Below, piece after piece: positions 1 to 64,000 of a stretch of 64,000 bases of DNA. Each line of letters starts with the position of its first letter. Positions within the stretch are counted from its first letter, which is position 1. Origin of the DNA: an uncultured Gammaproteobacteria bacterium. Its GTDB lineage: Bacteria > Patescibacteriota > Microgenomatia > Levybacterales > UBA12049. The notes under the pieces were generated by a model that worked only from the letters and a program-made list of their open reading frames with translations, did no database searches and was not told the DNA's origin. The DNA is taken from assembly GCA_964540055.1 (NCBI GenBank), contig CAZILC010000003.1:21599-85598 (forward strand). Direction: 5' to 3'. The translations under genes and the position numbers were made by a program.

Positions 1-1569
1 CAAGTGTTTCAATTGTCTTTCAACGACTCCCGGAAATACCCCAAGTTTTTCTGCTATAGCAGGCCTTCCTGGAAGTTTTTCACCCTTGCTAAGCTGTGTC
101 AGAAGTTCTCTCAGATAGATATCAACCCTCTTTGCATCGGATATATAATCGCCGCTCACGCGGGTAACTCGTGGTTCATTTGTATTAAGAAGCCCCCGTT
201 TTCCCAGTTTTTGATATGCTGTTTGGATTTGCCATTTACTTTCGCCATAATATTTGGCGAGTGTTTGTTGTGGTGGAAGTGGCATACCAGGCTCTAGTAA
301 ACCTGTTTCAATTCCTACAGCGATTGCATCTTGTAAATGTGTTGACAATGAGAGATCCGGTTGTGGCTGCGTACGAACGACAAACGGATCAAAATCTGGC
401 ATATCAAGAATCAATCGGGCATTTCGAAGTTGTGTAAGTGCTGCGCGTGCTGTTATTGGAGGGACATTTGCAATTGCTGCAAGTTCTCGTGAATCGGTAA
501 TACTGGTTCCAGGATGCAGCTCAGTAATAACATTCTGCAGTCGTGAGGCAAGTTGTAATGCTAGTGGTTCCTGTTCTTGGACTTGGGGGTTAAGAGGGCT
601 TTTTTCAAGTGTTTCACTAATTTTTTGAGCAACATCACTAATTGTCTCATGCTCACTCATAACAGGAGCAACAAAAACGTCAGCTGTTTGAGCTAAAACG
701 GGGGTCCGTACTCCTTCAGGGGCTGGTATATCAGTTTGTGCTGGTTTTGTCTGGTCAGGTGATGTTAAACCAGAAATGTGGAACATAGGTGTGGAAGGAT
801 GTATAGTTGGGCTGTTACCAGATACATGTAAGATAATTGGCGTGGGTGCGTTGCCTACTCCGGCTGTATCAAAAAAGGTAAAATAGTGAGTTGGCACTCC
901 TTGCCAAGGAGAGGAAACATGCGTTGTTCCATGTCTTTTTTTCGTTCGTTTGCGGTGCGGATTGAACCTTTCTCCGGTTCGTGAAGTCGGTCTTTGATCT
1001 GCAGGTCCTAAGGCCTCTTCAAGCTCGAGTCGTTCATCAGGTTCTATACCTCTTTCTCTGACAAAATATCCCTGATCCGCTTTTGGAACAAGTACATCAC
1101 CGAGTAGTTCCCGAGCTTTACGAATCGTAACGGTACTTACATCAAATTGTTCCCTCAGTTGTGCCAGAGAAGCAGTTTGGCTTCCTGGGGGGAATCTTCT
1201 TCCATCCCCTATTTCAGTAAGCATATGTGCAGCGACCCATTCTTGCAGTGACTGATCATTGGATGCCAAAATCTCTTTTTTGAATTCACTTAATGCTTCC
1301 TGGTCAATTGTGGGTGCAATAGAGCTTTTACTGCCTTGTGAGACAATAAGCCCCCGTTTTTTGAGTTCCCGTTTTGTTTCACTAATAATATGTCGGCTGG
1401 TACTATACCGGGTTTTGAGTGCGTCAATTGCAGGGAGCGGTTGTCCAGGTTGGTATTCCCCCGCGACAAAGCTATCAATGAATGCAAGCATGGTTTCTTT
1501 CCGGGTACGATTAGGCACAGGTCCTGTTTCGACTTGGTGTCCCTGATGAATAATTTCTGTTGTTGGCAT
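1..1569 (-). CDS. 3'-truncated CDS running off the window start (ATG at complement of 1567-1569; at least 523 aa, no stop before position 1). It is an array of at least five GntR-like winged-helix HTH modules.
   Basis: Manual minus-strand translation, not in the ORF track because there is no in-window stop: MPTTEIIHQGHQVETGPVPNRTRKETMLAFIDSFVAGEYQPGQPLPAIDALKTRYSTSRHIISETKRELKKRGLIVSQG... ending ...GEKLPGRPAIAEKLGVFPGVVERQLKHL. Modules fit G-x2-LP-x4-L-x3-[YF]-x-[VS]S-x3-[IV]-x2-A-x3-L-x2-[RK]-GL[IL]. The first 20 codons were rechecked base by base. Confidence 0.55.
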   Translation of the reverse strand, partial: MPTTEIIHQGHQVETGPVPNRTRKETMLAFIDSFVAGEYQPGQPLPAIDALKTRYSTSRHIISETKRELKKRGLIVSQGSKSSIAPTIDQEALSEFKKEILASNDQSLQEWVAAHMLTEIGDGRRFPPGSQTASLAQLREQFDVSTVTIRKARELLGDVLVPKADQGYFVRERGIEPDERLELEEALGPADQRPTSRTGERFNPHRKRTKKRHGTTHVSSPWQGVPTHYFTFFDTAGVGNAPTPIILHVSGNSPTIHPSTPMFHISGLTSPDQTKPAQTDIPAPEGVRTPVLAQTADVFVAPVMSEHETISDVAQKISETLEKSPLNPQVQEQEPLALQLASRLQNVITELHPGTSITDSRELAAIANVPPITARAALTQLRNARLILDMPDFDPFVVRTQPQPDLSLSTHLQDAIAVGIETGLLEPGMPLPPQQTLAKYYGESKWQIQTAYQKLGKRGLLNTNEPRVTRVSGDYISDAKRVDIYLRELLTQLSKGEKLPGRPAIAEKLGVFPGVVERQLKHL

Positions 1570-1632
1570 GGGTATATTATAGGATATTTTAGATTAAATG
1601 TAAACTATAGGTTGTTTTGATGAGTTGGATTA

Positions 1633-4548
1633 TTATGCAGCGAGTGCATCAAGATATTCTTGAGGTGCCCGGTTTGCCGGAATGATATGAGTTTTGATTG
1701 CAAATGGCTTATTTCGAGCTTCAAAATAACGGGTTGTACGAGTAATTAATGGCACATCATCCGGTATGCCATATTGACTGGCCTCAGTTGGCGTGGGCAT
1801 TTTGCTGCTTGTTCGTTCTTTCGTTTCATCAGGATCTGCAAATGCATGAGGCTGAATTGGCAAATTGTCTAAACTGGTACGAAGCTCCGTAAGCCAGAAC
1901 ATTGGTATATCTGTTTGCGTTATATCATATATATGTGCAGTTTTTGCACCTGCTAGCTTAATACCCCGAACATGACGAGTTTCATTGACAAGTTGCGTTG
2001 GAGGAATGTCTAAAACTTCTGCTTTAATTTTAGAGGGGATAAGTAAATATGATCGAGTTCGTTGTGCTGGTGTGTGTCCCCGTTTTCTCACCTCAGCAGC
2101 CCAAACTCTTGTATCATTGATATACGGGATTTCATTCATATCCGCAATAACTTCACGTTGCTGATCAGCTGGCAGGATAACTTCGGGTAGCTGTGTATCT
2201 TCTGTCCTTGGCAATTCCTTTGACAATGTTTCAGGTGGAGATGCTTCTGAAGTTGCAGGTGACTTAATGTCCACTGTGTGAGGCTCAGATTGTGATTCAA
2301 AAGTCATAAATCCAGCAACTCTCCCGAGTCGCATAATAGCTTCTTGTGTCGTTTCCTCAGGAGTGATTCTATGTTCAAAACTATAATTGACGAGTCCATT
2401 GAGAGAATGACCATCAAGGAATGCAAATTTACTTTTAAGAGCAGAAAAAGTTAACTCAGATACAGGAATTGCTAGTTCTTGAGCTGCTTTTTGGAGTATT
2501 TCGTATATTACTTTTCCTTCAATTCTCCCCCAATAAATCCTTTGATTTGTTCGTAGCGATGTTATCACGTCATCAGTTGGAGGATTACCTGCAATTTTTT
2601 CTCGCAGGAGTTTAATGGGATCTTTTGTGCTGCTATGACTAACGCTTAAAAAGTGTTTATACAGTCCTGATAGCGTTCTGCCCCCAAGAAGAGAAAAATG
2701 TTCGTCCAAATGAGTTTTCCCCCAACGGGTGATAGGTGGCAGTCTGTCTCCTTCTGCATCTCTTACCCTTTCCAAAAAGTTTCGAAGCACATCACCTGCA
2801 ATGTGGCCCCAAGGAACTGGTCTATCAAGTGAAAATGACAAAATTATATCATCAACCGATAGATGCAGATCCAAATCCTGTCTCATTTCAGTGATTGCAT
2901 CTACTCCGTTTTGGAGTCCTTTTTTATAAAAATGTTTTATTAACCCTTTAAGCTTTTTTTCATCCAGACTACTAAATTCTCTATCAAAATCTTCCCTTCT
3001 CCACAGTGAAAGCGGCGGTAATGCAACCTCTTCTAAATTTCTTAATCTGATAAGAAACGCTTTTATTACCTGTGGTGTAACCCGAGCCCATTGTATTGGT
3101 CTATCTAAATTGATAGCAGTATGCACATCTTCTGCAGTCATTGCAATTCCAACTCGCTCGTTAAGAAATGTTATTGGATCCATGTCATCTCGTTTTTTTG
3201 CCTCTCGAGCGGCATAGTTGTACAAACCTCCCAACGTATGTCCTTCTAAAAATGCCTTAGGCAACCTAAGATCATCTGAACCCAACATTGAAGGCGCGAG
3301 TCCCTCTTGTATCTGCTCAGAGAACCACCAAAAAAACTCTCCTAATACTTCAGGTGAGACATGTGGCCATTCTACCCTTTTACCTCTTCTAACAGCTTCG
3401 ATGAGTGCTAGTGTATTGTGATACATGGGAGCCTCAGGTGTCCGTTTTGCACTTACGATAGGTTCTTCACTAAGTCCGCTTGGATCAGTTCCTACTTGTC
3501 CTCCGTTTGATGTTATTGCCATAAAAGAATCAAAGTCTGGTAAATCGGGTACACGCACGGAGTCGCTATAATATGGGAGAGAATGCAGCATAGCCATACC
3601 TACCACATCTCCTTCTATCCGTTGCTCTTGTAACAGAGCTGCATCAGTCATGATTGCATTAGTGACATGTTCTATTTGAGATAACCGTAACACAGGAGCA
3701 GCTGCTAGGTATGAAGCGGCAATTGCCATAACCCATCTCACATCTTCTTCAGGAAATCCAGTATCATGAGTATCTTTCAGTAAAGACAGGATTCTTTCTT
3801 TATGCCGTTCCCGCAATTCAGGCAATGGCTCTTTTCTTTCCCACATTTCTCTCACATAGGAAATACCGCCTGATACGTTTTGTGGAATTTCACCTGGAGT
3901 ATGGTGATATGTTATTGCTTCTTGCCCTGATAGAGCTGTTTGATCATGTTTTGTACGTTGAGGTACAACAACAGTCGTCTCATCCGTTGTAGTTGGTGGC
4001 GCATCCGCACGTGCACGTATATTTGCAGCAACCTGATGATCTGCATGGGTGATTTCTTTAAGGATTCCTTGTATTATCGTATTTCCTCTACGTACTCTTC
4101 TTGCATGATCTAATTGGGGCACGATTCCTTCAGGTATTGCCGGCTCCTCGACATCTGGTATGGTAACACCTTGCCTATGAAGCCAGGGAGGTTGCATAAG
4201 TATTTCTTCTTCGAGATCGTTTAATACTTCCCGTTGTTGTGCACTACTGCTCACAATCCTATTCCTTCTGTCTGATGGGTCAGGTACAATGACACCTCTT
4301 CTTCTAAATACAGATATTGCTCGATGAACTACTCCGACACTGGAATGATAGTTTTCAACGAGTGAGAGTGTTGTAGGAAATGGTGAACCAGGTTGTAGTA
4401 CGCCTCCTTTGATTTGTGCTAGCAGATCAATTTCAACTTCTTGTTGGGTTATAGGTATTCTTCGCATTTTTGGTCCAGTTGATCCTTCATTTCTGTCCGG
4501 TTTTGCCATAATACTGGGGAATATAGCACTTTTTGAAGAGAGAATCAA
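1633..4548 (-). CDS. Large (971 aa) hypothetical protein with an N-terminal GntR-like winged-helix module followed by four roughly 75-aa internal repeats. It is a paralog of the downstream partial gene.
   Basis: ORF track. N-terminus QPGSPFPTTLSLVENYHSSVGVVHRAISVFRRRGVIV fits the GntR HTH pattern and aligns with the N-terminus of the 1..1569 protein. The repeats each contain W-x2-I-x-G-x-V-x3-FL ... LPP ... L-x-G-x2-L-x-GLY-x2-F (for example QWARVTPQVIKAFLIRL...LPPLSLW...LKGLIKHFY and PWGHIAGDVLRNFLERV...LPPITRW...LSGLYKHFL). Confidence 0.6.
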   Translation of the reverse strand: MILSSKSAIFPSIMAKPDRNEGSTGPKMRRIPITQQEVEIDLLAQIKGGVLQPGSPFPTTLSLVENYHSSVGVVHRAISVFRRRGVIVPDPSDRRNRIVSSSAQQREVLNDLEEEILMQPPWLHRQGVTIPDVEEPAIPEGIVPQLDHARRVRRGNTIIQGILKEITHADHQVAANIRARADAPPTTTDETTVVVPQRTKHDQTALSGQEAITYHHTPGEIPQNVSGGISYVREMWERKEPLPELRERHKERILSLLKDTHDTGFPEEDVRWVMAIAASYLAAAPVLRLSQIEHVTNAIMTDAALLQEQRIEGDVVGMAMLHSLPYYSDSVRVPDLPDFDSFMAITSNGGQVGTDPSGLSEEPIVSAKRTPEAPMYHNTLALIEAVRRGKRVEWPHVSPEVLGEFFWWFSEQIQEGLAPSMLGSDDLRLPKAFLEGHTLGGLYNYAAREAKKRDDMDPITFLNERVGIAMTAEDVHTAINLDRPIQWARVTPQVIKAFLIRLRNLEEVALPPLSLWRREDFDREFSSLDEKKLKGLIKHFYKKGLQNGVDAITEMRQDLDLHLSVDDIILSFSLDRPVPWGHIAGDVLRNFLERVRDAEGDRLPPITRWGKTHLDEHFSLLGGRTLSGLYKHFLSVSHSSTKDPIKLLREKIAGNPPTDDVITSLRTNQRIYWGRIEGKVIYEILQKAAQELAIPVSELTFSALKSKFAFLDGHSLNGLVNYSFEHRITPEETTQEAIMRLGRVAGFMTFESQSEPHTVDIKSPATSEASPPETLSKELPRTEDTQLPEVILPADQQREVIADMNEIPYINDTRVWAAEVRKRGHTPAQRTRSYLLIPSKIKAEVLDIPPTQLVNETRHVRGIKLAGAKTAHIYDITQTDIPMFWLTELRTSLDNLPIQPHAFADPDETKERTSSKMPTPTEASQYGIPDDVPLITRTTRYFEARNKPFAIKTHIIPANRAPQEYLDALAA

Positions 4549-4557
4549 ACTATAGGT

Positions 4558-5421
4558 TTACTTTGTTTGCTTTTCTGTGGCTGTGAGGAGGTTTTCCATC
4601 AGCATTGCTACGTTGACGGGGCCGACTCCGCCTGGGGTTGGGGTATAATATGAGGCTATTTCTTTAATTGATTCTTCATCATAGTCGCCGTGGAGTTTAT
4701 TTTCTTTATTACGGTTGATGCCGACACTGATGAGAATTACTCCTTTTTTCAATGATTCTGGTTTTATTGTATTTTCCCGACCCACGGCTGAAATGACGAT
4801 ATCGGCTGTTTTCAGAATTTCATCAGGATTTTTTGTTTTACTGTCAATCAGATGTGGTGTTACGTTTAGTTTCTTCAAATACTCGATGATCGGTCCCCCG
4901 CCGGTTGGGCCTTTACCCAAAAGCGCGATATTTTGTTGCTGTAACCATTTCTCAAAACCTGTTTTTTTCTTCGTTTCGCCTGTATAGATTTCCTCCAATA
5001 TTTTTACAACGGAAAGCGGGAGCGGTAATGTATAGGGTGATTTCGGATGGAAGCCATCGACGTCTTTTTGAGGATTTGTTGTCAGCTCAAGCTTTTCTAC
5101 ATCTATTTGATCAGGCAGCGGGCGTTGAATTAAGATTGCGTGCACATATGGATCTTCATTTAACAATTTCACTTTTTCGAGAAGTTCATCTGTTGTAACA
5201 TCAGTTTTATAATTAAGAATAGTAACTTTTGCCCCGATCTCCTCCCCTTTTTTCTGTTTCAAGGTAACGTAAGCAACAGATGCCGGGTGTTCACCCACGA
5301 GGATAACGACAAGATGTGGAATAATTTTTTTCTTTTTAAGATGAGCAACGCGTTTTTCCAGGTCTTTATACAGTTTCTCAGCAATTTCGCGTCCGCTTAG
5401 CTTCATGCTTGTATTATACAT
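4558..5421 (-). CDS. folD: Bifunctional methylenetetrahydrofolate dehydrogenase/cyclohydrolase FolD. The true start may be the internal MKLSGREIAEK at 5403.
   Basis: MKLSGREIAEKLYKDLEKRVAHL...VILVGEHPASVAYV...LIQRPLP...DVDGFHP...GKGPTGGGPI.. are typical FolD N- and C-domain motifs. Confidence 0.88.
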   Translation of the reverse strand: MYNTSMKLSGREIAEKLYKDLEKRVAHLKKKKIIPHLVVILVGEHPASVAYVTLKQKKGEEIGAKVTILNYKTDVTTDELLEKVKLLNEDPYVHAILIQRPLPDQIDVEKLELTTNPQKDVDGFHPKSPYTLPLPLSVVKILEEIYTGETKKKTGFEKWLQQQNIALLGKGPTGGGPIIEYLKKLNVTPHLIDSKTKNPDEILKTADIVISAVGRENTIKPESLKKGVILISVGINRNKENKLHGDYDEESIKEIASYYTPTPGGVGPVNVAMLMENLLTATEKQTK

Positions 5422-5481
5422 TATTGGATTCAGAATTTGAAATCACAGGATGGCCAGCGTATTCGCCTGTCAGCACTCATC

Positions 5482-8031
5482 TTAATCCTTCATAAGGCAA
5501 GTGGCGGAGGCAATCCCATCTGAAGAATGGGAGAAGCGCATGAGGATGACTCCTTGGGTGTCGCGGGATAATTTAGGTATAGATGAGATGGCGAGTTTGA
5601 CAATCTGGCCTTTTTTGGATGTGATAATTATTTCTTCACTGTCCGGTGGAATTATTTGTGCTGTAACGACCTGACCGGTTCTGTCGGTTACTTTTGCAAC
5701 TTTAACACCTTGTCCGCCTCTATTTTGCAATGGGAACTGACTAACCGGGGTTTTCTTGCCCAGACCATTTTCCATAATGACAAAGAGCTCAGCGCTGTCA
5801 CCTTTGGCAATGACATCCATACCGATCACCTGATCTTTACTGTCAATCTTGATTCCCCGCACACCCATAGTCGCGCGTCCCAATGGTCTGACATGATCTT
5901 CATCAAATTTGATTGCTTTTCCATCTTTTGTGATAATAAGAACATTGCTCTTGCCATCGGTAAGATTGCTCCAGGCAAGTTCATCGCCTGGATCGAGTTT
6001 GATCGCGATCATGCCGTTTCGTCTGATGTTTTCAAAGTCTGCAAGACTAGTTTTTTTAACAGTACCGTTTCTTGTAGTCAGAAAGACATAGCCTGCTTTG
6101 ACAGTTTTTCCATACACAACAAAAGACATAACTTTTTCGCCGGCTTCGATGTTGAGAAGATTGACGATAGCATTACCTTTACTTGTTCTTGAACTTTCTG
6201 CAATTTCATACGCTCTAAGAGCATAAGCTTTTCCTTTGTTGGTGAAGAAAAGGATATTGTCATGGGTCTGTGCTGAGCGGATGTGGGAAATACCATCTTC
6301 ATCTTTGACATTCATACCAGTTATTCCTTTGCCGCCTCTGTGCTGTGTATGGAAGGTGTTGAGCGATTGGCGTTTGATATATCCAGTCGTAGTAAGCGTA
6401 ATAACAGTCGGTTCATTGGGGATCAAATCTTCTTCTGAGAACTCCCCTACCTTGCCTTTAAAGACTTTGGTACGTCTGGGATCTGCATATTTTTCCCGGA
6501 GTTTGCCCAATTCACTTTTAATTACACTCAAAATTTTCTCTCCGTGTGCAAGCAGATCTTCAAGATACGCGATCGTTTCTCTCACCATCTGCAATTCATC
6601 TTCGATTTTCTGTCTTTCAAGTGCTGCGAGACGGCGAAGTTGCATATCTAAAATTGCCGTTGACTGGATTTCTGAAAGTTTGAATTTGCTCATCAAATTG
6701 GTTTTTGCTTCTTCCTGGGTTTTTGAGGCACGAATTGTCTGGATGACGGCATCGATATTATCAACTGCGATTTTGAGCCCTTCCAGGATGTGCAGTCTTG
6801 CTTTTGCCTGGCGAAGCTCAAATTCTGACCGACGTTTGATAACGGTGTATCGGTGTTTGATGTATTCTTCCAGAATAAGTTTCAGATTCAACGTTTGGGG
6901 TGTTCCATCAACGAGTGCAACCATATTTACCGGAAATGTTGTTTGTAGGGATGTTTGTTTGAACAAATTATTTAATACTTTCTTTGGAGCTGCATCACGC
7001 TTCAATTCAACATAGATGCGAAGTCCGCGTCTGTCTGATTCATCACGAAGATCTGAAATACCTTCAAGCTTTTTCTCTTTTGCAAGATCTGCGATTTTTG
7101 CAATAAGAAGCGCTTTGTTCACCTGATATGGGAGTTCGGTGATTGTAATCGCTGATTTTCCGTTGCCGATTTCTTCAATTTCTGCTTTCCCACGAATGAC
7201 AATCTTGCCGCGTCCTGAGACATAGGCACTTTTAATCTCAGTAATGTCATAAATTGAGCCTGCTGTGGGGAAATCAGGTCCCTTGATAAATTCAAGCAGC
7301 TCATCAATCGTCACATCACTTGCCAGGGGAACTTTGGGTTCGGCAAGAGAAACAACTGCTTCTGCATTCGTAACAACTGTTGGTGCTTCATCGCTTTTTG
7401 TGGTTTTGGCTGCCTCGGATGGATTAATGACGGTTGTTTTATCAATCATATAATTGATCGCGTCAATCAGTTCACCGAGATTGTGTGGTGGAATTTTAGT
7501 TGCCATACCAACAGCAATACCTTCTGATCCCATGAGAAGCAAATTTGGAAGTTTGGCCGGCAAATACACGGGCTCTTCTTTGGAAGCATCAAAATTGGGC
7601 ATGAAGTCAACTGTTTCTTTTTCTATATCAACGAGAAGTTCCGCGGTAATTGCTGCCATTCTTGCTTCGGTATAACGCATAGCAGCAGGAGGATCACCAT
7701 CGACTGAACCAAAATTTCCCTGACCATCAATCAGTGGATACCGCATCGAAAAGTCCTGTGCAAGACGTACCATTGCATCATAAACAGGCACATCTCCATG
7801 AGGATGGTATTTACCCAAAACTTCACCAACTACCGTTGCGCTTTTTTTATATTTTGCGCTGTGGACAAGGCCTATTTCATGCATAGCAAAAAGGATACGG
7901 CGGTGGACTGGTTTGAGACCGTCCTTTATATCAGGAAGCGCGCGGGAGACAATGACAGACATCGCATAGTTCAAATACGATTTCTTCATTTCTTCAGAAA
8001 TATTTGTGGGTTGTAATTTGCCGATATTCAT
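5482..8031 (-). CDS. gyrA: DNA gyrase subunit A.
   Basis: [31 protein letters not shown], the catalytic-Tyr region [11 protein letters not shown]-terminal beta-pinwheel repeats, 849 aa. Confidence 0.97.
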
Positions 8032-8078
8032 TTTTTTGAGCTTTTAGCTTCTAGCGATTAGCGTCTCGATTTGACATT

Positions 8079-8618
8079 CTATTTGAAGCCTTCGTTTTTG
8101 TAGCGTTCGATACATTCAGTAATGATCTCTTTCGCTTCTTTTATATCTCCCCAGCCAAGAACTTTGGTGGTTCCAGGTTTTTTCAGGTCTTTATAATGCG
8201 CGAAATGAAACTCGATTTTTTGCTTCCAGCGCTTTCCCAGATCGTCAAGCGTTTGGATTGAATCTCCCGTATTTCTGTCATCTTCTGGAACGCAAACGAT
8301 TTTGTAATCCATTTCACCGTCATCTTCGAAGTTAAAAATGCCAAGAATTTTTGACTTTACCAGAACGCCGGTCGGAATGGGTTCATGACACACAAGAAGT
8401 ATATCCAATTCATCGCCATCGGTATCTTTTGTTCCCGGAATAAAGCCGTAATTGACTGGTTTTGGAAACACATTTGGTTCAACTCGGTCAAGGATAAATA
8501 TACCGTGTTCTCTATCATATTCTATTTTGAGTGAGGATCCTTCGGGGATGTCAACAATTCCGTTGACCCAACCTTCATCTATATTTCCCGGTGTAAGTAA
8601 TTTATTAAAATCTGGCAT
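8079..8618 (-). CDS. ppa: Family I inorganic pyrophosphatase.
   Basis: EYDREHGIFILDRV...YGFIPGT.DTDGDELDILLV...DYKIV are PPase signature and metal-binding Asp clusters; 179 aa. Confidence 0.88.
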   Translation of the reverse strand: MPDFNKLLTPGNIDEGWVNGIVDIPEGSSLKIEYDREHGIFILDRVEPNVFPKPVNYGFIPGTKDTDGDELDILLVCHEPIPTGVLVKSKILGIFNFEDDGEMDYKIVCVPEDDRNTGDSIQTLDDLGKRWKQKIEFHFAHYKDLKKPGTTKVLGWGDIKEAKEIITECIERYKNEGFK

Positions 8619-8651
8619 AGCTCCTTAATATTTTCTGATTATAACACAACA

Positions 8652-10700
<2,049 letters not shown>

Positions 10701-10726
10701 TCATGAGTGCTTTTCTGAGGATAGTT

Positions 10727-11035
10727 TTAAGATTTTTTTAATCCATTTGTTGATTTCATTTTTGTGAGATTTTTATCTGACCAGTTCCACCAGCTAAGTA
10801 ATTTGGGATCGTGTTTGGTTTCAGTTACAAAATATACCATGCATCGGAACGTATAAAGCATGCAGCGGTCGAGGGTTGTTCCTCGAAGTTTGTTCAATTG
10901 ATCATACAGTTGGTCGGGATCTTTGTGTTTCAACTCCTTTGTAGAGCGAAATCCCATATCCCAGAGATCTTCAGCTATTGATTTACCTACGCCGGGTAAC
11001 ATCTGGAATTCTTTTAGAAGCACTTTTCTATTCAT
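10727..11035 (-). CDS. Small helix-hairpin-helix DNA-binding protein (Cdd1/pathogenicity-locus-like HhH).
   Basis: LLKEFQMLPGVGKSIAEDLWDMGFRSTKEL is an HhH GIG-type motif; 102 aa. Confidence 0.4.
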   Translation of the reverse strand: MNRKVLLKEFQMLPGVGKSIAEDLWDMGFRSTKELKHKDPDQLYDQLNKLRGTTLDRCMLYTFRCMVYFVTETKHDPKLLSWWNWSDKNLTKMKSTNGLKKS

Positions 11036-11074
11036 TAGTATATTTTACACGATTTGTTTATCTCACTTTGCGGT

Positions 11075-11530
11075 TTAGGGATGAATAACAGCAAATGCAA
11101 CTTTTTTAGCGCCTGGTAAAATTTTGCGAATTCTTGGAGGTACATTTTTCGTATATCCCCATCTGTTTGCTAGTGCATTTACCAAAACAAGCCCTCGACC
11201 ACTTTCTGCATTCCATTTTGGATTTACAGGTGTGATTGGTATCTCAGCATTAGTATCTGCTACATAGATAAGTGCTCCTCCGCCGGGTAGTTGATCAATT
11301 CCACCTACAAAACTTGGTTGATCTTCTCCTGCGGAACCGTAGCGTACAGCATTTGTTGCAAATTCTGATCCTATAACTTGAGCAGTAAAAGAATCTCCAA
11401 ATAATCTAGTTCCTATCATCTCCCGAAACTCACCTATTGATCTACCTTCAGCAGCATATAATTTAACGCTGCGACTAAATTTCCCAGCACTTTCGGGATT
11501 CCTAGATCTACCTGTAACTTCAGTTCTCAT
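11075..11530 (-). CDS. Histidine-kinase-like ATPase of the anti-sigma-factor kinase type (HATPase_c_2, RsbW/SpoIIAB-like).
   Basis: SEFATNAVRYG (N-box-like) and GRGLVLVNALANRWGY (G2-box-like) match HATPase_c_2 regulators common in Actinobacteria. There is no adjacent STAS or sigma partner. Confidence 0.55.
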   Translation of the reverse strand: MRTEVTGRSRNPESAGKFSRSVKLYAAEGRSIGEFREMIGTRLFGDSFTAQVIGSEFATNAVRYGSAGEDQPSFVGGIDQLPGGGALIYVADTNAEIPITPVNPKWNAESGRGLVLVNALANRWGYTKNVPPRIRKILPGAKKVAFAVIHP

Positions 11531-11646
11531 AATAAAATCTTCCTATAGTATATCATTTTTCTGCTAAAATTCAACTTATCTATTAATATAGTTGTAAAAT
11601 TTATAAGACTTTTCTAATAGGAACGGACATTATATAATAGAAAAGT

Positions 11647-11985
11647 ATGACTATTGTTGGAAATCTGACACAAAAGCATTGCAAACCTTGTGAAGGCGGG
11701 GTTCAGCCGCTTACGCCTGATGAATATGGAGCGTATCTTCGCAGTGAGCTCTCAGGGTGGGAGGATGTGGATGAAAAAAAGATCGTTAAAGAATATAAGT
11801 TCAAAAATTTTCAGGAAGGGTTGGATTTCATCGCAAAGGTTGGCCAGATTGCCGAGGCGGAAGGACATCATCCTGATATTTATTTGCATAATTATAATAA
11901 GGTCCGTTTAACGCTCTCGACCCACGCGATAAAAGGACTTTCAGAAAATGATTTTATCCTCGCCTCCAAAATTGATGCAAAATGA
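11647..11985 (+). CDS. Pterin-4a-carbinolamine dehydratase (PCD/DCoH).
   Basis: EGHHPDIYLHNYNKVRLTLSTH matches the PCD signature [E]-x-H-H-P-x(5,6)-[YW]-x(9)-H-x(8)-G; 112 aa. Confidence 0.8.
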   Translation: MTIVGNLTQKHCKPCEGGVQPLTPDEYGAYLRSELSGWEDVDEKKIVKEYKFKNFQEGLDFIAKVGQIAEAEGHHPDIYLHNYNKVRLTLSTHAIKGLSENDFILASKIDAK

Positions 11986-12031
11986 TCCACAAAGCTTGAC
12001 CAGGAGCGATTTGCCATGTTAAGGTAGTTGT

Positions 12032-12979
12032 ATGACAGAGCTAGCAGAAGTTCCCCAAGAGGCAGCAAATCCACTAGGAAAACCTGATGCAAAGCATCGT
12101 AGAGATGAAAGAATCCCTGCAGGTGAAACATCAATGCGAAAATTTATAGCAAATACTGTTGAAGAGAGTAAAGGTATTCATGAAGCTTTTAAAAAATCAA
12201 AAAAAGAAAATAGAGCGACGCGTTGGCAAAGGATTTTGCATGCTGTGAATATTCCTGCAAGAATTTGGGGAGCCCGATCTGACCTTGCAGGACAAGCTGA
12301 ACAAGGGTCTACTACTCAAGTTCAAAATGCAGAACCTGAACAATCATCCACTACCAGTGTTGATGCTGCAGAACAAAATGTTGAAAATGCGCATAGAAGA
12401 TCTAAGTCAGAGCGATTTAGAAACGCTGCACGAAGAGTAGCTAAATATTTGGTTAGAGATAAAATAGAACAATTACCAGATGGGTATGTTGCCGAAAGTT
12501 TGAATGATGTGGCGGCTATGCGTAAAACAGATGGATATGAATCTGTATATGATGCCGTGCAAAAAGTTTCTAAAGTTGCACTTCCGGTCAGCGCCAATGC
12601 TGAAACACCTGACGGAGCTCTGGGAAAAGAATTTGCTAATGGATTCATGGGGTATTTAAATGTGCCTGGTGATGAAGGTGATGACGGACTCCAATTGGCA
12701 TTTGGAAGAACTGGAGGCAGACATAGCAGTGATAGCTCAGTTGAAATTGTGCAGTTAGACCCTAAGACAGGTGAACCAATTGGTAAACAAAAACTTATGG
12801 TTCTGCCTGATAAAAGCTTGACAGTATTTCCATTTACCGTAAACGGTAAGGAAATCTCGTTATCGGCAAAAATAGACAGGGGTCAACTTGAATTTGCGAC
12901 AAAGGGTGATAAAAAATTACATATTGGAGAGACTGCCCCCAATCTTGTTGAAAATACTAGTGCTGTTCCTGTAGGCTGA
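12032..12979 (+). CDS. Hypothetical soluble protein, Asp/Glu/Arg-rich, with composition atypical for this genome.
   Basis: ORF track only; no recognisable motifs. The 3' end overlaps the next gene convergently by about 23 bp. Confidence 0.4.
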   Translation: MTELAEVPQEAANPLGKPDAKHRRDERIPAGETSMRKFIANTVEESKGIHEAFKKSKKENRATRWQRILHAVNIPARIWGARSDLAGQAEQGSTTQVQNAEPEQSSTTSVDAAEQNVENAHRRSKSERFRNAARRVAKYLVRDKIEQLPDGYVAESLNDVAAMRKTDGYESVYDAVQKVSKVALPVSANAETPDGALGKEFANGFMGYLNVPGDEGDDGLQLAFGRTGGRHSSDSSVEIVQLDPKTGEPIGKQKLMVLPDKSLTVFPFTVNGKEISLSAKIDRGQLEFATKGDKKLHIGETAPNLVENTSAVPVG

Positions 12980-13778
12980 GTGTTAGCCATCTGAAATCAT
13001 GACTAGGATGTCTCATCTCTAAAAAGCCTCTCACATTAGTAGCAGCCAATTCCCACGCCCATCTGCCAGGATCGTCTTCCCCCATTTCTCGATTCGGAAA
13101 AGCAGACGTATAGCGATTTCTCAGACGTTCAATTGCATCCTCATCCCCGGTTTTTTGAGAAAGTACGAGCTTATAGTCATCTGAAATAGCTATTGAATCA
13201 TCAGTTTCCAATGCTTCTTGTGCTGTAGTAAATGCAGTGGTTAGCAAATCGATATGAGGCTTAGCGTGGGGACTCAAAAAGAAATCCTGAATTTCTTCAG
13301 CTTTTTTCATTTGAGGCCTTCTGGGATCTTTCGGGTCGGTACGTACAGAATCTCTATATCTACTTATCGAATCGATGACTGTTGTATGTACTACGTCATG
13401 CCAGAGGACACCTAATCGTCCTTCTTTCATTAGATGTTCGTCATCATGGATAGGTTTTTCTGGTGTATCAACAGCACGTTTCACCTTATACAATCTATGT
13501 TCTCTGTTTGCAGCGGCTCCGACTCGTATCAGTTGTCGATCAGACAGAGGTGATCTAAGCAGTGCCGGCCAGCTTATAGGAGGTTTCTGAAGCAGTGCAG
13601 CTGCAGTATAGATAGCGATTCCTCGCGTCTCCTCAGGCCAGCGCTTATTGCCATCAATAAATCCTTTCACCCACGTATCTTTAATGAGTGGATCACGATC
13701 TGGTGTTAATGTAAATTCTGTAAATGGAAGTCGTCCAGGTTTTTCATTCATGCAACGAATTATACAGGATAGATGCAA
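12957..13778 (-). CDS. Hypothetical protein. The likely start is MNEKPG at about 13751.
   Basis: ORF track only; Arg/Asp-rich; no motifs recognised. Confidence 0.4.
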   Translation of the reverse strand: MHLSCIIRCMNEKPGRLPFTEFTLTPDRDPLIKDTWVKGFIDGNKRWPEETRGIAIYTAAALLQKPPISWPALLRSPLSDRQLIRVGAAANREHRLYKVKRAVDTPEKPIHDDEHLMKEGRLGVLWHDVVHTTVIDSISRYRDSVRTDPKDPRRPQMKKAEEIQDFFLSPHAKPHIDLLTTAFTTAQEALETDDSIAISDDYKLVLSQKTGDEDAIERLRNRYTSAFPNREMGEDDPGRWAWELAATNVRGFLEMRHPSHDFRWLTLSLQEQH

Positions 13779-13852
13779 AATGTAGCCTCTATAGTCTTTT
13801 TTGTTTTTCGCGACAAATGTCTTATTTCAGAGTATACTTGTAGTCGGTTCTT

Positions 13853-14710
13853 ATGCATGCAAAAAAAATTACTGCAACAATTAAGAGCAAAGCGAAGCAA
13901 TTTAGTAGAAATGCACTAGTTGCGCAAGCGATCCGTTTGGGCTATTTTAGCCGTGGTGTTTTTTATAGTCTGATCGGAATATTTGCGTTTAGCCTTGCAC
14001 TTGGTATTGGAAAAGGTGCTATAAGTCAACAAGATATTTTTTTATCCATTAGTCATATTCCCTACGGTTTCTGGGTTCTTTTTATATTCCTAATCGGAAT
14101 GGCTGGTTATTCATTATGGGGTTTTATTCGGGCGACAATGGATTATCTTTTCCCCCACCATACGCATATACCATTCGTTAAGCGAATTGGCTATATTTTC
14201 AGCGGTATTTTTTATGCATCACTGCTTTTTCCGATTCTTGCAATACTTTTTAATAAACCCGAAAATTCTGCGCATACTGATTCCTTAAAAAACATTTCCG
14301 CAATGTTATTGCATATACCTTTTGGGCAAGTGTTTCTTTTTGCAATTGGAATTACCAGCTTTTTTTCAGGATGTATGCAAATTAGAAGAGCAATGTTGGC
14401 TAAAAAAACTTCGGATGTAAACTATTCTAAAAAGATCAAAAATGACCATATTTTTTTAGTAATCTCACGAATCGGCATTGCAAGTCGTGGGTTAATTTGG
14501 ACAATGGTTGGAATTTTTGCTATTATAGCTGGCGTCTACGCTGATCCATCCCGAATTCAGGATACGAATGAAGTATTTAATACATTGAAATTCTTACCGT
14601 TTGGATCGTTTATTGTGATGATTCTTGCTTGTGGTTTTATTCTTTTTGGACTGTATTCAATGAGTCTTAGTGTATGGGGAAAATTACCTAATAATGAAGA
14701 AGACATCTAA
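13853..14710 (+). CDS. DUF1206-family polytopic membrane protein.
   Basis: Three repeats of R-[LI]-G-x3-RG-x2-[YW]-x2-[IV]G (RLGYFSRGVFYSLIG, RIGYIFSGIFYASLL, RIGIASRGLIWTMVG), each followed by a TM pair. Confidence 0.55.
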   Translation: MHAKKITATIKSKAKQFSRNALVAQAIRLGYFSRGVFYSLIGIFAFSLALGIGKGAISQQDIFLSISHIPYGFWVLFIFLIGMAGYSLWGFIRATMDYLFPHHTHIPFVKRIGYIFSGIFYASLLFPILAILFNKPENSAHTDSLKNISAMLLHIPFGQVFLFAIGITSFFSGCMQIRRAMLAKKTSDVNYSKKIKNDHIFLVISRIGIASRGLIWTMVGIFAIIAGVYADPSRIQDTNEVFNTLKFLPFGSFIVMILACGFILFGLYSMSLSVWGKLPNNEEDI

Positions 14711-15443
14711 TAACAAACAAATTACTGTTGAAAAAGTCAGCACAAAAATACAGGAAGAAATTGTTACAAAACCGGTTCGTAAGAGAAGGACAATCACCCT
14801 TCGAATTTTTCTTGGTATTGCAGTGAGTGCGTTTACTTTGCTTGCGTTTGTAGCTCACACAGTACATTATTTCCCCATTGATCTGATCATAACGAGATCC
14901 ATACAGTCATTTCATCCTGCATGGTTTGATCTCCTTATGAAATTTACCAGTTATATTGGATTTCCTCCGCAAGCAGATATATTTGTTTTAGTTGTCGTTA
15001 TAGGTATGTTTATTTTCGGACTTCGCTTTGAAGCTATCGTTACTTTTTTAAATGCGATTCTCATTACTCTTATTAATATATTTTTAAAGGATCTTATCGG
15101 CAGACCTCGACCAAGCGCTGATCTGGTACAAGTATTTTCTCAAGTGGGACAAACCAGTTTTCCAAGCGGACATGTTATGTTTTATCTTGCTGTGTTTGGC
15201 TATTTTTGGTTTCTCTGTTTTACTATGTTAAAAAAATCACTTCTTAGATTTATTCTTTTATTTATTTTATCTGCGAGTATTATTCTTATAGCTCCATCAC
15301 GAATTTATCTGGGAGCGCATTGGGCAAGTGATGTATTGGGTGCCTATCTATTCAGTAGTATCTGGTTGTTAGTCGTTATTGAATTTCATAATTGGGGCAA
15401 ATCCCGTTTCTTTGTCAAACAACCTGTGGCACCGGAAAAATAA
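14670..15443 (+). CDS. PAP2-family lipid phosphate phosphatase (membrane). The likely start is MKKTSNNK at 14694.
   Basis: PAP2 motifs KDLIGRPRPS (K-x6-RP), SFPSGH (PSGH) and SRIYLGAHWASDVLGAY (SR-x5-H-x3-D). Confidence 0.8.
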   Translation: MYGENYLIMKKTSNNKQITVEKVSTKIQEEIVTKPVRKRRTITLRIFLGIAVSAFTLLAFVAHTVHYFPIDLIITRSIQSFHPAWFDLLMKFTSYIGFPPQADIFVLVVVIGMFIFGLRFEAIVTFLNAILITLINIFLKDLIGRPRPSADLVQVFSQVGQTSFPSGHVMFYLAVFGYFWFLCFTMLKKSLLRFILLFILSASIILIAPSRIYLGAHWASDVLGAYLFSSIWLLVVIEFHNWGKSRFFVKQPVAPEK

Positions 15444-16140
15444 CATGAAAAAACAATTATATAAACAAATCGGGATCTATCTTGGCTATTATTTGTTACT
15501 CGCACTCTTTTCAGTTATTTTGGGATATCTGGTAATCTCTGTGCCATTTATCAAAGTATTTGATAATTATTTGTATGTAAAGATCAATGGTTTGCCGCAT
15601 ACACATCTTACGAATTCAATAATCTGGCCGTTTGATTTGTGGTTTTTTCCCTATCCACAGATTTTCTTTTTCCCAGCATATTTTTATTTTATTTTTGCTG
15701 GATTTCTTCTGTATATGGGTATTTTCAAGCGTTCGTTATTTAAATGGGCTCTTGTATCATTGATTTTGGGATATATGCTTGCCGCATTATTGTTAACACT
15801 TGATTGGCATTTTATCTTTCGTCATCGTCCATTTGAATTTTTGCCAAGCACCGTTGATCGTGTATCAAGAATAGCCTTGATGAAGTTCCCATCATATCCC
15901 TCAGGACATGTGCGGGATACAACATTTGTAAGCACCATTATCGTATCGTTTATACCTGGTGCTAAATGGCTGATGGTTTTATTTGTTATCTTTATTGCTT
16001 TTACAAGAGTGTATCAGGGCGCACATTATCCAACTGATGTTCTGGCAGGAATTCTCTTTGGGTATTTGGTAGGTATTATAACTTTTAAAATAGTAATGGT
16101 TATTCGCAAAATAGTTGCTGAAAGGAAAGAACATACATAA
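15379..16140 (+). CDS. Second PAP2-family lipid phosphate phosphatase. The likely start is MKKQLYK at 15445.
   Basis: RHRPFEF, SYPSGHVRDT and TRVYQGAHYPTDVLAG are the three PAP2 motifs, with multiple TM segments. Confidence 0.8.
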   Translation: MNFIIGANPVSLSNNLWHRKNNMKKQLYKQIGIYLGYYLLLALFSVILGYLVISVPFIKVFDNYLYVKINGLPHTHLTNSIIWPFDLWFFPYPQIFFFPAYFYFIFAGFLLYMGIFKRSLFKWALVSLILGYMLAALLLTLDWHFIFRHRPFEFLPSTVDRVSRIALMKFPSYPSGHVRDTTFVSTIIVSFIPGAKWLMVLFVIFIAFTRVYQGAHYPTDVLAGILFGYLVGIITFKIVMVIRKIVAERKEHT

Positions 16141-16143
16141 ATC

Positions 16144-17130
16144 ATGGCTTCAGCAAAAAAACCAGCTAATGCTATAAAATTTATTTTTAATCCTCATGCG
16201 GGAGAAAAACGTAAAAGTATCGGTGGGGGTAACGGTGTCTCTCTTGATGAAATAAAATCTCTGTTACAACAATATCAGCTGCCCGTAGATTATGCACCTA
16301 CAAAAGGTCCAAAGCATGCAACACAGTTGGCAAAGGAAGGTATCTCTGAAGGGTATGAAACAGTAATCGTCGCTGGTGGCGATGGGACAGTAAATGAGGC
16401 TGCAAATGGTTTGGTAGGAAGCGATATAAATCTTGGAATAATCCCTATGGGGACATTTATGAATATTGCTCATATGCTCTCAATTCCACTGGATATTGAA
16501 AAAGCAATTGCAATTATTAAAATTAAACGAATTCGCAAAATTGATGTAGGGCAAGTGACCAAATTGGAAGGTGAAAAATTAACTGATCCTTATTATTTTA
16601 TCGAATCTTCAGGAATTGGTCTTGATGCACATGTACAGGATTATTTTAAAAAAATAGAAAGGGGCGACTTGCAAAATATATTTCCTCTCATTCATAAGTT
16701 TTTTAAATTCAGATCTGGCTTAACTGAAATTGTAACTGATGCAAAAAAAATTACTTGTAAAGCAAGTATTATTAATGTCGCAAATGGTCCTTACGCGGGA
16801 GCAAATTTTAGAATGTCACCTTCTGCAAAGCTAAATGATCACCGTTTGACTGTTTCAATATATTCAATGACACAATGGGAATTGGTAAAATATTTTTTGA
16901 AAATGAAATTGACGCAAAAATCTGATGGACGAAGATTACATACAATAAAAGCAAAAAATGTTAAAATTCAAACCACAACTGAAGATATGTACGTACATGT
17001 GGATGCGAGTTTGTTTGGTTCACCTCCTGTAAATTACAAAATTATTCCAAACGCCTTAAATGTCATTTGTGGTTTTCCCGCATCTTCTGACCCGGTTTCT
17101 ATTTCATCACGAACGACGTTAGATCCTTAA
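16144..17130 (+). CDS. Diacylglycerol/lipid kinase catalytic-domain protein (DAGK_cat, YegS/DgkB-like).
   Basis: FIFNPHAGEKRK...VIVAGGDGTVNEAANGL...GIIPMGTFMNIAHML are the DAGK_cat ATP-binding and GGDG motifs. Confidence 0.8.
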   Translation: MASAKKPANAIKFIFNPHAGEKRKSIGGGNGVSLDEIKSLLQQYQLPVDYAPTKGPKHATQLAKEGISEGYETVIVAGGDGTVNEAANGLVGSDINLGIIPMGTFMNIAHMLSIPLDIEKAIAIIKIKRIRKIDVGQVTKLEGEKLTDPYYFIESSGIGLDAHVQDYFKKIERGDLQNIFPLIHKFFKFRSGLTEIVTDAKKITCKASIINVANGPYAGANFRMSPSAKLNDHRLTVSIYSMTQWELVKYFLKMKLTQKSDGRRLHTIKAKNVKIQTTTEDMYVHVDASLFGSPPVNYKIIPNALNVICGFPASSDPVSISSRTTLDP

Positions 17131-18044
17131 GGAGTAAGTATCGTTAGAGCGCGAGGCAGGATTTCAATCGTTAATTGTTTGGTTGGAGGGAAAATATTTC
17201 CATCACACTCAAATGCTTTTTTCCTACCAATTACTGAAATGACAATCTTTTTCCCTTTTAAAAACGTATAATGAGGACTTTTATTAATATTTCCGGATAC
17301 AGTGTGTCGTAACAAACTAATCCAGTAGTACCAGTTTTTTGCCTGAATAATGCCGATTGAAAGTCTGCCGTTGGTTGCTGAAGTTTGAGGCACAAGATAA
17401 TATCCACCTTGAATTTTGCCTAAATTCGCGGCAAGAATTGTTTTCGCTCTAACTATAATTGGTTTGTTTTCATCTACTTGTAATTTATATATTGTTGATG
17501 AACGGAGTAAACTTCTCAGTGCTGAATACAAATATGCAAGTACACCAATTCTATTTTTTAATTGTCTATTAGCACCCTTTATCATTTCTGCATCAAACCC
17601 GATTCCTGCTAAAATGGCAAAATAAATTGCATTTGCGCGCCCTATATCTATTTTGAGAGGTTTTCCGTGAAGTGCAATTTTCATGCTTTTTGTAGTATCC
17701 AGAGGAATACGTACATTTTGAGCAAATAAATTTCCTGTTCCAAGAGGCACGATTCCGACAGTTATATTTTTATTTACACATGCGCCAACGACTTCCATAA
17801 TTGTTCCATCACCTCCACAAACAATCAAATGAGTAACCCCCTTTTTTATTGCTTGACTTGCTATATCTGTTGCTGTGTTCTGTATTGTGGTAGTTTGCAA
17901 TTCACCATCCCATCCATTTTCCTTTGCAATTGACTGGATGGTTTTTTTTCTGTCTTTCTCATTACCGGGACCACTTACAGGATTAAGAATGATAAGTGGT
18001 GATCGGGCGTTGTGATTTATTTTATTTATCCCCTTTTTTTGCAT
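17127..18044 (-). CDS. Second DAGK_cat lipid kinase, convergent with the first with a 4-bp overlap.
   Basis: LIILNPVSGPGNEKDRK...LIVCGGDGTIMEVVGAC...GIVPLGTGNLFAQN. Confidence 0.8.
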   Translation of the reverse strand: MQKKGINKINHNARSPLIILNPVSGPGNEKDRKKTIQSIAKENGWDGELQTTTIQNTATDIASQAIKKGVTHLIVCGGDGTIMEVVGACVNKNITVGIVPLGTGNLFAQNVRIPLDTTKSMKIALHGKPLKIDIGRANAIYFAILAGIGFDAEMIKGANRQLKNRIGVLAYLYSALRSLLRSSTIYKLQVDENKPIIVRAKTILAANLGKIQGGYYLVPQTSATNGRLSIGIIQAKNWYYWISLLRHTVSGNINKSPHYTFLKGKKIVISVIGRKKAFECDGNIFPPTKQLTIEILPRALTILTP

Positions 18045-19239
18045 AATATTTTCTCCCTTTTAATTTTTCCGGTAAATATGACAAGTTTTTTTCCGGTCCA
18101 ATGTGTCCATTTTTCCAGTTGTAACCTTTTGCATATCCTAATTCTTTCATGAGTTTGGTAGGTGCGTTTCTCAGATGAAGCGGGACAGGTTCATTGGGAA
18201 AATTGATTACATCCTCTCGTGCTTTGGCAAACGCATCAATGGCACTCCTATCTTTTTTTGCACTGGCGAGATAGGTAACTCCATGGGCGAGATTGATTGC
18301 ACATTCAGGATAGCCGATTGTTTCGACTGCGCGAAAAACATCATTTGCTACAACAAGCGCCGTCGGCTGAGCCATCCCAATGTCTTCTGATGCGAAAATT
18401 ACCATTCTACGCGCGATAAATTTTGGATCTTCTCCACCTTCAATCATTCTGGCAAGATAATAAAGAGATGCATCGACATTTGATCCGCGCATGGATTTGA
18501 TAAATGCTGAGATGATGTTGTAATGTTCATCTGCCTTTTTATCGTAAAGGCCTACTGTGCGGGTTTGGAAAATATCTTTTATCGTAACTGGTGTAATTTC
18601 TTTTTCGTTGTATGTTGTTACTGCCATCTCAAGCGCATTTAACATAATCCTCGCGTCTCCTCCGGATAGTCTTAGTAATAATTCCTCAGCTTCCTCATTA
18701 ATTTTTTTCTTGTACTCCCCTACTCCAGTTTTTTTATCAGTTAGGGCTCTTTGAATGATGGTTTGCAAATCCTGTGTTTGTAATCCTTGTAAAACGAAGA
18801 TTCTTGATCGTGATAAAAGCGCGCTAATTATTTCAAAAGAAGGATTTTCTGTGGTTGCACCAATTAAGATAATATTGCCATTTTCGACACTCGGTAAGAG
18901 CGTGTCCTGTTGGGCCTTATTCCATCTATGAATTTCATCGATAAATAGGATTGTTTTTTGTTTGCTTTTTTGTGCCCGTTCAACGATCTCTATCAGATCT
19001 TTTTTCCCGCTCGTTACCCCTGAAAGTGCATGGAAATCTGCGTGTATATTTTTAGCGATAAGATGAGCAAGCGTTGTTTTCCCTGATCCCGGAGGACCCC
19101 AGAAAATCATCGATGTAACTGTTTGATTTGCAATCATTTTTCGGATGATGCCATTTTCTCCTATTAATTGTTCCTGACCGACGTATTCGTCAAGCGTTTG
19201 CGGTCGCATTCTATATGCGAGGTTTGAGGTTCGATTCAT
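18022..19239 (-). CDS. rarA: Replication-associated recombination protein A (AAA+ ATPase RarA/MgsA).
   Basis: MRPQTLDEYVGQE..., Walker A GPPGSGKTTLA, ILFIDEIHRWNKAQQD, the C-terminal MgsA helical domain; 405 aa. Confidence 0.9.
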   Translation of the reverse strand: MNRTSNLAYRMRPQTLDEYVGQEQLIGENGIIRKMIANQTVTSMIFWGPPGSGKTTLAHLIAKNIHADFHALSGVTSGKKDLIEIVERAQKSKQKTILFIDEIHRWNKAQQDTLLPSVENGNIILIGATTENPSFEIISALLSRSRIFVLQGLQTQDLQTIIQRALTDKKTGVGEYKKKINEEAEELLLRLSGGDARIMLNALEMAVTTYNEKEITPVTIKDIFQTRTVGLYDKKADEHYNIISAFIKSMRGSNVDASLYYLARMIEGGEDPKFIARRMVIFASEDIGMAQPTALVVANDVFRAVETIGYPECAINLAHGVTYLASAKKDRSAIDAFAKAREDVINFPNEPVPLHLRNAPTKLMKELGYAKGYNWKNGHIGPEKNLSYLPEKLKGRKYYAKKGDK

Positions 19240-19262
19240 GGGGACATTGTAACATACCCTTA

Positions 19263-19607
19263 TTAAGGTGTTGTTGTGGGTTCTACTGTAACAGTATTTG
19301 TTGTTTCTGGAGTTGCCGTTATTACCACATGGTACACAGTCGGTCCTGCTGTTGGCACATGAGTTATCTCTGGGGGTACGGTTGCACTTTGACCGGCTGT
19401 TGTGGGGATTAGTGTTTCGGTAATTGTAGGATGAGGAGCAGTAATAACGATACTTTTATTTTTATTATTCTGGTTAACAAATACAATTGTTAGGAGGATA
19501 ACTAAGATTACAATTATTATAATAATCCAATGTCTGCCCTTCATTGAGGCTATCTTAACAGTTAGATACAAGAGGTGAATGAAATAGTAGTAAGAAGTAA
19601 GTAGCAA
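19263..19607 (-). CDS. Small membrane-anchored Thr/Pro-rich protein. The likely start is MKGRHW at about 19544.
   Basis: TM segment IIIIVILVILLTIVFV followed by a T/P-rich tail; ORF track. Confidence 0.3.
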   Translation of the reverse strand: MLLTSYYYFIHLLYLTVKIASMKGRHWIIIIIVILVILLTIVFVNQNNKNKSIVITAPHPTITETLIPTTAGQSATVPPEITHVPTAGPTVYHVVITATPETTNTVTVEPTTTP

Positions 19608-19660
19608 GAGCGAAATATTTTGAGGACGTAAGGTAATTTACTGCAGAAATTGGTTTGACT

Positions 19661-20284
19661 CTATTTCCCTCCAAACAGACTGGTAAAGAATGAGATTATA
19701 AGCATAATAAATTGGAGGAACAATTGGAGTAAATTGCCGCCGCCGCCAGTTGTGGGAATTGTGGTAGGAACGGGTTGTTGCGTTGGCTGTGTTGATGTGC
19801 CGGGAGTCTGAGAAATTGTTGGCGTTGGACATCCTGCACCCAGACAGACATTTGTAGGTGCTGGAGTGGCAGGAGTTGGAGTAGCCTCACAGGCAACAGG
19901 TTCACAACCTTTTCCAAGTGTATCCTGATAGCAAACAGCACCGGTTCCGCAATCTGCATTGGTATTACATGACTTGGAACAAATGCCTGAGCCATTAAGT
20001 TGAATATCTGCAGAACAAATGGATGCTTGTAATCCCTGACATTGACCGCCGCCTTGTGTGCAGTATTTGCCAATTCCCTGTTCATTGCCCATATCACCAG
20101 GTGAACCACAGGTTTGTGACTGAGCATGTTGCTGGTAGGTTTGTTTAGTTTGAATTTGAAAAAGTGCCAAATATAAAGCAGCAAGCAAAATACCAAAAAC
20201 GATGAAATATTTTTTGGTGAATTTCGATTGTCCTTTTGATTTGGCAGCCGGTTTGGATGCGGCTTTTTTGAGCTTCTTGGGCAT
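19661..20284 (-). CDS. Secreted or anchored protein with a conserved 9-Cys module and a P/T-rich linker (paralog A).
   Basis: N-terminal Lys-rich region plus TM anchor, then TCGSPGDMGNEQGIGKYCTQGGGQCQGLQASICSADIQLNGSGICSKSCNTNADCGTGAVCYQDTLGKGCEP. This module is near-identical to the one in the next gene. Confidence 0.6.
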   Translation of the reverse strand: MPKKLKKAASKPAAKSKGQSKFTKKYFIVFGILLAALYLALFQIQTKQTYQQHAQSQTCGSPGDMGNEQGIGKYCTQGGGQCQGLQASICSADIQLNGSGICSKSCNTNADCGTGAVCYQDTLGKGCEPVACEATPTPATPAPTNVCLGAGCPTPTISQTPGTSTQPTQQPVPTTIPTTGGGGNLLQLFLQFIMLIISFFTSLFGGK

Positions 20285-20331
20285 AGTCTATCTCAACAGT
20301 AGCAGAGTTTTTTGTCCGTTGTCAATGACTT

Positions 20332-21441
20332 TTATAGGTTTGGATTATTAATTTCTCGGAGGAATAAATTATAATCAGTTTGATCTACTTTACCATCATC
20401 GTTAAGATCGGAGGCTTGTATTTGTTCCGCGTTGCATGATTTATTTTGTCTTAATAGACTAATACACTGAATAATTTTGTTGTAATCCAATGTGTTTACT
20501 GCGTCATCATTATTTACATCACCTGCAATGAGTGATGCTGGATCGACAATTGTCTGTTGTCCAATGATCACGGGTACACTGTCTAGTGTCGCGGTGATAA
20601 AGCTTGAGGTTTTAATAGTTACCGTATAGTTTCCGGTTACCAAAATATTCCCTAAATCCGCGGTTCCTGTAAAGGCACCCTTGGCAGGATCATAACTAAA
20701 TTCCTTATTTTGTGTGATAAGTGGAAGATTTTGCGTTCCTACAACTGAAATGGTAAAGGTTCGCTTGGTATGCAGTGGAGATTTATTACTTAAGGTACTT
20801 AGCTGGGTGCGATTATCTCCACTATTTCCAATTCCATGCAGGAAAATTTTGAAAATGAGAACCGATGAATTCGGTTTTGCTGTCGGCACAGGAGTTTGCG
20901 TTGGATATACAGTAGGAATAGGCTTGTACGTTGGTGTGGGGGTGGGTTTGCTGGTTGGTTTGGCTGTGGGTTTTGGAGTTGTTGTGGGTTGAAGTTTGAT
21001 AGTCGGTTGTGGTTGTGCTGTGGGTTTTGGAGTCGCAGTTGGCTGCTCTGTTGTACAAACATCAGGTTTACATCCTTTTCCGAGTGCATCTTGATAACAA
21101 GTTGCGCCTGTTCCACAATCCGCGTCTGTATTACACGATTTGGAACAAATACCATGTCCGTTTAGTTGAATATCAGCAGAACAAATCGGCGAACTTGTAC
21201 CGAGACACTGTCCCCCACCCTGCGTGCAATATTTCCCGACTCCCATGGCATTTCCTTGATCACCCGGAACGCCACAAGTTGCGGATTGTGCGTGTTGCAT
21301 AATGCTTTGTCTTTGCTGCGTCTGCAAAACGGTGAACGACAAGGTAACTAAAAGAAAGAGTGAGATCAAAAGCGTCACATATTTTGAGTGCTTTTTAGTT
21401 CTTTTTTTAGATATTGGACGGGATAGAATTTTTCTCGGCAT
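20332..21441 (-). CDS. Paralog B: the same 9-Cys module, a P/T/K-rich linker, a beta-rich middle domain and a C-terminal type I dockerin.
   Basis: TCGVPGDQGNAMGVGKYCTQGGGQCLGTSSPICSADIQLNGHGICSKSCNTDADCGTGATCYQDALGKGCKP. The C-terminal GDVNNDDAVNTLDYNKII and SDLNDDGKVDQTDYNLFL are the two Ca-binding dockerin repeats. Confidence 0.65.
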   Translation of the reverse strand: MPRKILSRPISKKRTKKHSKYVTLLISLFLLVTLSFTVLQTQQRQSIMQHAQSATCGVPGDQGNAMGVGKYCTQGGGQCLGTSSPICSADIQLNGHGICSKSCNTDADCGTGATCYQDALGKGCKPDVCTTEQPTATPKPTAQPQPTIKLQPTTTPKPTAKPTSKPTPTPTYKPIPTVYPTQTPVPTAKPNSSVLIFKIFLHGIGNSGDNRTQLSTLSNKSPLHTKRTFTISVVGTQNLPLITQNKEFSYDPAKGAFTGTADLGNILVTGNYTVTIKTSSFITATLDSVPVIIGQQTIVDPASLIAGDVNNDDAVNTLDYNKIIQCISLLRQNKSCNAEQIQASDLNDDGKVDQTDYNLFLREINNPNL

Positions 21442-21480
21442 AACGACAAGAATATCTCGAGCGTAACAAATTGATTGAGC

Positions 21481-22734
21481 TTATGTCAATGAAGCAGGAT
21501 GTTTATTTTTCAAATTTTTTTCAATTGCCGCATAGGCGAATAATAAAAAGAATTGTGTACATGCGATGATAACAGGCGCAAATCTCAATGCAAATGTATT
21601 AGTGGTAAGATGCAAAATTAATAAAAAAAGTAAAATACCTACTACTCTGCCTCCATTGAGATAAATTTCCTGATCACATACATAAGCATAATGCTGATTT
21701 TGGTCTTTGTTGTCATTGTCTATTAAATCGTAATTTACTGAACTTCCACCTACCCAAATAAATTGCTGTGATAAGGCTTGAGCTGCGAAGAAAATGAGTA
21801 CTCCAAGGGCTGAATAAAGGAGGCCAAATATGAATGTACCAAGAATAGCAAAAAGAATACCAATAAAAATAAGTTGCAATCTATGGCTTGTATTTAATGA
21901 TTTTCCCACCCAATAAATAAGTAAGCTTGCTATGACGGCAGAAATTGATTGGACGATTCCTAGAGTTGCTTCATTCCCGATTAATATAAGCACAACCAGA
22001 ATCGGAATAAAATAGGTTACCGAGTTGAGGAGGCCAAAAATAAATTGTATCCATCGGAATATAGTCCAGTTCTTATTACTATTTTTTACCAATAAAGGAG
22101 GTTTGCTAGATTGTCCCGCAGTGATTGATTTACTTATGGTACCAATCCACAAAATCACCCCGATCATATATGCGACCAACAACTTGTATCCTTGCAATGG
22201 TGTGTAAAGATGAATAATGGTGCCAAAGGTAATAAATAACCCTATGAGTGCGGGGATGATAACTGAAGTAATTGTACCTGAGGCGCTTTCAATACTTGAG
22301 AAATAAATTCTGTCATGTGTTGAGGTAGTTTTCAGGGTTAACAGATTACGATTAGCCCAATAAACTCCCGCAAACAATCCATCAACAAGACTAAATATGA
22401 TAACCGCAGGAAGCGTTATTGTGGGAAGAAACATCAGAAATAGAATAGCAATTCCGTCAACAAGTAACGAAACTGTGTACGGTATCGCAGGTGCATATTT
22501 ACGCAACAAGTAGCCATTTACATAAAACCCTAGGGGGATAACGGCATACAAAATAAGATTGTAGATTGATATGGTAACGATATCGTGCGTTTGTCTCCAG
22601 AGAAAGGCGTCAATAAAAACGCTAAATAGTGGTCCGATAAAGTTATAAAGAAAAATTGTCTTTATGAGTTTTTGTGCATCTGAGTGGAGTTGGTGAAAAT
22701 ATGATTTTTCTTTCCCAATGAATTCTTTAATCAC
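21481..22734 (-). CDS. Polytopic membrane transporter, MFS-like, about 12 TM.
   Basis: 417 aa with about 12 hydrophobic helices in two halves; no other diagnostic motif. Confidence 0.5.
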   Translation of the reverse strand: MIKEFIGKEKSYFHQLHSDAQKLIKTIFLYNFIGPLFSVFIDAFLWRQTHDIVTISIYNLILYAVIPLGFYVNGYLLRKYAPAIPYTVSLLVDGIAILFLMFLPTITLPAVIIFSLVDGLFAGVYWANRNLLTLKTTSTHDRIYFSSIESASGTITSVIIPALIGLFITFGTIIHLYTPLQGYKLLVAYMIGVILWIGTISKSITAGQSSKPPLLVKNSNKNWTIFRWIQFIFGLLNSVTYFIPILVVLILIGNEATLGIVQSISAVIASLLIYWVGKSLNTSHRLQLIFIGILFAILGTFIFGLLYSALGVLIFFAAQALSQQFIWVGGSSVNYDLIDNDNKDQNQHYAYVCDQEIYLNGGRVVGILLFLLILHLTTNTFALRFAPVIIACTQFFLLFAYAAIEKNLKNKHPASLT

Positions 22735-22751
22735 TTGTTTATTTTATCAGA

Positions 22752-23465
22752 TTAAAGGCTGAGTAGTGTATTTTCTATGGCAAAACGAGGGTTCACATTG
22801 GTAGTTTTGAGAAGCGTGTGGAGGGATTGGAGATGTATAAGAGCATCACGGGTATCACGAGTGTCATAAGCTTCATTTATAGATTCAATCAGATTTTTTC
22901 GTAAAATAACAATCATGTTTTCGATCCATTTGAGGGCTTTTTCTTTGTCTTTGGCCAGTTGTTCTGCTTGTTTGAGTCTGGCGCCAATGGAGAGATCTGG
23001 CAGTGATTGTACGAAAAAATTGAGCTCCGTGATTGTTTCCTGTTTCAGTTCTTTTTTCTCTTCTTCCAAAATAATAATCTGGCAGCGTGAGAGAATTGTC
23101 GGGAGCAAATCATCCTGACTTTCTGTACCGAGCATAATATGTGTATGAGCCGGAGGTTCTTCTAGTATTTTAAGAAGCGCGTTTTGTGCCTCTGGTGTGA
23201 GTAATTGTGCATCCTCAATGATAACCAGTTTGTATTCACTTTTTATAGGTTTGAGGAATACTTTTTTGTGGATTTGTTTGACTGTCTCAATGCCGATGCT
23301 TTGTGCTTTTGTTTCATCTTTTTCAAGAATAGTAATATCAAACGCATCTATTTGGTGCTTCGTAGCGTGCTCTTTTTCAAAAGCCTCTCTCTTCTTTTTC
23401 TCTTTTGCAACAACAATAAAACTTACCATATATGAAAGATGGTTTTCATAATACAAAAGTCCCAA
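22752..23465 (-). CDS. holB: DNA polymerase III delta-prime (HolB)-like clamp-loader subunit. It is short and lacks an N-terminal P-loop region.
   Basis: KLVIIEDAQLLTPEAQNALLKILEEPPAHTHIMLGTESQDDLLPTILSRCQII is the clamp-loader box VII / SRC motif. Confidence 0.6.
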   Translation of the reverse strand: MGLLYYENHLSYMVSFIVVAKEKKKREAFEKEHATKHQIDAFDITILEKDETKAQSIGIETVKQIHKKVFLKPIKSEYKLVIIEDAQLLTPEAQNALLKILEEPPAHTHIMLGTESQDDLLPTILSRCQIIILEEEKKELKQETITELNFFVQSLPDLSIGARLKQAEQLAKDKEKALKWIENMIVILRKNLIESINEAYDTRDTRDALIHLQSLHTLLKTTNVNPRFAIENTLLSL

Positions 23466-23502
23466 TTACTTAGGAGTTTTATAAATACTCTGTATTAAAA
23501 AA

Positions 23503-23919
23503 CTAAGCAGCTCGTCGAGCTCTTTGTGGTCTTGGTGCACTACCTGCTTGTGCGTCAGGACGTGCTTGACCGACTGCTCTTGGCTGATCAGGTCTTTGTG
23601 CTCCACCGATACGTGGGCTCTCAACAGCGCCCGGTGTGCCTCCCATTCTAGGAAGCCTATAAACAGTTGCTTCGGTAGCAATACCAGGTTTGCCAGGGTG
23701 TTTTTCCTGTTGTCCTTGTATTCCAGCTACTTGTACATCTGGTCGTAGAGCTCCTGGTGCTTGAGATGTTTGTTCTGTAGTAGCACCCGTTGCACTAACA
23801 ACCCTCAAATCAGCTCTTGCAGTACTACCTGTACGTTCACCATTGCCAGTAATAACTTTGGCTGGTACGGTCCACGTGTCTCGTCTATCTCCGGAAGTAT
23901 CTGATTCTCCGTTAATCAT
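23503..23919 (-). CDS. Gly/Pro/Ala/Arg-rich low-complexity protein of about 139 aa. The start MINGESD follows a GGAGGTGA Shine-Dalgarno.
   Basis: Local GC of roughly 54% versus roughly 40% in the flanks. Canonical RBS GGAGGTGAGACT-ATG. The longer ORF-track start at 24006 lacks an RBS. Confidence 0.4.
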   Translation of the reverse strand: MINGESDTSGDRRDTWTVPAKVITGNGERTGSTARADLRVVSATGATTEQTSQAPGALRPDVQVAGIQGQQEKHPGKPGIATEATVYRLPRMGGTPGAVESPRIGGAQRPDQPRAVGQARPDAQAGSAPRPQRARRAA

Positions 23920-24025
23920 AGTCTCACCTCCTTTCAAAACAAAATCTAATCGCAGTATATACCCATAATGAAACCATGACAAGTTTTTTTTACTTACTAA
24001 CGTCATATGCTATAATGCAACTATT

Positions 24026-24280
24026 ATGAGACATGAATCACATACTGGAGGGCGATTGAGAGATAAAACGTCTATGCCTGGAGCAATAGAGACAGTAGGT
24101 GCAGTAGCTACTACAGATGCAGCAATATGGTTAGGATATTCTGCAGCTTCAGGGAATACTACTGCAACTACTATTTGCGCTATTGGAACTGCAGCTGGAC
24201 TAGTGGGAACAATATTTATGGACCATCTTCGACGAAAAAATAAGAGAGAGAACCGCTTACAGGCTCCACACAGAAGATAA
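24026..24280 (+). CDS. Small hypothetical (possibly membrane) protein upstream of pilB.
   Basis: ORF track only; Ala/Thr/Gly-rich hydrophobic stretch. Confidence 0.2.
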   Translation: MRHESHTGGRLRDKTSMPGAIETVGAVATTDAAIWLGYSAASGNTTATTICAIGTAAGLVGTIFMDHLRRKNKRENRLQAPHRR

Positions 24281-24338
24281 AAATAAAGGAATTAGCTTTT
24301 CCTTGACTCCTGAGTAGTTATTTTTTACTATTAGAATA

Positions 24339-26078
24339 ATGCCCGGTTTAAATTCCGCTCCATCTGTTATGCAAGATCAGTCCAGTCTTTCTCTTCTGGA
24401 TATGCTTCTTGCAGATCATCTACTCACCGATCAACAATATCAGCAAGTAAAATTAAAAAGCGATGAAGGTGGTCAATCGACAGTCGATGTCCTCAAATCC
24501 ATGCATATCATTCCCGATTCCAAAATCGCGGAAGCACAGGCAAAAATCATTGGTGTTCCCTATATTTCTCTGGGGACAGTTTCATTTTCTCCTCAGGCGT
24601 TGAGTTTTCTCTCCCGATCAGTCGTCGAACGGTTTTCGCTGATTCCCTTCGCCTATGATGATGGCACCAAGACACTTTCAATAGCCATGGCCAATCCAGT
24701 TGATCTTGATGCACTTGCTTTTGTCCGTCAGAAAACCGGCCTCATAATCAAATCATTCGCAGCTGATCCTGCAGAGGTACTCGGAGCAATTGATCAGCAA
24801 TATCAGCAGTCAATTGTTGGTGAAGTTGGTGAAGCTATTAAAGAGACTGAAGAATTTTCTGATAATAAGACAGTTGATAAAGAAAAAATCGCGCAAATTA
24901 TTCATGATGCGCCAATTGCCAAAATCGTATCGACAATTCTTGAATATGCTGTTAATAGTAGATCATCAGATGTGCATATTGAACCGCTCAATGATAAGTT
25001 GCGTGTCCGATACAGAATTGATGGTATTTTGTATGATAAATTGAGTCTTCCCAAAAATGTCCGCGATTCACTAACGTCCCGTATCAAGATTTTGGCTGAA
25101 CTTAAAATTGATGAACATAGGATTCCTCAGGATGGACGGTTTAATTTCAAAATTGATAAGCAGGAAGTTGATATTCGTGTCTCAATTATCCCGACAGTTC
25201 GGGGCGAAAAAATTGCTTTGCGTCTTCTGTACAAATCCGGTGGGATACCATCGCTTACTGATTTGGGAATGGGCGGAACAGCACTCAAGTCACTCGAGAC
25301 GGCAGTTCTTAGACCGCATGGGATCATTCTTGTTTGCGGACCGACCGGATCGGGAAAAACTACAACGCTTTATTCGGTACTTTCCCGTTTGAATACCACG
25401 CGGGTAAATATTTCTTCATTGGAAGATCCGGTCGAATATGAAATGCCCGGAATTAATCAGGTTCAAATTAATGCAGGAGTAGGATTAACGTTTGCATCCG
25501 GATTGCGGGCATTTTTGCGTCAGGATCCAAATATCATCCTTGTTGGTGAAATTCGTGATAAAGAGACAACCGATCTGGCAATTCAGGCCGCTCTTACCGG
25601 CCATTTGGTGTTTTCAACGCTTCATACGTCCCGCGCAGCCGGAGCACTTCCACGTTTGATTGATTTGGGTTCTGAAAGTTTTCTTCTTGCATCAACAGTC
25701 AACGCGATAGTTGGTCAAAGAATAGTGCGTAAAATCTGTCCGCATTGCAAAGAATCATATATACCACCTCCTCAATTAATGGATGAAGTTAAACGAGTTC
25801 TTATTACACTCTTCCCAACATCAGGTGATGGCAAATTTTATCGCGGGAAAGGGTGTCAGGAGTGCGGTGGTCTTGGTTATTTAGGAAGAATGGGGATTTA
25901 TGAAGTGTTGGTATCGTCAGAAAAAATTGCGAGACTTATGGTCGAGGGAAAGGACGAGCAAAAAATTGAAGATCAGGCAATTGCTGAGGGAATGATCACG
26001 ATGAAACAAGATGGCTACTTGAAAGTTTTGAAAGGAGATACTACTATGGAAGAGGTGCTCCGAGTAGCGCAAGAATAG
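24339..26078 (+). CDS. pilB: Type IV pilus assembly ATPase PilB (GspE family).
   Basis: N-terminal GspII_E_N-like domain, Walker A GPTGSGKTTTLYS, the His box STLHTS and the tetracysteine CPHC...CQEC. Confidence 0.92.
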   Translation: MPGLNSAPSVMQDQSSLSLLDMLLADHLLTDQQYQQVKLKSDEGGQSTVDVLKSMHIIPDSKIAEAQAKIIGVPYISLGTVSFSPQALSFLSRSVVERFSLIPFAYDDGTKTLSIAMANPVDLDALAFVRQKTGLIIKSFAADPAEVLGAIDQQYQQSIVGEVGEAIKETEEFSDNKTVDKEKIAQIIHDAPIAKIVSTILEYAVNSRSSDVHIEPLNDKLRVRYRIDGILYDKLSLPKNVRDSLTSRIKILAELKIDEHRIPQDGRFNFKIDKQEVDIRVSIIPTVRGEKIALRLLYKSGGIPSLTDLGMGGTALKSLETAVLRPHGIILVCGPTGSGKTTTLYSVLSRLNTTRVNISSLEDPVEYEMPGINQVQINAGVGLTFASGLRAFLRQDPNIILVGEIRDKETTDLAIQAALTGHLVFSTLHTSRAAGALPRLIDLGSESFLLASTVNAIVGQRIVRKICPHCKESYIPPPQLMDEVKRVLITLFPTSGDGKFYRGKGCQECGGLGYLGRMGIYEVLVSSEKIARLMVEGKDEQKIEDQAIAEGMITMKQDGYLKVLKGDTTMEEVLRVAQE

Positions 26079-26080
26079 TT

Positions 26081-27148
26081 ATGGACATTCAAGAACTGTT
26101 ATCACTGACAATTAAAAATAAAGCATCGGATTTGCATTTGATGGTTGGCTTGCCTCCGACCTTTCGTATTGACGGCGCTCTTCGGTATCTGACAACGTAT
26201 CCTGCTCTTAAGACCGCAGATCTTGAGGCAATGATATTTTCGATTCTTACTCCCGAACAGAAAGAGTTACTGCTTACCAATAAAGAGCTTGATTTTTCAT
26301 TCGGATTCCGTGGAAAAGGTGCGACCGAGAATGGCCGGTTTCGTATTAATGCCTATTTTGAAAAAGGAACTGTTGCAGCGGCTTTGCGTTTTCTTGCACC
26401 GGGGGTTAGAACTGTTGAGGAATTAAGCCTTCCTAATGTCGTTCATGATTTTGCCAAACTCAAACAAGGATTCGTTCTTGTCACCGGTCCAACCGGTCAT
26501 GGCAAATCGAGTACGCTTGCTGCTCTGATTAATGAAATCAATTTAAATAAATCATGTCATATCCTAACTATTGAGGATCCGATTGAGTATGTGTATCCCA
26601 AAGGCAACAGCATTATCTCCCAGCGTGAAATGAGTATTGATACGCATTCATGGTCTATGGCACTTCGTTCTTCCCTTCGTGAAGATCCGGATGTTGTTCT
26701 TATCGGTGAAATGCGTGATCCTGAGACAATGCAGGCAGCAATTACCCTTGCAGAGACCGGCCATCTAGTACTTTCAACATTGCATACTAATTCTGCATCC
26801 CAAAGTATTGATCGTATTGTCGATGCGTTTTCGGCCGATCAACGGTCACAGATCCGCATACAGCTTGCCGCAACGCTTAAGGGTATTATCTCGCAACGTT
26901 TAGTTACCAAAATTGGCGGTGGTCGAATTCCGGCAGTTGAAGTATTACTCGGAACACCTGCTGTTGCAAGTAATATCCGGGATGGAAAATCACATCTGAT
27001 AGACTCGGTTATTCAAACCTCAAAAGACATGGGCATGATAACAATAGATGAATCTTTGGCAAATCTTGTTAAAGAAGGTATTATAACGATCGATGATGCC
27101 AGATCCTATGCTCTACGCATAAATGAACTTGAGAGACTGGTTGGATAA
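26081..27148 (+). CDS. pilT: Twitching-motility retraction ATPase PilT.
   Basis: GPTGHGKSSTLAALIN, TIEDPIEY, LSTLHTNSA, 355 aa; 2 bp downstream of pilB. Confidence 0.92.
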   Translation: MDIQELLSLTIKNKASDLHLMVGLPPTFRIDGALRYLTTYPALKTADLEAMIFSILTPEQKELLLTNKELDFSFGFRGKGATENGRFRINAYFEKGTVAAALRFLAPGVRTVEELSLPNVVHDFAKLKQGFVLVTGPTGHGKSSTLAALINEINLNKSCHILTIEDPIEYVYPKGNSIISQREMSIDTHSWSMALRSSLREDPDVVLIGEMRDPETMQAAITLAETGHLVLSTLHTNSASQSIDRIVDAFSADQRSQIRIQLAATLKGIISQRLVTKIGGGRIPAVEVLLGTPAVASNIRDGKSHLIDSVIQTSKDMGMITIDESLANLVKEGIITIDDARSYALRINELERLVG

Positions 27149-27262
27149 ATATAATTTTCCATTTTTCATATTCCTTTTTCCATTGATTTTTGATTAACAA
27201 TTGCACATTGAACGATTGAAAATACATGGTAAACGGCAAATGGCCAATGGAAAATTACACTT

Positions 27263-28468
27263 ATGAGACTTTATTACCGAGCGGTAACGCAAGATGGAAA
27301 AACGGTTCGTGGCTTAATTGAAGCGAAAGATGTGAGCGAAGCTGCACTCTATCTTCGACAACATCAATTTATTCCTGTTCAAATAATTGCCGAAAACAAA
27401 GCCGGTTTGACAAGATATTTATCGCTCCTCCATCGGACCAAAGCCTCAGATATTGTCTTTTTTACTCGCCAGCTGGCATCAATGATTACCTCAGGACTGA
27501 CGCTTCTGCAAGCGCTAAATGTCTTAAAAAATCAGGTCCAAAATGCAGCTTTGTCTGAAATGATTCAAGGTATTATTACTGATATTGAAGATGGAGCAAT
27601 GCTTTCAAAGGCTCTTGAAAAATATCCATCTGCATTTTCCCCGATCTATGTTGCCCTAGTCAAAACGGCAGAAGCATCAGGTCTTTTGGATAAAGTACTC
27701 ACAAGGCTTGCTGAGAATCTGGAAAAAAAGGAACAGCTAATTCGTACAATTCGAGGGGCGTTATTATATCCGATCATTGTTGTAGTCATGATGGTACTTG
27801 TCATGGTGGTTATGATGATTTATGTCGTGCCGCAATTAACTGTTCTGTATGGTAATTTGAACATGAGTCTCCCCTTACCGACTGTTATTGTCATTGCAAT
27901 GTCAAACTTTTTGACTCATTACTGGTATATCGCAATAACGTTATTTGTAATCATTTCGGTTTATCTTAAAAGCTGGCATAATAAACCATCAGGTAAAAAA
28001 ACAACCGATGCGTATGTTCTCAAGTTGCCGATTTTTGGACAATTGATTCGGGACAGTATGATGGCTGAATTCGCCAGGACGTTATCTCTTTTGATTAGTT
28101 CAGGCTCACTCGTTGTCGAATCTTTGGTAAAAAGCAGTGATGTGGTGGGAAATGTAATTTATAAAGACGCGATTGGTCTGGTCGCCAAACGGGTTGAGAA
28201 AGGCATTTCGATTGGAGATGCAATGGCTGCTTCTCCTCTATTTCCCCCGATGGTTGTTGAAATGGTGAAAATCGGTGAACAAACCGGAAAATTGGATAGT
28301 TCACTTCTTAAAGCTTCTGAATATTATGAACGTGAGGTTGAAGAAAAGGTAAAGACCATGACGACACTGATGGAGCCAATAATTATGGTTCTTCTGGCTT
28401 TAGGTGTGGGATTTTTAATTATTGCCATCATTACACCGATTTATAACCTTATTTCAAATATTAGTTAG
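27263..28468 (+). CDS. pilC: Type IV pilus inner-membrane platform protein PilC (GspF family).
   Basis: Two GspF repeats and 3 TM segments, 401 aa. Confidence 0.9.
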   Translation: MRLYYRAVTQDGKTVRGLIEAKDVSEAALYLRQHQFIPVQIIAENKAGLTRYLSLLHRTKASDIVFFTRQLASMITSGLTLLQALNVLKNQVQNAALSEMIQGIITDIEDGAMLSKALEKYPSAFSPIYVALVKTAEASGLLDKVLTRLAENLEKKEQLIRTIRGALLYPIIVVVMMVLVMVVMMIYVVPQLTVLYGNLNMSLPLPTVIVIAMSNFLTHYWYIAITLFVIISVYLKSWHNKPSGKKTTDAYVLKLPIFGQLIRDSMMAEFARTLSLLISSGSLVVESLVKSSDVVGNVIYKDAIGLVAKRVEKGISIGDAMAASPLFPPMVVEMVKIGEQTGKLDSSLLKASEYYEREVEEKVKTMTTLMEPIIMVLLALGVGFLIIAIITPIYNLISNIS

Positions 28469-28540
28469 TGTGCAACCATCTTCTTAATTCATCATGCAGG
28501 ATTGTCGATATAAGAAAAGGTGTACTGCAACCTTCGTATA

Positions 28541-28933
28541 CTACTGTGCGTTCTGTGCGGTTTCTCCGAGGAATTTTTTGACTTGGGAAACAAGATCTGC
28601 CGGTGTAATATCTGCTTTGATGATAAAAGCTGCTGCACCGCTACTCATGGCTTCTTTTATCAATGGATCATGATCAAGATTGGTAAGAAGAATAATGGGG
28701 CCGTTTTTTACTTGCGGTGGTGTTTTATTAAGAGTAGAAATAATTCCTAATCCATCAAGTTTGGGCATCATGATATCAAGCAGTATGATATCATAACCTC
28801 CTTGTTGCAGTTTGTTCAGTGCCTCTTCACCATTGGAAGCTGTATCAACGGTATACCCTTCATCTTTAAGAACTTCTTCATAGAGTTCTCTGATATACAT
28901 GTCATCATCGACTACTATTACTCTTTTTGCCAT
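28541..28933 (-). CDS. Orphan single-domain response regulator (CheY-like receiver only).
   Basis: VIVVDDD...DIILLDIMMPKLDG...LLTNL...K has the receiver Asp pocket, phospho-acceptor Asp and conserved Lys; 130 aa with no output domain. Confidence 0.85.
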   Translation of the reverse strand: MAKRVIVVDDDMYIRELYEEVLKDEGYTVDTASNGEEALNKLQQGGYDIILLDIMMPKLDGLGIISTLNKTPPQVKNGPIILLTNLDHDPLIKEAMSSGAAAFIIKADITPADLVSQVKKFLGETAQNAQ

Positions 28934-29029
28934 AATAAGCTGATTATTGAAGAATTAGATTGAATTGTCAATACTACTTATTTAAGTTTCGTGATTTCAC
29001 CTCACTAATGAATATCATAAGGAAATCAA

Positions 29030-29263
29030 TTGCAAAAGTTCATGGATAAGTTTACAATGCCTGGTATTATGGGAATAGAATATGAGCAACATATGCAACC
29101 GGAACTGGTGCGCTGTGCAAGTTGCGGCATAAAGTTAGTTCGACCTATGCAAATAACGTGCTCTCCAGATTGTGCCAAAAAAAGAGAAGAGACTACTATA
29201 AAACAAATTCTCAAATTGGGCTTTAGAACACGTCGATTACACATTATTACAAAATTTAAATGA
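29030..29263 (+). CDS. Small Cys4 zinc-ribbon-like protein.
   Basis: CASCGIK...CSPDC pairs; ORF track only. Confidence 0.2.
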   Translation: MQKFMDKFTMPGIMGIEYEQHMQPELVRCASCGIKLVRPMQITCSPDCAKKREETTIKQILKLGFRTRRLHIITKFK

Positions 29264-29569
29264 GAAGGTACGAAAATGCTTGCCAAGTTATAAAAGTATT
29301 TTGTAATTGGTAACCTAGACCATGATACATGGTTGAAAAAATATTATAGGTTATACTACGATGCGTATCCTATGCCTGAGCGAGGTTCACTACCAGAGGG
29401 AAAAATCAATCTTTTTGATCTTGATCCCAAAACCAGATCTTTAGAACGTGTAAGATGGGTTCGAAGTCTGAAAATTTTAAACAAATGATTGAAGTATGCA
29501 ATGTCTTAGGAGATCAAGAAAAACTCCACACCTATACGAGTTGGTTATAACCGCACTTCTTCAGTGAGT

Positions 29570-29998
29570 TTATGCTGATCTGCCGCCGGGATACTGTGGT
29601 CTGGGATTAGGTTTTGGTGGCGGATTTGTAGGTACAGGAGTTCGGCCTTTTGTATAGGTAAATATGTGCGTAATTGCCATTTGATCCGGACGGTTTGGTA
29701 CCGTATCCATAAGTGCATGTGTGAGGATTTCATCGTTTATATGATATTCTTGTGCTGCATTGTTTTTATTAGTGCTATCCACTCCTTTAGCAAACAACCG
29801 TAAAATAGCACGTCCGGTTCGTAATGTGGTTAGTACGCCAGTTTCTCCTGAGTCCTTCAAAGGATAGATTTGAATCTTTTCAGTAATAATGCGCCGCGGT
29901 GGAGTAGTATCGATCAGCATATCAAAAGTAATACCATAATCCCCATCAGCCCGCGTATTAACAATATACGGCGGATGTATCACTCGTTCTTCAATCAT
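29570..29998 (-). CDS. Hypothetical protein with a Pro-rich C-terminal tail.
   Basis: ORF track; no motifs recognised. Confidence 0.4.
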   Translation of the reverse strand: MIEERVIHPPYIVNTRADGDYGITFDMLIDTTPPRRIITEKIQIYPLKDSGETGVLTTLRTGRAILRLFAKGVDSTNKNNAAQEYHINDEILTHALMDTVPNRPDQMAITHIFTYTKGRTPVPTNPPPKPNPRPQYPGGRSA

Positions 29999-30050
29999 AG
30001 GGGTAAAGTAAGCGTATTATATACTGAAAACGCAAAAATTGGACAGAAGT

Positions 30051-31001
30051 TTAAAAATTAATCGGTCCCACGTGTGGAAAGCCCGGCGGACGATCTGGGT
30101 TGAGGGCACCTTTGGCTATACTTTCTCTGATCGCGATTGCTCGTGCATGCTTTTCAACCTGGTTTAAGCCCTCTTGTGTGACCACACGGGACTTATTTCT
30201 TGACAACCGTGCATACATCACGTCTCTTATTCGAGTAACTCTGTCTACCATCGCATCGCTTAAAAAATCCTCTTTTCGCATAAAGACAGAGACGTCATAA
30301 TCGGTAACACCAGGAACTTTATATGTTTCATCAAGCATTTGTTGGATTGCTTGAGGATCGGATACGAGCTCTTTCTCACCTGTGTTCAGTAATGTCTCCC
30401 CCCCGTACGGATGAAAGCCAAGTCTATTTACGGCAAATTTTGCGAGCGTCGGGTTTGTTGTTCCTTCAATAAGCTCCGGCATTTCTTTCACGCGGCTCCT
30501 TTTTCTATATCCTTTTATTGTTCGTATCAGATCGACACTGCCTAAAAACATTGCTTCTTGGGCATGTTCATCCTGTTTTGTACTTACTGCGAATGGCTCG
30601 AAATGTAAATCGATAAATTTATCACCCTTTTTAAGATCTACTGCATAGCTCGGGTCTTTGATATCGCTAACACGATCATTTTTGCCGGTGACATACATGC
30701 TCAGGTTCACTGCGCCGACTGTTCCAAAGGTTGCAAGTTTGTGCATTTTTCTCAGTCGGTCTAAATCAAGGGTAGATAAGACAGAATAGAGACCTTCCGG
30801 ATCATCTTTATTAACACCAAGTGAATCAAGCTCTCGCCTGAGTGTTCTTCGATTAAGTGCTAGTTGAATTTCTTTACGAATCCCGCTTTGTACCTTCAAC
30901 CTCGGCACCTCTGCCTCCGTTTTAACAACAACTTCCCCTTCTGACATCCCGGCACCTTCCACCATACTTTTTAGTGTAATAGGTTTGGAGGCATTTAACA
31001 A
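30051..31001 (-). CDS. Hypothetical protein, 316 aa.
   Basis: ORF track; Arg/Asp/Glu-rich; no motifs recognised. Confidence 0.45.
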   Translation of the reverse strand: MLNASKPITLKSMVEGAGMSEGEVVVKTEAEVPRLKVQSGIRKEIQLALNRRTLRRELDSLGVNKDDPEGLYSVLSTLDLDRLRKMHKLATFGTVGAVNLSMYVTGKNDRVSDIKDPSYAVDLKKGDKFIDLHFEPFAVSTKQDEHAQEAMFLGSVDLIRTIKGYRKRSRVKEMPELIEGTTNPTLAKFAVNRLGFHPYGGETLLNTGEKELVSDPQAIQQMLDETYKVPGVTDYDVSVFMRKEDFLSDAMVDRVTRIRDVMYARLSRNKSRVVTQEGLNQVEKHARAIAIRESIAKGALNPDRPPGFPHVGPINF

Positions 31002-31041
31002 TCTGTGGAGTGGTTTACAGTTCCAACTAAGTACCTGTTAA

Positions 31042-31070
31042 CCACAAAAAAGCTCCCGTTCGGGAGCTCT
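31042..31070 (-). terminator. Rho-independent terminator downstream of the cold-shock gene.
   Basis: Perfect hairpin GAGCTCCCG-TTCG-CGGGAGCTC at 31051-31069, followed on the minus strand by TTTTTTGTGG. Confidence 0.6.
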
Positions 31071-31089
31071 TTGTAGACACGGAAATGTC

Positions 31090-31287
31090 TTATTCCCGTG
31101 TAATGTTTTTGGCACTTGGGCCACGATCTCCGTTGACTACTTCAAAAGTGACGGTGTCACCGGTTTGTAGTTCATCAAAGGTTACACCTTTTAAATCATT
31201 AGCATGAAAAAAGAGGTCTTTTGATTCGCCTTCTCGGCTGATGAATCCAAACCCTTTATCCATTTTAGTTTTAATAGTTCCTTTCAT
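31090..31287 (-). CDS. cspA: Cold-shock protein (CspA family, cold-shock domain).
   Basis: KGTIKTKMDKGFGFISREG...DLFFHANDL are the RNP1/RNP2 motifs; 65 aa. Confidence 0.92.
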   Translation of the reverse strand: MKGTIKTKMDKGFGFISREGESKDLFFHANDLKGVTFDELQTGDTVTFEVVNGDRGPSAKNITRE

Positions 31288-31564
31288 AGAAATGTCTCTC
31301 CTTTCTTAGAACGATTATACCAAAAAAATTACAAAAGATGAATGAACCTTGTTACTTTGGTATATGCTTTTAAATATTATTTACATCTCACCTTTTTGTG
31401 ACACTTTTCTATTACACTATTTTTTTATTGCATATATAATATAATAACTATAAAATGCGCGGAATCTATCCTGCTTGACAATTACTACAGGATGTAATAT
31501 ACTTGAGTTTCATAATTTATTTACTAGTTTCTCTGGCTGCGATTAGTTAATAAATACCAAAAAC
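31288..31564. promoter_or_regulatory. AT-rich divergent intergenic region: the csp promoter with a long 5' leader, and the promoter for the 31565 gene.
   Basis: 277 bp at about 25% GC between divergent genes. Csp genes classically have long structured 5' UTRs. Confidence 0.3.
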
Positions 31565-33385
31565 ATGGCATTAAAAGAACACAGTCAAGTTCCTTCTGGT
31601 ATGTCACTTTCTCCAGAAAGTGGTACCGGTGGTCGTCGCAATCGCGGACGTCATAGACGCTCGGGTAGTTTCGTTCCTAATTTAAGGTTATTTCAAAGAT
31701 CTGAGCATAAAATTACCGGTCAAACAGATACTCCCAAACCTCCAAAGTATAATATACTTAACGTAACAAGCTTGTTTGATGCTAATGTTGCGGGCGGAGC
31801 TGTTCCGACTATTGCATCTGCAGAAATATCACAGAGTCCTGATTCTCAAAAACCGCAACATGATTCTTTAGAAACATTGTTAGCATCTTCACCGCAAGAT
31901 AGATATCGTGCTTTTGCTGAACATCCGCAAAGACTTCATTTTTTCCTTTCTGCTGTTGTCCCAAGATTACTTGATATGACTGAGGAAAATCAAGCTGGAC
32001 ATACTTCTGGAGATAAATGGAAATATTTTGCGGGTTTGACTGAAGCATATTCTATAGTTGAAGCAATTCCAGATCTTGATGGAAGGTTAGATGCTGTTGC
32101 TCAATCTAACAGAGCAAATGGTGAGCAGCTTTGGCTTATTGAAGATGCAATGCCTTCAATTGAGGAAGATAAAAGAAGAATCTTTGCTGAAACTGAAGAT
32201 TTTGGTGCACAGGAAATGCAGCCTCTTATAAGTCAATCAAAAAGAGCTGTTGAAGACCAATTAGGACAACTTAATATTAGACTTGAAGTAGAAAAACAGG
32301 CACCGCCATCCCCTCTCGTAAAAGATCTCGCTCAAATGAATGCTATGATTCAAATATTTAGAGCAGATGGTTTTGAACATGTTACAGATCATCGAGAATT
32401 AGCAGAACTACAGCAGGATACAGATTCTACTACAAATTCTAAAAAAAGAATTCGAAGAAAAGAAAAGAAAGAAATTATTAATCGGCATATTGATGGATTA
32501 TTGAGTGCATATGTTGTTTCAACCGGTAAAGTAGCCGAAGATGATATAGAAGTTTTGCCATACTATCGAGAACGATTTACTCAATTGCAAACAAAAATTG
32601 AAGCTAGTAATGTACATCTTGAAGAAGAATTACCTGATTATACGCGTGCTCAACAGATCCGGGAGATTATTACAGCAGTAAATAATTTTGACAGATTTAC
32701 AAAAACAGCAACCATTGAAAAAGAATCCGGTATAACAGAAGCCGTAAAAAGGGATTCAAATAGTGCTAGAAAGAGAGAAAATGCAATAAGTTGGGGTTAT
32801 GCAGGAGCAGTTGAACTTCCTCAGGTTGCTAGTGGTTGGGTAGGAGGAAGTGTTGTGCATATCACAGGAGTACGTGATTTATTAGCTCTTGGTATCATTG
32901 CAGGAAGTACAAGACTTGCTTCTTTGGGTATTCTTGCTTTAAAAGGAATACAAAATGAAGGTCTGGTTACTAAAACTGGTGTTGCAACGGATCCGGGTTC
33001 AAAGTGGTCAAAGGAACATCTGGGTAAGGCTTGGCCGGGATTTGTGGCATTTAATGGCGTTATTGAATTGCTTTTCCTTGGAGATGCAGCTTTAGGACTT
33101 CCCGGGCTGGGTATGGCTGGGGCTCTTGCTATCGAAGCTTCTACTAATTTGTCACCTTGGGGCTTACCCAGACAAATACTAGAAGTGACGGGTATCAAAA
33201 AAGTGAAAGATCGAAAAAAGAAGGAAAAAGTTGGAGACCATATAGTGTCATTTAATTTGCCTGCAATTCAAAGAAACGATTCAGATCCTACTATGACTGA
33301 GATACCAGATCAAAGCGATCCCCCTTTACCCAATTCAATAGTTATGCAACCGGGTGAAGAAGTAAGATTATTGGAACCGGTTTAA
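31565..33385 (+). CDS. Hypothetical 606-aa protein with an Arg-rich N-terminus and a C-terminal Gly-zipper-like hydrophobic region.
   Basis: N-terminal GGRRNRGRHRRSGSF. The C-terminus carries GxxxG-rich amphipathic segments (ALGIIAGSTRLASLGILALKG, LGLPGLGMAGALAIEAS). Confidence 0.5.
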   Translation: MALKEHSQVPSGMSLSPESGTGGRRNRGRHRRSGSFVPNLRLFQRSEHKITGQTDTPKPPKYNILNVTSLFDANVAGGAVPTIASAEISQSPDSQKPQHDSLETLLASSPQDRYRAFAEHPQRLHFFLSAVVPRLLDMTEENQAGHTSGDKWKYFAGLTEAYSIVEAIPDLDGRLDAVAQSNRANGEQLWLIEDAMPSIEEDKRRIFAETEDFGAQEMQPLISQSKRAVEDQLGQLNIRLEVEKQAPPSPLVKDLAQMNAMIQIFRADGFEHVTDHRELAELQQDTDSTTNSKKRIRRKEKKEIINRHIDGLLSAYVVSTGKVAEDDIEVLPYYRERFTQLQTKIEASNVHLEEELPDYTRAQQIREIITAVNNFDRFTKTATIEKESGITEAVKRDSNSARKRENAISWGYAGAVELPQVASGWVGGSVVHITGVRDLLALGIIAGSTRLASLGILALKGIQNEGLVTKTGVATDPGSKWSKEHLGKAWPGFVAFNGVIELLFLGDAALGLPGLGMAGALAIEASTNLSPWGLPRQILEVTGIKKVKDRKKKEKVGDHIVSFNLPAIQRNDSDPTMTEIPDQSDPPLPNSIVMQPGEEVRLLEPV

Positions 33386-33572
33386 GGTCGGGTTTTTGTC
33401 AAGTTTCTTGATAAGATTAAATATAAGATACCAAAGAACTTTAGGAAATTATTATTAGATACTATATAATTCCTCATATGGTGGCATAAAGTACTTTTAG
33501 TGAGCTTATTCAAATTCATTTATAGAACGACCAGATTGACTTTCTTTTAGACTTATAGTATAATAATTATTT

Positions 33573-34568
33573 ATGGCACCTGAAATTCGTAAACCAAGTA
33601 GTCGATTCAGAGCTTTTAGAATTTCTGGCTCACGAGGGCCAGATGCTTCTAGTGGTCCTAACAATTTTCCGCTTGCTGCAGAAACTTCAAGCGACGGCAA
33701 TGCTGCTGGTCATCGAAGACGTCCCTTTGCAACTTTAGCAGAAGGTTTACAAGTGCCAATATTTCATAGAAGTAGTTTCCGTCCCCTTCGTGGCTCAAGA
33801 AGAGAAAGTGATCCATCGAAAGACAAAGTACAACAGCTTCGATTAAAGGATGGAAGAAGTGTAGAAGCAGAAGCTGTTATTGAAGGCAGAATCTGGAGAG
33901 TAGATCTACGACAACTTCTCGCTGATAAAAACCCGGATTGGCAGGCTGAAGTAACACGAGTTGCACAAGAAGCCCCAGACGTGTCTTTTCGTGGCGGGGA
34001 TGTCGGAACTTCTGCTGAAGCAGCTGATTTTGTAACGCAATATCAACCAACCACTGGTGATGTAATTGCCGAAAGATTACCCTGGTACCTCGAGCTGGTT
34101 CAGAACGAATTCACTGAAGTAGGAAAAATGTTAAGTGGAGACCCGTCATTACATCTAGGAGATGATTTGGAACATTCCTTAAATTTCAACTATACGCGTG
34201 GTCGAAGACCAGGTGAAAAAACGGGACGTAGGTATGAAAAACATAAGGATCGTAATCCATGGACTATGCTGACCGCGATACTTACTGTCAAGGAAGGTTT
34301 AGGTGGTAAAACCAATTTCTTTAAAACTGTTAAATCCCGTATAACAGGTAAAGAAAGATATAAGACAATAGCTTCATTGCGACCTGAAGCAGGATATGGT
34401 GTCTTCTTTAACGGTCATACAGTTCATAGTGTAGAAGAATACCTAGGAATGGAAGATGTTCACGGTCCACGACTTGTTAATCCAGCTGATATGTATACAG
34501 ACGCTATTCCACAAACAGTAGATAAAGGATTTAATAATACTATCTTGAAACCCCAAGATGGTAAGTAA
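33573..34568 (+). CDS. Hypothetical 331-aa protein with an Arg-rich N-terminus.
   Basis: N-terminal RKPSSRFRAFRISGSRGPD...GHRRRPF; no motifs recognised. Confidence 0.5.
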   Translation: MAPEIRKPSSRFRAFRISGSRGPDASSGPNNFPLAAETSSDGNAAGHRRRPFATLAEGLQVPIFHRSSFRPLRGSRRESDPSKDKVQQLRLKDGRSVEAEAVIEGRIWRVDLRQLLADKNPDWQAEVTRVAQEAPDVSFRGGDVGTSAEAADFVTQYQPTTGDVIAERLPWYLELVQNEFTEVGKMLSGDPSLHLGDDLEHSLNFNYTRGRRPGEKTGRRYEKHKDRNPWTMLTAILTVKEGLGGKTNFFKTVKSRITGKERYKTIASLRPEAGYGVFFNGHTVHSVEEYLGMEDVHGPRLVNPADMYTDAIPQTVDKGFNNTILKPQDGK

Positions 34569-34572
34569 ACAC

Positions 34573-34601
34573 TTGACAAACAGTTCTGAATTGGTAATCA
34601 T
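34573..34601 (+). promoter_or_regulatory. Putative sigma70-type promoter of the first solute-binding-protein gene.
   Basis: Perfect -35 TTGACA (34573-34578), then 17 nt, then TAATCA. The second copy has TTGACA at 37491-37496, then 17 nt, then GATTAT. Confidence 0.3.
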
Positions 34602-34629
34602 GAATATACTATAGTATTTTCATAATTCC

Positions 34630-35544
34630 ATGGAAGAACAAGCAACATCATCCCCTTCCGTAACTCCACCACCTGATACTAGTGCTCAGGAACCTGCTCA
34701 ATCTCATTCGCCTACTCCCCCATCTCAATCAGCTCCCAAACATTCTAAAAATCGTTTTATTTGGATCTTTGTCCTTATTGTATTTTTCTTAGGCTTTCTT
34801 GCAGTTGCAGCCTGGTATTTCCAGAATCAACTTCAGAAAACCGCGTTGGAAAATAAGCCGACAACTGAAGCTCCTGCAGCGATGTCTCCAAAAGAATTGA
34901 TAATCGGTACCGATCCAACATTACCTCCTATGGAATTTCTTCAGAATGGTAAATTTGTCGGATATGATATCGATTTGGCGAACTTGCTGGCCAAACAAAT
35001 GGGCGTAAAAGTCGAATTCAAAAATGTAGTTTTCGACAATATCTTCAGCGCTCTTCAGGATCATCAGATCGACCTTATCGTCTCAGCTGTTACCATAACG
35101 CCAGACAGACAGGCAAAATATGATTTTTCGGAGCAATATCTTAATGCAGGACAAGTAATTATTACAAGAAAAGACAATACAACAATTACCAGCGTTAAAG
35201 ATCTTCAGGGAAAGAAAATTGGTGTCCAAAAAGGAACTACCAATGAAACCCAAGCACTTAAGTATACTTCCTCAACATTAGTTATTCGATATCCAGATTT
35301 TGTCCAGGCAACAAAAGCGCTTGTGAATGGTCAGGTCGATGCCATATTTGATGATTTACCAAGCTCCAAAGGAATCACGCAAGACAATCCAACACTTAAG
35401 ATCGCGAGTGATCCATTTACCGATGAATATTATGGTATTGTTTTTAGAAAAGGCGATCCGGAAGTCAAAGAAGTAAATAAAGCACTTGATGCACTCCGTG
35501 TACGAGGCTATCTCACAGAATTAAAGAATAAATGGCTTGATTAA
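34630..35544 (+). CDS. Membrane-anchored family-3 solute-binding protein (polar amino-acid type), copy 1.
   Basis: P/S/T-rich N-terminus plus a TM anchor, then an SBP_bac_3 fold (GTDPTLPPMEF...GYDIDLANLLAK...LIVSAVTITPDRQ...GVQKGTT). No ABC permease or ATPase genes are adjacent. Confidence 0.8.
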   Translation: MEEQATSSPSVTPPPDTSAQEPAQSHSPTPPSQSAPKHSKNRFIWIFVLIVFFLGFLAVAAWYFQNQLQKTALENKPTTEAPAAMSPKELIIGTDPTLPPMEFLQNGKFVGYDIDLANLLAKQMGVKVEFKNVVFDNIFSALQDHQIDLIVSAVTITPDRQAKYDFSEQYLNAGQVIITRKDNTTITSVKDLQGKKIGVQKGTTNETQALKYTSSTLVIRYPDFVQATKALVNGQVDAIFDDLPSSKGITQDNPTLKIASDPFTDEYYGIVFRKGDPEVKEVNKALDALRVRGYLTELKNKWLD

Positions 35545-35562
35545 AGTCGCTTGTAAAAATGA

Positions 35563-37464
35563 ATGAAATTTTCAATCCGAACTAAACTGCTCATTGGGTT
35601 CGCAACCCTTCTCGTCTTATCTATAATCTTTCAAGTATTTACTTTTGCAATTATTAATCAATATGTTTCTTCTCAAATTACCACATTGCAGGAAGTTGAA
35701 GCCAATAACGGGGCAACTGATATATTAAATTTTTTTACAAAACTTAACAATGAAAGTCTCGGGCTTGCAATAGGATATAGTCAGGGTCTTGAACAGTTTG
35801 AAACAGTTGCAAAAATTACCCTTAAAAAAAATAATTATATTACAAAAATTACTATCCTCTCCCCTCTCGGTCATGAATTAGTTGGTTTTGATGCAAACGG
35901 CAAGATTTTACAAGACAAACTTTCATATGAAGTATTTACCTCACCATTCAAAACGGCGGTTTCCGGGACCCCAACAATTTCGCAAGTGTATTATTTGCCA
36001 AATGATCCGGGCCCGCTTATTGATACGTTTTATCCGATTTTTGATGCTCGGCACATGGTTATCGGTGTCGTTAAAATGCGGGTAAATTTGGACCAATTGC
36101 GAAGTGAACTCGCCCATATTCGTTTGGGTCATAACGGGTATATTTATGTTGTTGATAGTAATGGGCTTCTTATTTCGCACCCATCTCAAGCGTATGTACT
36201 GCAAAGACCGATTCTCTCAAACCGCAATGTCATTGCTGATGCGTTATCTAATTCATCTCCCACCTTTAGGGCAGAAGAATACACCAATGAACAGAATACA
36301 TCAGTTATTGCAAAAGCCATCAAAATTTCAGATTATAATTGGGTTGCGGTTTTTGAACAACCTACCTCTGAAGCATTTAGTTTCTTAACTCTCATTAGGA
36401 ATTTCTTTTTGATTACTTTTGGAATTTCTACATTTTTCCTGATATTGATTGCGCTTTATTTGAGTGAAAATTTGAGTCGCCCAATTAGAAAATTACAGCA
36501 CTCAGCAGAGCAGGTAGAAAGCGGCCTCATGCAAAAAATACTTATCATTAGAAGTGGTGATGAAATTGAATCATTATCGCATTCTTTCGCTTCACTCATT
36601 GACCAACTACTTGAAAGAGAGCATCTTTTGGAGAAAATTTCCACGCAATTGCGAGATGCAAACGAAAAATTAAAAGCTCTAGACAAGCTCAAAAATGAAT
36701 TCGTGTCTGTCGCTTCTCATGAACTTCGTACGCCAATGACTGCTATCAAATCCTATCTCTGGCTTGCATTGGAAGGGAAAGGCGGTAAGCTTAATGATAA
36801 ACAACAATATTATATTTCACGCGGATATAGTTCAGTTGATAGATTAATCAGGCTTGTAAATGATATGCTCAATATCTCACGTATCGAATCAGGTCGTATC
36901 TCAATAGTTTTTGCCTCAACCGATCTCATCAAATTAGTACAGGAAGTAATTGATGAAGTGCTTCCTCGCGCAAAGGAATTAGAAATTGCAGTTGAAGTCC
37001 ATAAACCATCCCAGCTGCCACACGTTCTCGCCGATCCGGATAAAATAAAAGAGGTACTTATCAATCTTATTGGAAACTCACTCAAATTTACTCCCAAAGA
37101 AGGCAAAATTACGATTGATTTTGTCAAAAAAGGTGCATTTGTCCAGACGCGGGTTAAAGATACAGGTGCGGGTATTACGGCTGAGGACAAAGATAAGCTT
37201 TTTCAGAAATTCGGACTCCTTCCTGGATCATATATTACCAATCAAACGAGTACCCATCTGGGGACAGGACTGGGATTGTATATCTGCCGTGCGATTATTG
37301 ATCTGCATCATGGAGAAATCAAGGCGGAATCAGAAGGTCGCAGCAAAGGTTCAACGTTTTCTTTCACTCTCAAGGAATTTAATGAATCGGATTTCCAGAC
37401 GCTTAAGAAACAAAATAATGAAGAGGATAAAGACTCGATGGAATTGATACACGCAAATATTTAA
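35563..37464 (+). CDS. Sensor histidine kinase with a periplasmic Cache-like domain, copy 1.
   Basis: TM1 at about aa 8-30, a roughly 250-aa extracytoplasmic domain, TM2, a HAMP-like linker, the HisKA H-box SHELRTPMTAIKSY and HATPase_c boxes (LIGNSLKFT, DTGAGI, GTGLGL). Confidence 0.9.
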   Translation: MKFSIRTKLLIGFATLLVLSIIFQVFTFAIINQYVSSQITTLQEVEANNGATDILNFFTKLNNESLGLAIGYSQGLEQFETVAKITLKKNNYITKITILSPLGHELVGFDANGKILQDKLSYEVFTSPFKTAVSGTPTISQVYYLPNDPGPLIDTFYPIFDARHMVIGVVKMRVNLDQLRSELAHIRLGHNGYIYVVDSNGLLISHPSQAYVLQRPILSNRNVIADALSNSSPTFRAEEYTNEQNTSVIAKAIKISDYNWVAVFEQPTSEAFSFLTLIRNFFLITFGISTFFLILIALYLSENLSRPIRKLQHSAEQVESGLMQKILIIRSGDEIESLSHSFASLIDQLLEREHLLEKISTQLRDANEKLKALDKLKNEFVSVASHELRTPMTAIKSYLWLALEGKGGKLNDKQQYYISRGYSSVDRLIRLVNDMLNISRIESGRISIVFASTDLIKLVQEVIDEVLPRAKELEIAVEVHKPSQLPHVLADPDKIKEVLINLIGNSLKFTPKEGKITIDFVKKGAFVQTRVKDTGAGITAEDKDKLFQKFGLLPGSYITNQTSTHLGTGLGLYICRAIIDLHHGEIKAESEGRSKGSTFSFTLKEFNESDFQTLKKQNNEEDKDSMELIHANI

Positions 37465-37544
37465 TGTTTTTTGTAATAATGACTCTTGTATTGACAAAAA
37501 AATGTGAATAATCGATTATTAAGATAGAGTTATTTTTTTATACT

Positions 37545-38534
37545 ATGGATCAGCAAAATCAATCATCACCACCGCAAAATCCACCTCAAGATTCCAGTAT
37601 GCCGTCAAATCAACCAGCTACGCCTGTTCCTCCTCCTCCATCTCCTACTCCAGGAATGCCAACTGATCCATCTTCATCCTCTCCAACGCCTACCCCTGCT
37701 TCTTCTGTGCCCCCAGCTATACCACCAAAACATTCAGGAAGCAAATTACCTTGGATAATTTTGCTCATTATCTTATTTATCGGTTTTCTCGGTCTTGCGA
37801 CGTGGTACTTTCATTCACAATTACAAAATCTAGTAGGACCAACGCCAACACCCTCGCAATCTGCGGCAAACACACAATCAAAAACACTTGTTATAGGAAC
37901 TGACCCTACTTTTCAGCCAATGGAGTACAAACAAGATGGGAAAGTGGTTGGATATGATATTGATCTGGCTAATTTGATTGCAAAGCAACTTGGAGATAAA
38001 GTTACTTTTAAAAATATCACGTTTGACAATCTCTTTACCGCGCTGCAGCAGCATCAAATTGATATGATTATATCTGCCGTAACAATTACACCAGAAAGGC
38101 AGAAAAAGTATGCTTTCTCCAAAGAATATCTCAATGCAGGACAAGTAATTATTACCCAGCAAGCAAATACTGTCATTAAATCCCCGACTGATCTCAAAGG
38201 TAAAAAAATTGGTGTGCAGCAAGGAACGACTGATGAGTCCGAAGCGCTTAAATATACTGACGCCAATCTTGTGATCAAATATCCGGATTTTGTTCAGGCA
38301 ACAAAGGCCTTGGTTAGCGGAACTGTTGATGCGATCATAACAGATTTACCCAGTGCACAAGGAATTGTTGGTACAAATCCTACACTTAAAATTGCAAGTG
38401 ATCCATTTACCAATGATTATTATGGCATTGTGTTTAGAAAGGGAGATCCTGAGGTTGAACAAGTCAACAAAGCTCTTGATTCACTCAGTGTTAGAGGCTA
38501 CCTGACAGAACTCAAGCATAAATGGTTAGATTAA
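37545..38534 (+). CDS. Family-3 solute-binding protein, copy 2 (paralog of 34630..35544).
   Basis: Roughly 70% aa identity to copy 1 across the SBP fold, with the same anchor architecture. Confidence 0.8.
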   Translation: MDQQNQSSPPQNPPQDSSMPSNQPATPVPPPPSPTPGMPTDPSSSSPTPTPASSVPPAIPPKHSGSKLPWIILLIILFIGFLGLATWYFHSQLQNLVGPTPTPSQSAANTQSKTLVIGTDPTFQPMEYKQDGKVVGYDIDLANLIAKQLGDKVTFKNITFDNLFTALQQHQIDMIISAVTITPERQKKYAFSKEYLNAGQVIITQQANTVIKSPTDLKGKKIGVQQGTTDESEALKYTDANLVIKYPDFVQATKALVSGTVDAIITDLPSAQGIVGTNPTLKIASDPFTNDYYGIVFRKGDPEVEQVNKALDSLSVRGYLTELKHKWLD

Positions 38535-38552
38535 AGCAACATTGAAAAATGA

Positions 38553-40433
38553 ATGAAACTCTCAATCCGTCGTAAACTACTTATTGGTTTTACCCTCCTG
38601 TTAATACTTGCTTTTCTTATCCAGGGTTTTTCGTTTGTGATTGTCCAACAATATATTTCCGCAAAAATTACCGCGCTTCAAGAGGTTGAGGCACAGGACG
38701 GTGCAAATACAATTTTGAATTTTTTTACCCAAATGAATGCAAGAAGTTCCGGGCTCGCTCAAACCTACTATCAGGATCCAAAAAATTTTGTAACTATAGC
38801 CCAATATATACTTAAAAATAACCAATTTATTAACGAAATAACCATTTTGTCACTTGTGGGGCATGAATATGTGCAAGTAGATCATAAAGGTCCAGTCCCA
38901 CCAGGGAAACTTACGTATGAGGTCTATTCTGATCCTTTTAAATTAGCTGTTGCGGGAACTCCGGCAATCTCACAAGTTTATTATCTCGGGAAGAATTCTG
39001 ATCCCTATATTGATACCTTTTATCCGATTCTTGCAAAAAGACACACAGTGATCGGGGTAATTAAAATGCAAGTTAATTTAAATCAACTTCGGAGCGATCT
39101 GTCGCATATCCGCCTTGGCAACAATGGGTATATTTATGTTGTTGATAAATATGGTGTGCTTATTTCTCATCCCTCACAATCCTACGTGCTGGACAGACCA
39201 GTTCTCACAAACCGAAAAATCATAAAAAATGCGCTCAATAGGAGATCTTCTACTTTTCATGATGAACAATATGTTAATGAGAAAAATGTGCAAGTAGTTG
39301 CGAAAGCTATGCGGATTTCAGATTATAATTGGGTTGTTGTGTTTGAACAGCCGACTTCGGAGGCATTTAGTTTTCTTGATTTTATCCGGAATTTATTTTA
39401 CGTAACAGTTGGTGTTTCATTCCTTTTTCTCTTACTGATTTCACTATTTTTGAGTGAAAATCTTACCCGGTCAATTAGAATTTTACAACGTTCTGCCGAG
39501 CAAATCGAACGCGGACAAAAGATTACTTTTACTCCTATCAAAACTGGTGATGAAATAGAATCGTTATCACGCTCCTTTTCATCTCTCGTTGATCGATTAT
39601 TGCAACGCGAACATTTATTGGAGCAGATTTCTTCACAAATTAAATATACCAATGAAAAATTACAAATCATGGATAAGCTCAAAACCGAATTCGTTTCTGT
39701 TGCATCACACGAGCTTCGTACGCCAATGACAGCTATTAAATCGTATCTCTGGATGGCTCTTAAGGGTAAAGGAGGCGAACTCAATGAAAGGCAAAAGTAT
39801 TACATTGAACGAAGTTATAATTCAGTCGATAGATTGGTTCGTTTAGTTAATGATATGTTGGATATTTCCCGAATTGAATCAGGACATTTTAAGCTTGAAC
39901 TTGCGAATGTTGATATTGCAATCTTAGTTCATGAAGTTGTAGAAGAGCTGTTACCACGAGCAAGTGAATTGGGTATTACTATCACTGTTCAGGATCAAAA
40001 TACAGCGCTTAATGTCCTTGCTGATCCGGATAAAATCAAAGAAGTTTTGTTTAACTTATTTGGTAATGCGCTTAAATTTACACCACGAAGCGGAAATATT
40101 TCCGTTAAATTTGCTCAAAAAGGTGAATTTATCGAAACAAAAATCAAAGATACCGGCGCCGGTATTGCTCCTGACGATATGAGCAAACTATTTCAAAAAT
40201 TTGGCCTTATGCCAGGCTCTTATATTACCAATCAAAATTCATCCAATGGAACGGGACTCGGATTATATATCTGTCGCTCAATTATCGATTTGCATCAGGG
40301 AACAATTCGGGCAGATTCACCGGGAGTCGGTAAAGGCGCAACTGTCACCTTTACACTCAAAGTCTTTCATGAAGCAGAATTAGAAATTGTTAAAAAGCAA
40401 CAAATGGAAGATAAAAAATTACTTGGACTGTAA
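38553..40433 (+). CDS. Cache-type sensor histidine kinase, copy 2 (paralog of 35563..37464).
   Basis: Same architecture, with H-box SHELRTPMTAIKSY and roughly 60% aa identity to copy 1. Confidence 0.9.
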   Translation: MKLSIRRKLLIGFTLLLILAFLIQGFSFVIVQQYISAKITALQEVEAQDGANTILNFFTQMNARSSGLAQTYYQDPKNFVTIAQYILKNNQFINEITILSLVGHEYVQVDHKGPVPPGKLTYEVYSDPFKLAVAGTPAISQVYYLGKNSDPYIDTFYPILAKRHTVIGVIKMQVNLNQLRSDLSHIRLGNNGYIYVVDKYGVLISHPSQSYVLDRPVLTNRKIIKNALNRRSSTFHDEQYVNEKNVQVVAKAMRISDYNWVVVFEQPTSEAFSFLDFIRNLFYVTVGVSFLFLLLISLFLSENLTRSIRILQRSAEQIERGQKITFTPIKTGDEIESLSRSFSSLVDRLLQREHLLEQISSQIKYTNEKLQIMDKLKTEFVSVASHELRTPMTAIKSYLWMALKGKGGELNERQKYYIERSYNSVDRLVRLVNDMLDISRIESGHFKLELANVDIAILVHEVVEELLPRASELGITITVQDQNTALNVLADPDKIKEVLFNLFGNALKFTPRSGNISVKFAQKGEFIETKIKDTGAGIAPDDMSKLFQKFGLMPGSYITNQNSSNGTGLGLYICRSIIDLHQGTIRADSPGVGKGATVTFTLKVFHEAELEIVKKQQMEDKKLLGL

Positions 40434-40447
40434 TATAATTAAAGAAC

Positions 40448-41287
40448 ATGGTATTTTATATTTATTTTCTTATTTTTATTCTGGGTGCAGCTATTGGGAG
40501 TTTTTTGGGAGTCGTTGTAGACAGACTTGCCAGCAAAGAATCTTTCTGGATGGGCAGGTCGCATTGTGACCATTGCAGACATAAATTGCAGCCGTTGGAT
40601 CTTATACCAATTTTGTCATTCTTTCTTTTACATCGTAAATGTCGGTATTGTCATAAAGAACTCAGTTTGTTTTATCCTTTTATTGAACTGCTTTCAGGTT
40701 TTTTTATTCTTCTCAGTTGCTGGGTTATATTTCAAGATTCGATTATGGCATTTTCGCAATTGTCATTGCAATTATTGGCGCTCTACTATTGTTCACTTAT
40801 CGCTTCATTGCTGGTAATATTTTTCGCTGATCTCAAATATGGCATTATTCCCTTCAAAATAGTACTTTTTTCTTTCTTACTGACGCTTATCTGGCAAATT
40901 TTGCTTCCTCATTTGGGTTTTAGTTTGTTGGCAGTGCAATTTTTGGGATTACAGACAAATCTTCTGTCAATTGTGCTTTCTGCAATTGGTGCAGGCGGAT
41001 TTTTCTTTTTAATATTTCTTTTTACCAAAGGTCGTGGGATGGGTTTTGGCGATGTTGTATATGCTTTCTTGATGGGTTTTATTTTAGGGTATCCGACGGT
41101 TATTGTCGGACTATACTTCGCTTTTGTGACAGGTGCTGTTGTTTCTCTTTTATTAGTATTTTTCAAAAAGAAAAAATTCAGAGGGGGTACTATTCCGTTT
41201 GGTCCGTTTTTAGTTCTTGGCACTATTTTAAGTTTGTTATATGGAGCACAAATGATAGATTCTGCCCTACGATTGCTGGGGATTTAA
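40448..41287 (+). CDS. pilD: Prepilin peptidase PilD (A24 family) with an N-terminal zinc-binding CxxC-x21-CxxC.
   Basis: CDHCRHKL...CRYCHKEL, then 6-8 TM with conserved Asp residues; 279 aa. Confidence 0.85.
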   Translation: MVFYIYFLIFILGAAIGSFLGVVVDRLASKESFWMGRSHCDHCRHKLQPLDLIPILSFFLLHRKCRYCHKELSLFYPFIELLSGFFILLSCWVIFQDSIMAFSQLSLQLLALYYCSLIASLLVIFFADLKYGIIPFKIVLFSFLLTLIWQILLPHLGFSLLAVQFLGLQTNLLSIVLSAIGAGGFFFLIFLFTKGRGMGFGDVVYAFLMGFILGYPTVIVGLYFAFVTGAVVSLLLVFFKKKKFRGGTIPFGPFLVLGTILSLLYGAQMIDSALRLLGI

Positions 41288-41330
41288 GATTTGATTTGCA
41301 GGAAGTACCATAAGTAGTAATAATAAAAGT

Positions 41331-41840
41331 ATGAAAAGAAATTCAGGTTTTACTCTGATTGAAATGATTGTTGTCATAGCTCTGTTGGGAATTATTTCAA
41401 CAGCCATTCTTGCGACAATTGATCCATTCGGACAGCTGCAGAAATCAAACGATACACGACGTAAGGCAGATCTGGAGTCTATTCAACATGCTCTTGAGTT
41501 ATATTACCAAGACAATGATAAATATCCGGATTCGAGCGCTGATTTTCAAATTTTGAATGGAGCTACGACTGTTGCCTGGGGAAGTTCATGGCAGCCTTAT
41601 ATGGCAACACTTCCCAAAGATCCATCCCTTTCCAGCTCGTATGTTTATTACTCGCCTTCAACTGCTAATGGACAAACGTATTATCTTTATGCCAATCTAC
41701 AAAGGGGCAGTAAAGATCCCCAAGCGTGTAATAAAGGAAATGCATGCGCAAGTATTGGAAGCGCGTCAGGATTTCCAGCAGCGAATGCGTGTGGTGGAAC
41801 ATGTAATTACGGGGTATCAAGTACTAATGTTTCACCGTAA
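41331..41840 (+). CDS. Type IV pilin (likely the major pilin) with a prepilin N-terminal cleavage/methylation motif.
   Basis: MKRNSGFTLIEMIVVIALLGIIS is the class III signal peptide G/FTLIE; the C-terminus is Cys-containing. Confidence 0.75.
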   Translation: MKRNSGFTLIEMIVVIALLGIISTAILATIDPFGQLQKSNDTRRKADLESIQHALELYYQDNDKYPDSSADFQILNGATTVAWGSSWQPYMATLPKDPSLSSSYVYYSPSTANGQTYYLYANLQRGSKDPQACNKGNACASIGSASGFPAANACGGTCNYGVSSTNVSP

Positions 41841-41858
41841 TTAGTAGTTTGCGAAAAT

Positions 41859-42311
41859 ATGTTTTATATGCAAAGTAAAAATAAAGGCTTTACGTTAATT
41901 GAACTGCTGATTGTGCTTGCAATTATTGGTGTATTGGCGTCATTTTTGCTTGCGAATCTTATCGGCGCAAAATCCCGCGCGCGAGACGCTCAAAGGAAAT
42001 CAGATTTGCGACAAATTCAGTCAGCTCTTGAATTATATCGTTCAGATCAAGATGCATATCCTACGAACAATCTTGTCACCTGTGCCCAACCTTTTACCAA
42101 TGGCGGAGCAACATATATGAAGAAAGTTCCCTGCGATCCTTTAAACACCGGAAATTTTGTGTATACCTATAATCAGACCGGAGGTGGCTCAGGATATACT
42201 TTGGTGGCATGTTTGGAGAATGTTAATGATTCTCAAAAGGATAAACCAGCCAATGACAGTACTTATTGTAATGGCACCTCGAACTGGTCTATCACATTGA
42301 ACAATCCGTAA
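41859..42311 (+). CDS. GspG/PilA-like pseudopilin.
   Basis: KGFTLIELLIVLAIIGVLAS...DAQRKSDLRQIQSALELY is the GspG-like N-terminal helix. Confidence 0.75.
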   Translation: MFYMQSKNKGFTLIELLIVLAIIGVLASFLLANLIGAKSRARDAQRKSDLRQIQSALELYRSDQDAYPTNNLVTCAQPFTNGGATYMKKVPCDPLNTGNFVYTYNQTGGGSGYTLVACLENVNDSQKDKPANDSTYCNGTSNWSITLNNP

Positions 42312-42814
42312 TGAACAGGCTTTTTAAAAAATTTTCATCTCGCTATTTTGACTATCCAGTTTCCGCAGGCTTCACTATTTTTGAATTGTTGGCGGTTTTC
42401 GCGATTATCGGGATTATGACCTCGTTGGGAATTGCTGCATATAATTCATATAACGGTACGCAGCTTGTGCAATCAAGCGCGACTGATGTTGTAACCATGT
42501 TGAATATAGCAAAATCTCATTCTCTCGCTCAGGTAATTCCACCCAGCTGCGGAACCAATTCAGTAACCGGCTATCAGGTAGATGTAACGCCCAATGGCCA
42601 GCAATATACTCTTTCAGCCATTTGTTCGGGCAAACAGATACTCACAACCAACAATCTGCCGCCAAATATAACGTTTGCAAATAGCTCCACGCCATCAGTT
42701 TTTTTTACCATCTCTGACGGGACAGTTGCAACAGATGCGACAATAACTATTACTGGTTTCGGCAGAACAAAAAATATTACTGTCAGTCAAACAGGAAGCG
42801 TGTCTAGTAATTGA
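42311..42814 (+). CDS. Minor pilin (GspH/FimT-like).
   Basis: AGFTIFELLAVFAIIGIMTSL prepilin motif. Confidence 0.6.
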   Translation: MNRLFKKFSSRYFDYPVSAGFTIFELLAVFAIIGIMTSLGIAAYNSYNGTQLVQSSATDVVTMLNIAKSHSLAQVIPPSCGTNSVTGYQVDVTPNGQQYTLSAICSGKQILTTNNLPPNITFANSSTPSVFFTISDGTVATDATITITGFGRTKNITVSQTGSVSSN

Positions 42815-42850
42815 GTTGAAATATTTGAATTTAACGGTGATAATAGAAGT

Positions 42851-43315
42851 GTGATACGTAAGAAACTCCAGAGAGGCCAGACATTAATTGAGACGTTGGC
42901 CGCATTAGCAATAATAGGTATGATTGTTTCAGCAATTGGTGTTGTCGTAACAACAGCATTAAGCAATGCTAAATATGATTCAAATATAACGCTTGCGACT
43001 AAATATGCCCAACAAGGATCTGAGCTTGTCCAGCAAATTCGAGATGATAATTACACAACCTTTCAGGGATTAAGTGGCATTTATTGTTTGAACAAGGGAC
43101 AAACAACGCTCGGATCACCGAGTAATTGTACAACACCAAATGTAGACAATTTTATTCGCACGGTAACAGTACAGCAAAACGGATGCGGTGCAAATATAGC
43201 GCAAGTTACTGTAGCGGTAACTTTCACAGATGGGAAATGTACAACTGGTGTGTATTGTCACAAGCAAACAGTTTTGACCTGTCTTTCAACAGTTAATCCA
43301 GTGCAAGTACCATGA
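42851..43315 (+). CDS. Minor pilin (GspI/PilV-like).
   Basis: RGQTLIETLAALAIIGMIVSAIG prepilin motif. Confidence 0.6.
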   Translation: MIRKKLQRGQTLIETLAALAIIGMIVSAIGVVVTTALSNAKYDSNITLATKYAQQGSELVQQIRDDNYTTFQGLSGIYCLNKGQTTLGSPSNCTTPNVDNFIRTVTVQQNGCGANIAQVTVAVTFTDGKCTTGVYCHKQTVLTCLSTVNPVQVP

Positions 43316-43851
43316 AAAAATTTCCAATTTTCAATTTTCAATTTTCAAAAACATCGGGGTTCACCCTCATTGAGATTCTTACTGCAGTTAGTATTTTGGC
43401 TGTAATTGGGACAATTACCGTTAGTGTTTTGACAATTACTCTTCGAACTACCAAGAAATCTGATCTTATGGAATTGGCAAGACAAGATAGTGATACTGCA
43501 CTCACTCAAATGGTAAAAAATATTCGTTTTGCGCAAAGTCTTGATAGTCCAAACACTTGTGTGCCATCTCAAACAGTTAATTCAATTACTTTTACCTCAG
43601 TTACAACGCATCTTCAGACAACCTATGACTGTGCAAATGGAACAATTAATGCAAATGGAAAATCTTTGTTTAATACCACTGCATTGCAAGTTACCAGCTG
43701 CTCATTTGTATGTGCTCAACCGACTTTGAAAGATCCGCCAACAATTACTATACAGTACACATTAAAGCCCGCCTCAGCAGGTTTATTTTCCGAAACGAAT
43801 TTTTCTCTCCCTTTCCAAAGCAGTGTAACCCTGAGAAACCTCAGCCAATAG
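43312..43851 (+). CDS. Minor pilin (GspJ/PilW-like).
   Basis: SGFTLIEILTAVSILAVIGTI prepilin motif. Confidence 0.65.
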   Translation: MKKFPIFNFQFSKTSGFTLIEILTAVSILAVIGTITVSVLTITLRTTKKSDLMELARQDSDTALTQMVKNIRFAQSLDSPNTCVPSQTVNSITFTSVTTHLQTTYDCANGTINANGKSLFNTTALQVTSCSFVCAQPTLKDPPTITIQYTLKPASAGLFSETNFSLPFQSSVTLRNLSQ

Positions 43852-43935
43852 AAAATATCCTCACACACCGTTGACACTATCTTAGCAAGTTGTTACGATG
43901 ATTATGGAGTAGTCTGCACTGCAGAGTATTTTAAG

Positions 43936-44757
43936 ATGGAAAGTATGCAAGATATTGAAAGAGGCCAGATATTGCTTATCGTTGTTTTGGTTATGGTGAC
44001 TGCTTTAACAATTGCTCTTTCAGTAGCCGCACGATCTATAACAAACACCCGATCATCAGATGAATCAGCGAAATCAGAGCAGGCGTTCTCAGCAGCAGAA
44101 GCAGGTATCGAAAAATCTCTCACCAGCAATACGGCCGTTACAGGATCATTTTCCAATCACGCGCAATACAAAACGACACTTGTTACTGTGGGCGGAGTAG
44201 AATTTCCTTTAAATAACAGTTCACCAATTTTGAAAGATGAACCTGCAGATTTGTGGCTGTCAACCTATCCTGGATATTCTGCACAACGGAGCGGAAATGT
44301 AACGATTTTCTGGGGTAGTTCAACTGATGTGTGTAAACCTGTTGAATCGCAAAACACAATGGCAGCGCTTGAATTAATTGTATTTAGCGGAACATTGGCA
44401 AATCCTCATACGACCAAATACGCGGTAGATCCTTGCCCTGCAAGAAGCAGTATTAATAAATTTCAAAGCATTGGACCAGGTGGTGATACCATTTTGGGAA
44501 CTGCCTATAACTATAAATATTCTTTTGTCGTAAATTCAGGATTGTTTGTCCGGATTGTGCCGATCTATGCTCCCACAATTATCGCTGCTCGCGGGTGTGA
44601 TGCCGCTAACGCCAATTGTACGCCGTTTCCAACGCAAGGAACGCTCATTCAAGCAGAAGGTACCATTTCAGACACCAAAAGAAAAATTCAGACGTATCGC
44701 TACTATCCACAACTTCCTGCCGAAATTCTTCAATATAGCTTTTTCGTTCCCAAATAA
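43936..44757 (+). CDS. Large minor pilin (PilX/GspK-like).
   Basis: ERGQILLIVVLVMVTALTIALSVA is a non-canonical prepilin-like N-terminus, followed by a 250-aa body. Confidence 0.5.
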   Translation: MESMQDIERGQILLIVVLVMVTALTIALSVAARSITNTRSSDESAKSEQAFSAAEAGIEKSLTSNTAVTGSFSNHAQYKTTLVTVGGVEFPLNNSSPILKDEPADLWLSTYPGYSAQRSGNVTIFWGSSTDVCKPVESQNTMAALELIVFSGTLANPHTTKYAVDPCPARSSINKFQSIGPGGDTILGTAYNYKYSFVVNSGLFVRIVPIYAPTIIAARGCDAANANCTPFPTQGTLIQAEGTISDTKRKIQTYRYYPQLPAEILQYSFFVPK

Positions 44758-44760
44758 TAT

Positions 44761-45798
44761 ATGAGAAGTAATGTTTTTGGACTAGACATAGGTACAACCG
44801 CTATTAAAGTAGTGTCGGTTGACCATAACAATACGTCAATTTCCTATAATACTGCTCTTTTTGCACCCACACCGGTGCAGGGTATGCAGTCGGAATCTCC
44901 GTTTGATCATCAGGAAATGGCGCAAGTTATCAACAAACTTGTGATTGATGCCAAAATTACGACAAATAATGTGGCAATTGCGATCCCTGAAAATCATGCC
45001 TATACCAAAGTGATTGAAATGCCTATGTTAAGTGATAAAGAGCTTGCAAACGCAATTTATTGGGAGGCTGAACAATATATTCCTGTTCCTTTAGATTCCG
45101 TTACACTAGCATGGAGTAAATTGCGAACGATTAAAAATATCATGCCGGAAGAAAAAATGCAGGTGCTTTTGGTGGCAGCGCAAAAAGATTTGATCAAGCG
45201 TTATCAAACTATTCTGGATCTTGCGGGACTGACAATTGTTTCAATAGAAACTGAAATTTTGGCAATTATCAGAAGTCTGGTAGCTACAGATAATACTCCT
45301 ACATCTCTTATTATCCATATTGGTGCGATGAATAGTACGTTGGGAATTATCCAAAATGGCTTGCTTGTTTTTAATTATTCAGTGCCACTGGGGGGCGTTG
45401 CATTAACCCGCGCAATTGCTTCGGATTTTGGATTGCAGCCGGAACAGGCTGAAGAATACAAACGTGTTTATGGACTTTCAGATAAAAATTTCGGAGGCAA
45501 AGTAGGAAAAGCAATTGAGCCAATTCTGATTTCACTTCTCACAGAAGTTAAAAAAGCCATGGCTTTTTACTCTGAAAAATATAAGAATGACTCCCCTATT
45601 TCACAGCTTCTTTTAACAGGAGGAAGCGCTAGTTTGCCCGGACTTCCGGTATACTTCGCGCAAAACCTTGGTGTTGAATCGGTTCTCGCAAATCCCTGGA
45701 AAATGCTAAATGTTTCCCGTGTGCCACAACAAATTGAAGCAATGGGTCCTGAATTTGCTGTCGCGATAGGACTGGCTCTAAAGGATTATGAACAGTAA
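44761..45798 (+). CDS. pilM: Type IV pilus assembly protein PilM (actin-like ATPase).
   Basis: VFGLDIGTTAIKVV in an ASKHA fold; 345 aa. Confidence 0.85.
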   Translation: MRSNVFGLDIGTTAIKVVSVDHNNTSISYNTALFAPTPVQGMQSESPFDHQEMAQVINKLVIDAKITTNNVAIAIPENHAYTKVIEMPMLSDKELANAIYWEAEQYIPVPLDSVTLAWSKLRTIKNIMPEEKMQVLLVAAQKDLIKRYQTILDLAGLTIVSIETEILAIIRSLVATDNTPTSLIIHIGAMNSTLGIIQNGLLVFNYSVPLGGVALTRAIASDFGLQPEQAEEYKRVYGLSDKNFGGKVGKAIEPILISLLTEVKKAMAFYSEKYKNDSPISQLLLTGGSASLPGLPVYFAQNLGVESVLANPWKMLNVSRVPQQIEAMGPEFAVAIGLALKDYEQ

Positions 45799-45812
45799 TC
45801 CGTTTACATACT

Positions 45813-46352
45813 ATGAACGAAGGAATAAACCTCTTAGCACCCAATAAAAATACCGGATCTTCACAATTACTTCGCAGAATTCAAAAAATGCGATTTATGA
45901 CAATTGCTTTGCTTTTTATCATTTCTGTATCATCGGTGATTCTATTTATCCTTGTAGCGCTTTCTCCTCTTCCTACACTCCAGCGTCAAGAACAATTTCT
46001 ACGTCAGAGTTTGAATGCACAAAAAGACAGCATTGTTAAATTATCTGTTGTAGATACACAGACAACGTCGGTTGCGCAGCTCATATCAAAACGTAAAGCA
46101 TTTGATAAACAACTTGCGCTTATTCAGGATAAAGTTACCAAAGATATGACAGTTATTCAGATGCAAGTTGACAGCAATAGTCTGGTAATAACAGTTGAAA
46201 GTCCCTCGCTTAAATCTTTGGATACGTTTATCAATAATATGACTACATATGTACAAAAGAAAAATATGTTTTCGAAGGTGATTTTGGTGGATCTCACGAC
46301 TGATGAGGCAAGTAATGAATATGCGGTCTCATTGCAATTAGACTATTTATAA
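45813..46352 (+). CDS. pilN: PilN-like bitopic pilus alignment protein.
   Basis: Short cytoplasmic N-terminus, a single TM, then a coiled-coil/ferredoxin-like periplasmic part; it sits immediately after pilM. Confidence 0.6.
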   Translation: MNEGINLLAPNKNTGSSQLLRRIQKMRFMTIALLFIISVSSVILFILVALSPLPTLQRQEQFLRQSLNAQKDSIVKLSVVDTQTTSVAQLISKRKAFDKQLALIQDKVTKDMTVIQMQVDSNSLVITVESPSLKSLDTFINNMTTYVQKKNMFSKVILVDLTTDEASNEYAVSLQLDYL

Positions 46353-46353
46353 T

Positions 46354-47103
46354 ATGGAAAAAGATACATGGATTGGCAAAAAAGGATATAGATATTGGTA
46401 TTATAAATTCCGTGATTCGGAATATTATGGACTTGCAATTATTGGTTTCACCCTTCTTGTCTGTATAATTTTGTTATTTAATATCATCATTCCCGAACTC
46501 ACCCGGTGGTTTTCTATTCGTGATGAAATAGTAGCAACCAGGCAGCGTATTGCGACTCTTCAGCAAAATATTAATTTTATCAATGGTCTTGATCAAAACA
46601 CTTTACAAACGCAATTTAATACCGTTTCACATGCTCTCCCACCTACGAAGAATTTTGGTTATATGCTCAATGCCCTCTCAAATGCCGCTGCAAACTCAGG
46701 AGTTTCTCTCAGCGATTATGCTTTCCAACTAGGAACTATTACTCCACCCAAAAAGGGACAAAAAGATCCTGGCGCACAGCCAAATGGCATTTCGGCAATC
46801 GAGATTACCGTTGTTGTTAACGGAAATCTGGAAGGAATTAAAGATTTTATTAAATCGATCCAAAACAATCTCCCAATTTCTGAGGTTACCAATATTAATG
46901 GGACGGGAGACAATGTCTCAGTTAAATTGAAATTTTATCAGAAACCTTTTAACAATATTACTTTTTCAGGAGACACGCCACTTAATCCTATTTCTCCGAA
47001 AAAAGCAGAATTACTCAAGACTATGGCAAAGTGGGATAATACGTCTGTTGATAAAGGGCAATCTACCCAAAGTGGTTCGGGCTCAGCGGTTCCTCTGTTT
47101 TAA
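46354..47103 (+). CDS. pilO: PilO-like bitopic pilus alignment protein.
   Basis: Single TM (YYGLAIIGFTLLVCIILLF) followed by a coiled coil; called from its pilMNO position. Confidence 0.55.
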   Translation: MEKDTWIGKKGYRYWYYKFRDSEYYGLAIIGFTLLVCIILLFNIIIPELTRWFSIRDEIVATRQRIATLQQNINFINGLDQNTLQTQFNTVSHALPPTKNFGYMLNALSNAAANSGVSLSDYAFQLGTITPPKKGQKDPGAQPNGISAIEITVVVNGNLEGIKDFIKSIQNNLPISEVTNINGTGDNVSVKLKFYQKPFNNITFSGDTPLNPISPKKAELLKTMAKWDNTSVDKGQSTQSGSGSAVPLF

Positions 47104-47106
47104 GGT

Positions 47107-47784
47107 TTATTTCAATAAATCCGGGCGGATCTTTTTTGTTTTTTCTAAGGATTTTTCTTGTCTCCATTCGGCTATCTTCTGATGGTTTCCGTTTAAAAGT
47201 ATCTCAGGGACTTCTTGGCCATCGTAAACTCTTGGATTTGTGTAATGTGGATATTCCAAAAGGCCGTCTTCTTTTGAAAAAGATTCATCTTCAACTGCGC
47301 CTTTGGTAATTGCTCCATCCAGCAGTCGAACAACGCTGTCTGCAATAACCATTGCCGGAAGCTCTCCACCTGTCAGTACAAAATCACCGATTGAAATTTC
47401 TTCATCGATATATTTCATGATTCGCTCATCAACACCTTCATAATGACCGCAAATTATAATGAGGTGATCAAGGCCTGAATAGTGTTTGGCAAGTTGCTGT
47501 TTGTACGGTTTTCCAGAAGCACTCATCAGAATAACTTTTTGATTTTTCCCCCCGGATTGTTTCGCATATTGGACTGCTTTGTGCAGCACATCTACTTTAA
47601 GTACCATTCCTATTCCCCCGCCATAGGGTGTATCATCAACCATCTTATGTGCTCCGATTCCAAAATCGCGGATATTGATATATTCGATCTCAACAATCTT
47701 TTTTTCCTGTGCACGTTTGATAATGGATTGTTCAAACGGACCTTGGAACATTTCCGGAAAAAGTGTCAGAATACTAATTTTCAT
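47107..47784 (-). CDS. trmD: tRNA (guanine37-N1)-methyltransferase TrmD.
   Basis: MKISILTLFPEMF...DDTPYGGGIGMV...GHYEGVDERI is the SPOUT knot SAM-binding region. Confidence 0.92.
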   Translation of the reverse strand: MKISILTLFPEMFQGPFEQSIIKRAQEKKIVEIEYINIRDFGIGAHKMVDDTPYGGGIGMVLKVDVLHKAVQYAKQSGGKNQKVILMSASGKPYKQQLAKHYSGLDHLIIICGHYEGVDERIMKYIDEEISIGDFVLTGGELPAMVIADSVVRLLDGAITKGAVEDESFSKEDGLLEYPHYTNPRVYDGQEVPEILLNGNHQKIAEWRQEKSLEKTKKIRPDLLK

Positions 47785-47816
47785 GCCTATATTGTAGCAG
47801 ATTTACTAAAAATACG

Positions 47817-49040
47817 TTATCTACACGTTTCTATTTTATAAAGTCTCAGTGTGCGTTTGTCATAGTCAACCAAATGGGGAAATTTGCATTGACCTGATTC
47901 TATCAATTCTGTCCGTTCTTGCATCATGGTTACATACTGCATGTTATAAGTAATTCCATCATCTCCGTCAAGTGGGTGGTTAAGATAGACTCGTTCTCCC
48001 AATACTTGCGTTTTTGGCCAGATGGCGTTGGATATTGGATCAATAGAGTACGATAAACTAAGAAAAGAGACAGCAATAAGAAGTGTTACAAAAACAGGTT
48101 TATACGGTAATTGCATAATAGTATACCCTGCAAGCAAATATACAAATGGCAGAAGCGGCAAAACGTATCTATTTATGGTGAATGTTTGAAATGCCAGAAC
48201 AGTTATGAGAAATATGATAAAGAAAATTCCAACGGGTGCAAGGTTTTTTCTAAGCTCCGTTGTTTTGATAAAAGCGAGTGATGCGAACGCAAATATCCAA
48301 TAAACCCAGTTGAAATTGAATATAAAAAGATGGAGCCAGTTTTCAAACGCGTATTTATTAAACATTTGTAATGTCACAATGTTGTTGAGCATGGTAAAAA
48401 AACTGCCTTTTTTTGCAGTTGGGCTGAAATTCCAGTCATTCCATAAATGATATCCGGAAAAGTGCACGAACTCGATATACCACGCGAGCAGTATGACTGG
48501 GATAAAAATCGGAAACCTCGCGTTTCTTTTAATTACTACATCGGTTATTATCATACTTAACGCGAAAAATATCGCTGTTTCTTTAGTCAGAACAGCAAGG
48601 GTTGCAAATACCGCATACCACACATATCGCCCGTCCAGATAGCAATAAAAAGCGACGAGAATAAGTGTCGTCATGAGAAAATCATGAATGCCGAATATGC
48701 CATTTGAAATAAAGAGTCCCGAAGTTGCAAGAAGCATGGCACCGATAAATCCGACTTTTTCATCAAACAACTTTTTTCCGATAAAATAAAGCGCGACAAC
48801 TCCTGCGATGCCGAAAAAAAGTCCGATCCAACCGGTTGATTGATAGCCAAAGAGTTTGAAAAACAGGCTGAAAAGTATGAGTTTGAGTGGTGGATGAAGG
48901 GATAACACATGAAGTAAATTTTTTCCCATATACCACTGCCAGGCAAATGAATACTCCAGTCCCCCGTCATTGCCGGGGATTAAGTTTAATGAAGGTAAAT
49001 ACAGCGTGATAAAAACAACTATGGGCAAAAGAAGATACAT
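47817..49040 (-). CDS. GT-C family glycosyltransferase (ArnT/PMT_2-like), polytopic membrane.
   Basis: About 11-12 TM. The N-terminal loop with YxxDxP-like residues and the hydrophobic pattern resemble PF13231. Confidence 0.55.
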   Translation of the reverse strand: MYLLLPIVVFITLYLPSLNLIPGNDGGLEYSFAWQWYMGKNLLHVLSLHPPLKLILFSLFFKLFGYQSTGWIGLFFGIAGVVALYFIGKKLFDEKVGFIGAMLLATSGLFISNGIFGIHDFLMTTLILVAFYCYLDGRYVWYAVFATLAVLTKETAIFFALSMIITDVVIKRNARFPIFIPVILLAWYIEFVHFSGYHLWNDWNFSPTAKKGSFFTMLNNIVTLQMFNKYAFENWLHLFIFNFNWVYWIFAFASLAFIKTTELRKNLAPVGIFFIIFLITVLAFQTFTINRYVLPLLPFVYLLAGYTIMQLPYKPVFVTLLIAVSFLSLSYSIDPISNAIWPKTQVLGERVYLNHPLDGDDGITYNMQYVTMMQERTELIESGQCKFPHLVDYDKRTLRLYKIETCR

Positions 49041-49084
49041 ATAATTTTATTGTATGAGTTTATGTTGAGTTTGGCAAACAGATA

Positions 49085-49810
49085 TTATTGCGGCCAGATG
49101 ATTAGTGCGTTGTGAGTATAGTTACCCATGTAATCTATTACAACTGTGATGCAGTCGCCCCTTTTTAACGATTTTATTCCATCCATATATTTTGTAGTTG
49201 AATTAATAGTAATATCTTCACCTGAATCGTTTGGAGATGGAGATATCATAAGAACAAAATGACCTGCATCACTTTCGGTAACAGCTCCTTCTGCTATCCA
49301 TAAATCTCCTGTATTTTCTGGATAATCTTTAGGTGTTATATATAATTTTGTACCTGCTGGTAATGTCGAAGACTGAGTTAAATTAGGATACTGACCTTTA
49401 TTGAGGTTTATTAATTCATTTATCCTGGATACGTCTCCTAATTGGTTCTTTGTAATTGATAAAAGTGTATCTCCAGCTTTTACTTCATAGGTTAAAAAAT
49501 ATTTATCTTTTATAGCAGACCTACTTGCAGTGGGATAGGTTATACGTTTACAAATTGAAGGTGATAATGTTGGTGTAGGGGGAATAGGGGTCAAAGTAGG
49601 TGTTGGTTTTACAAATATTTGCACCAGACTATCAACAGGGTTTGATGTGGAATAGCTATAAGCATTATTAGGAATGGAATGGCCAACTATAAAGCCTACG
49701 GCAAATATAATAATTCCAAACGTAATTGGTGACCAATTTGGTTTATTTTTGGGAGGTATTGGTACAGGTGTTGGTTGTATCGGTGATTGAATTGGTTGAT
49801 TATTTTCCAC
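49085..49810 (-). CDS. Membrane-anchored LysM-domain protein.
   Basis: TM anchor, a P/T linker, and YEVKAGDTLLSITKNQLGDVSRINELINLN matching LysM. Confidence 0.65.
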   Translation of the reverse strand: MENNQPIQSPIQPTPVPIPPKNKPNWSPITFGIIIFAVGFIVGHSIPNNAYSYSTSNPVDSLVQIFVKPTPTLTPIPPTPTLSPSICKRITYPTASRSAIKDKYFLTYEVKAGDTLLSITKNQLGDVSRINELINLNKGQYPNLTQSSTLPAGTKLYITPKDYPENTGDLWIAEGAVTESDAGHFVLMISPSPNDSGEDITINSTTKYMDGIKSLKRGDCITVVIDYMGNYTHNALIIWPQ

Positions 49811-49863
49811 TGAATTTAGTTTTGCATAGCTATATAGATGCTGTCAATTGTGGATTGATGTAA

Positions 49864-50109
49864 TTAGGAACTCTGTTCCTGTTCTGCGAGGGAGATTTTG
49901 ATGCGGATGTCTGACTTCATGGCTTTTACTTTCATGATGTTGCGGATACTTCTTATGACTTTGCCTTCTTTACCGATAACTTTTCCCATATCTGCTGGAT
50001 CAACGGAGATGATGAGATTGGTGATGCCGTCTTCGTCGCGTTCTTCGATGGCAACAGCGTCTGGATTATCTACGATTGCTGAGACGATAAAGTGGAGTGT
50101 GTCTTTCAT
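49864..50109 (-). CDS. KH-domain RNA-binding protein (YlqC/UPF0109 family).
   Basis: GKVIGKEGKVIRSIRNI is the KH GXXG loop; 81 aa. This is the canonical position after rpsP. Confidence 0.8.
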   Translation of the reverse strand: MKDTLHFIVSAIVDNPDAVAIEERDEDGITNLIISVDPADMGKVIGKEGKVIRSIRNIMKVKAMKSDIRIKISLAEQEQSS

Positions 50110-50336
50110 TATTTAACGATTTCCTGCATGGTCAACGATGGCTGTGCGCCTTTACTGACCCAATACTCATATTTCTTCATATCAATCTGTTTTCTTTTGT
50201 TATCTTTTGTTTTTTGATACCAGCCAAGCATGTCAATAAATCCGCCGTCTCTTTTACTTCTTTTTTCTTTCACGACGACACGGAATTTGCGTTCACCTTT
50301 TTTGCCTGTTCTTGTTAATCGAATGACTAAACTCAT
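50109..50336 (-). CDS. rpsP: 30S ribosomal protein S16.
   Basis: MSLVIRLTRTGKKGERKFRVVV...LGWY; 75 aa. Confidence 0.92.
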   Translation of the reverse strand: MSLVIRLTRTGKKGERKFRVVVKEKRSKRDGGFIDMLGWYQKTKDNKRKQIDMKKYEYWVSKGAQPSLTMQEIVK

Positions 50337-50352
50337 ACCTGCTATTTTACCA

Positions 50353-51015
50353 TTATTTGCCTATCTTCTCAAGTGCTTGTTCTGCGGCTTGTTCTTCGGC
50401 CTCTTGTTTGGATTTTCCTCTCCCCTCACCCATTATTGCATCACCGACAAAAACGCCGATGGTGAATTGTTTGGCGTGCGCGGGGCCTTCCTCATGAAGT
50501 ACTTTATAGACCGGAGAATTTTGTTTTCGTGCCTGGACATATTCTTGAAGCAGGCTTTTGGGATCTTTAAATACTTTTTTCTCTACATACGCCTCGATTT
50601 CAGGGATGAGAACTGCATGCAGAAAGGTTTTCACTGCGTCAATTCCCTGATCGAGAAATATTGCGCCAATGACTGCTTCGAAGGTATTTGCCAGAATTGA
50701 ATCATTCTCGCGACCTCCTGAGTCTTCTTCTCCTCGTGAAAGTTGGAGATGTTTGCCGAATTCATTTTTTTTGGCAAGTTTGGCAAGACTTTTTGTGTTG
50801 ACGACGAGTGAGCGAAGATTGGTCAAGATCCCCTCGTCAAAATCCGGATAGGCATTATATAAATGTTCCGAAACGACAAATGAAAGAATACTGTCACCAA
50901 GAAATTCAAGTCTTTCATTTGACTCACTCACATCTTTTGCTTCATTCAGATAGGAACGGTGAATAAAAGCCAGTTGTAATAATTTTTCGTTTGTAAAGTC
51001 AGGTAAATTGTTCAT
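50353..51015 (-). CDS. rnc: Ribonuclease III.
   Basis: FIHRSYLNE...ERLEFLGDSIL is the RNase III signature, followed by a C-terminal dsRBD. Confidence 0.92.
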   Translation of the reverse strand: MNNLPDFTNEKLLQLAFIHRSYLNEAKDVSESNERLEFLGDSILSFVVSEHLYNAYPDFDEGILTNLRSLVVNTKSLAKLAKKNEFGKHLQLSRGEEDSGGRENDSILANTFEAVIGAIFLDQGIDAVKTFLHAVLIPEIEAYVEKKVFKDPKSLLQEYVQARKQNSPVYKVLHEEGPAHAKQFTIGVFVGDAIMGEGRGKSKQEAEEQAAEQALEKIGK

Positions 51016-51023
51016 AATTTTAC

Positions 51024-51380
51024 TTATTCTTTTACTTTAGCACTAATGTGTCCGAGAACTCCATTCACAAATGCTGGGCTTGTGTCATTGGCGAATTCTT
51101 TTGCGAGTTCTACTGCTTCATCAATGACGACATTTGGTGGCGTTTTCTTCTCGATAAGAAGTTCATAGGTGGCAAGGCGCAGTATCGCAAGATCTACGCG
51201 GTTAATTTTGTCGACCGGGAAATCCGGTGCGGCTTTTTGGATTTGTTCATCGAGTAATTTTGTGTGTTTTAATACTTCTTTTGCGTCCGCACTTACTTCC
51301 TGTTGATGAAATTCCGTACTGAAGATATCTTGTATGATATGCTGCCTTCGCAAATGACGCGGGTCATAGGATGTTTTCAT
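51024..51380 (-). CDS. nusB: Transcription antitermination factor NusB.
   Basis: RRQHIIQDIF...W...DRVDLAILRLATYELL is the NusB helical fold; 118 aa. Confidence 0.8.
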   Translation of the reverse strand: MKTSYDPRHLRRQHIIQDIFSTEFHQQEVSADAKEVLKHTKLLDEQIQKAAPDFPVDKINRVDLAILRLATYELLIEKKTPPNVVIDEAVELAKEFANDTSPAFVNGVLGHISAKVKE

Positions 51381-51480
51381 GGTTTACGAATCTATCTTGA
51401 GCTAAATACAATTCGTAGACATTTGTATGCGGTACACCTGAAGTTCTATCTCACATGCGAATACTTACGAATCTTTGATT

Positions 51481-51681
51481 TTAGGCCTGGCTTGTACTTG
51501 GTTGTTTTACTTTAATAACCTGTTGGCCTTTATAAAATCCGCATGCTTCACAAACCCGGTGAGCAATTTTTGGAGCACCACAATTCGGGCATGCACCTGA
51601 TTGGGTGACTTTAAGAGAAATACTTGCCCGTCTTTTTCCCTGACGTGCGCGTGAATGTCTTTTCTTTGGCTCCTGTGACAT
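51481..51681 (-). CDS. rpmF: 50S ribosomal protein L32.
   Basis: KKRHSRARQGKRRA..CPNCGAPKIAHRVCEACGFY has a basic N-terminus and a zinc ribbon; 66 aa. Confidence 0.85.
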   Translation of the reverse strand: MSQEPKKRHSRARQGKRRASISLKVTQSGACPNCGAPKIAHRVCEACGFYKGQQVIKVKQPSTSQA

Positions 51682-51783
51682 ACGTGTATTTTATCATTTT
51701 TAGGCTTCAGGTTGCAAGTCACAATCGTTTTTTCCAAACGAGGCTTGACAGTTGAGAATTGTCTGCGTTAGACTAAGGGAGTT

Positions 51784-52050
51784 ATGAGTCATTCTGAACA
51801 TAATGATCAACCTAAAATTGCTGTTCCGTATATTCCGCCGCCTCCGCCTGAAGATAATTCGCAAAGAAGATTCAGATCACCATTTGTTAATGCCATGCTA
51901 ATTGCGGGGGTAATTTTGCTTGGAGGATTTATGCTTTATAATTTTATCGGACATTCATTGACCCAGACAGCAGGTTTAACAAGTAGTCAAACATCTGTTG
52001 CACCGAGTATTTCCCCGACAGTGACACCCACGCCTACTCCTCATTATTAA
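51784..52050 (+). CDS. Small bitopic membrane protein with a Pro-rich N-terminus and a P/T tail.
   Basis: ORF track; TM segment LIAGVILLGGFMLYNFI. Confidence 0.35.
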   Translation: MSHSEHNDQPKIAVPYIPPPPPEDNSQRRFRSPFVNAMLIAGVILLGGFMLYNFIGHSLTQTAGLTSSQTSVAPSISPTVTPTPTPHY

Positions 52051-52504
52051 GTCAAATTCTCAATTATTTTCAATTTGCAATGAATTTTCAATGATTTAAT
52101 ATTTCAAACAGCAAAAATGCGCCAAGGTTTTCGGAAAGTATATGTTTTTTTAGCAGTATACTGTCTGAACTCTTAGCGCACTTTTTGCTCTCACGCCATA
52201 GCACCTAGTAATTTCCCTTTCGGTTTATTTAGGGCTATCCTTTTTAGTCTCTGTACAGGAAATAGCTTTGAGCTGGTAAATGGTACCCGTCTTAGATGAT
52301 GGTAATAACAAGCTAGGTACGTATTTACATTCCTGTAATGTATTCTTTGGATAATCATTTTTGCTCACCTCCCACGCCATGAAAGTATATAGATACCTTT
52401 ATACTCCCGAGTGCTTGAATTAGCTTGACATGGCAAGCATATCTAGTCTGACGCGAAAGAGACAAAAAATAATCTGTCTGACAATCCAGACACTCTACTT
52501 TTGA

Positions 52505-54544
52505 TTAATCCGGTGAAATATTTGATGATATTGTTTTATCAAGTTGATCTTTTAGGTGTGGATATTGGTTTAACGATGAGAAAATTTCATCTGCACTAAG
52601 TTTGGCTTTTTGAATAAGCATCGCATCTGAAAAATTAGCAGCTTTTAATTTCGGAACCCCGTGTTGGGCTGTACCATACAGATTTCCCGGACCTCTGAGG
52701 CGTAAATCAAGCTCTGCCAGTTCTGCTCCTGAGTGCGAGGTCTCCATAGCTTTAAGTCTTGTACTCGTCTCGGCGTTAAGATTGCTCGTAAATAACATAC
52801 AGTAGGATTGTTTGTCTCCTCTACCTACTCGTCCGCGTAACTGATGCAATTGTGCGAGCCCAAATCTATCAGCTGCCTCAATCATAATAATTGTCGCATT
52901 AGGAATATCGATACCCACCTCGACTACCGGTGTTGCGAGCAAGATATCGAAATCACCGTTTTTAAATTGTGCAAGTACTTCATCTTTCTCTTTTGCTTTT
53001 TGTTTGCCGTGTAACAGACCCAACTTAAGATCGGGATAAATATCCCGTCTGAGATGTTCATATTCTTCTTTGACAGCTTTAACAGTTTGCATAGATTCTG
53101 ATGGCTCGATGAAGGGACAGATGATAAATGCCTGGGACTTTGTTTCCTCAATTTGTTTGCGAATCCAATCGTATGCTCCATTTCGTTTCTCACGCGGTAC
53201 GAGCCAAGTGATGATTTTTTTGCGACCATGGGGCATTTCGTTTAAATATGACAGGTCCAAATCGCCATACATTGTGAGCGCAACAGTTCGTGGAATCGGA
53301 GTTGCGGTCATTGTCAAAAGGTGTGGGTTTTTTCCTTTTTGCCGGATAGTACTTCTTTGTTCAACGCCAAATCTCTGTTGCTCATCTATTATGACGAGTC
53401 CGAGGTTGTCAAAGACAATTTTTTCCGACAAGACTGCGTGTGTACCGATAAGAATTGAGAAATTTGTGCCTGTCGTGAGCCGCTTCTTACTCCCCGTCAC
53501 CAGATCAACGGTCACTCCGAGCGGCTCGAGAAAGGTAGAAATAGTTTTATAGTGTTGAGATGCCAGAATTTCAGTCGGCGCCATTAGAACTGACTGATAG
53601 CCATTTAAAAACGCAATGTACATTGCAATTGCTGCAACTACTGTCTTTCCGCTTCCCACATCACCTTGCAACAGTCGATTCATTGGCGTTTCTTTTTGCA
53701 TATCCATTTCAATTTTTTCAATCGCGGATTGTTGCGCGTCGGTAAGTTTGAATGGTAGTGAATCAATACACGCATTAATTTGTTTTTCAAATTTTTTTAT
53801 TGCAAACATTTCACCTTTTTGCTTTTCCTGCCATTGCGTGCGGCGTTCAATTGCGGCAAGTTGCATGAGGAATAATTCATCAAAAGCCAGGCGTTCTCGG
53901 GCTTTATCTGCTGTCTCAAGATTTTTGGGGAAATGAATTTCCTGCATTGCTTCCTGATAACTCATAAGTTTGTTTTTTCTTATGATATCTTCTGGCATGT
54001 ATTCTTTGAGTTCTTGTCCATATTCTTTGAGCAGATTAAAAACTTGTCGTCTGAGCCATTTTGAGGAGACTCCCTGCGTTTCAGGATACACAGGAATTAA
54101 TCTTCCTGTATGAATCGCGTTTCCGTTGTCATAGATAATTTCATATTCGGGAGACTGCATGGAAAAATTCTTATTTCGTCCGAATCGATCCACTTTGCCG
54201 GATGCTGAGATAGTCGTATTGGGCAGGATTACTCGATTCAAATATGGCTGATTAAACCACGTCAACTCAAGTGTCCCCGTACCGTCATTGACCAAAGCTT
54301 TCTGCATAGTCTTGATCCGCATCCCGCGCATATAATTGGTTTTCATCTCAAGCACTTGTCCTTGGATAGTCACCGTTTCGCCAGGTTGGATTTCCGCGAT
54401 CTTTGACACAAGTGAATAATCCTCATACCGGCTTGGTAGATGCAGGAGAAAATCATACAACGTCGTAATGCCAAGCTTTTCAAGTCTGCCTGCATACATT
54501 TTCATGGCACGATTGCCTCTGGTAATGGGTGTGTGAAGATCCAT
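52505..54544 (-). CDS. recG: ATP-dependent DNA helicase RecG.
   Basis: N-terminal wedge/OB domain, GDVGSGKT, DEQQRFGV, TATPIPRT, QLRGRVGRG; 679 aa. Confidence 0.93.
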   Translation of the reverse strand: MDLHTPITRGNRAMKMYAGRLEKLGITTLYDFLLHLPSRYEDYSLVSKIAEIQPGETVTIQGQVLEMKTNYMRGMRIKTMQKALVNDGTGTLELTWFNQPYLNRVILPNTTISASGKVDRFGRNKNFSMQSPEYEIIYDNGNAIHTGRLIPVYPETQGVSSKWLRRQVFNLLKEYGQELKEYMPEDIIRKNKLMSYQEAMQEIHFPKNLETADKARERLAFDELFLMQLAAIERRTQWQEKQKGEMFAIKKFEKQINACIDSLPFKLTDAQQSAIEKIEMDMQKETPMNRLLQGDVGSGKTVVAAIAMYIAFLNGYQSVLMAPTEILASQHYKTISTFLEPLGVTVDLVTGSKKRLTTGTNFSILIGTHAVLSEKIVFDNLGLVIIDEQQRFGVEQRSTIRQKGKNPHLLTMTATPIPRTVALTMYGDLDLSYLNEMPHGRKKIITWLVPREKRNGAYDWIRKQIEETKSQAFIICPFIEPSESMQTVKAVKEEYEHLRRDIYPDLKLGLLHGKQKAKEKDEVLAQFKNGDFDILLATPVVEVGIDIPNATIIMIEAADRFGLAQLHQLRGRVGRGDKQSYCMLFTSNLNAETSTRLKAMETSHSGAELAELDLRLRGPGNLYGTAQHGVPKLKAANFSDAMLIQKAKLSADEIFSSLNQYPHLKDQLDKTISSNISPD

Positions 54545-54559
54545 GTGTGCGGTTTTATT

Positions 54560-54677
54560 CTATTGCTGATTGGTTAATAAAGCAAGGTATGGAAGAAATG
54601 ATGCGAGAATGAGAGCTGCACCTGCGATAATGATGATGACTCTCCAAGCGGTTTTATGTTTTTCAAAGGATTCCATG
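54560..54677 (-). CDS. Possible 38-aa single-TM micro-protein (MESFEKHKTAWRVIIIIAGAALILASFLPYLALLTNQQ).
   Basis: Manual translation; no RBS seen; sits between recG and the next gene. Confidence 0.2.
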
Positions 54678-54739
54678 TGGGTTTATTATATTGAAATACG
54701 AAACGCGAATCAAGGTTCTTCTTCAAAAATTTTTTAACT

Positions 54740-55726
54740 TTATCTTTCTTTATGAGCAGAATTAGCTCGTATTTCTTGTATTTCTGCTATTCTTTCTCTT
54801 TTCACTTCACCTTCAAGAATTGCACGATCTTCTGGATTAATATAAATAATTTTTGCTTCAGGTGAAAGTCTGTTATACCATTTGACGACATAATTCTCAA
54901 ATTGAGTAGGCATCATTCCAGTGAATTCCGCAAGCATTGTTTCATCACCAACTGTTGCTTCAATACTTTCTAAAAAACGTTTTGCTTCACCGCTTATTGG
55001 CATTCCTGCTGGACAACCAAGCATTGAGCCCAATCCTAATTCCCGCAGCCTTTTAGTATTTAGACCAAGGGATGAGTCGTCAAGTAACTGATAATTTGCT
55101 TCATGGCGTACACTACCATCTTGTGCAACATCAGTTAATCCTATTTCAGAAGTGCCGAGACCCAAATTTGCAAGCGAAATTTTGGATAACATGAGTGAGG
55201 CGCGTGGAGTAAATTGCTTTCCTAACAGAGCTTGTAATTGTACTGTCGATTCTGCACCGGTAAATCCTCCGTCAGCACCAATTGAGCTTACTGAAATATC
55301 ATCATCAGTAGGATGCATTAACATTGCCAATCTTTCAGTTCTTTCAGCTAAACCTCTCACATCATCAGTAAAATACCTCATCTGCCTTTGAGGAACCGGT
55401 ATCGTATCAAGCACGTCCGGAGAAGTTTGCAATCCCAAACCTCCTACAAACTGTTTCCATGAACCAATTAACGTATTACTTGTAGCATGTGCAAAATCTG
55501 AGAGAATTTCATATTTTACGTGACTCGATTTTCTTTGTGATTCATACCGTAGATCAGGGTCAAAACCAATTGGAGGTCTTCCACTAGCAAATGATACAGA
55601 AGCAAAAGGAATATTTCCTGAGTTTAATCTCTCTTTATGAAAGTGCCAAAATATGCCGATTGTATCTGCAAAATTTTGGTAATATGTAGCTTGTAACAGA
55701 TTTCCTCTGTTTCCCTGGGTTTTCAT
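54740..55726 (-). CDS. Hypothetical 328-aa protein, Gly/Leu/Asp-rich.
   Basis: ORF track; no motifs recognised. Confidence 0.45.
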   Translation of the reverse strand: MKTQGNRGNLLQATYYQNFADTIGIFWHFHKERLNSGNIPFASVSFASGRPPIGFDPDLRYESQRKSSHVKYEILSDFAHATSNTLIGSWKQFVGGLGLQTSPDVLDTIPVPQRQMRYFTDDVRGLAERTERLAMLMHPTDDDISVSSIGADGGFTGAESTVQLQALLGKQFTPRASLMLSKISLANLGLGTSEIGLTDVAQDGSVRHEANYQLLDDSSLGLNTKRLRELGLGSMLGCPAGMPISGEAKRFLESIEATVGDETMLAEFTGMMPTQFENYVVKWYNRLSPEAKIIYINPEDRAILEGEVKRERIAEIQEIRANSAHKER

Positions 55727-55807
55727 AAGGAGAGTTTATCAAAATATGAGCCACATTTCAACCTATAGTAAGCATAAGGAAGAGATTTGTTACACGAGAA
55801 GTTACTA

Positions 55808-57016
55808 TTATTTTTCCAACACTAACCGCACGAATTTTCTTCTCCCGACTTTGAGGATCATGCCTTCTTCGAATTCTACGTTGTGGCGGATATCTGAGAT
55901 TTTCTTAGTGCCGCTTGATAGGTGAAGTTCTACGCCGCCTTGTTCGGTCAGGCGTTTTGCTTCTGACTTGGTTTTGGCCATTTTTGTTTTCAACAAGACG
56001 TCAACTATGCCTCGTCCGTCCTCAAACGCTACGTTTACGGGAACTGCTGGGATTTGTTCTGGCCGCTCCCCTCTTTGTACCTTTTTTTCAAAACTCACTC
56101 TCGCACTTTCAGCTTCCTTCAGGCTCGTTAATTCTTTGGTTATTTCAAGTGCAAGTTCTTTTTTGATCCGCATGGGATGTTCGCCTTTTTTCAGGGCAAA
56201 TTCGGCTTCTTTGACTTCTTTCATTGGCACATCGGTTGCGAGGGTGTAATATGGGAGGATAAGATTGTCATTAATAGCCATAACTTTGGCATAAATATCT
56301 TCTGCAGTATCATCAAGCCAGATTGCATTGCCCCAGCTTTTGCTCATTTTGCGACCGTCGGTTCCTTCCATGATGACGGTAGTGAGAACAAAGGATTGTT
56401 TATTCCGTAAATCTTTTTGCAGTGTTCTTCCAGCTTGCATGTTAAAAGTCTGATCAGTGCCGCCGATTTGCAGATCTGTGTCCATAAAATAACTGTCATA
56501 GCCTTGCATGACTGGATAGAGAAATTCGTGAAGGCCGACGCGTTTGTTGTCGTTTAACCTTTTGCGGATCAATTCCCGCCCGACAAAATCTCCGACTGAG
56601 AAATGTTGGGTGAGTTTAATAATATCTTCAAAAGTTAGTTTTTTCAGCCATTCGCTGTTATATCTGACTTTTACTTTTGAGAAATCGATTATTTTTTCAG
56701 CCTGATTTCGATAGGTTTGGAAGTTTTGCTGAATTTCCTCGGTTGTCAAGACAGGCCGCTCTGTGTCTTTATCTGAGGTGTCTCCGATGAGCGCTGTAAA
56801 ATCTCCGATGAGAAATGTGACATGATGGCCGAGTTTGCTAAAAGCTTGCAGCTTCCTCAGTGCTACAGCATGTCCCAGATGGATTTTAGTGCTCGTCGGA
56901 TCAATGCCAAGGTAAATGTTGAGTTTCTTTCCCGACTTAAGTTGTTGTTCCAATTCTTTTTTTCCTGGGATAATATTGGCAACGCCACGGGTTATCAGTT
57001 CTTCGATCTTATCCAT
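55808..57016 (-). CDS. tyrS: Tyrosyl-tRNA synthetase.
   Basis: HIGH-class motif KIHLGHAV, KMSKS, and a C-terminal S4 domain. Confidence 0.93.
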   Translation of the reverse strand: MDKIEELITRGVANIIPGKKELEQQLKSGKKLNIYLGIDPTSTKIHLGHAVALRKLQAFSKLGHHVTFLIGDFTALIGDTSDKDTERPVLTTEEIQQNFQTYRNQAEKIIDFSKVKVRYNSEWLKKLTFEDIIKLTQHFSVGDFVGRELIRKRLNDNKRVGLHEFLYPVMQGYDSYFMDTDLQIGGTDQTFNMQAGRTLQKDLRNKQSFVLTTVIMEGTDGRKMSKSWGNAIWLDDTAEDIYAKVMAINDNLILPYYTLATDVPMKEVKEAEFALKKGEHPMRIKKELALEITKELTSLKEAESARVSFEKKVQRGERPEQIPAVPVNVAFEDGRGIVDVLLKTKMAKTKSEAKRLTEQGGVELHLSSGTKKISDIRHNVEFEEGMILKVGRRKFVRLVLEK

Positions 57017-57081
57017 AGGCAGAGTATAGCAAAAATGAGGTCAATTTGCGATGAACGAACATATTTTATCGTTATTTTAAA

Positions 57082-57489
57082 ATGATGTATACTATATCTG
57101 TGAAAGAAATCGATTCCTTATCACCCGTCCGGAGAGGCGAAGGATTATTTAGAAGAAAGCTATATAATATAACCCGTAGAAAAAATACCGAACCTCAGAC
57201 TACCATACATACTCATTTACCAGATAAGATTTTTAGCGGAAGACTGCCTCTATTATGGTGGAAAAATCCAGGATGGAAAGAGCAATACGTAGTAACAACA
57301 TCAGGTAAAGCTGCAGCTACACAAGCAGCAGCGACAGTTGTAACAGGAAGTGTATTGACCGGTTCTGTTTTGGTTGGTTTTAATTTCCCAACGAATCCAG
57401 TAGAAGCAGCAGCTGAAGTAACCGGACTTGTTGCAGGTGCGATAACAAGCGTTTATTTACAGAGAAAATCTGCAAGACAAGTTATGTAA
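57082..57489 (+). CDS. Small hypothetical protein with an Ala/Thr-rich hydrophobic C-terminus.
   Basis: ORF track only. Confidence 0.3.
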   Translation: MMYTISVKEIDSLSPVRRGEGLFRRKLYNITRRKNTEPQTTIHTHLPDKIFSGRLPLLWWKNPGWKEQYVVTTSGKAAATQAAATVVTGSVLTGSVLVGFNFPTNPVEAAAEVTGLVAGAITSVYLQRKSARQVM

Positions 57490-57547
57490 TAGTTGACTTG
57501 CGTAAAGTTTTGCAAGAGTGTAATATCTGGTATAATAGAGTACTTCT

Positions 57548-59875
57548 ATGGATTACAGATCAACGCGCCGCCCGCGCACCAGAAGAAGGAAAAGTTTCTC
57601 CTCTTATGATGCGCGAAAGTTACTCACGTACAGTAATCTTTTGAAATATCTTTTTTTTGCCGTAATTGCTGGCATTCTTGTCCTTGTTGTCTTATTCTTC
57701 TGGTATAGCCGAGATTTGCCAACTCCGGGAAAACTTGTAACCTCAAAATATAAAGACGCGACAAGAATTTATGACAGAAATCATGTACTTCTCTACTCTG
57801 TTTATCAGGATGAAAACAGAACCTATGTCGGTATACCCATGATTCCCAAAAAATTGCAGCAGGCAACTATAGCTGTTGAAGATAAGAATTTTTATTCAAA
57901 TAGTGGTTTTCAACTGACAGGTATGCTTCGTGCTATTAAAAATATGGCGTTGGGACAAGGTTTACAAAGTGGATCAACGATTACCCAACAGCTTGTAAAA
58001 AATGTACTTCTCTCCAATCAACAAACCATCGGGCGTAAAATCAAAGAGCTCATCTTATCCGTTCAAGTCGATAAGAAATACACGAAAGATCAAATTTTGG
58101 AAATGTATTTAAATAATATTCCATACGGCGGCACAGCAATTGGCGTTGAGGCTGCTTCGGAATTGTACTTCAACAAGAATGTACAGCAATTGGATCTTGC
58201 GCAGTCTGCATTTCTTGCAGGACTTCCCCAAAGCCCGTCACTCTATTCCCCATTCAGCGGCAATAAATATTATCTTGATAGAACTAAAGAAGTACTTCAC
58301 GCGATGGTAGCAAATGGCTACACAACGCAAAAAGACGCAGATAGTGCATATAAAGAAATCCAGAATTATCATTTTTCACAAAACAATACGCATATTAAAG
58401 CGGCCTATTTTGTAATGTATGTTAGAGAGCTTCTCTCGGAAAAATTCGGTGAGCAGGCAGTGACGAGTGGCGGACTGCAGGTAACCACATCGCTTGATTA
58501 TGATATACAGAAAAAAGCCGAAGATATCGTCAAATCTGAAATTGATGGCTTAAAGGAATACCATGTCGGAAATGGCGCCGCAATTGTTACCAATCCGAAA
58601 ACCGGTGAAATTTTGGCTTTTGTCGGCGGTAAAGATTATTTTGGCAATTCGACTCCTGATAAATGCACGCCGGGGAAAGATTGTACGTTTGAGCCAAATG
58701 TTGATGCGGCACTCTCAGCAAGACAACCAGGATCATCTCTCAAGCCTGTCATCTATGCAACAGCCTTTGAACATGGTTATACGCCGGCCTCGATGGTCAT
58801 GGATGTTCAGACGAATTTCAAAGCGCAAAGTTCGGATCCTGATTATATCCCGGTAAATTATGATGGGAAATGGCATGGATTAGTTCAGTTGCGATTTGCT
58901 CTGGGGAATTCTCTTAACGTTCCCGCTGTTAAAACACTGGCAAAAGTTGGAATCAAACCGGTCATGCAGCAAGGTTATGATATGGGCATAACGAATTGGC
59001 AGCCAACACCGGTAAATCTTGCAAGTGTCGGGTATTCACTTGTTCTTGGAGGACGCGAAACTACGCTTCTTGATGAGTCAACTGCTTATGGTGTTTTTGC
59101 CAACGAAGGGATAAAGCAGGAGCCGGTTTCCATTCTCAAAGTCACTGATAGTCAAGGAAATGTACTCTATGAAAATCATACGATACAAGGTCCACGTGTT
59201 TTGCCCGTCAATGTTAGTTTTCTTATTTCCCATATTCTTTCAGACAACAATGCTCGCTCTATGGAATTTGGTCCAAGTTCATGGCTTGTGGTTCCCGGTC
59301 ATACAGTGTCTGTCAAAACCGGAACAACAGACCAAAAACGTGATAACTGGACAATCGGTTATACTCCAAATTATGTCGTTGGAGTTTGGGTCGGAAATGA
59401 TGATAATGAAGTTATGAATCAGGCAATTTCTTCAGGTATTACCGGCGCGTCACCTATCTGGAATAAAATTATGACTGCAGTTCTCAAAGGCCAACCCGAT
59501 TCACAGGAGCCAAAACCTGATGATGTGGATGCAATTCAAATTGATGCATTTGCAGGAGGCCTACCTCACGGCGGTCAGCCAACACGATCTGAATATTTCA
59601 TCAAAGGCACCGAGCCGACTGCCGAGTCACCTATTTATCAATCAAAGGACGGGAAAAATTATTTAGTACTTCGTGAGGACGATCCAATATCAACTGATGG
59701 CGTCAATCGTTGGCAGCAAGGAATTGATGATTGGATTTCTCAAAATCACGCAGGCGATGATATGTATCACCCGCCAGTTGAATTAATCCGTCAAGCAACA
59801 GGTGATCATTCATTGGATATCACAGCAACGCCGGGAAATGTGACCCCAACTCCTACACCAACGCCGACTCCTTAG
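57548..59875 (+). CDS. Class A penicillin-binding protein (bifunctional GT51 transglycosylase and transpeptidase).
   Basis: N-terminal TM; GT51 motifs EDKNFYSNSGF...GSTITQQLVKN...RKIKE; transpeptidase SSLKP (SxxK), SLN (SxN) and KTGTT. It has a Pro/Thr C-terminal tail. Confidence 0.92.
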   Translation: MDYRSTRRPRTRRRKSFSSYDARKLLTYSNLLKYLFFAVIAGILVLVVLFFWYSRDLPTPGKLVTSKYKDATRIYDRNHVLLYSVYQDENRTYVGIPMIPKKLQQATIAVEDKNFYSNSGFQLTGMLRAIKNMALGQGLQSGSTITQQLVKNVLLSNQQTIGRKIKELILSVQVDKKYTKDQILEMYLNNIPYGGTAIGVEAASELYFNKNVQQLDLAQSAFLAGLPQSPSLYSPFSGNKYYLDRTKEVLHAMVANGYTTQKDADSAYKEIQNYHFSQNNTHIKAAYFVMYVRELLSEKFGEQAVTSGGLQVTTSLDYDIQKKAEDIVKSEIDGLKEYHVGNGAAIVTNPKTGEILAFVGGKDYFGNSTPDKCTPGKDCTFEPNVDAALSARQPGSSLKPVIYATAFEHGYTPASMVMDVQTNFKAQSSDPDYIPVNYDGKWHGLVQLRFALGNSLNVPAVKTLAKVGIKPVMQQGYDMGITNWQPTPVNLASVGYSLVLGGRETTLLDESTAYGVFANEGIKQEPVSILKVTDSQGNVLYENHTIQGPRVLPVNVSFLISHILSDNNARSMEFGPSSWLVVPGHTVSVKTGTTDQKRDNWTIGYTPNYVVGVWVGNDDNEVMNQAISSGITGASPIWNKIMTAVLKGQPDSQEPKPDDVDAIQIDAFAGGLPHGGQPTRSEYFIKGTEPTAESPIYQSKDGKNYLVLREDDPISTDGVNRWQQGIDDWISQNHAGDDMYHPPVELIRQATGDHSLDITATPGNVTPTPTPTPTP

Positions 59876-59932
59876 TCGACACACGTTTCTGTATATTGAA
59901 AACTATCCGTATATATGGAATAGTTTAGTCAG

Positions 59933-60370
59933 ATGAAAAAATTTATTTCCAAACATATAACTTTTATTATTGCTAGTATCATAGCTATTATTGTTTTAGT
60001 AAATATTCCCTTCATTCTAATAGATACTTCTAAATCGGGTACAGGAATCAGTACTTGTCCGGCTTCTAATCCGTTTTGGAAATTATGTAATTTGACTGTG
60101 CCAGTTTCTTTAGTAAGTTATATACAAGATCGTGAACCAATTATTTCAATAAATTGGAAAATTCCCGTTATTTGGTTCCTTATCATTTTTGGAGCAATTT
60201 ATGGAGATTCGAAATTAATTAATTATATTATTAAATACCCAAGGAAAAAACATTCAATTGTATTATTAGTATTAAAAACTTTAGCAATTGCCGCAGTATT
60301 TTATCTTACAATTATTGGAATAAATACTATTCTTAATTTTTATTATCTATCTTTATTTCCGCTATTTTAA
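59933..60370 (+). CDS. Hypothetical small polytopic membrane protein.
   Basis: ORF track; 3-4 hydrophobic helices; very AT-rich. Confidence 0.35.
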   Translation: MKKFISKHITFIIASIIAIIVLVNIPFILIDTSKSGTGISTCPASNPFWKLCNLTVPVSLVSYIQDREPIISINWKIPVIWFLIIFGAIYGDSKLINYIIKYPRKKHSIVLLVLKTLAIAAVFYLTIIGINTILNFYYLSLFPLF

Positions 60371-60459
60371 TTAGGCGTACAAATAGTTCTAACTCAAATG
60401 ATTTTTTATGTAATTCATTACTGTGTCTTTATAGCAACGTATTGTGATATTTAATGATA

Positions 60460-62442
60460 TTACCCTTTTAAATTGGCATTGAATTTTCCCTTGAGGACTT
60501 TGAGGATTTTTTCTCGGATTTCTCCTACTTCTTTATCACTCAAATTCTTATCATCACTTTGATAAACAATATGAAATGTTCTGGTTTCATGATATTTATC
60601 AAGTAAAGAAACCTCACGAATTAAAATGCTTTGCTTTTGTATTTCTTCCACAAGTTCTCCCGTTTGAACATTTGCAGGTGCAATAATTGCCAAGTCTTCA
60701 ACTATTGGTGGATATTTGCTTATTGTTTTGAAAACTTTTTTCAGCGTTGCATGCTGCAATATTGTTTGAAGATTTATTTCAAATGCCAACGTGTTATCTT
60801 TAATAACTTTAACAACTCCAACTGATATTTTTTTATTTTCTTCGGTAAGAGAAATCTGTATATCTCCAGTATCTAAGTTTGAAAATTCCAGATTTGAGAT
60901 ACCAATATCAGTTAATAATTCTACAAGTACTCTTTTTATTTCATAGAATATTTTCTCAGTTTTTTTAGTATCTTTTATTACACCAGCAAGCATTAAAATC
61001 TGATCCGGCAAATTGTTTCCCTTTTTGAGATAAACATTACCAACTTCAAAAATTTTGACTTTTTCATAATCCTTATTCGTATCAATAACTTCAACCAGAC
61101 TTGGAGTTAATGTAGCTCGCATATAAACCATATCGTCATTTAGAGGATTTTGAATTTTTACTCTTAAATTTTCGGCAACTACATTAGGATATAATGATTC
61201 TGAAACCATAGGATAGGTATACACTTCAGTGAATCCCCAATATTTAAGTGCGTCTTTTATTCTGTCTTCCCAATAAAATTCATTCTCTCCCAAATGCAAA
61301 AAGTTCGCTGTTGCCGTAGGTGGTAAGGTATCCGGGATATTCTCATATCCATAAACGCGTGCAATTTCTTCAATTAAGTCTTCAGGAATTTGCATATCAT
61401 CTCCGCTCTTGTACGGAGGTACTGTAACGATAAGGGTTTCGTTTTGTTGTTTTACACCAAAGCCCAAACTTGTTAGGATTTCAGTTGATTTCTTAAGAGG
61501 TACAGGAATTCCGATGACAGAATTAATTTTTGATTCCGTGAGTGTAATACTAGTTTCTTTTGGCCTTTTTGGATAAATATCATAAATTTCCGAAATAATT
61601 TTCCCGTCAGCTAAGGTTTGGAATAACGCAATTCCCCGCGCTAGTGCATCGCTTGCTATTTCTGGATTGATTCCTTTTTCATTCAGTATTACAGCTTCTG
61701 TGCGGATACCAGTTTCCATAGAAGTTTTTCTCAAGCGTGTTGGTTCAACATTGTCGATAAAAAAGAGGATTCGTTTTGTATCTTTCGTGACGACACTATT
61801 GGCAGTTCCCATGATGCTGATCAGATCAATAATTTCTCCTTTGCCATTATCAGCTACGATATCTCCACCTGTTAACGTATATTCTTTTTCATCAAGTGTT
61901 TTTATTTTTTCGCCTTTTTTTGATTCACGAATGTAGAGAGTATGATTGGATAATCTATCATAATCGAAAACATGTGTGGGATGTCCAATTTCACGCATTA
62001 CATAATTGGTAACATCAATGACATTGTTAAGACTTCTAATTCCTGATGCTTCTAATCTATCTTTAACTTTTTGGGGTGATTCTTTAATTTTTATTTCCAT
62101 GATGACTGCGCAAATTCTGTTAACGAGTTTTTCATCAAATTTCAAATGCAACTGCGGATTTTCTTTGGAGTTATTTTTTGGCAATTGCAGTTTGGGTTTA
62201 ATAAATGTTGCATCAATTCCTGATTGCGGAAGCACTGTTGCAGCCTCTTGTGCTATACCGACAACTGACATAAGATCCACTCGATTGGTAGTCACTTCAA
62301 TATCATAGACAAAATCATCTTTGAATTTTTCAAGTCGTTCAATTGAAACACTGGTGAGTGACAATTTTTCTGCAATTTTTTTCGGTGTTGCTGAAGTTTT
62401 TAGATATTCTCTAAGCCAACTGTCTAAAATTTTGATATTCAT
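60460..62442 (-). CDS. pheT: Phenylalanyl-tRNA synthetase beta subunit.
   Basis: MNIKILDSWLREYL, the B3/4 and B5 domains, 660 aa; sits directly after pheS. Confidence 0.93.
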   Translation of the reverse strand: MNIKILDSWLREYLKTSATPKKIAEKLSLTSVSIERLEKFKDDFVYDIEVTTNRVDLMSVVGIAQEAATVLPQSGIDATFIKPKLQLPKNNSKENPQLHLKFDEKLVNRICAVIMEIKIKESPQKVKDRLEASGIRSLNNVIDVTNYVMREIGHPTHVFDYDRLSNHTLYIRESKKGEKIKTLDEKEYTLTGGDIVADNGKGEIIDLISIMGTANSVVTKDTKRILFFIDNVEPTRLRKTSMETGIRTEAVILNEKGINPEIASDALARGIALFQTLADGKIISEIYDIYPKRPKETSITLTESKINSVIGIPVPLKKSTEILTSLGFGVKQQNETLIVTVPPYKSGDDMQIPEDLIEEIARVYGYENIPDTLPPTATANFLHLGENEFYWEDRIKDALKYWGFTEVYTYPMVSESLYPNVVAENLRVKIQNPLNDDMVYMRATLTPSLVEVIDTNKDYEKVKIFEVGNVYLKKGNNLPDQILMLAGVIKDTKKTEKIFYEIKRVLVELLTDIGISNLEFSNLDTGDIQISLTEENKKISVGVVKVIKDNTLAFEINLQTILQHATLKKVFKTISKYPPIVEDLAIIAPANVQTGELVEEIQKQSILIREVSLLDKYHETRTFHIVYQSDDKNLSDKEVGEIREKILKVLKGKFNANLKG

Positions 62443-62443
62443 A

Positions 62444-63481
62444 TTAAAATTGTTTTAAGAAATCCAAATCATTTGAATACAAAGTTCTCAGATCATCAAT
62501 TTTTATACCATCTTTCATCATAAGAACGCGCTCTACTCCCCAACCAAAAGCAAAGCCGGTGTATTTTTCAGGATCAACTTTGCCGGCTTTTAGTACATTT
62601 GGATGCACCATTCCTGCCCCGCCAAGTTCCAGCCACCCTTCTTTACAGAGGCGACATCCTTTTCCCAAACAAACTCCACAAGTAATGTCTACTTCAAAAG
62701 ACGGTTCGGTAAACTGAAAATGATACGGACGGATTCTGCTTTTGCGGTTTTCTCCGAAATATGATTTAACAAAATAATTCAGAGTTCCTTTCAGATCTGA
62801 AATCGCAATATTTTTTCCGACAACAAGTCCTTCGAATTGATGAAACATTGGGGTATGACTGACATCGGATTGCCGTCGATAGGTCTTGGCTATATTTAAC
62901 ATTTTAATTGGCAATTTGCCTTTTTCCATTTCGCGGACTTGTCCTGATGATGTGTGAGGTGTCAAAAGAACAGGACCTTTTTTTGGATCTGGATTTTGCT
63001 CAATAAAAAAAGTTTCCCAATCATCGCGCGCTGGATGATTTTGAGGAAAATTGAGTGATGTAAAAGCATACCAATCCCATTCAATTTCAGGATAACGGAC
63101 TCGAGTGAAGCCAATTTCGCTAAAAATTGCTGTAATTTCTCTTATTGTTTGAGTAACCAAATGCAGATGACCAAGTTGTTTATCCGTTTCATTAACCGGT
63201 TCAGTTACATCAAAATTTGGACGTACCTGTGATGACGTTTTATTTAACGACGCAAGACGAGTTCTAATTGTATCCTCAATAATATTTTTTACTTCATTTG
63301 TGAGACTTCCGATTTTTGGACGGTCTTCTTTCGCAACATTGCGAAGTTCTTTTAGTAATTGTGTGACTTCACCATTTCTACCAAGAAATTGAATTCTTAT
63401 TTCTTCGAGTTCTTTTGGAGATTTTGTCTCCAAAATTAAGGAGATTGCATTATTTTTTATTGCTATTAATTTCTCTTCCAT
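62444..63481 (-). CDS. pheS: Phenylalanyl-tRNA synthetase alpha subunit.
   Basis: Class II core motifs (FRPSYFPFTEPS-like YHFQFTEPSFEVD, GWLELGGAGMVHP); 345 aa. Confidence 0.93.
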   Translation of the reverse strand: MEEKLIAIKNNAISLILETKSPKELEEIRIQFLGRNGEVTQLLKELRNVAKEDRPKIGSLTNEVKNIIEDTIRTRLASLNKTSSQVRPNFDVTEPVNETDKQLGHLHLVTQTIREITAIFSEIGFTRVRYPEIEWDWYAFTSLNFPQNHPARDDWETFFIEQNPDPKKGPVLLTPHTSSGQVREMEKGKLPIKMLNIAKTYRRQSDVSHTPMFHQFEGLVVGKNIAISDLKGTLNYFVKSYFGENRKSRIRPYHFQFTEPSFEVDITCGVCLGKGCRLCKEGWLELGGAGMVHPNVLKAGKVDPEKYTGFAFGWGVERVLMMKDGIKIDDLRTLYSNDLDFLKQF

Positions 63482-63508
63482 ATTATGATTATACCATTGA
63501 AAAATATG

Positions 63509-64000
63509 TTATCTTCCTACTAAAAGAAAACTAGTATAATTTTCTTTCAAATCCTGTAAATTATCTTCTACAATATGTAAATTATATAATTCTGCAAGGA
63601 TTTTACTTCCCATCGTCGCAATATTTTTTGGCAGTTTCCCCTCTCCCAATTTCTGAGCAACTAAAGCATGATCAATCAATTCTCCCTCTCCTGATGTTTT
63701 TTCTAAATTTGGATATTTTTGTTCCAAAGTTTTTTTGCATTGAGCAAGACTTTGCGGATGCGTCATGATTGTTGTGATATCTTTAAGTGTTGCGTCTTTT
63801 CGAATCATTAATGCATGAGAAATAATAATTGCAAATTCCTCAATTATTGAGAATTTGTATTGTGCCATTGCTTCTACTGATTCCATAACGATTCCACCAA
63901 TTGAGTTATGTGTCGCAAAAAGTCCTTGATCGACATCACCTTCATGTAATGCTCGAAGAACATTTTTTGATGTGTGGAGATATTCGATTTTATAATTTTC
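63509..64000 (-). CDS. pheA: Prephenate dehydratase, with its 5' end outside the window. It appears to end without a C-terminal ACT domain.
   Basis: In-frame upstream extension ...LFATHNSIGGIVMESVEAM..., PDT motifs THPQSLAQC and NYTSFLLVGR, then a stop immediately after the PDT domain. Confidence 0.75.
   Translation of the reverse strand, partial: ENYKIEYLHTSKNVLRALHEGDVDQGLFATHNSIGGIVMESVEAMAQYKFSIIEEFAIIISHALMIRKDATLKDITTIMTHPQSLAQCKKTLEQKYPNLEKTSGEGELIDHALVAQKLGEGKLPKNIATMGSKILAELYNLHIVEDNLQDLKENYTSFLLVGR

Follow-up and report, generated by a model that had tools for sequence, protein, structure and literature searches.

Paired binding protein and dCache kinase genes beside a stand-alone receiver in a pilus locus: a possible sensory relay in an uncultivated bacterial lineage

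Histidine kinases of the BvgS/EvgS type carry fused Venus-flytrap (SBP_bac_3) domains. In Pseudomonas, Myxococcus, and Geobacter, the PilS and PilR genes lie amid the pil genes and encode, respectively, a kinase with six TMs, which detects pilin within the membrane, and a sigma-54 enhancer-binding regulator. The ThkA/TrrA and HK853/RR468 systems of Thermotoga maritima pair kinases with stand-alone receivers, for which we know of no outputs.

Kinases dependent on a solute-binding protein (SBP) and having dCache-like sensor domains have been reviewed, and include LuxP/LuxQ of Vibrio and HptA/HptS of Staphylococcus aureus (PMC8050422). Signalling SBP_bac_3 proteins occur in ScrB/ScrC of Vibrio parahaemolyticus, whose ScrC sensor is dCache-like, and in GlnH/GlnX/PknG of Mycobacterium, in which GlnH binds Asp/Glu (PMC8050422). 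None of the characterised systems in that review pairs an SBP_bac_3 protein with a dCache kinase. Among pilus-associated receivers, the phosphorylated CheY-like protein PixG binds PilB1 and PixH serves as a sink (PMC11181946), while PilG/PilH belong to the Pil-Chp system (reviewed in PMC12632253).

The locus described here lies in a 64-kb stretch of DNA, hereafter the window, in which two SBP-kinase units, the receiver RR130, and four further ORFs fill the interval between pilC and pilD (Table 1). As in LuxP/LuxQ and HptA/HptS, a dedicated SBP gene adjoins the gene for a kinase whose extracytoplasmic sensor consists of two alpha/beta modules, transporter genes are absent, and the sensor domain appears not to be the primary ligand binder. 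Unlike in those systems, the SBP is of the SBP_bac_3 (amino-acid) type rather than Peripla_BP_4 or SBP_bac_1-like and is anchored through a TM helix bearing a Pro-rich tail. The proposed output differs too, being a stand-alone receiver in place of the LuxU/LuxO relay or HptR, and the locus is associated with pilus genes. ScrB/ScrC and GlnH/GlnX/PknG likewise use an SBP_bac_3 protein as signal receptor for a membrane sensor, but they signal through a GGDEF/EAL enzyme or a Ser/Thr kinase instead of the histidine kinase and stand-alone receiver found here. BvgS/EvgS share extracytoplasmic input from an SBP_bac_3 fold to a histidine kinase; in the window, however, SBP and kinase are separate polypeptides, the latter with a dCache domain of its own. 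As with PilS/PilR, genes for a kinase and a regulator sit amid pil genes, although the sensor is an SBP plus dCache and the regulator lacks an output domain. Small CheY-like receivers that target the pilus motor or serve as a sink, as proposed here, recall PilG/PilH and PixG/PixH, yet those depend on CheA-type kinases and chemosensory arrays, whereas this locus has a class I HisKA kinase and no CheA, CheW, or MCP. The proposed pairing of a class I kinase with a stand-alone receiver is like that of HK853/RR468 and ThkA/TrrA, which supply the nearest solved relatives of RR130 and, behind ZraS, some of the nearest of the HK2 core, but which have no SBP co-sensor, dCache domain, or pilus context.

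Table 1 Layout of the pilus locus and of the pilC-pilD interval (positions within the window)
Feature	Position	Strand	Basis or description
pilB	24339-26078	+	Pfam T2SSE and MshEN; pilus motor/platform block 24339..28468
pilT	26081-27148	+	Pfam T2SSE
pilC	27263-28468	+	Pfam T2SSF
RR130, stand-alone CheY-like receiver	28541-28933	-	Response_reg only, 1.2e-26
u142	29570-29998	-	ORF, function unassigned, variable part of block
u316	30051-31001	-	ORF, function unassigned, variable part of block
u606	31565-33385	+	Lineage-restricted protein
u331	33573-34568	+	Candidate prolyl-4-hydroxylase-like 2OG-Fe(II) oxygenase
Promoter-like site 5' of SBP1	34573-34601	+	TTGACA, 17 nt, AATCAT; 10/12 matches, consensus match only
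SBP1	34630-35544	+	TM-anchored SBP_bac_3, Pfam 1.2e-40
HK1	35563-37464	+	TM - dCache_1 - TM - HAMP - HisKA - HATPase_c
Promoter-like site 5' of SBP2	37491-37519	+	TTGACA, 17 nt, GATTAT; 10/12 matches, consensus match only
SBP2	37545-38534	+	SBP_bac_3, Pfam 2e-39; SBP1 paralogue
HK2	38553-40433	+	dCache_1, HisKA, HATPase_c; HK1 paralogue
pilD	40448-41287	+	Pfam; directly 3' of HK2
Pilin and minor-pilin genes	41331-43851	+	Pfam
p273, then pilM (44761-45798), pilN, pilO	block 40448..47103	+	Pfam; pilus assembly block

We propose a three-component relay in the manner of LuxP/LuxQ, running from SBP to kinase to RR130 and attached to the pilus genes, and give this reading an even chance of being correct. 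The membrane-tethered SBP_bac_3 protein would capture an alpha-amino-acid-like ligand outside the cell and dock onto its partner kinase, encoded 18 nt downstream, at the extracytoplasmic dCache domain. In keeping with the logic of LuxP/LuxQ or HptA/HptS, that domain has lost the residues with which a Cache domain itself binds amino acids. Docking would alter kinase autophosphorylation, and HK1 and HK2 would phosphorylate the stand-alone RR130, as probably would other kinases of the lineage having GAF-type or other sensors and nearly the same DHp helices. Lacking a DNA-binding output, RR130 would most likely act protein-to-protein on PilB, PilT, PilC, or PilM, or might alternatively be a phosphate sink; either way, extension and retraction would be tuned. 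Contact between SBP and kinase, an amino-acid-like ligand, phosphate transfer to RR130, and an influence on the pilus are plausible on genomic grounds and, if true, would give this uncultivated lineage of bacteria a signalling route from nutrients to the pilus.

Two diverged SBP-kinase units between pilC and pilD had been recognized in an initial annotation, and this was borne out, the SBPs being 67% and the kinases 62% identical. Both SBPs proved to be SBP_bac_3 proteins anchored, as had been claimed, by one TM each according to hydropathy (residues 39-66 in SBP1, which has an N-terminal tail rich in Pro/Ser/Thr). The best PDB matches of SBP1 were AncQR (2.6e-49), ArtJ, and GlnH; alignment partners were Arg/Gln/Lys-type binding proteins, and the match to TIGR01096 reached 7e-51, under that model's cut-off. 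The binding-pocket comparison advised earlier revealed that the residues binding the amino-acid backbone are retained (the TD, SAVTIT..R, GTT, and DAI.xD positions) and that pocket-lining positions differ between SBP1 and SBP2, so the two probably sense different ligands. The pocket differences fit a diverged ligand preference, in line with the suggestion that tandem duplication broadened the ligand range. The doubling is old and also found in the L046/L002 genome.

The Cache/HisKA/HATPase_c architecture of the kinases was supported by Pfam, with dCache_1 scores of 55.9 bits for HK1 and 59.1 bits for HK2 (cut-off 45). The HAMP-like linker is borderline, at 26.0 and 24.5 bits on either side of a cut-off of 25. 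Hydropathy placed two TMs in each kinase, one on each side of a Cache region of ~240 aa, and the AlphaFold model of HK2 shows a dCache-type sensor, predicted as a long stalk helix and two alpha/beta modules with pLDDT about 75-90. The dCache amino-acid motif YxxxxRxWY...Y...D was absent from all 14 family kinases with a readable distal Cache module, R126 being replaced by S/D/T/E/M, W128 by F, and D173 by R/Q. The nearest structures to the HK2 core are ZraS and HK853, and the HisKA/EnvZ-type core scored highest against WalK, PhoR, and PnpS models. HK2 and pilD, 14 nt apart and with no terminator-like site between them, are probably co-transcribed.

The initial annotation had viewed the units as inserted in the pilus locus; instead, the SBP-kinase-pilD order is syntenic in three related genomes, and a single-unit version of the whole block from receiver to SBP-HK-pilD occurs on one contig. 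Judged by gene order, the SBP-HK block is not a recent insertion, and the two units arose long ago by tandem duplication from a single unit immediately 5' of pilD. The SBP gene lies directly 5' of the kinase gene in 9/9 close units with a visible upstream side (two in the window, and L001, L002, L003, L004, L007, L009, and the P0087 locus) and in 0/36 distant dCache loci. Order and short spacing (18 nt in both window units) are strictly kept among kinases that share only 50-55% identity; closely related genomes, which do not count as independent samples, supply much of the synteny. The gene 3' of the kinase is pilD in the window, L001, L002, and the P0087 locus (there with a 4-nt overlap), and a pilin gene in L007. 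In L003 the pilus genes are found 4-8 kb upstream, and none are in view around the SBP-HK of L004 and L009. The assembly block from pilD onward is syntenic with L001 and L002. At the other end, holB, pilB-pilT-pilC, and a convergent receiver are kept in L046, L047/L048, L049, the P0087 locus, and L132, with L051 showing pilC and the receiver only; in the more distant lineages L058, L061, and L064 a stand-alone receiver lies inside pilB/C/M/N/O clusters.

RR130 is a 130-aa receiver-only protein without DNA-binding output, as had been described, convergent with pilC across a 72-nt gap and with its catalytic set in place (acidic pocket D9/D10, D53, T84, K106). It had been termed an orphan, and this did not hold: its family is large and highly conserved (373 homologues at E<=1e-20, with 63-87% identity among the 120 matches listed), although it reached no named NCBIfam family. 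Its position adjoins pilC in 7/8 contexts and is 7 kb away in the eighth. Among solved structures, the stand-alone receivers TrrA and RR468 are nearest to it, followed by CheY. In the window 5.7 kb and four unrelated genes separate RR130 from SBP1, and the two are on opposite strands. It is far more widespread than SBP-HK and keeps its place with no nearby pair in L049, L131, and L132, so the pair is at most one accessory input. The DHp helix pairs of HK1 and HK2 are 82-94% identical to those of a GAF kinase in L046 and another kinase in L049, which have unrelated sensor domains and lie 3 kb and 8.5 kb, respectively, from the receiver; RR130 probably takes input from several kinases with one common DHp. 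Kinase-side receivers occur in L003 (SBP-HK-RR in a row), L008 (HK-FIST-RR), and L009; those of L003 and L008, more distant loci in which the receiver follows the kinase, are 45-50% identical to RR130 with the same subfamily marks, that of L009 is 31% identical, and all three could be paralogues of RR130.

The kinases might instead serve a DNA-binding regulator encoded elsewhere, for instance an OmpR-type regulator acting on transcription, whether at the pilD-pilin operon or at unrelated genes, with other kinases serving RR130 and the proximity of the two a by-product of adjoining pilus sub-clusters. We hold this to be unlikely. The partners of WalK, PhoR, and PnpS are OmpR-type regulators, RR130 persists without the pair, our view of the genome spans 64 kb, and HK2-pilD co-transcription would suit a transcriptional feedback loop; but no DNA-binding receiver was found in the window or beside any close homologue, the sole receiver beside the kinase in L003, L008, and L009 is of the stand-alone type, and the DHp domain is common to other kinases near RR130 orthologues. 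The claim that only one response regulator lies nearby also stood, with no second receiver among the 63 ORFs scanned in the window (almost every ORF of 120 aa or more that does not lie within a longer one). That finding, together with the failure to detect an Hpt protein in the window, argues against a relay in which RR130 is a phosphate sink or phosphate-passing intermediate rather than a motor-binding effector, and pilus control is indirect or absent. The pilC-adjacent placement and conservation of RR130 suggest a conserved partner in the pilus machinery, and we think such a relay quite unlikely even though single-domain receivers such as PixH act as sinks (PMC11181946) and several kinases seem to converge on RR130.

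It is very unlikely, in our estimation, that the SBPs are ordinary uptake proteins of an amino-acid ABC importer encoded elsewhere, that the dCache kinase responds to a different ligand of its own, and that the genes adjoin each other only because SBP expression is controlled by the kinase pathway. The absence of an ABC permease or ATPase beside the SBPs, noted earlier, was confirmed among the 63 scanned ORFs, and the related SBP-HK loci had no transporter genes either. The SBP is duplicated along with its kinase, distant dCache loci lack it despite its strictly kept order and spacing in the close units, the Cache domain lacks the amino-acid motif, and the L001 kinase is short of about 39 residues of the distal module. 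On the other side, the SBPs most resemble transport SBPs (ArtJ, GlnH, and the Lys/Arg/Orn family), many SBPs both transport and signal (PMC8050422), and the two modules of the Cache domain are well formed in the model, with a fold that could accommodate a ligand. The sensing relay put forward in the initial annotation is partly supported: the strict SBP-HK unit without transporters, the lost Cache motif together with the retained backbone-binding residues of the SBP, the recurrence beside pilus genes, and the same-subfamily receivers following the kinase in L003 and L008 speak in favor, whereas its insertion and its orphan regulator drop out.

Both SBP genes are preceded by TTGACA, 17 nt, and a -10 element matching at 4/6 positions, which had been taken as a sign of descent from one ancestral unit. 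The hexamers are present, but they say little on common ancestry, since equal or better matches precede the RR130 gene, u606, and u331 and the total of 61 promoter-like sites is only modestly above the 46.5 +/- 5.2 in shuffles.

Two units and a regulator had been listed as the content of the pilC-pilD gap; four ORFs taking up about 5 kb of it had been overlooked, and none has a Pfam match. Neither u142 nor u316 matched anything in Pfam, NCBIfam, or PHROGs, or related loci by tblastn, and at their position L046 has different genes of unassigned function and the GAF kinase. The u606 protein, with two moderately hydrophobic C-terminal segments, likewise had no family match in Pfam, NCBIfam, or PHROGs; its homologues form only 13 representative clusters among 1.84 billion, and occupy the same slot in L046 (27% identity) and, weakly, L047. 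The GC3 of u606 is 0.20, versus 0.29-0.39 in neighbouring genes. Homologues of u331 lie directly 5' of the SBP gene in L046 (35% identity) and L003 (33%) and match PF13640 at 1.1e-5 and, above the cut-off, 1.2e-8, respectively. With invariant residues H224-x-D226, H285, and R300, and with prolyl-4-hydroxylases ranking first, weakly (E 0.13), in a profile search of the PDB, u331 is a candidate prolyl-4-hydroxylase-like 2OG-Fe(II) oxygenase.

The pilus genes of the window lie in two blocks 11,979 bases apart, with ten ORFs between them (table below). The segment is chromosomal and of low GC (~0.40), and it carries gyrB/gyrA, holB, trmD, recG, pheST, and a full set of type IV pilus genes; the dockerin and PMT_2 genes of the window, and a sortase gene in a relative, are gene content typical of small genomes. 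The initial annotation had described the interval as two binding protein-kinase units and a regulator, all of which are present, but it passed over four ORFs without a family match that occupy ~5 kb. No tRNA genes and no Rfam families at gathering score were found in tRNA and Rfam scans of the 64-kb window, and the intergenic sequence between pilC and the receiver gene folded no better than shuffles. The second kinase gene is separated from pilD by 14 nt without a terminator-like site, and the two are probably co-transcribed.

Genes of the two pilus blocks and of the interval between them (numbers in u and RR names are lengths in aa)
Feature	Coordinates	Strand	Family match or position
pilB	24339-26078		pilus block 1
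pilT	26081-27148		pilus block 1
pilC	27263-28468		pilus block 1
RR130 (receiver)	28541-28933	-	Response_reg alone
86-aa ORF, doubtful	29026-29286	-	
u142	29570-29998	-	no family match
u316	30051-31001	-	no family match
u606	31565-33385	+	no family match
u331	33573-34568	+	no family match of its own
SBP1	34630-35544		SBP_bac_3
HK1	35563-37464		dCache_1, HAMP borderline, HisKA, HATPase_c
SBP2	37545-38534		SBP_bac_3
HK2	38553-40433		dCache_1, HAMP borderline, HisKA, HATPase_c
pilD	40448-41287		pilus block 2; then four or five pilin-like genes
pilM	44761-45798		pilus block 2; then pilN, pilO

The two binding proteins, which are 67% identical, matched SBP_bac_3 (PF00497) at 138.8 and 134.8 bits (E 1e-40 and 2e-39; cut-off 26.4), and hydropathy placed one TM helix in each. 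Their best-aligned relatives were Arg/Gln/Lys-type binding proteins, with AncQR (2.6e-49) followed by ArtJ and GlnH. Aligning them with AncQR (4zv1), and six family members with each other, revealed that the contacts to the alpha-carboxylate and alpha-amino groups are kept, namely the Arg of TIT..R, a Thr/Ser on the same strand, the Asp of DA..xD, and an N-terminal Asp. The roles of these residues are known from the structures of GlnBP, LAO, and HisJ. The best NCBIfam match was TIGR01096 (7e-51; 173 bits, cut-off 256); the transport equivalogs ArgT, ArtJ, GlnH, and HisJ all fell far under their cut-offs, and no NCBIfam equivalog was reached by the binding proteins, kinases, or receiver. ABC permease or ATPase genes were found neither among 63 scanned window ORFs (almost every one that reaches 120 aa and is not contained in a longer ORF), as had been noted at the outset, nor in the related loci.

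A Pro/Ser/Thr-rich low-complexity tail of 35-130 aa precedes the TM helix in the binding proteins of this family (five of six, those with a visible N-terminus; that of locus L007 is cut at the contig start). It is encoded at 34630-34760 and 37545-37740 in the window and occurs likewise in the binding proteins of the related loci L001, L003, and L009. Such a tail is unusual for a binding protein and, by the positive-inside rule, is probably cytoplasmic.

The kinases, 62% identical to each other, carry the domains first proposed for them, with dCache_1 at 55.9 and 59.1 bits (cut-off 45), HisKA at 68-75 bits, HATPase_c at 85-86 bits, and an H-box SHELRTP. The Pfam profiles thereby bear out a Cache kinase beside SBP_bac_3 in both copies, but the proposed HAMP linker was borderline, scoring 26.0 and 24.5 bits where the cut-off is 25, with 43 bits in the L009 homologue. 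Hydropathy put TM helices at about 7-35 and 275-305, on either side of the Cache region. An AlphaFold model of HK2, made with an input of 12 family sequences, has a long stalk helix that leads into two alpha/beta modules (pLDDT about 75-90). The nearest solved structures to the HK2 core were ZraS and HK853; a Foldseek search with the full model was dominated by kinase cores and did not inform the likeness of the sensor to LuxQ or HptS.

Amino-acid-binding dCache domains have the motif YxxxxRxWY...Y...D, which in PctA corresponds to Y121, R126, W128, Y144, and D173 (PMC8915833). This motif is missing from all 14 family kinases with a readable distal Cache module, in which R126 is replaced by S/D/T/E/M, W128 by F, and D173 by R/Q. 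The distal module is also the most diverged part of the kinases, with 54% identity between HK1 and HK2 versus 76% for DHp. The comparison of binding pockets that the initial annotation had called for uncovered four differing pocket-lining positions between SBP1 and SBP2 (L/F, K/Q, N/D, and D/T); judged from these residues, the divergence of pocket and distal Cache module fits diverged ligand pairs. The L001 kinase (P0002, 1439-3223, GCA_009772715.1) is otherwise intact but lacks ~39 distal-Cache residues at a junction between ...SDPF and AVKMQVNL..., which reflects either an assembly problem or a dispensable distal pocket.

The binding protein and kinase genes behave as a unit. In 9/9 close units whose upstream side is visible (both window copies, L001, L002, L003, L004, L007, L009, and the P0087 locus), the gene immediately before the kinase gene encodes an SBP_bac_3 protein. 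A scan of the genome collection with the sensor-domain alignment yielded three close loci; the remaining 36, which contain distant dCache homologues of other phyla, were used solely as a negative control, and none had an SBP match. No transporter genes were found in any close-unit or distant dCache locus compared. A word-indexed search with the sensor half of HK2 detected few relatives, at least 17, a lower bound because both HK1 and the kinase of the P0087 locus were unlisted.

The units thus share with LuxPQ and HptAS a conserved, adjacent, and co-oriented SBP gene without transporter genes. Because the pair is kept adjacent, the binding protein retains its contact residues, and the Cache domain has lost its amino-acid motif, the pattern matches SBP-dependent sensors such as LuxP/LuxQ or HptA/HptS (PMC8050422), and not a transport SBP that has an unrelated kinase as its neighbor; we infer contact between the two proteins from these sequence features. 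There are precedents for an SBP co-sensor with a dCache-like kinase (LuxPQ, HptAS, CBP/ChiS), for a signaling SBP_bac_3 protein (ScrB/ScrC, GlnH/GlnX-PknG), and for SBP_bac_3 fused to a kinase (BvgS). SBP_bac_3 paired with a dCache histidine kinase does not appear in the review of SBP signaling (PMC8050422), and the present pair, if this reading is true, would join a short list of SBP-dependent sensor kinases.

The gene order around pilD is conserved. L001 has the order SBP-HK-pilD-pilins-pilM...trmD found in the window. L002 and L046 derive from one nanopore sample, and their contigs break inside an HK1-like gene; joined, they read pilBTC, RR, unknowns, u606-like, u331-like, SBP1, HK1, SBP2, HK2, pilD. 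In a neighbor-joining tree the L002 kinase paired with HK2, and that of L001 weakly with HK1, which makes the doubling older than the divergence of at least two genomes. The tandem duplication recognized initially is therefore real and old. A single unit is seen on the one contig of the P0087 locus, where holB and pilB-pilT-pilC are followed by a convergent RR, genes of 582 and 259 aa, SBP, and the kinase gene, which overlaps pilD by 4 nt; the pilins come next. The synteny in this sample of largely related genomes, and the one-unit version, argue against the earlier view that the unit was inserted into a pilus locus. A recent insertion or mobile element was likewise rejected, as synteny is conserved and no integrase or phage matches were found.

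Promoter-like TTGACA-17-nt sites do precede both SBP genes, in a region modestly enriched in them over shuffles. Their initial interpretation as a sign of one ancestral unit was abandoned, since the upstream regions have hardly anything but the hexamer in common and the unrelated genes RR130, u606, and u331 are preceded by matches that are as good or better.

RR130 has the acidic pocket, D53, T84, and K106, and it is the sole nearby regulator, as first described: the 63 scanned window ORFs yielded no second receiver domain. It had also been called an orphan, which does not hold. Homologues numbered 373 at E<=1e-20, with 63-87% identity among the 120 listed and one among those found labeled Candidatus Levyibacteriota, and RR130 is conserved far more than the kinase sensor. 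That label and the small-genome gene content hint at a Microgenomates-type bacterium of the candidate phyla radiation. The receiver gene is convergent beside pilC in 7/8 contexts, with or without an SBP-HK pair nearby (the window, L046, L047/L048, L049/L050, L051, the P0087 locus, and L132); the exception is L131, where the two are 7 kb apart. Receivers 35-43% identical occur inside pilB/C/M/N/O clusters of distant lineages (L058, L061, and L064). A metagenome scan with the receiver alignment was dominated by matches to a generic pattern, LLD[IV]MMPK; its only close loci were L051-L054, and it also brought to light the stand-alone receivers in pilus clusters of distant lineages.

In the distant clusters (L058 8831-10372, L064 5450-10384, L061 162-506), PilB is only about 43-44% identical; the receiver gene adjoins a PilX_N-like gene or pilN/O/M; in L064 the gene of a 7TM kinase lies 3 kb off.

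Receivers also accompany the kinases directly. In L003 the genes for a 2OG-oxygenase-like protein, SBP, HK, and RR are consecutive, and L008 has HK, FIST, and RR; these receivers are 45-50% identical to RR130 and have in common the marks PP..NG..LTNL and IIKsd.TP. The more distant stand-alone receiver of L009 follows a sortase gene. A gene thus intervenes between dCache kinase and receiver in L009 (12725-13714, sortase) and L008 (2140-3753, FIST), and the kinases of both loci have an extra PAS domain. The nearest solved sequences to RR130 were TrrA and RR468. ThkA/TrrA and HK853/RR468 each consist of a kinase and a stand-alone receiver.

Two other kinases, a GAF kinase of L046 and one of L049, whose genes lie 3 and 8.5 kb from that of the receiver, have DHp helices with 82-94% identity to those of HK1 and HK2; L051 is arranged likewise. 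As these kinases have unrelated sensors, the common DHp suggests one common partner and, as far as can be read from sequence, that several inputs converge on a single pilus-associated receiver that would integrate them. These kinases, with GAF-type or other sensor domains, are encoded 3-9 kb from the pilC-adjacent receiver, at 4709-6217(-) in L046, about 6051-7025(-) in L051, and 1-1512(-) in L049; for the L051 kinase core the overall identity is about 60%.

We propose that a tethered SBP binds an amino-acid-like ligand and would then dock on the Cache domain, altering the activity of the kinase, whose phosphate would pass to RR130. Since RR130 has no output domain, it would either target the motor or platform of the pilus or serve as a phosphate sink. 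The nearest documented precedent has both roles, in that phospho-PixG binds PilB1 and PixH is a sink (PMC11181946). PilG/PilH and PixG/PixH are precedents for CheY-like pilus regulators, and RR130 is, like the PilG/PilH type, a single receiver with an intact phosphorylation site, but no Chp-type cluster (CheA-like ChpA, CheW-like PilI, MCP PilJ) surrounds it, and no CheA, CheW, or MCP domains were found in the window or in any RR130 context. PilS/PilR is a precedent for two-component genes in pil clusters; it is defined by a multi-TM sensor and an NtrC-type AAA+ sigma-54 activator with HTH, in contrast to the receiver-only regulator of 130 aa and the dCache kinases with 2 TMs here.

We give this relay, taken as a whole, an even chance of being correct; past gene content and conservation, its steps are what we infer. 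The kinases may instead serve a DNA-binding regulator encoded elsewhere, as the view here spans 64 kb, a reading against which stand the DHp helices common to kinases near the same receiver. The SBPs may be transport proteins of an unlinked importer, a reading to be set against their fixed place upstream of a kinase, or RR130 may not be an effector but a sink, the role that PixH exemplifies. The SBP-HK pairs of L004 and L009 lie away from pilus genes and much of the synteny comes from related genomes, both of which count against the relay; if the rivals are true, the locus is an ordinary two-component system chancing to sit between two pilus sub-clusters. The proposed relay would bear on how small-genome uncultivated bacteria time pilus extension and retraction, as such bacteria have type IV pili without chemotaxis genes in the regions examined. 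Our literature search found nothing linking two-component signaling to pili in candidate-phyla-radiation bacteria. The locus is a concrete candidate pathway in which the ligand-binding protein is defined, two kinases are present, and the receiver gene stays by pilC across many genomes.

The ORF upstream of SBP1, u331, is a candidate prolyl-4-hydroxylase-like 2OG-Fe(II) oxygenase. An HxD...H iron triad and a 2OG-binding Arg are invariant across three homologues (window, L046, and L003), of which that of L003 matched PF13640 at 36.2 bits (cut-off 27), with u331 itself under threshold. Prolyl-4-hydroxylases were the top, weak hits of a PDB profile search (E 0.13), and the core had a pLDDT of 33 in a single-sequence AF2 model. 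A homologue search with u331 returned only itself, PDB sequence searches with u331 and u606 gave nothing significant, and PHROGs gave a single weak match, u331 to phrog_274 (E 0.0006), and none for the other three unknown ORFs. The oxygenase candidate is directly upstream of an SBP gene at 33573-34568 in the window, 1253-2125(-) in L046, and 8134-9048 in L003, genomes whose kinases are only 51-80% identical. The 259-aa gene of the P0087 locus is probably the same upstream gene.

The u606 family comprises only 13 representative clusters among 1.84 billion proteins. Its position is kept in L046, and in the P0087 locus it is taken by the 582-aa gene, as long as P0149, a representative homologue. 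The protein has two moderately hydrophobic C-terminal segments. The GC3 of u606 and u331 is 0.20 and 0.24, versus 0.29-0.39 for other genes sampled, and both products are Arg-rich.

A wider and, in our estimation, improbable reading is that pilBTC, receiver, the orphan membrane-associated u606, u331, tethered SBP, dCache kinase, and pilD form a CheA-independent tactic or host-sensing block. Extracellular amino acids, such as those released by a host, would be sensed through the SBPs and dCache kinases and would set pilus extension or retraction by way of a motor-binding receiver. The u331 and u606 products would be extra lineage-specific components, and one option would be that the Pro-rich cytoplasmic SBP tails are modified in an oxygen- or 2OG-dependent manner.

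Several other genes were observed. L047 (6042-6582) and L048 have between pilB and holB a BrnT/CopG-type toxin-antitoxin pair that is absent from the window. A 971-aa ORF of the window at 1633-4548(-) has as its sole match a weak, N-terminal, GntR-like one. Two tandem PAP2 phosphatase paralogues at 14670-15443 and 15379-16140 are followed by convergent YegS/diacylglycerol-kinase-like paralogues at 16144-17130(+) and 17127-18044(-), and a 369-aa protein encoded at 20332-21441(-) bears a dockerin type I domain at its C-terminus.

Follow-up and report, generated by a model that had tools for sequence, protein, structure and literature searches.

Gene content of the locus

The window analysed here is a stretch of 64,000 nucleotides, and the block under study comprises four open reading frames (ORFs) within it: a 142-aa ORF with a Pro-rich C-terminal tail (29570–29998, minus strand), a 316-aa ORF (30051–31001, minus strand), a 606-aa ORF (31565–33385, plus strand) and a 331-aa ORF (33573–34568, plus strand). 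These coordinates and lengths, first given in an earlier note on this DNA, agreed exactly with the ORF list; both basic peptides quoted there were found in the sequence, and a cold-shock protein gene does lie between the ORFs (31090–31287, minus strand; Pfam CSD, E=5e-21). The coding score was 0.16–0.20 in all four, compared with a mean of 0.21 and a minimum of 0.075 for confirmed genes and a mean of −0.12 and a maximum of 0.078 for the antisense ORFs used as decoys. All four are real genes, and their codon usage is native.

The block is embedded in a type IV pilus locus that also contains pilB, pilT and pilC. PilC (27263–28468) adjoins a single-domain response regulator (28541–28933, minus strand; Pfam Response_reg, E=1e-26), which is 79–83% identical in the syntenic relatives L055 and L051. 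The 331-aa gene is followed, all on the plus strand, by a membrane-anchored, amino-acid-type solute-binding protein (SBP; SBP_bac_3, 34630–35544) and a dCache-HAMP-HisKA-HATPase histidine kinase (35563–37464), both assigned with Pfam, then by a tandem second SBP and kinase pair (37545–40433; Pfam) whose members are 67% and 62% identical to their counterparts in the first, a prepilin peptidase (40448–41287) and five pseudopilin genes (up to 43851). The peptidase and the pseudopilins have one-to-one matches in L055 at 61–67% identity, and those matches carry the Peptidase_A24 and N_methyl/T2SSG domains, respectively.

The earlier note had set the four proteins apart by their composition. Arginine is indeed high, at 6.3–9.4% where the median is 3.4% (Mann-Whitney p=0.001), as is R/(R+K) (0.50–0.65 against 0.34, p=0.005), but the proposed enrichment in Asp, Glu and Gly and depletion in Lys, Ile and Asn were not significant (p=0.05–0.65). 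The four proteins, which had been called a family, share no similarity with one another, nor with the proteins "of similar flavour" at 12032–13778 (in fact two convergent ORFs, 12032–12979 and 12957–13778) and 54740–55726. They are neither one family nor one unit.

A conserved cassette beside a variable slot

Comparison with relatives indicated that the 606-aa and 331-aa genes very likely belong to a conserved four-gene cassette, in the order 606-family protein, dioxygenase (the 331-aa protein, see below), SBP and dCache histidine kinase. Gene order on L051, L052, L053, L050, L048 and L055 supports this. In relatives the cassette sits between PilC/response regulator and prepilin peptidase/pilins, and with L055 the synteny is gene for gene from PilC to the fifth pilin. 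The SBP and the kinase are 62–68% and 61–66% identical, respectively, to their same-order counterparts in L055, L051 and L052. The cassette is missing near PilC in the close relatives L004, L005, L008, L006, L010 and L030, and is therefore not universal. Native codon usage and conserved synteny thus occur together in two of the four genes, those for the 606-aa and 331-aa proteins, a combination that the earlier note had named as speaking against its own reading.

The 142-aa, 316-aa and cold-shock genes occupy a slot whose conserved left boundary is the response regulator. We propose, with a probability of about 0.72 for the explanation as a whole, that the flagged block consists of two unrelated things side by side in the type IV pilus locus of a Patescibacteria genome, most likely one of the Levyibacteriota: a rapidly diverging pair of cassette genes and the contents of a variable slot.

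The 331-aa protein as a predicted dioxygenase

An exhaustive HMMER search retrieved 54 relatives of the 331-aa protein, the best of them 50% identical (E=3e-61). In an alignment of 50 sequences the motif H224-x-D226...H285...R300 (codons at 34242–34244, 34248–34250, 34425–34427 and 34470–34472) is invariant, as are G245 and G274, and the conserved N-terminal half (W123, P170-W171, N204, N206, Y221-E222) is specific to this subfamily. PF13640 (2OG-FeII_Oxy_3) was matched by 38 of the 50 relatives and Pfam HalD by 9. The window protein itself lies below every Pfam threshold, so its assignment rests on relatives, motif and model. In the AF2 model, residues 82–325 have pLDDT >90 and the motif residues fall on the expected strands of a double-stranded beta-helix (33813–34568, plus strand). 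At E=1e-9 to 1e-7, the best Foldseek matches of this model were HalD, HalB, BesD and the hydroxylase 7jsd, and Tpa1 was also among the fold matches; since the nearest solved structures reach a TM of only 0.6–0.66 at 10–18% identity, a substrate is not transferable from them. Against the PDB, the family profile matched 4iw3 best, followed by P4H (2jig, 6t8m), PHD2 and PiuC-type enzymes, and also WelO5 and the Hal enzymes; viral 2OG oxygenases match the protein as well. The protein, in which the earlier note could assign no motif and read no function, is thus almost certainly a 2OG/Fe(II) dioxygenase, as judged from relatives, motif, profile, AF2 model and Foldseek, and its predicted active site is intact.

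Fe/2OG halogenases carry HxG/A in place of HxD. The presence of HxD therefore leads us to expect a hydroxylase, and the enzyme should hydroxylate rather than halogenate. H224, D226 and H285 would coordinate Fe(II) and R300 would bind 2-oxoglutarate, the oxidative decarboxylation of which would then generate an Fe(IV)-oxo species that hydroxylates the substrate. As substrate we would expect either an amino acid or the side chain of a protein, with the odds between a free amino acid and a protein about even.

The 606-aa protein and its possible coupling to the dioxygenase

The 606-aa protein belongs to an unnamed family and is laid out as a disordered basic N-terminus (residues ~1–100), a helical core (~100–400) and a disordered C-terminal tail; its disordered tails are long and Pro-containing. 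A single-sequence AF2 model (pLDDT 36.7) gave secondary structure only. The family alignment outlined two conserved hydrophobic Gly/Ala-rich segments (439–457 and 494–512) around a conserved KTGVAxDPGxK loop, with a conserved Arg within the first segment. Of the GxxxG-rich, membrane-inserting C-terminus proposed in the earlier note, the Gly richness (17%) and two segments of borderline hydropathy were recovered, but GxxxG is not enriched (2 observed against 3.7±1.6 in shuffles). Given the borderline hydropathy and the conserved Arg within the first segment, a membrane association of the family is uncertain.

Homologs of this protein lie immediately 5′ of the dioxygenase in L052 (619 aa, E=5e-52), L051 (568 aa, E=3e-45), L055 (512 aa, E=2e-49) and L050 (471 aa, profile E=4e-15). 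The family member and the dioxygenase gene are invariably neighbours, their ORFs overlap by 4 nt in L050, and the two diverge together. The pair is 27–40% identical to its syntenic counterparts, compared with 61–84% for the neighbouring genes, and its divergence is discordant with the PilC identities, so the earlier description "fast-evolving" holds for these two genes. Fast divergence with the catalytic residues kept is a sign of co-evolution or of allelic replacement, and not of decay. In the window, a consensus scan placed a sigma-70-like promoter (TTGACA-17-TATACT, 11/12; 31475–31503, plus strand) before the 606-aa gene and a terminator-like hairpin with a T-run at its stop codon (33377–33391, plus strand), both being pattern matches only. 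With these sites, and with a promoter-like site of its own before the 331-aa gene (see below), co-transcription of the pair is not obvious in this genome.

Adjacency, overlap and joint divergence suggest that the 606-family protein may be a physical partner or a substrate of the dioxygenase, although functional coupling of the pair, read from synteny, is a toss-up. The pair might further feed into, or be controlled with, an SBP/kinase/response-regulator circuit governing the pilus, a link that we consider doubtful.

Within our preferred reading, the enzyme might be a prolyl-4-hydroxylase-, PHD- or PPHD-type protein hydroxylase that serves as an O2, 2OG or iron sensor and, instead of a free amino acid, modifies a pilin, a translation factor or its 606-family partner. 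The top profile match, 4iw3, which we take to be a Pseudomonas prolyl hydroxylase solved with EF-Tu, and the P4H, PHD2 and PiuC-type matches behind it are consistent with this variant, as are the tight linkage and co-divergence with a partner bearing Pro-containing tails, the ORF overlap in L050 and the fold match to Tpa1. However, the nearest folds are those of the free-amino-acid enzymes HalD, HalB, BesD and 7jsd, Pfam HalD is matched by some of the relatives, the following gene encodes an amino-acid-type binding protein, and the P4H/PHD profile matches are limited to the C-terminal half (E about 1e-4 to 0.05). We regard this variant as possible, at odds well short of even.

The Arg-rich N-termini

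The first 80 residues of the dioxygenase (33573–33812, plus strand) form an Arg/Ser/Gly/Pro-rich extension, disordered in the AF2 model (pLDDT 34–53). An in-frame stop sits 2 codons 5′ of the ATG at 33573. The consensus scan placed a near-consensus promoter (TTGACT-17-TATAAT, 11/12; 33536–33564, plus strand) whose end, 8 nt before this ATG, implies a leaderless or near-leaderless mRNA; the same layout was found in 15 of 49 window genes, compared with 7.4±2.5 expected. The GC content of the extension is 0.454, against 0.26–0.28 in the flanking intergenic DNA, with a codon periodicity of.55/.64/.17 (GC1/2/3). On this layout, GC content and periodicity, the tail is probably translated. Relatives align with the dioxygenase only from residue ~96, and the extension measures ~75–90 residues in L055 and L052 but only ~15–45 in L051 and L050. 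The tail is disordered and probably translated, yet not conserved.

The earlier note, which singled out the basic N-termini, likened them to transit or nuclear-localisation-like signals and suggested that the proteins might be effectors delivered to a host cell or belong to a conflict system not yet described. A nuclear-localisation signal or a transit peptide has no obvious meaning in a bacterium of the candidate phyla radiation (CPR). Hydropathy showed no hydrophobic h-region after the basic segments, which are therefore not Sec or Tat signals, the two Arg-rich tails have no motif in common, and the dioxygenase tail is missing or different in orthologs. The most Arg-rich N-terminus in the window belongs to a housekeeping protein, a class A penicillin-binding protein (57548–59875). 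PADLOC matched no defence model except a generic 2OG one, the four genes are not one unit, and one member has an ordinary cytoplasmic-type enzyme fold. The very fast divergence of the 606-aa/dioxygenase pair does resemble that of arms-race genes, NB-ARC and PIN genes occupy the adjacent slot of L055, and the setting is that of a type IV pilus, a structure thought to mediate host contact in CPR bacteria (PMC6744442). All considered, effectors or a conflict or defence system are an improbable explanation of the block.

The variable slot and the origin of the block

Directly after the response regulator, the contents of the slot differ in every relative examined: each of the six closest relatives has 5–9 locus-unique ORFs there, which include ordinary enzymes. 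The 142-aa and 316-aa genes were absent from all relatives' loci examined, and the cold-shock gene had no counterpart near PilC in them, its position being peculiar to the window genome. This gene has a Shine-Dalgarno sequence (upstream aaaggagag), unusual in the window. The 316-aa protein more likely starts at the ATG at 30965, giving 304 aa (public assembly call, Logan). The 142-aa protein had no match in Pfam, PHROG, NCBIfam, PADLOC or the PDB, and the 316-aa protein had no family or PDB match and retrieved only itself in a word-indexed search; these searches were of limited sensitivity and were shown to miss real homologs. The label "unknown, lineage-specific" still applies to these two, both genuine genes of the variable slot with native codon usage.

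The changing slot contents, and the presence of the cold-shock, 316-aa and 142-aa genes at this position only in the window genome, would also suit a genomic island or a mobile element of recent acquisition. Such an origin is very unlikely, and the horizontal acquisition suggested in the earlier note is not indicated: synonymous codon usage of the four genes (z −1.65 to +0.82) and block GC (0.39–0.44) match the rest of the window, no tRNA genes and, in Pfam and other family searches, no integrase or transposase domains were found, flanking repeats are short and at chance level, viral contigs gave no matches, and synteny with relatives extends over half of the block. That the 142-aa and 316-aa ORFs are chance or antisense open frames is barely credible: no homolog was found in the searches run and the window has spurious antisense ORFs as long as 259 aa, but their coding scores (0.193 and 0.194) fall within the confirmed-gene range and above all decoys, neither is overlapped by a longer competing ORF, such long open frames have probabilities of 1e-4 and 1e-9, and an independent gene caller annotated both.

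Comparison with known systems

The best structural matches of the dioxygenase, the free-amino-acid halogenases BesD, HalB and HalD and their hydroxylase homolog (PDB 6nie, 7u6h-j, 7jsd; PMC10041140), share its double-stranded beta-helix fold (TM 0.58–0.66, target-normalised) and a catalytic domain of similar size (~240 aa), and a carboxylate serves as iron ligand in it as in 7jsd. Identity is only 7–15%, the invariant HxD stands against the HxG/A of the halogenases, and the likeness is one of fold. BesD, HalB and HalD sit in biosynthetic clusters, whereas the window enzyme lies in a pilus and two-component locus and, unlike them, carries a disordered ~80-residue Arg-rich N-terminal tail. With P4H, PHD (EglN1), PPHD and PiuC-type enzymes (PF13640) it has the HxD...H...R motif and its spacing in common, but it falls below the Pfam thresholds, matches them mainly in its C-terminal half and has a conserved N-terminal half peculiar to its subfamily.

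Histidine kinases that work with periplasmic or extracytoplasmic SBPs are known, as are CheY-like single-domain regulators of type IV pili such as PilG/PilH. Like these systems, the locus joins an SBP_bac_3 protein, a dCache-HAMP kinase and a receiver-only regulator beside pilus genes, and a kinase-regulator-pilus wiring is putative; unlike them, it has an Fe/2OG dioxygenase and a helical partner of ~500–620 aa conserved directly 5′ of the SBP, an arrangement of which we found no description in the literature.

Hypothetical proteins are reported to make up most of the families enriched in Microgenomates, and type IV pili to occur widely across CPR (PMC6744442). The 606 family and the 316-aa and 142-aa proteins fit this lineage-specific "dark matter". 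Unlike typical CPR hypotheticals, one protein of the block resolves to a known enzyme superfamily, the predicted 2OG/Fe(II) dioxygenases, and the 606 family is syntenic, stands beside a defined genomic partner and diverges at an unusually high rate.

Four genes in a type IV pilus locus

We located the four flagged open reading frames at 29570-29998 (−, 142 aa), 30051-31001 (−, 316 aa), 31565-33385 (+, 606 aa) and 33573-34568 (+, 331 aa), exactly where the earlier note had placed them; the two basic peptides quoted there were also found, and the cold-shock gene described as lying between them is at 31090-31287 (Pfam CSD, E=5e-21). The window is a stretch of bacterial chromosome that carries gyrA/gyrB, aminoacyl-tRNA synthetases, RecG and a class A PBP, and it includes a type IV pilus locus with PilB, PilT, PilC, a prepilin peptidase and five pseudopilins. 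We trained a frame-specific codon model on 20 confirmed genes, which were themselves scored leave-one-out; under this model the four ORFs reached coding scores of 0.16-0.20, while the confirmed genes averaged 0.21 (minimum 0.075) and 18 overlapping or antisense decoys averaged −0.12 (maximum 0.078). The four flagged ORFs are real genes.

A further ORF of 73 aa with a CxxC...CxxxC pattern, annotated in the public assembly, lies at 29042-29263 (+) within the 636-bp gap 28934-29569. It is doubtful as a gene, because its coding score is ~0 and Pfam gave no match to it. The remainder of the gap showed no Rfam match.

The 331-aa protein as a predicted 2OG/Fe(II) dioxygenase

The 331-aa protein had been described as lacking any assignable motif, and Pfam gave no match to it even at E<=10. 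Two weak matches, to the PADLOC '2OG' model (E=1.5e-6) and to a PHROG family (E=6e-4), hinted at an HxD...H motif. An exhaustive HMMER search retrieved 54 relatives, the best with 50% identity (E=3e-61), all of them aligned over residues ~96-325. The columns that do not vary across 50 aligned sequences are H224, D226, G245, G274, H285 and R300, in which H224, D226 and H285 make up the iron triad HxD...H, and R300, 15 residues after H285 and opening strand 300-308 of the structural model, is the putative 2OG C5-carboxylate-binding Arg. An HxD...H...R motif, invariant in 50 sequences, is thus present in a protein first read as having none.

In Pfam searches of the relatives, 38 of 50 matched 2OG-FeII_Oxy_3 (PF13640; best E=1.6e-9) and nine matched HalD. 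When compared with the PDB, the family profile matched prolyl-4-hydroxylases, PHD2, PiuC, WelO5 and Hal/BesD enzymes, with the P4H/PHD-type matches ranging from E=8e-5 to 0.05 and falling mostly over the C-terminal half of the catalytic domain. An AlphaFold2 model built from the family alignment had pLDDT >90 at residues 82-325, with residues 1-80 disordered; a fold search with it gave 275 PDB matches at E<=1e-3, all 50 of those listed being 2OG oxygenases, and in a viral structure library it matched generic 2OG oxygenases only. The remote-homology and Foldseek searches that had been proposed as a check therefore led to a known enzyme superfamily. On the alignment and the model together we assign the 331-aa protein to the 2OG/Fe(II) dioxygenases; its active site is intact, and Fe(II)- and 2OG-dependent turnover is predicted. 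It adds one more member to a very large superfamily, within a small unstudied subfamily.

The 606-aa protein belongs to a family that accompanies the dioxygenase

The 606-aa protein had also been called uncharacterisable. We looked at the contigs that encode relatives of the dioxygenase, several of which were too short to show neighboring genes. Directly upstream of the dioxygenase gene a large protein without Pfam match is encoded in L052 (619 aa), L051 (568 aa) and L055 (512 aa), and likewise in L050 (471 aa), where the two genes overlap by 4 nt. These proteins are homologous to the 606-aa protein (E=5e-52 for L052, 3e-45 for L051 and 2e-49 for L055; for L050 by profile, E=4e-15), so it is not an orphan and has homologs next to the dioxygenase in all four. 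Conserved motifs of the family include MPS.EE.K..IFAETE, KH.NGLLSA, ESG.TE, KTGVA.DPG.K and PRQI.E. Two hydrophobic Gly/Ala-rich segments are conserved too; with KD19 values of 1.77 and 1.64 in the 606-aa protein, they are only borderline candidates for transmembrane segments. The glycine zippers proposed for this region did not hold up, as residues 410-545 contain two GxxxG motifs vs 3.7±1.6 in shuffled sequences and 12 Small-xxx-small motifs vs 15.5±2.7. No solved structure in the PDB matched the protein or the family profile, an AF2 model from the single sequence was too poor to use (pLDDT 36.7), and the protein was not found in viral contigs.

The 606-family gene precedes the dioxygenase gene in L050, L051, L052 and L055. 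An SBP_bac_3 (solute-binding protein, SBP) gene lies directly downstream of the dioxygenase in L048, L051, L052, L053 and L055, and in L051 and L055 the SBP is followed by the kinase, with PilC and a single-domain response regulator (RR) upstream. L055 is syntenic with the window one gene after another, through PilC, RR, 606-family protein, dioxygenase, SBP, dCache kinase, prepilin peptidase and five pilins. The cassette 606-family/dioxygenase/SBP/dCache kinase recurs in independent genomes; the 606 family is a conserved adjacent partner family, and the pair keeps its place upstream of the SBP and dCache kinase in the pilus locus. In the window, promoter-like and terminator-like sites frame the 606-aa gene, and a separate promoter precedes the 331-aa gene, which speaks against one shared operon there. 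The 606-family protein may be a partner or a substrate of the dioxygenase, and the pair would be tied functionally to the sensor circuit. A shallow search of the literature returned no relevant description of the 606-family/dioxygenase association in a pilus locus, which appears to be undescribed. Most of the supposedly uncharacterisable block thus proved tractable, with one known enzyme type and one syntenic family with a fixed partner.

In the window, the SBP_bac_3 gene and the gene for a dCache-HAMP-HisKA-HATPase kinase are tandemly duplicated as a pair (34630-37464 and 37545-40433; 67% and 62% identity between copies). L055 carries a single SBP/kinase pair.

The pair diverges faster than its neighbors

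We compared the window with L055, L051 and L052. PilC is 76-84% identical, RR 79-83%, SBP 59-73%, the kinase 61-66%, the prepilin peptidase 66% and the pilins 61-67%, while the 606-family proteins share only 27-29% (BLASTP; 29-30% by local alignment) and the dioxygenases 29-36% (36-40% by local alignment). The suggestion that these proteins evolve fast was therefore borne out for the 606- and 331-aa genes, at 27-40% identity, far below the flanking genes. The divergence does not follow PilC: L051 is nearest to the window by PilC (84%), but the window's 606-family copy is at ~30% from every relative. The L051 and L055 copies are 49% identical to each other, and the nearest relative of the window dioxygenase (50%) is P0006, from an unplaced 1.4-kb contig. 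The lead lies in this pattern, in which position and catalytic residues are kept and the pair is ~30% identical while the adjoining pilins exceed 60%; the rate of divergence is the one notable feature of the association.

Accelerated co-evolution and allelic replacement could each have produced this divergence. Decay of the pair is not the cause, because the catalytic residues are kept. CPR genomes are rich in lineage-specific hypothetical families and carry type IV pili, which are believed to play a central part in how CPR bacteria associate with hosts (PMC6744442); for the latter reason a role of the pair in specificity or sensing is a reasonable possibility. A more specific reading, to which we would give roughly one chance in eight, is that enzyme and partner co-evolve as a module that is subject to diversifying selection or exchanges alleles often, coupling O2/2OG/iron-dependent hydroxylation to the SBP/dCache-kinase/RR circuit that controls the pilus of an episymbiotic CPR bacterium. 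If such a module exists, the pair would determine host recognition or attachment in a strain-specific way.

The 142- and 316-aa genes lie in a variable slot

In the six closest species representatives the order MgsA...PilB-PilT-PilC-RR is kept and is followed by 5-9 locus-unique ORFs each. In L004 and L005 this slot includes a HAD hydrolase, an acyltransferase, an HbpS-like protein, a YggS-like PLP protein, an isochorismatase and an aromatic amino-acid lyase; in L055 it carries genes for PIN, aldo-keto reductase and NB-ARC proteins, and in the window the doubtful 73-aa ORF, the 142- and 316-aa genes and csp. The PIN-domain gene of L055 and its 764-aa NB-ARC (STAND) protein lie within 1339-6287 of that locus, and a MazE-PIN pair follows the kinase at 12084-12754. 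Toxin-antitoxin and defence-type genes do enter this neighborhood, although the window has none.

Homologs of the 142- and 316-aa proteins were not found in the relatives' loci, family libraries, the PDB or viral contigs, in searches of weak sensitivity; in the PDB and viral-contig searches the 316-aa protein was represented by its 304-aa form. Two metagenome scans found nothing. A word-indexed search turned up nothing beyond the query for the 606-, 331- and 316-aa proteins, a false negative for the first two: dioxygenase homologs of 36-50% identity, present as cluster representatives in the same collection, were missed, as were the homologs of the 606-aa protein at ~30%. Because this search missed real homologs and the exhaustive HMMER search covered the 331-aa protein only, the null result for the 142- and 316-aa proteins is weak, and 'orphan' calls from a word-indexed search alone are unreliable.

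The Arg-rich N-terminal tails

The Arg-rich tail of the 331-aa protein is probably translated. A promoter, TTGACT-17-TATAAT (11/12 consensus), ends 8 nt 5' of the ATG at 33573, and an in-frame stop lies two codons 5' of it. The DNA of the tail has a GC content of 45% vs 26-28% in the flanking spacers (GC1/2/3 of.55/.64/.17), and its codon score, though low, is above the wrong-frame range. A GTG at codon 61 is a possible alternative start; an untranslated tail with initiation at this codon is less likely given the promoter position, the GC content, the codon periodicity and the stop just upstream. The tails of the orthologs are not conserved in sequence and measure ~75-90 residues in L055 and L052, but only ~15-45 in L051 and L050.

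TATAAT-like −10 boxes lie 4-14 nt 5' of the ATG in 15 of 49 window genes (7.4±2.5 expected), for example those at 11647, 33573, 40448, 57548 and 62444. Because these boxes are enriched near the starts and Shine-Dalgarno motifs are not (5 vs 4.0), many mRNAs of the window are probably leaderless or nearly so. The cold-shock gene departs from this, having aaaggagag upstream.

The basic N-termini had been likened to targeting signals. Hydropathy analysis of the 331- and 606-aa proteins found no hydrophobic h-region after the basic segment of either tail; the former lacks hydrophobic segments altogether (KD19 peaks at 0.59) and the latter has none before residue 439. Neither therefore shows the basic n-region plus h-region of Sec or Tat signals within the first ~40 residues. 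As a control against over-reading basic N-termini we took the class A PBP at 57548-59875, which has the most Arg-rich N-terminus of the window (MDYRSTRRPRTRRRKSF...), followed by a membrane anchor.

Composition, kinship and origin of the flagged genes

The proteins had been called Arg/Asp/Glu/Gly-rich against Lys/Ile/Asn-rich neighbors. Only the Arg part stood (6.3-9.4% vs a median of 3.4%, p=0.001; R/(R+K) 0.50-0.65 vs 0.34); neither the enrichment in Asp, Glu and Gly nor the depletion in Lys, Ile and Asn was significant. Cysteine is missing from all 1395 residues of the four proteins, vs 0.6% in the window's other proteins (P=2e-4).

The earlier note also grouped the four genes with ORFs of similar flavor at 12032-13778 and 54740-55726 as one family. 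The first entry is actually two convergent ORFs, 12032-12979 (+) and 12957-13778 (−), with a 23-nt overlap; they score as coding (0.21 and 0.12), as does 54740-55726 (−; 0.17), but are kin neither to the flagged four nor to one another, and without a family match. All-against-all BLASTP at E<=0.01 gave no pair among these proteins, which are therefore not a family, and the 606-family and dioxygenase profiles match only their own genes in the window. Pfam matched neither group, and scans of the flagged four and six look-alikes with Pfam, PHROG, NCBIfam and PADLOC yielded no robust family, with weak 2OG matches for the 331-aa protein alone.

Other ORFs are worth recording. The position equivalent to 12032 in the relative's locus L008 holds a different Arg-rich ORF (214 aa). 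An Arg-rich 971-aa protein at 1633-4548 (R/(R+K) 0.64) has a weak GntR-type winged-helix match at residues 35-87 and a weak PHROG match C-terminally. Neighboring paralogs at 19661-20284 and 20332-21441 (50% identity over ~190 aa), found only in this genome among 19 loci compared, are possibly surface or pilin-like proteins; the 207-aa paralog has zero Arg and 12.6% Gly.

Delivery to a host as effectors, or a role in a conflict system, found no direct support: the 142-, 316- and 606-aa proteins matched nothing in PADLOC-DB v2, the 331-aa protein matched only a generic 2OG accessory model, and no PADLOC system was matched. Horizontal acquisition fared no better in the codon and composition comparison proposed for it, as synonymous codon choice is native to the window (per-gene z −1.65 to +0.82) and GC is ordinary; low GC3 was rejected as a mark of foreign origin, since it occurs in only two of the four genes and is matched by several housekeeping genes (PheS, PheT). 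A genomic island or mobile element was rejected on these grounds and because the window has no tRNA by scan, no Rfam match, no integrase- or transposase-type domain in domain scans, and only short chance-level flanking repeats (<=27 nt, 67-94% identity) that mark no element boundaries.

Comparison with known Fe/2OG enzymes

In the Foldseek search the top ranks were taken by HalD, HalB, BesD and the BesD-like lysine hydroxylase 7jsd (E=1e-9 to 1e-7), with SnoN/SnoK and Tpa1 next. Free Lys and Orn are substrates of HalB and HalD (PMC10041140). We infer that the window enzyme hydroxylates either an amino acid or the side chain of a protein. In Fe/2OG halogenases HxG/A replaces the carboxylate iron ligand, and in BesD, Hal, WelO5 and SyrB2 this leaves a halide site, whereas the 331-aa family keeps D226 invariant. 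Despite the likeness in fold, we therefore did not file the 331-aa protein as a halogenase, since its HxD is invariant across the family.
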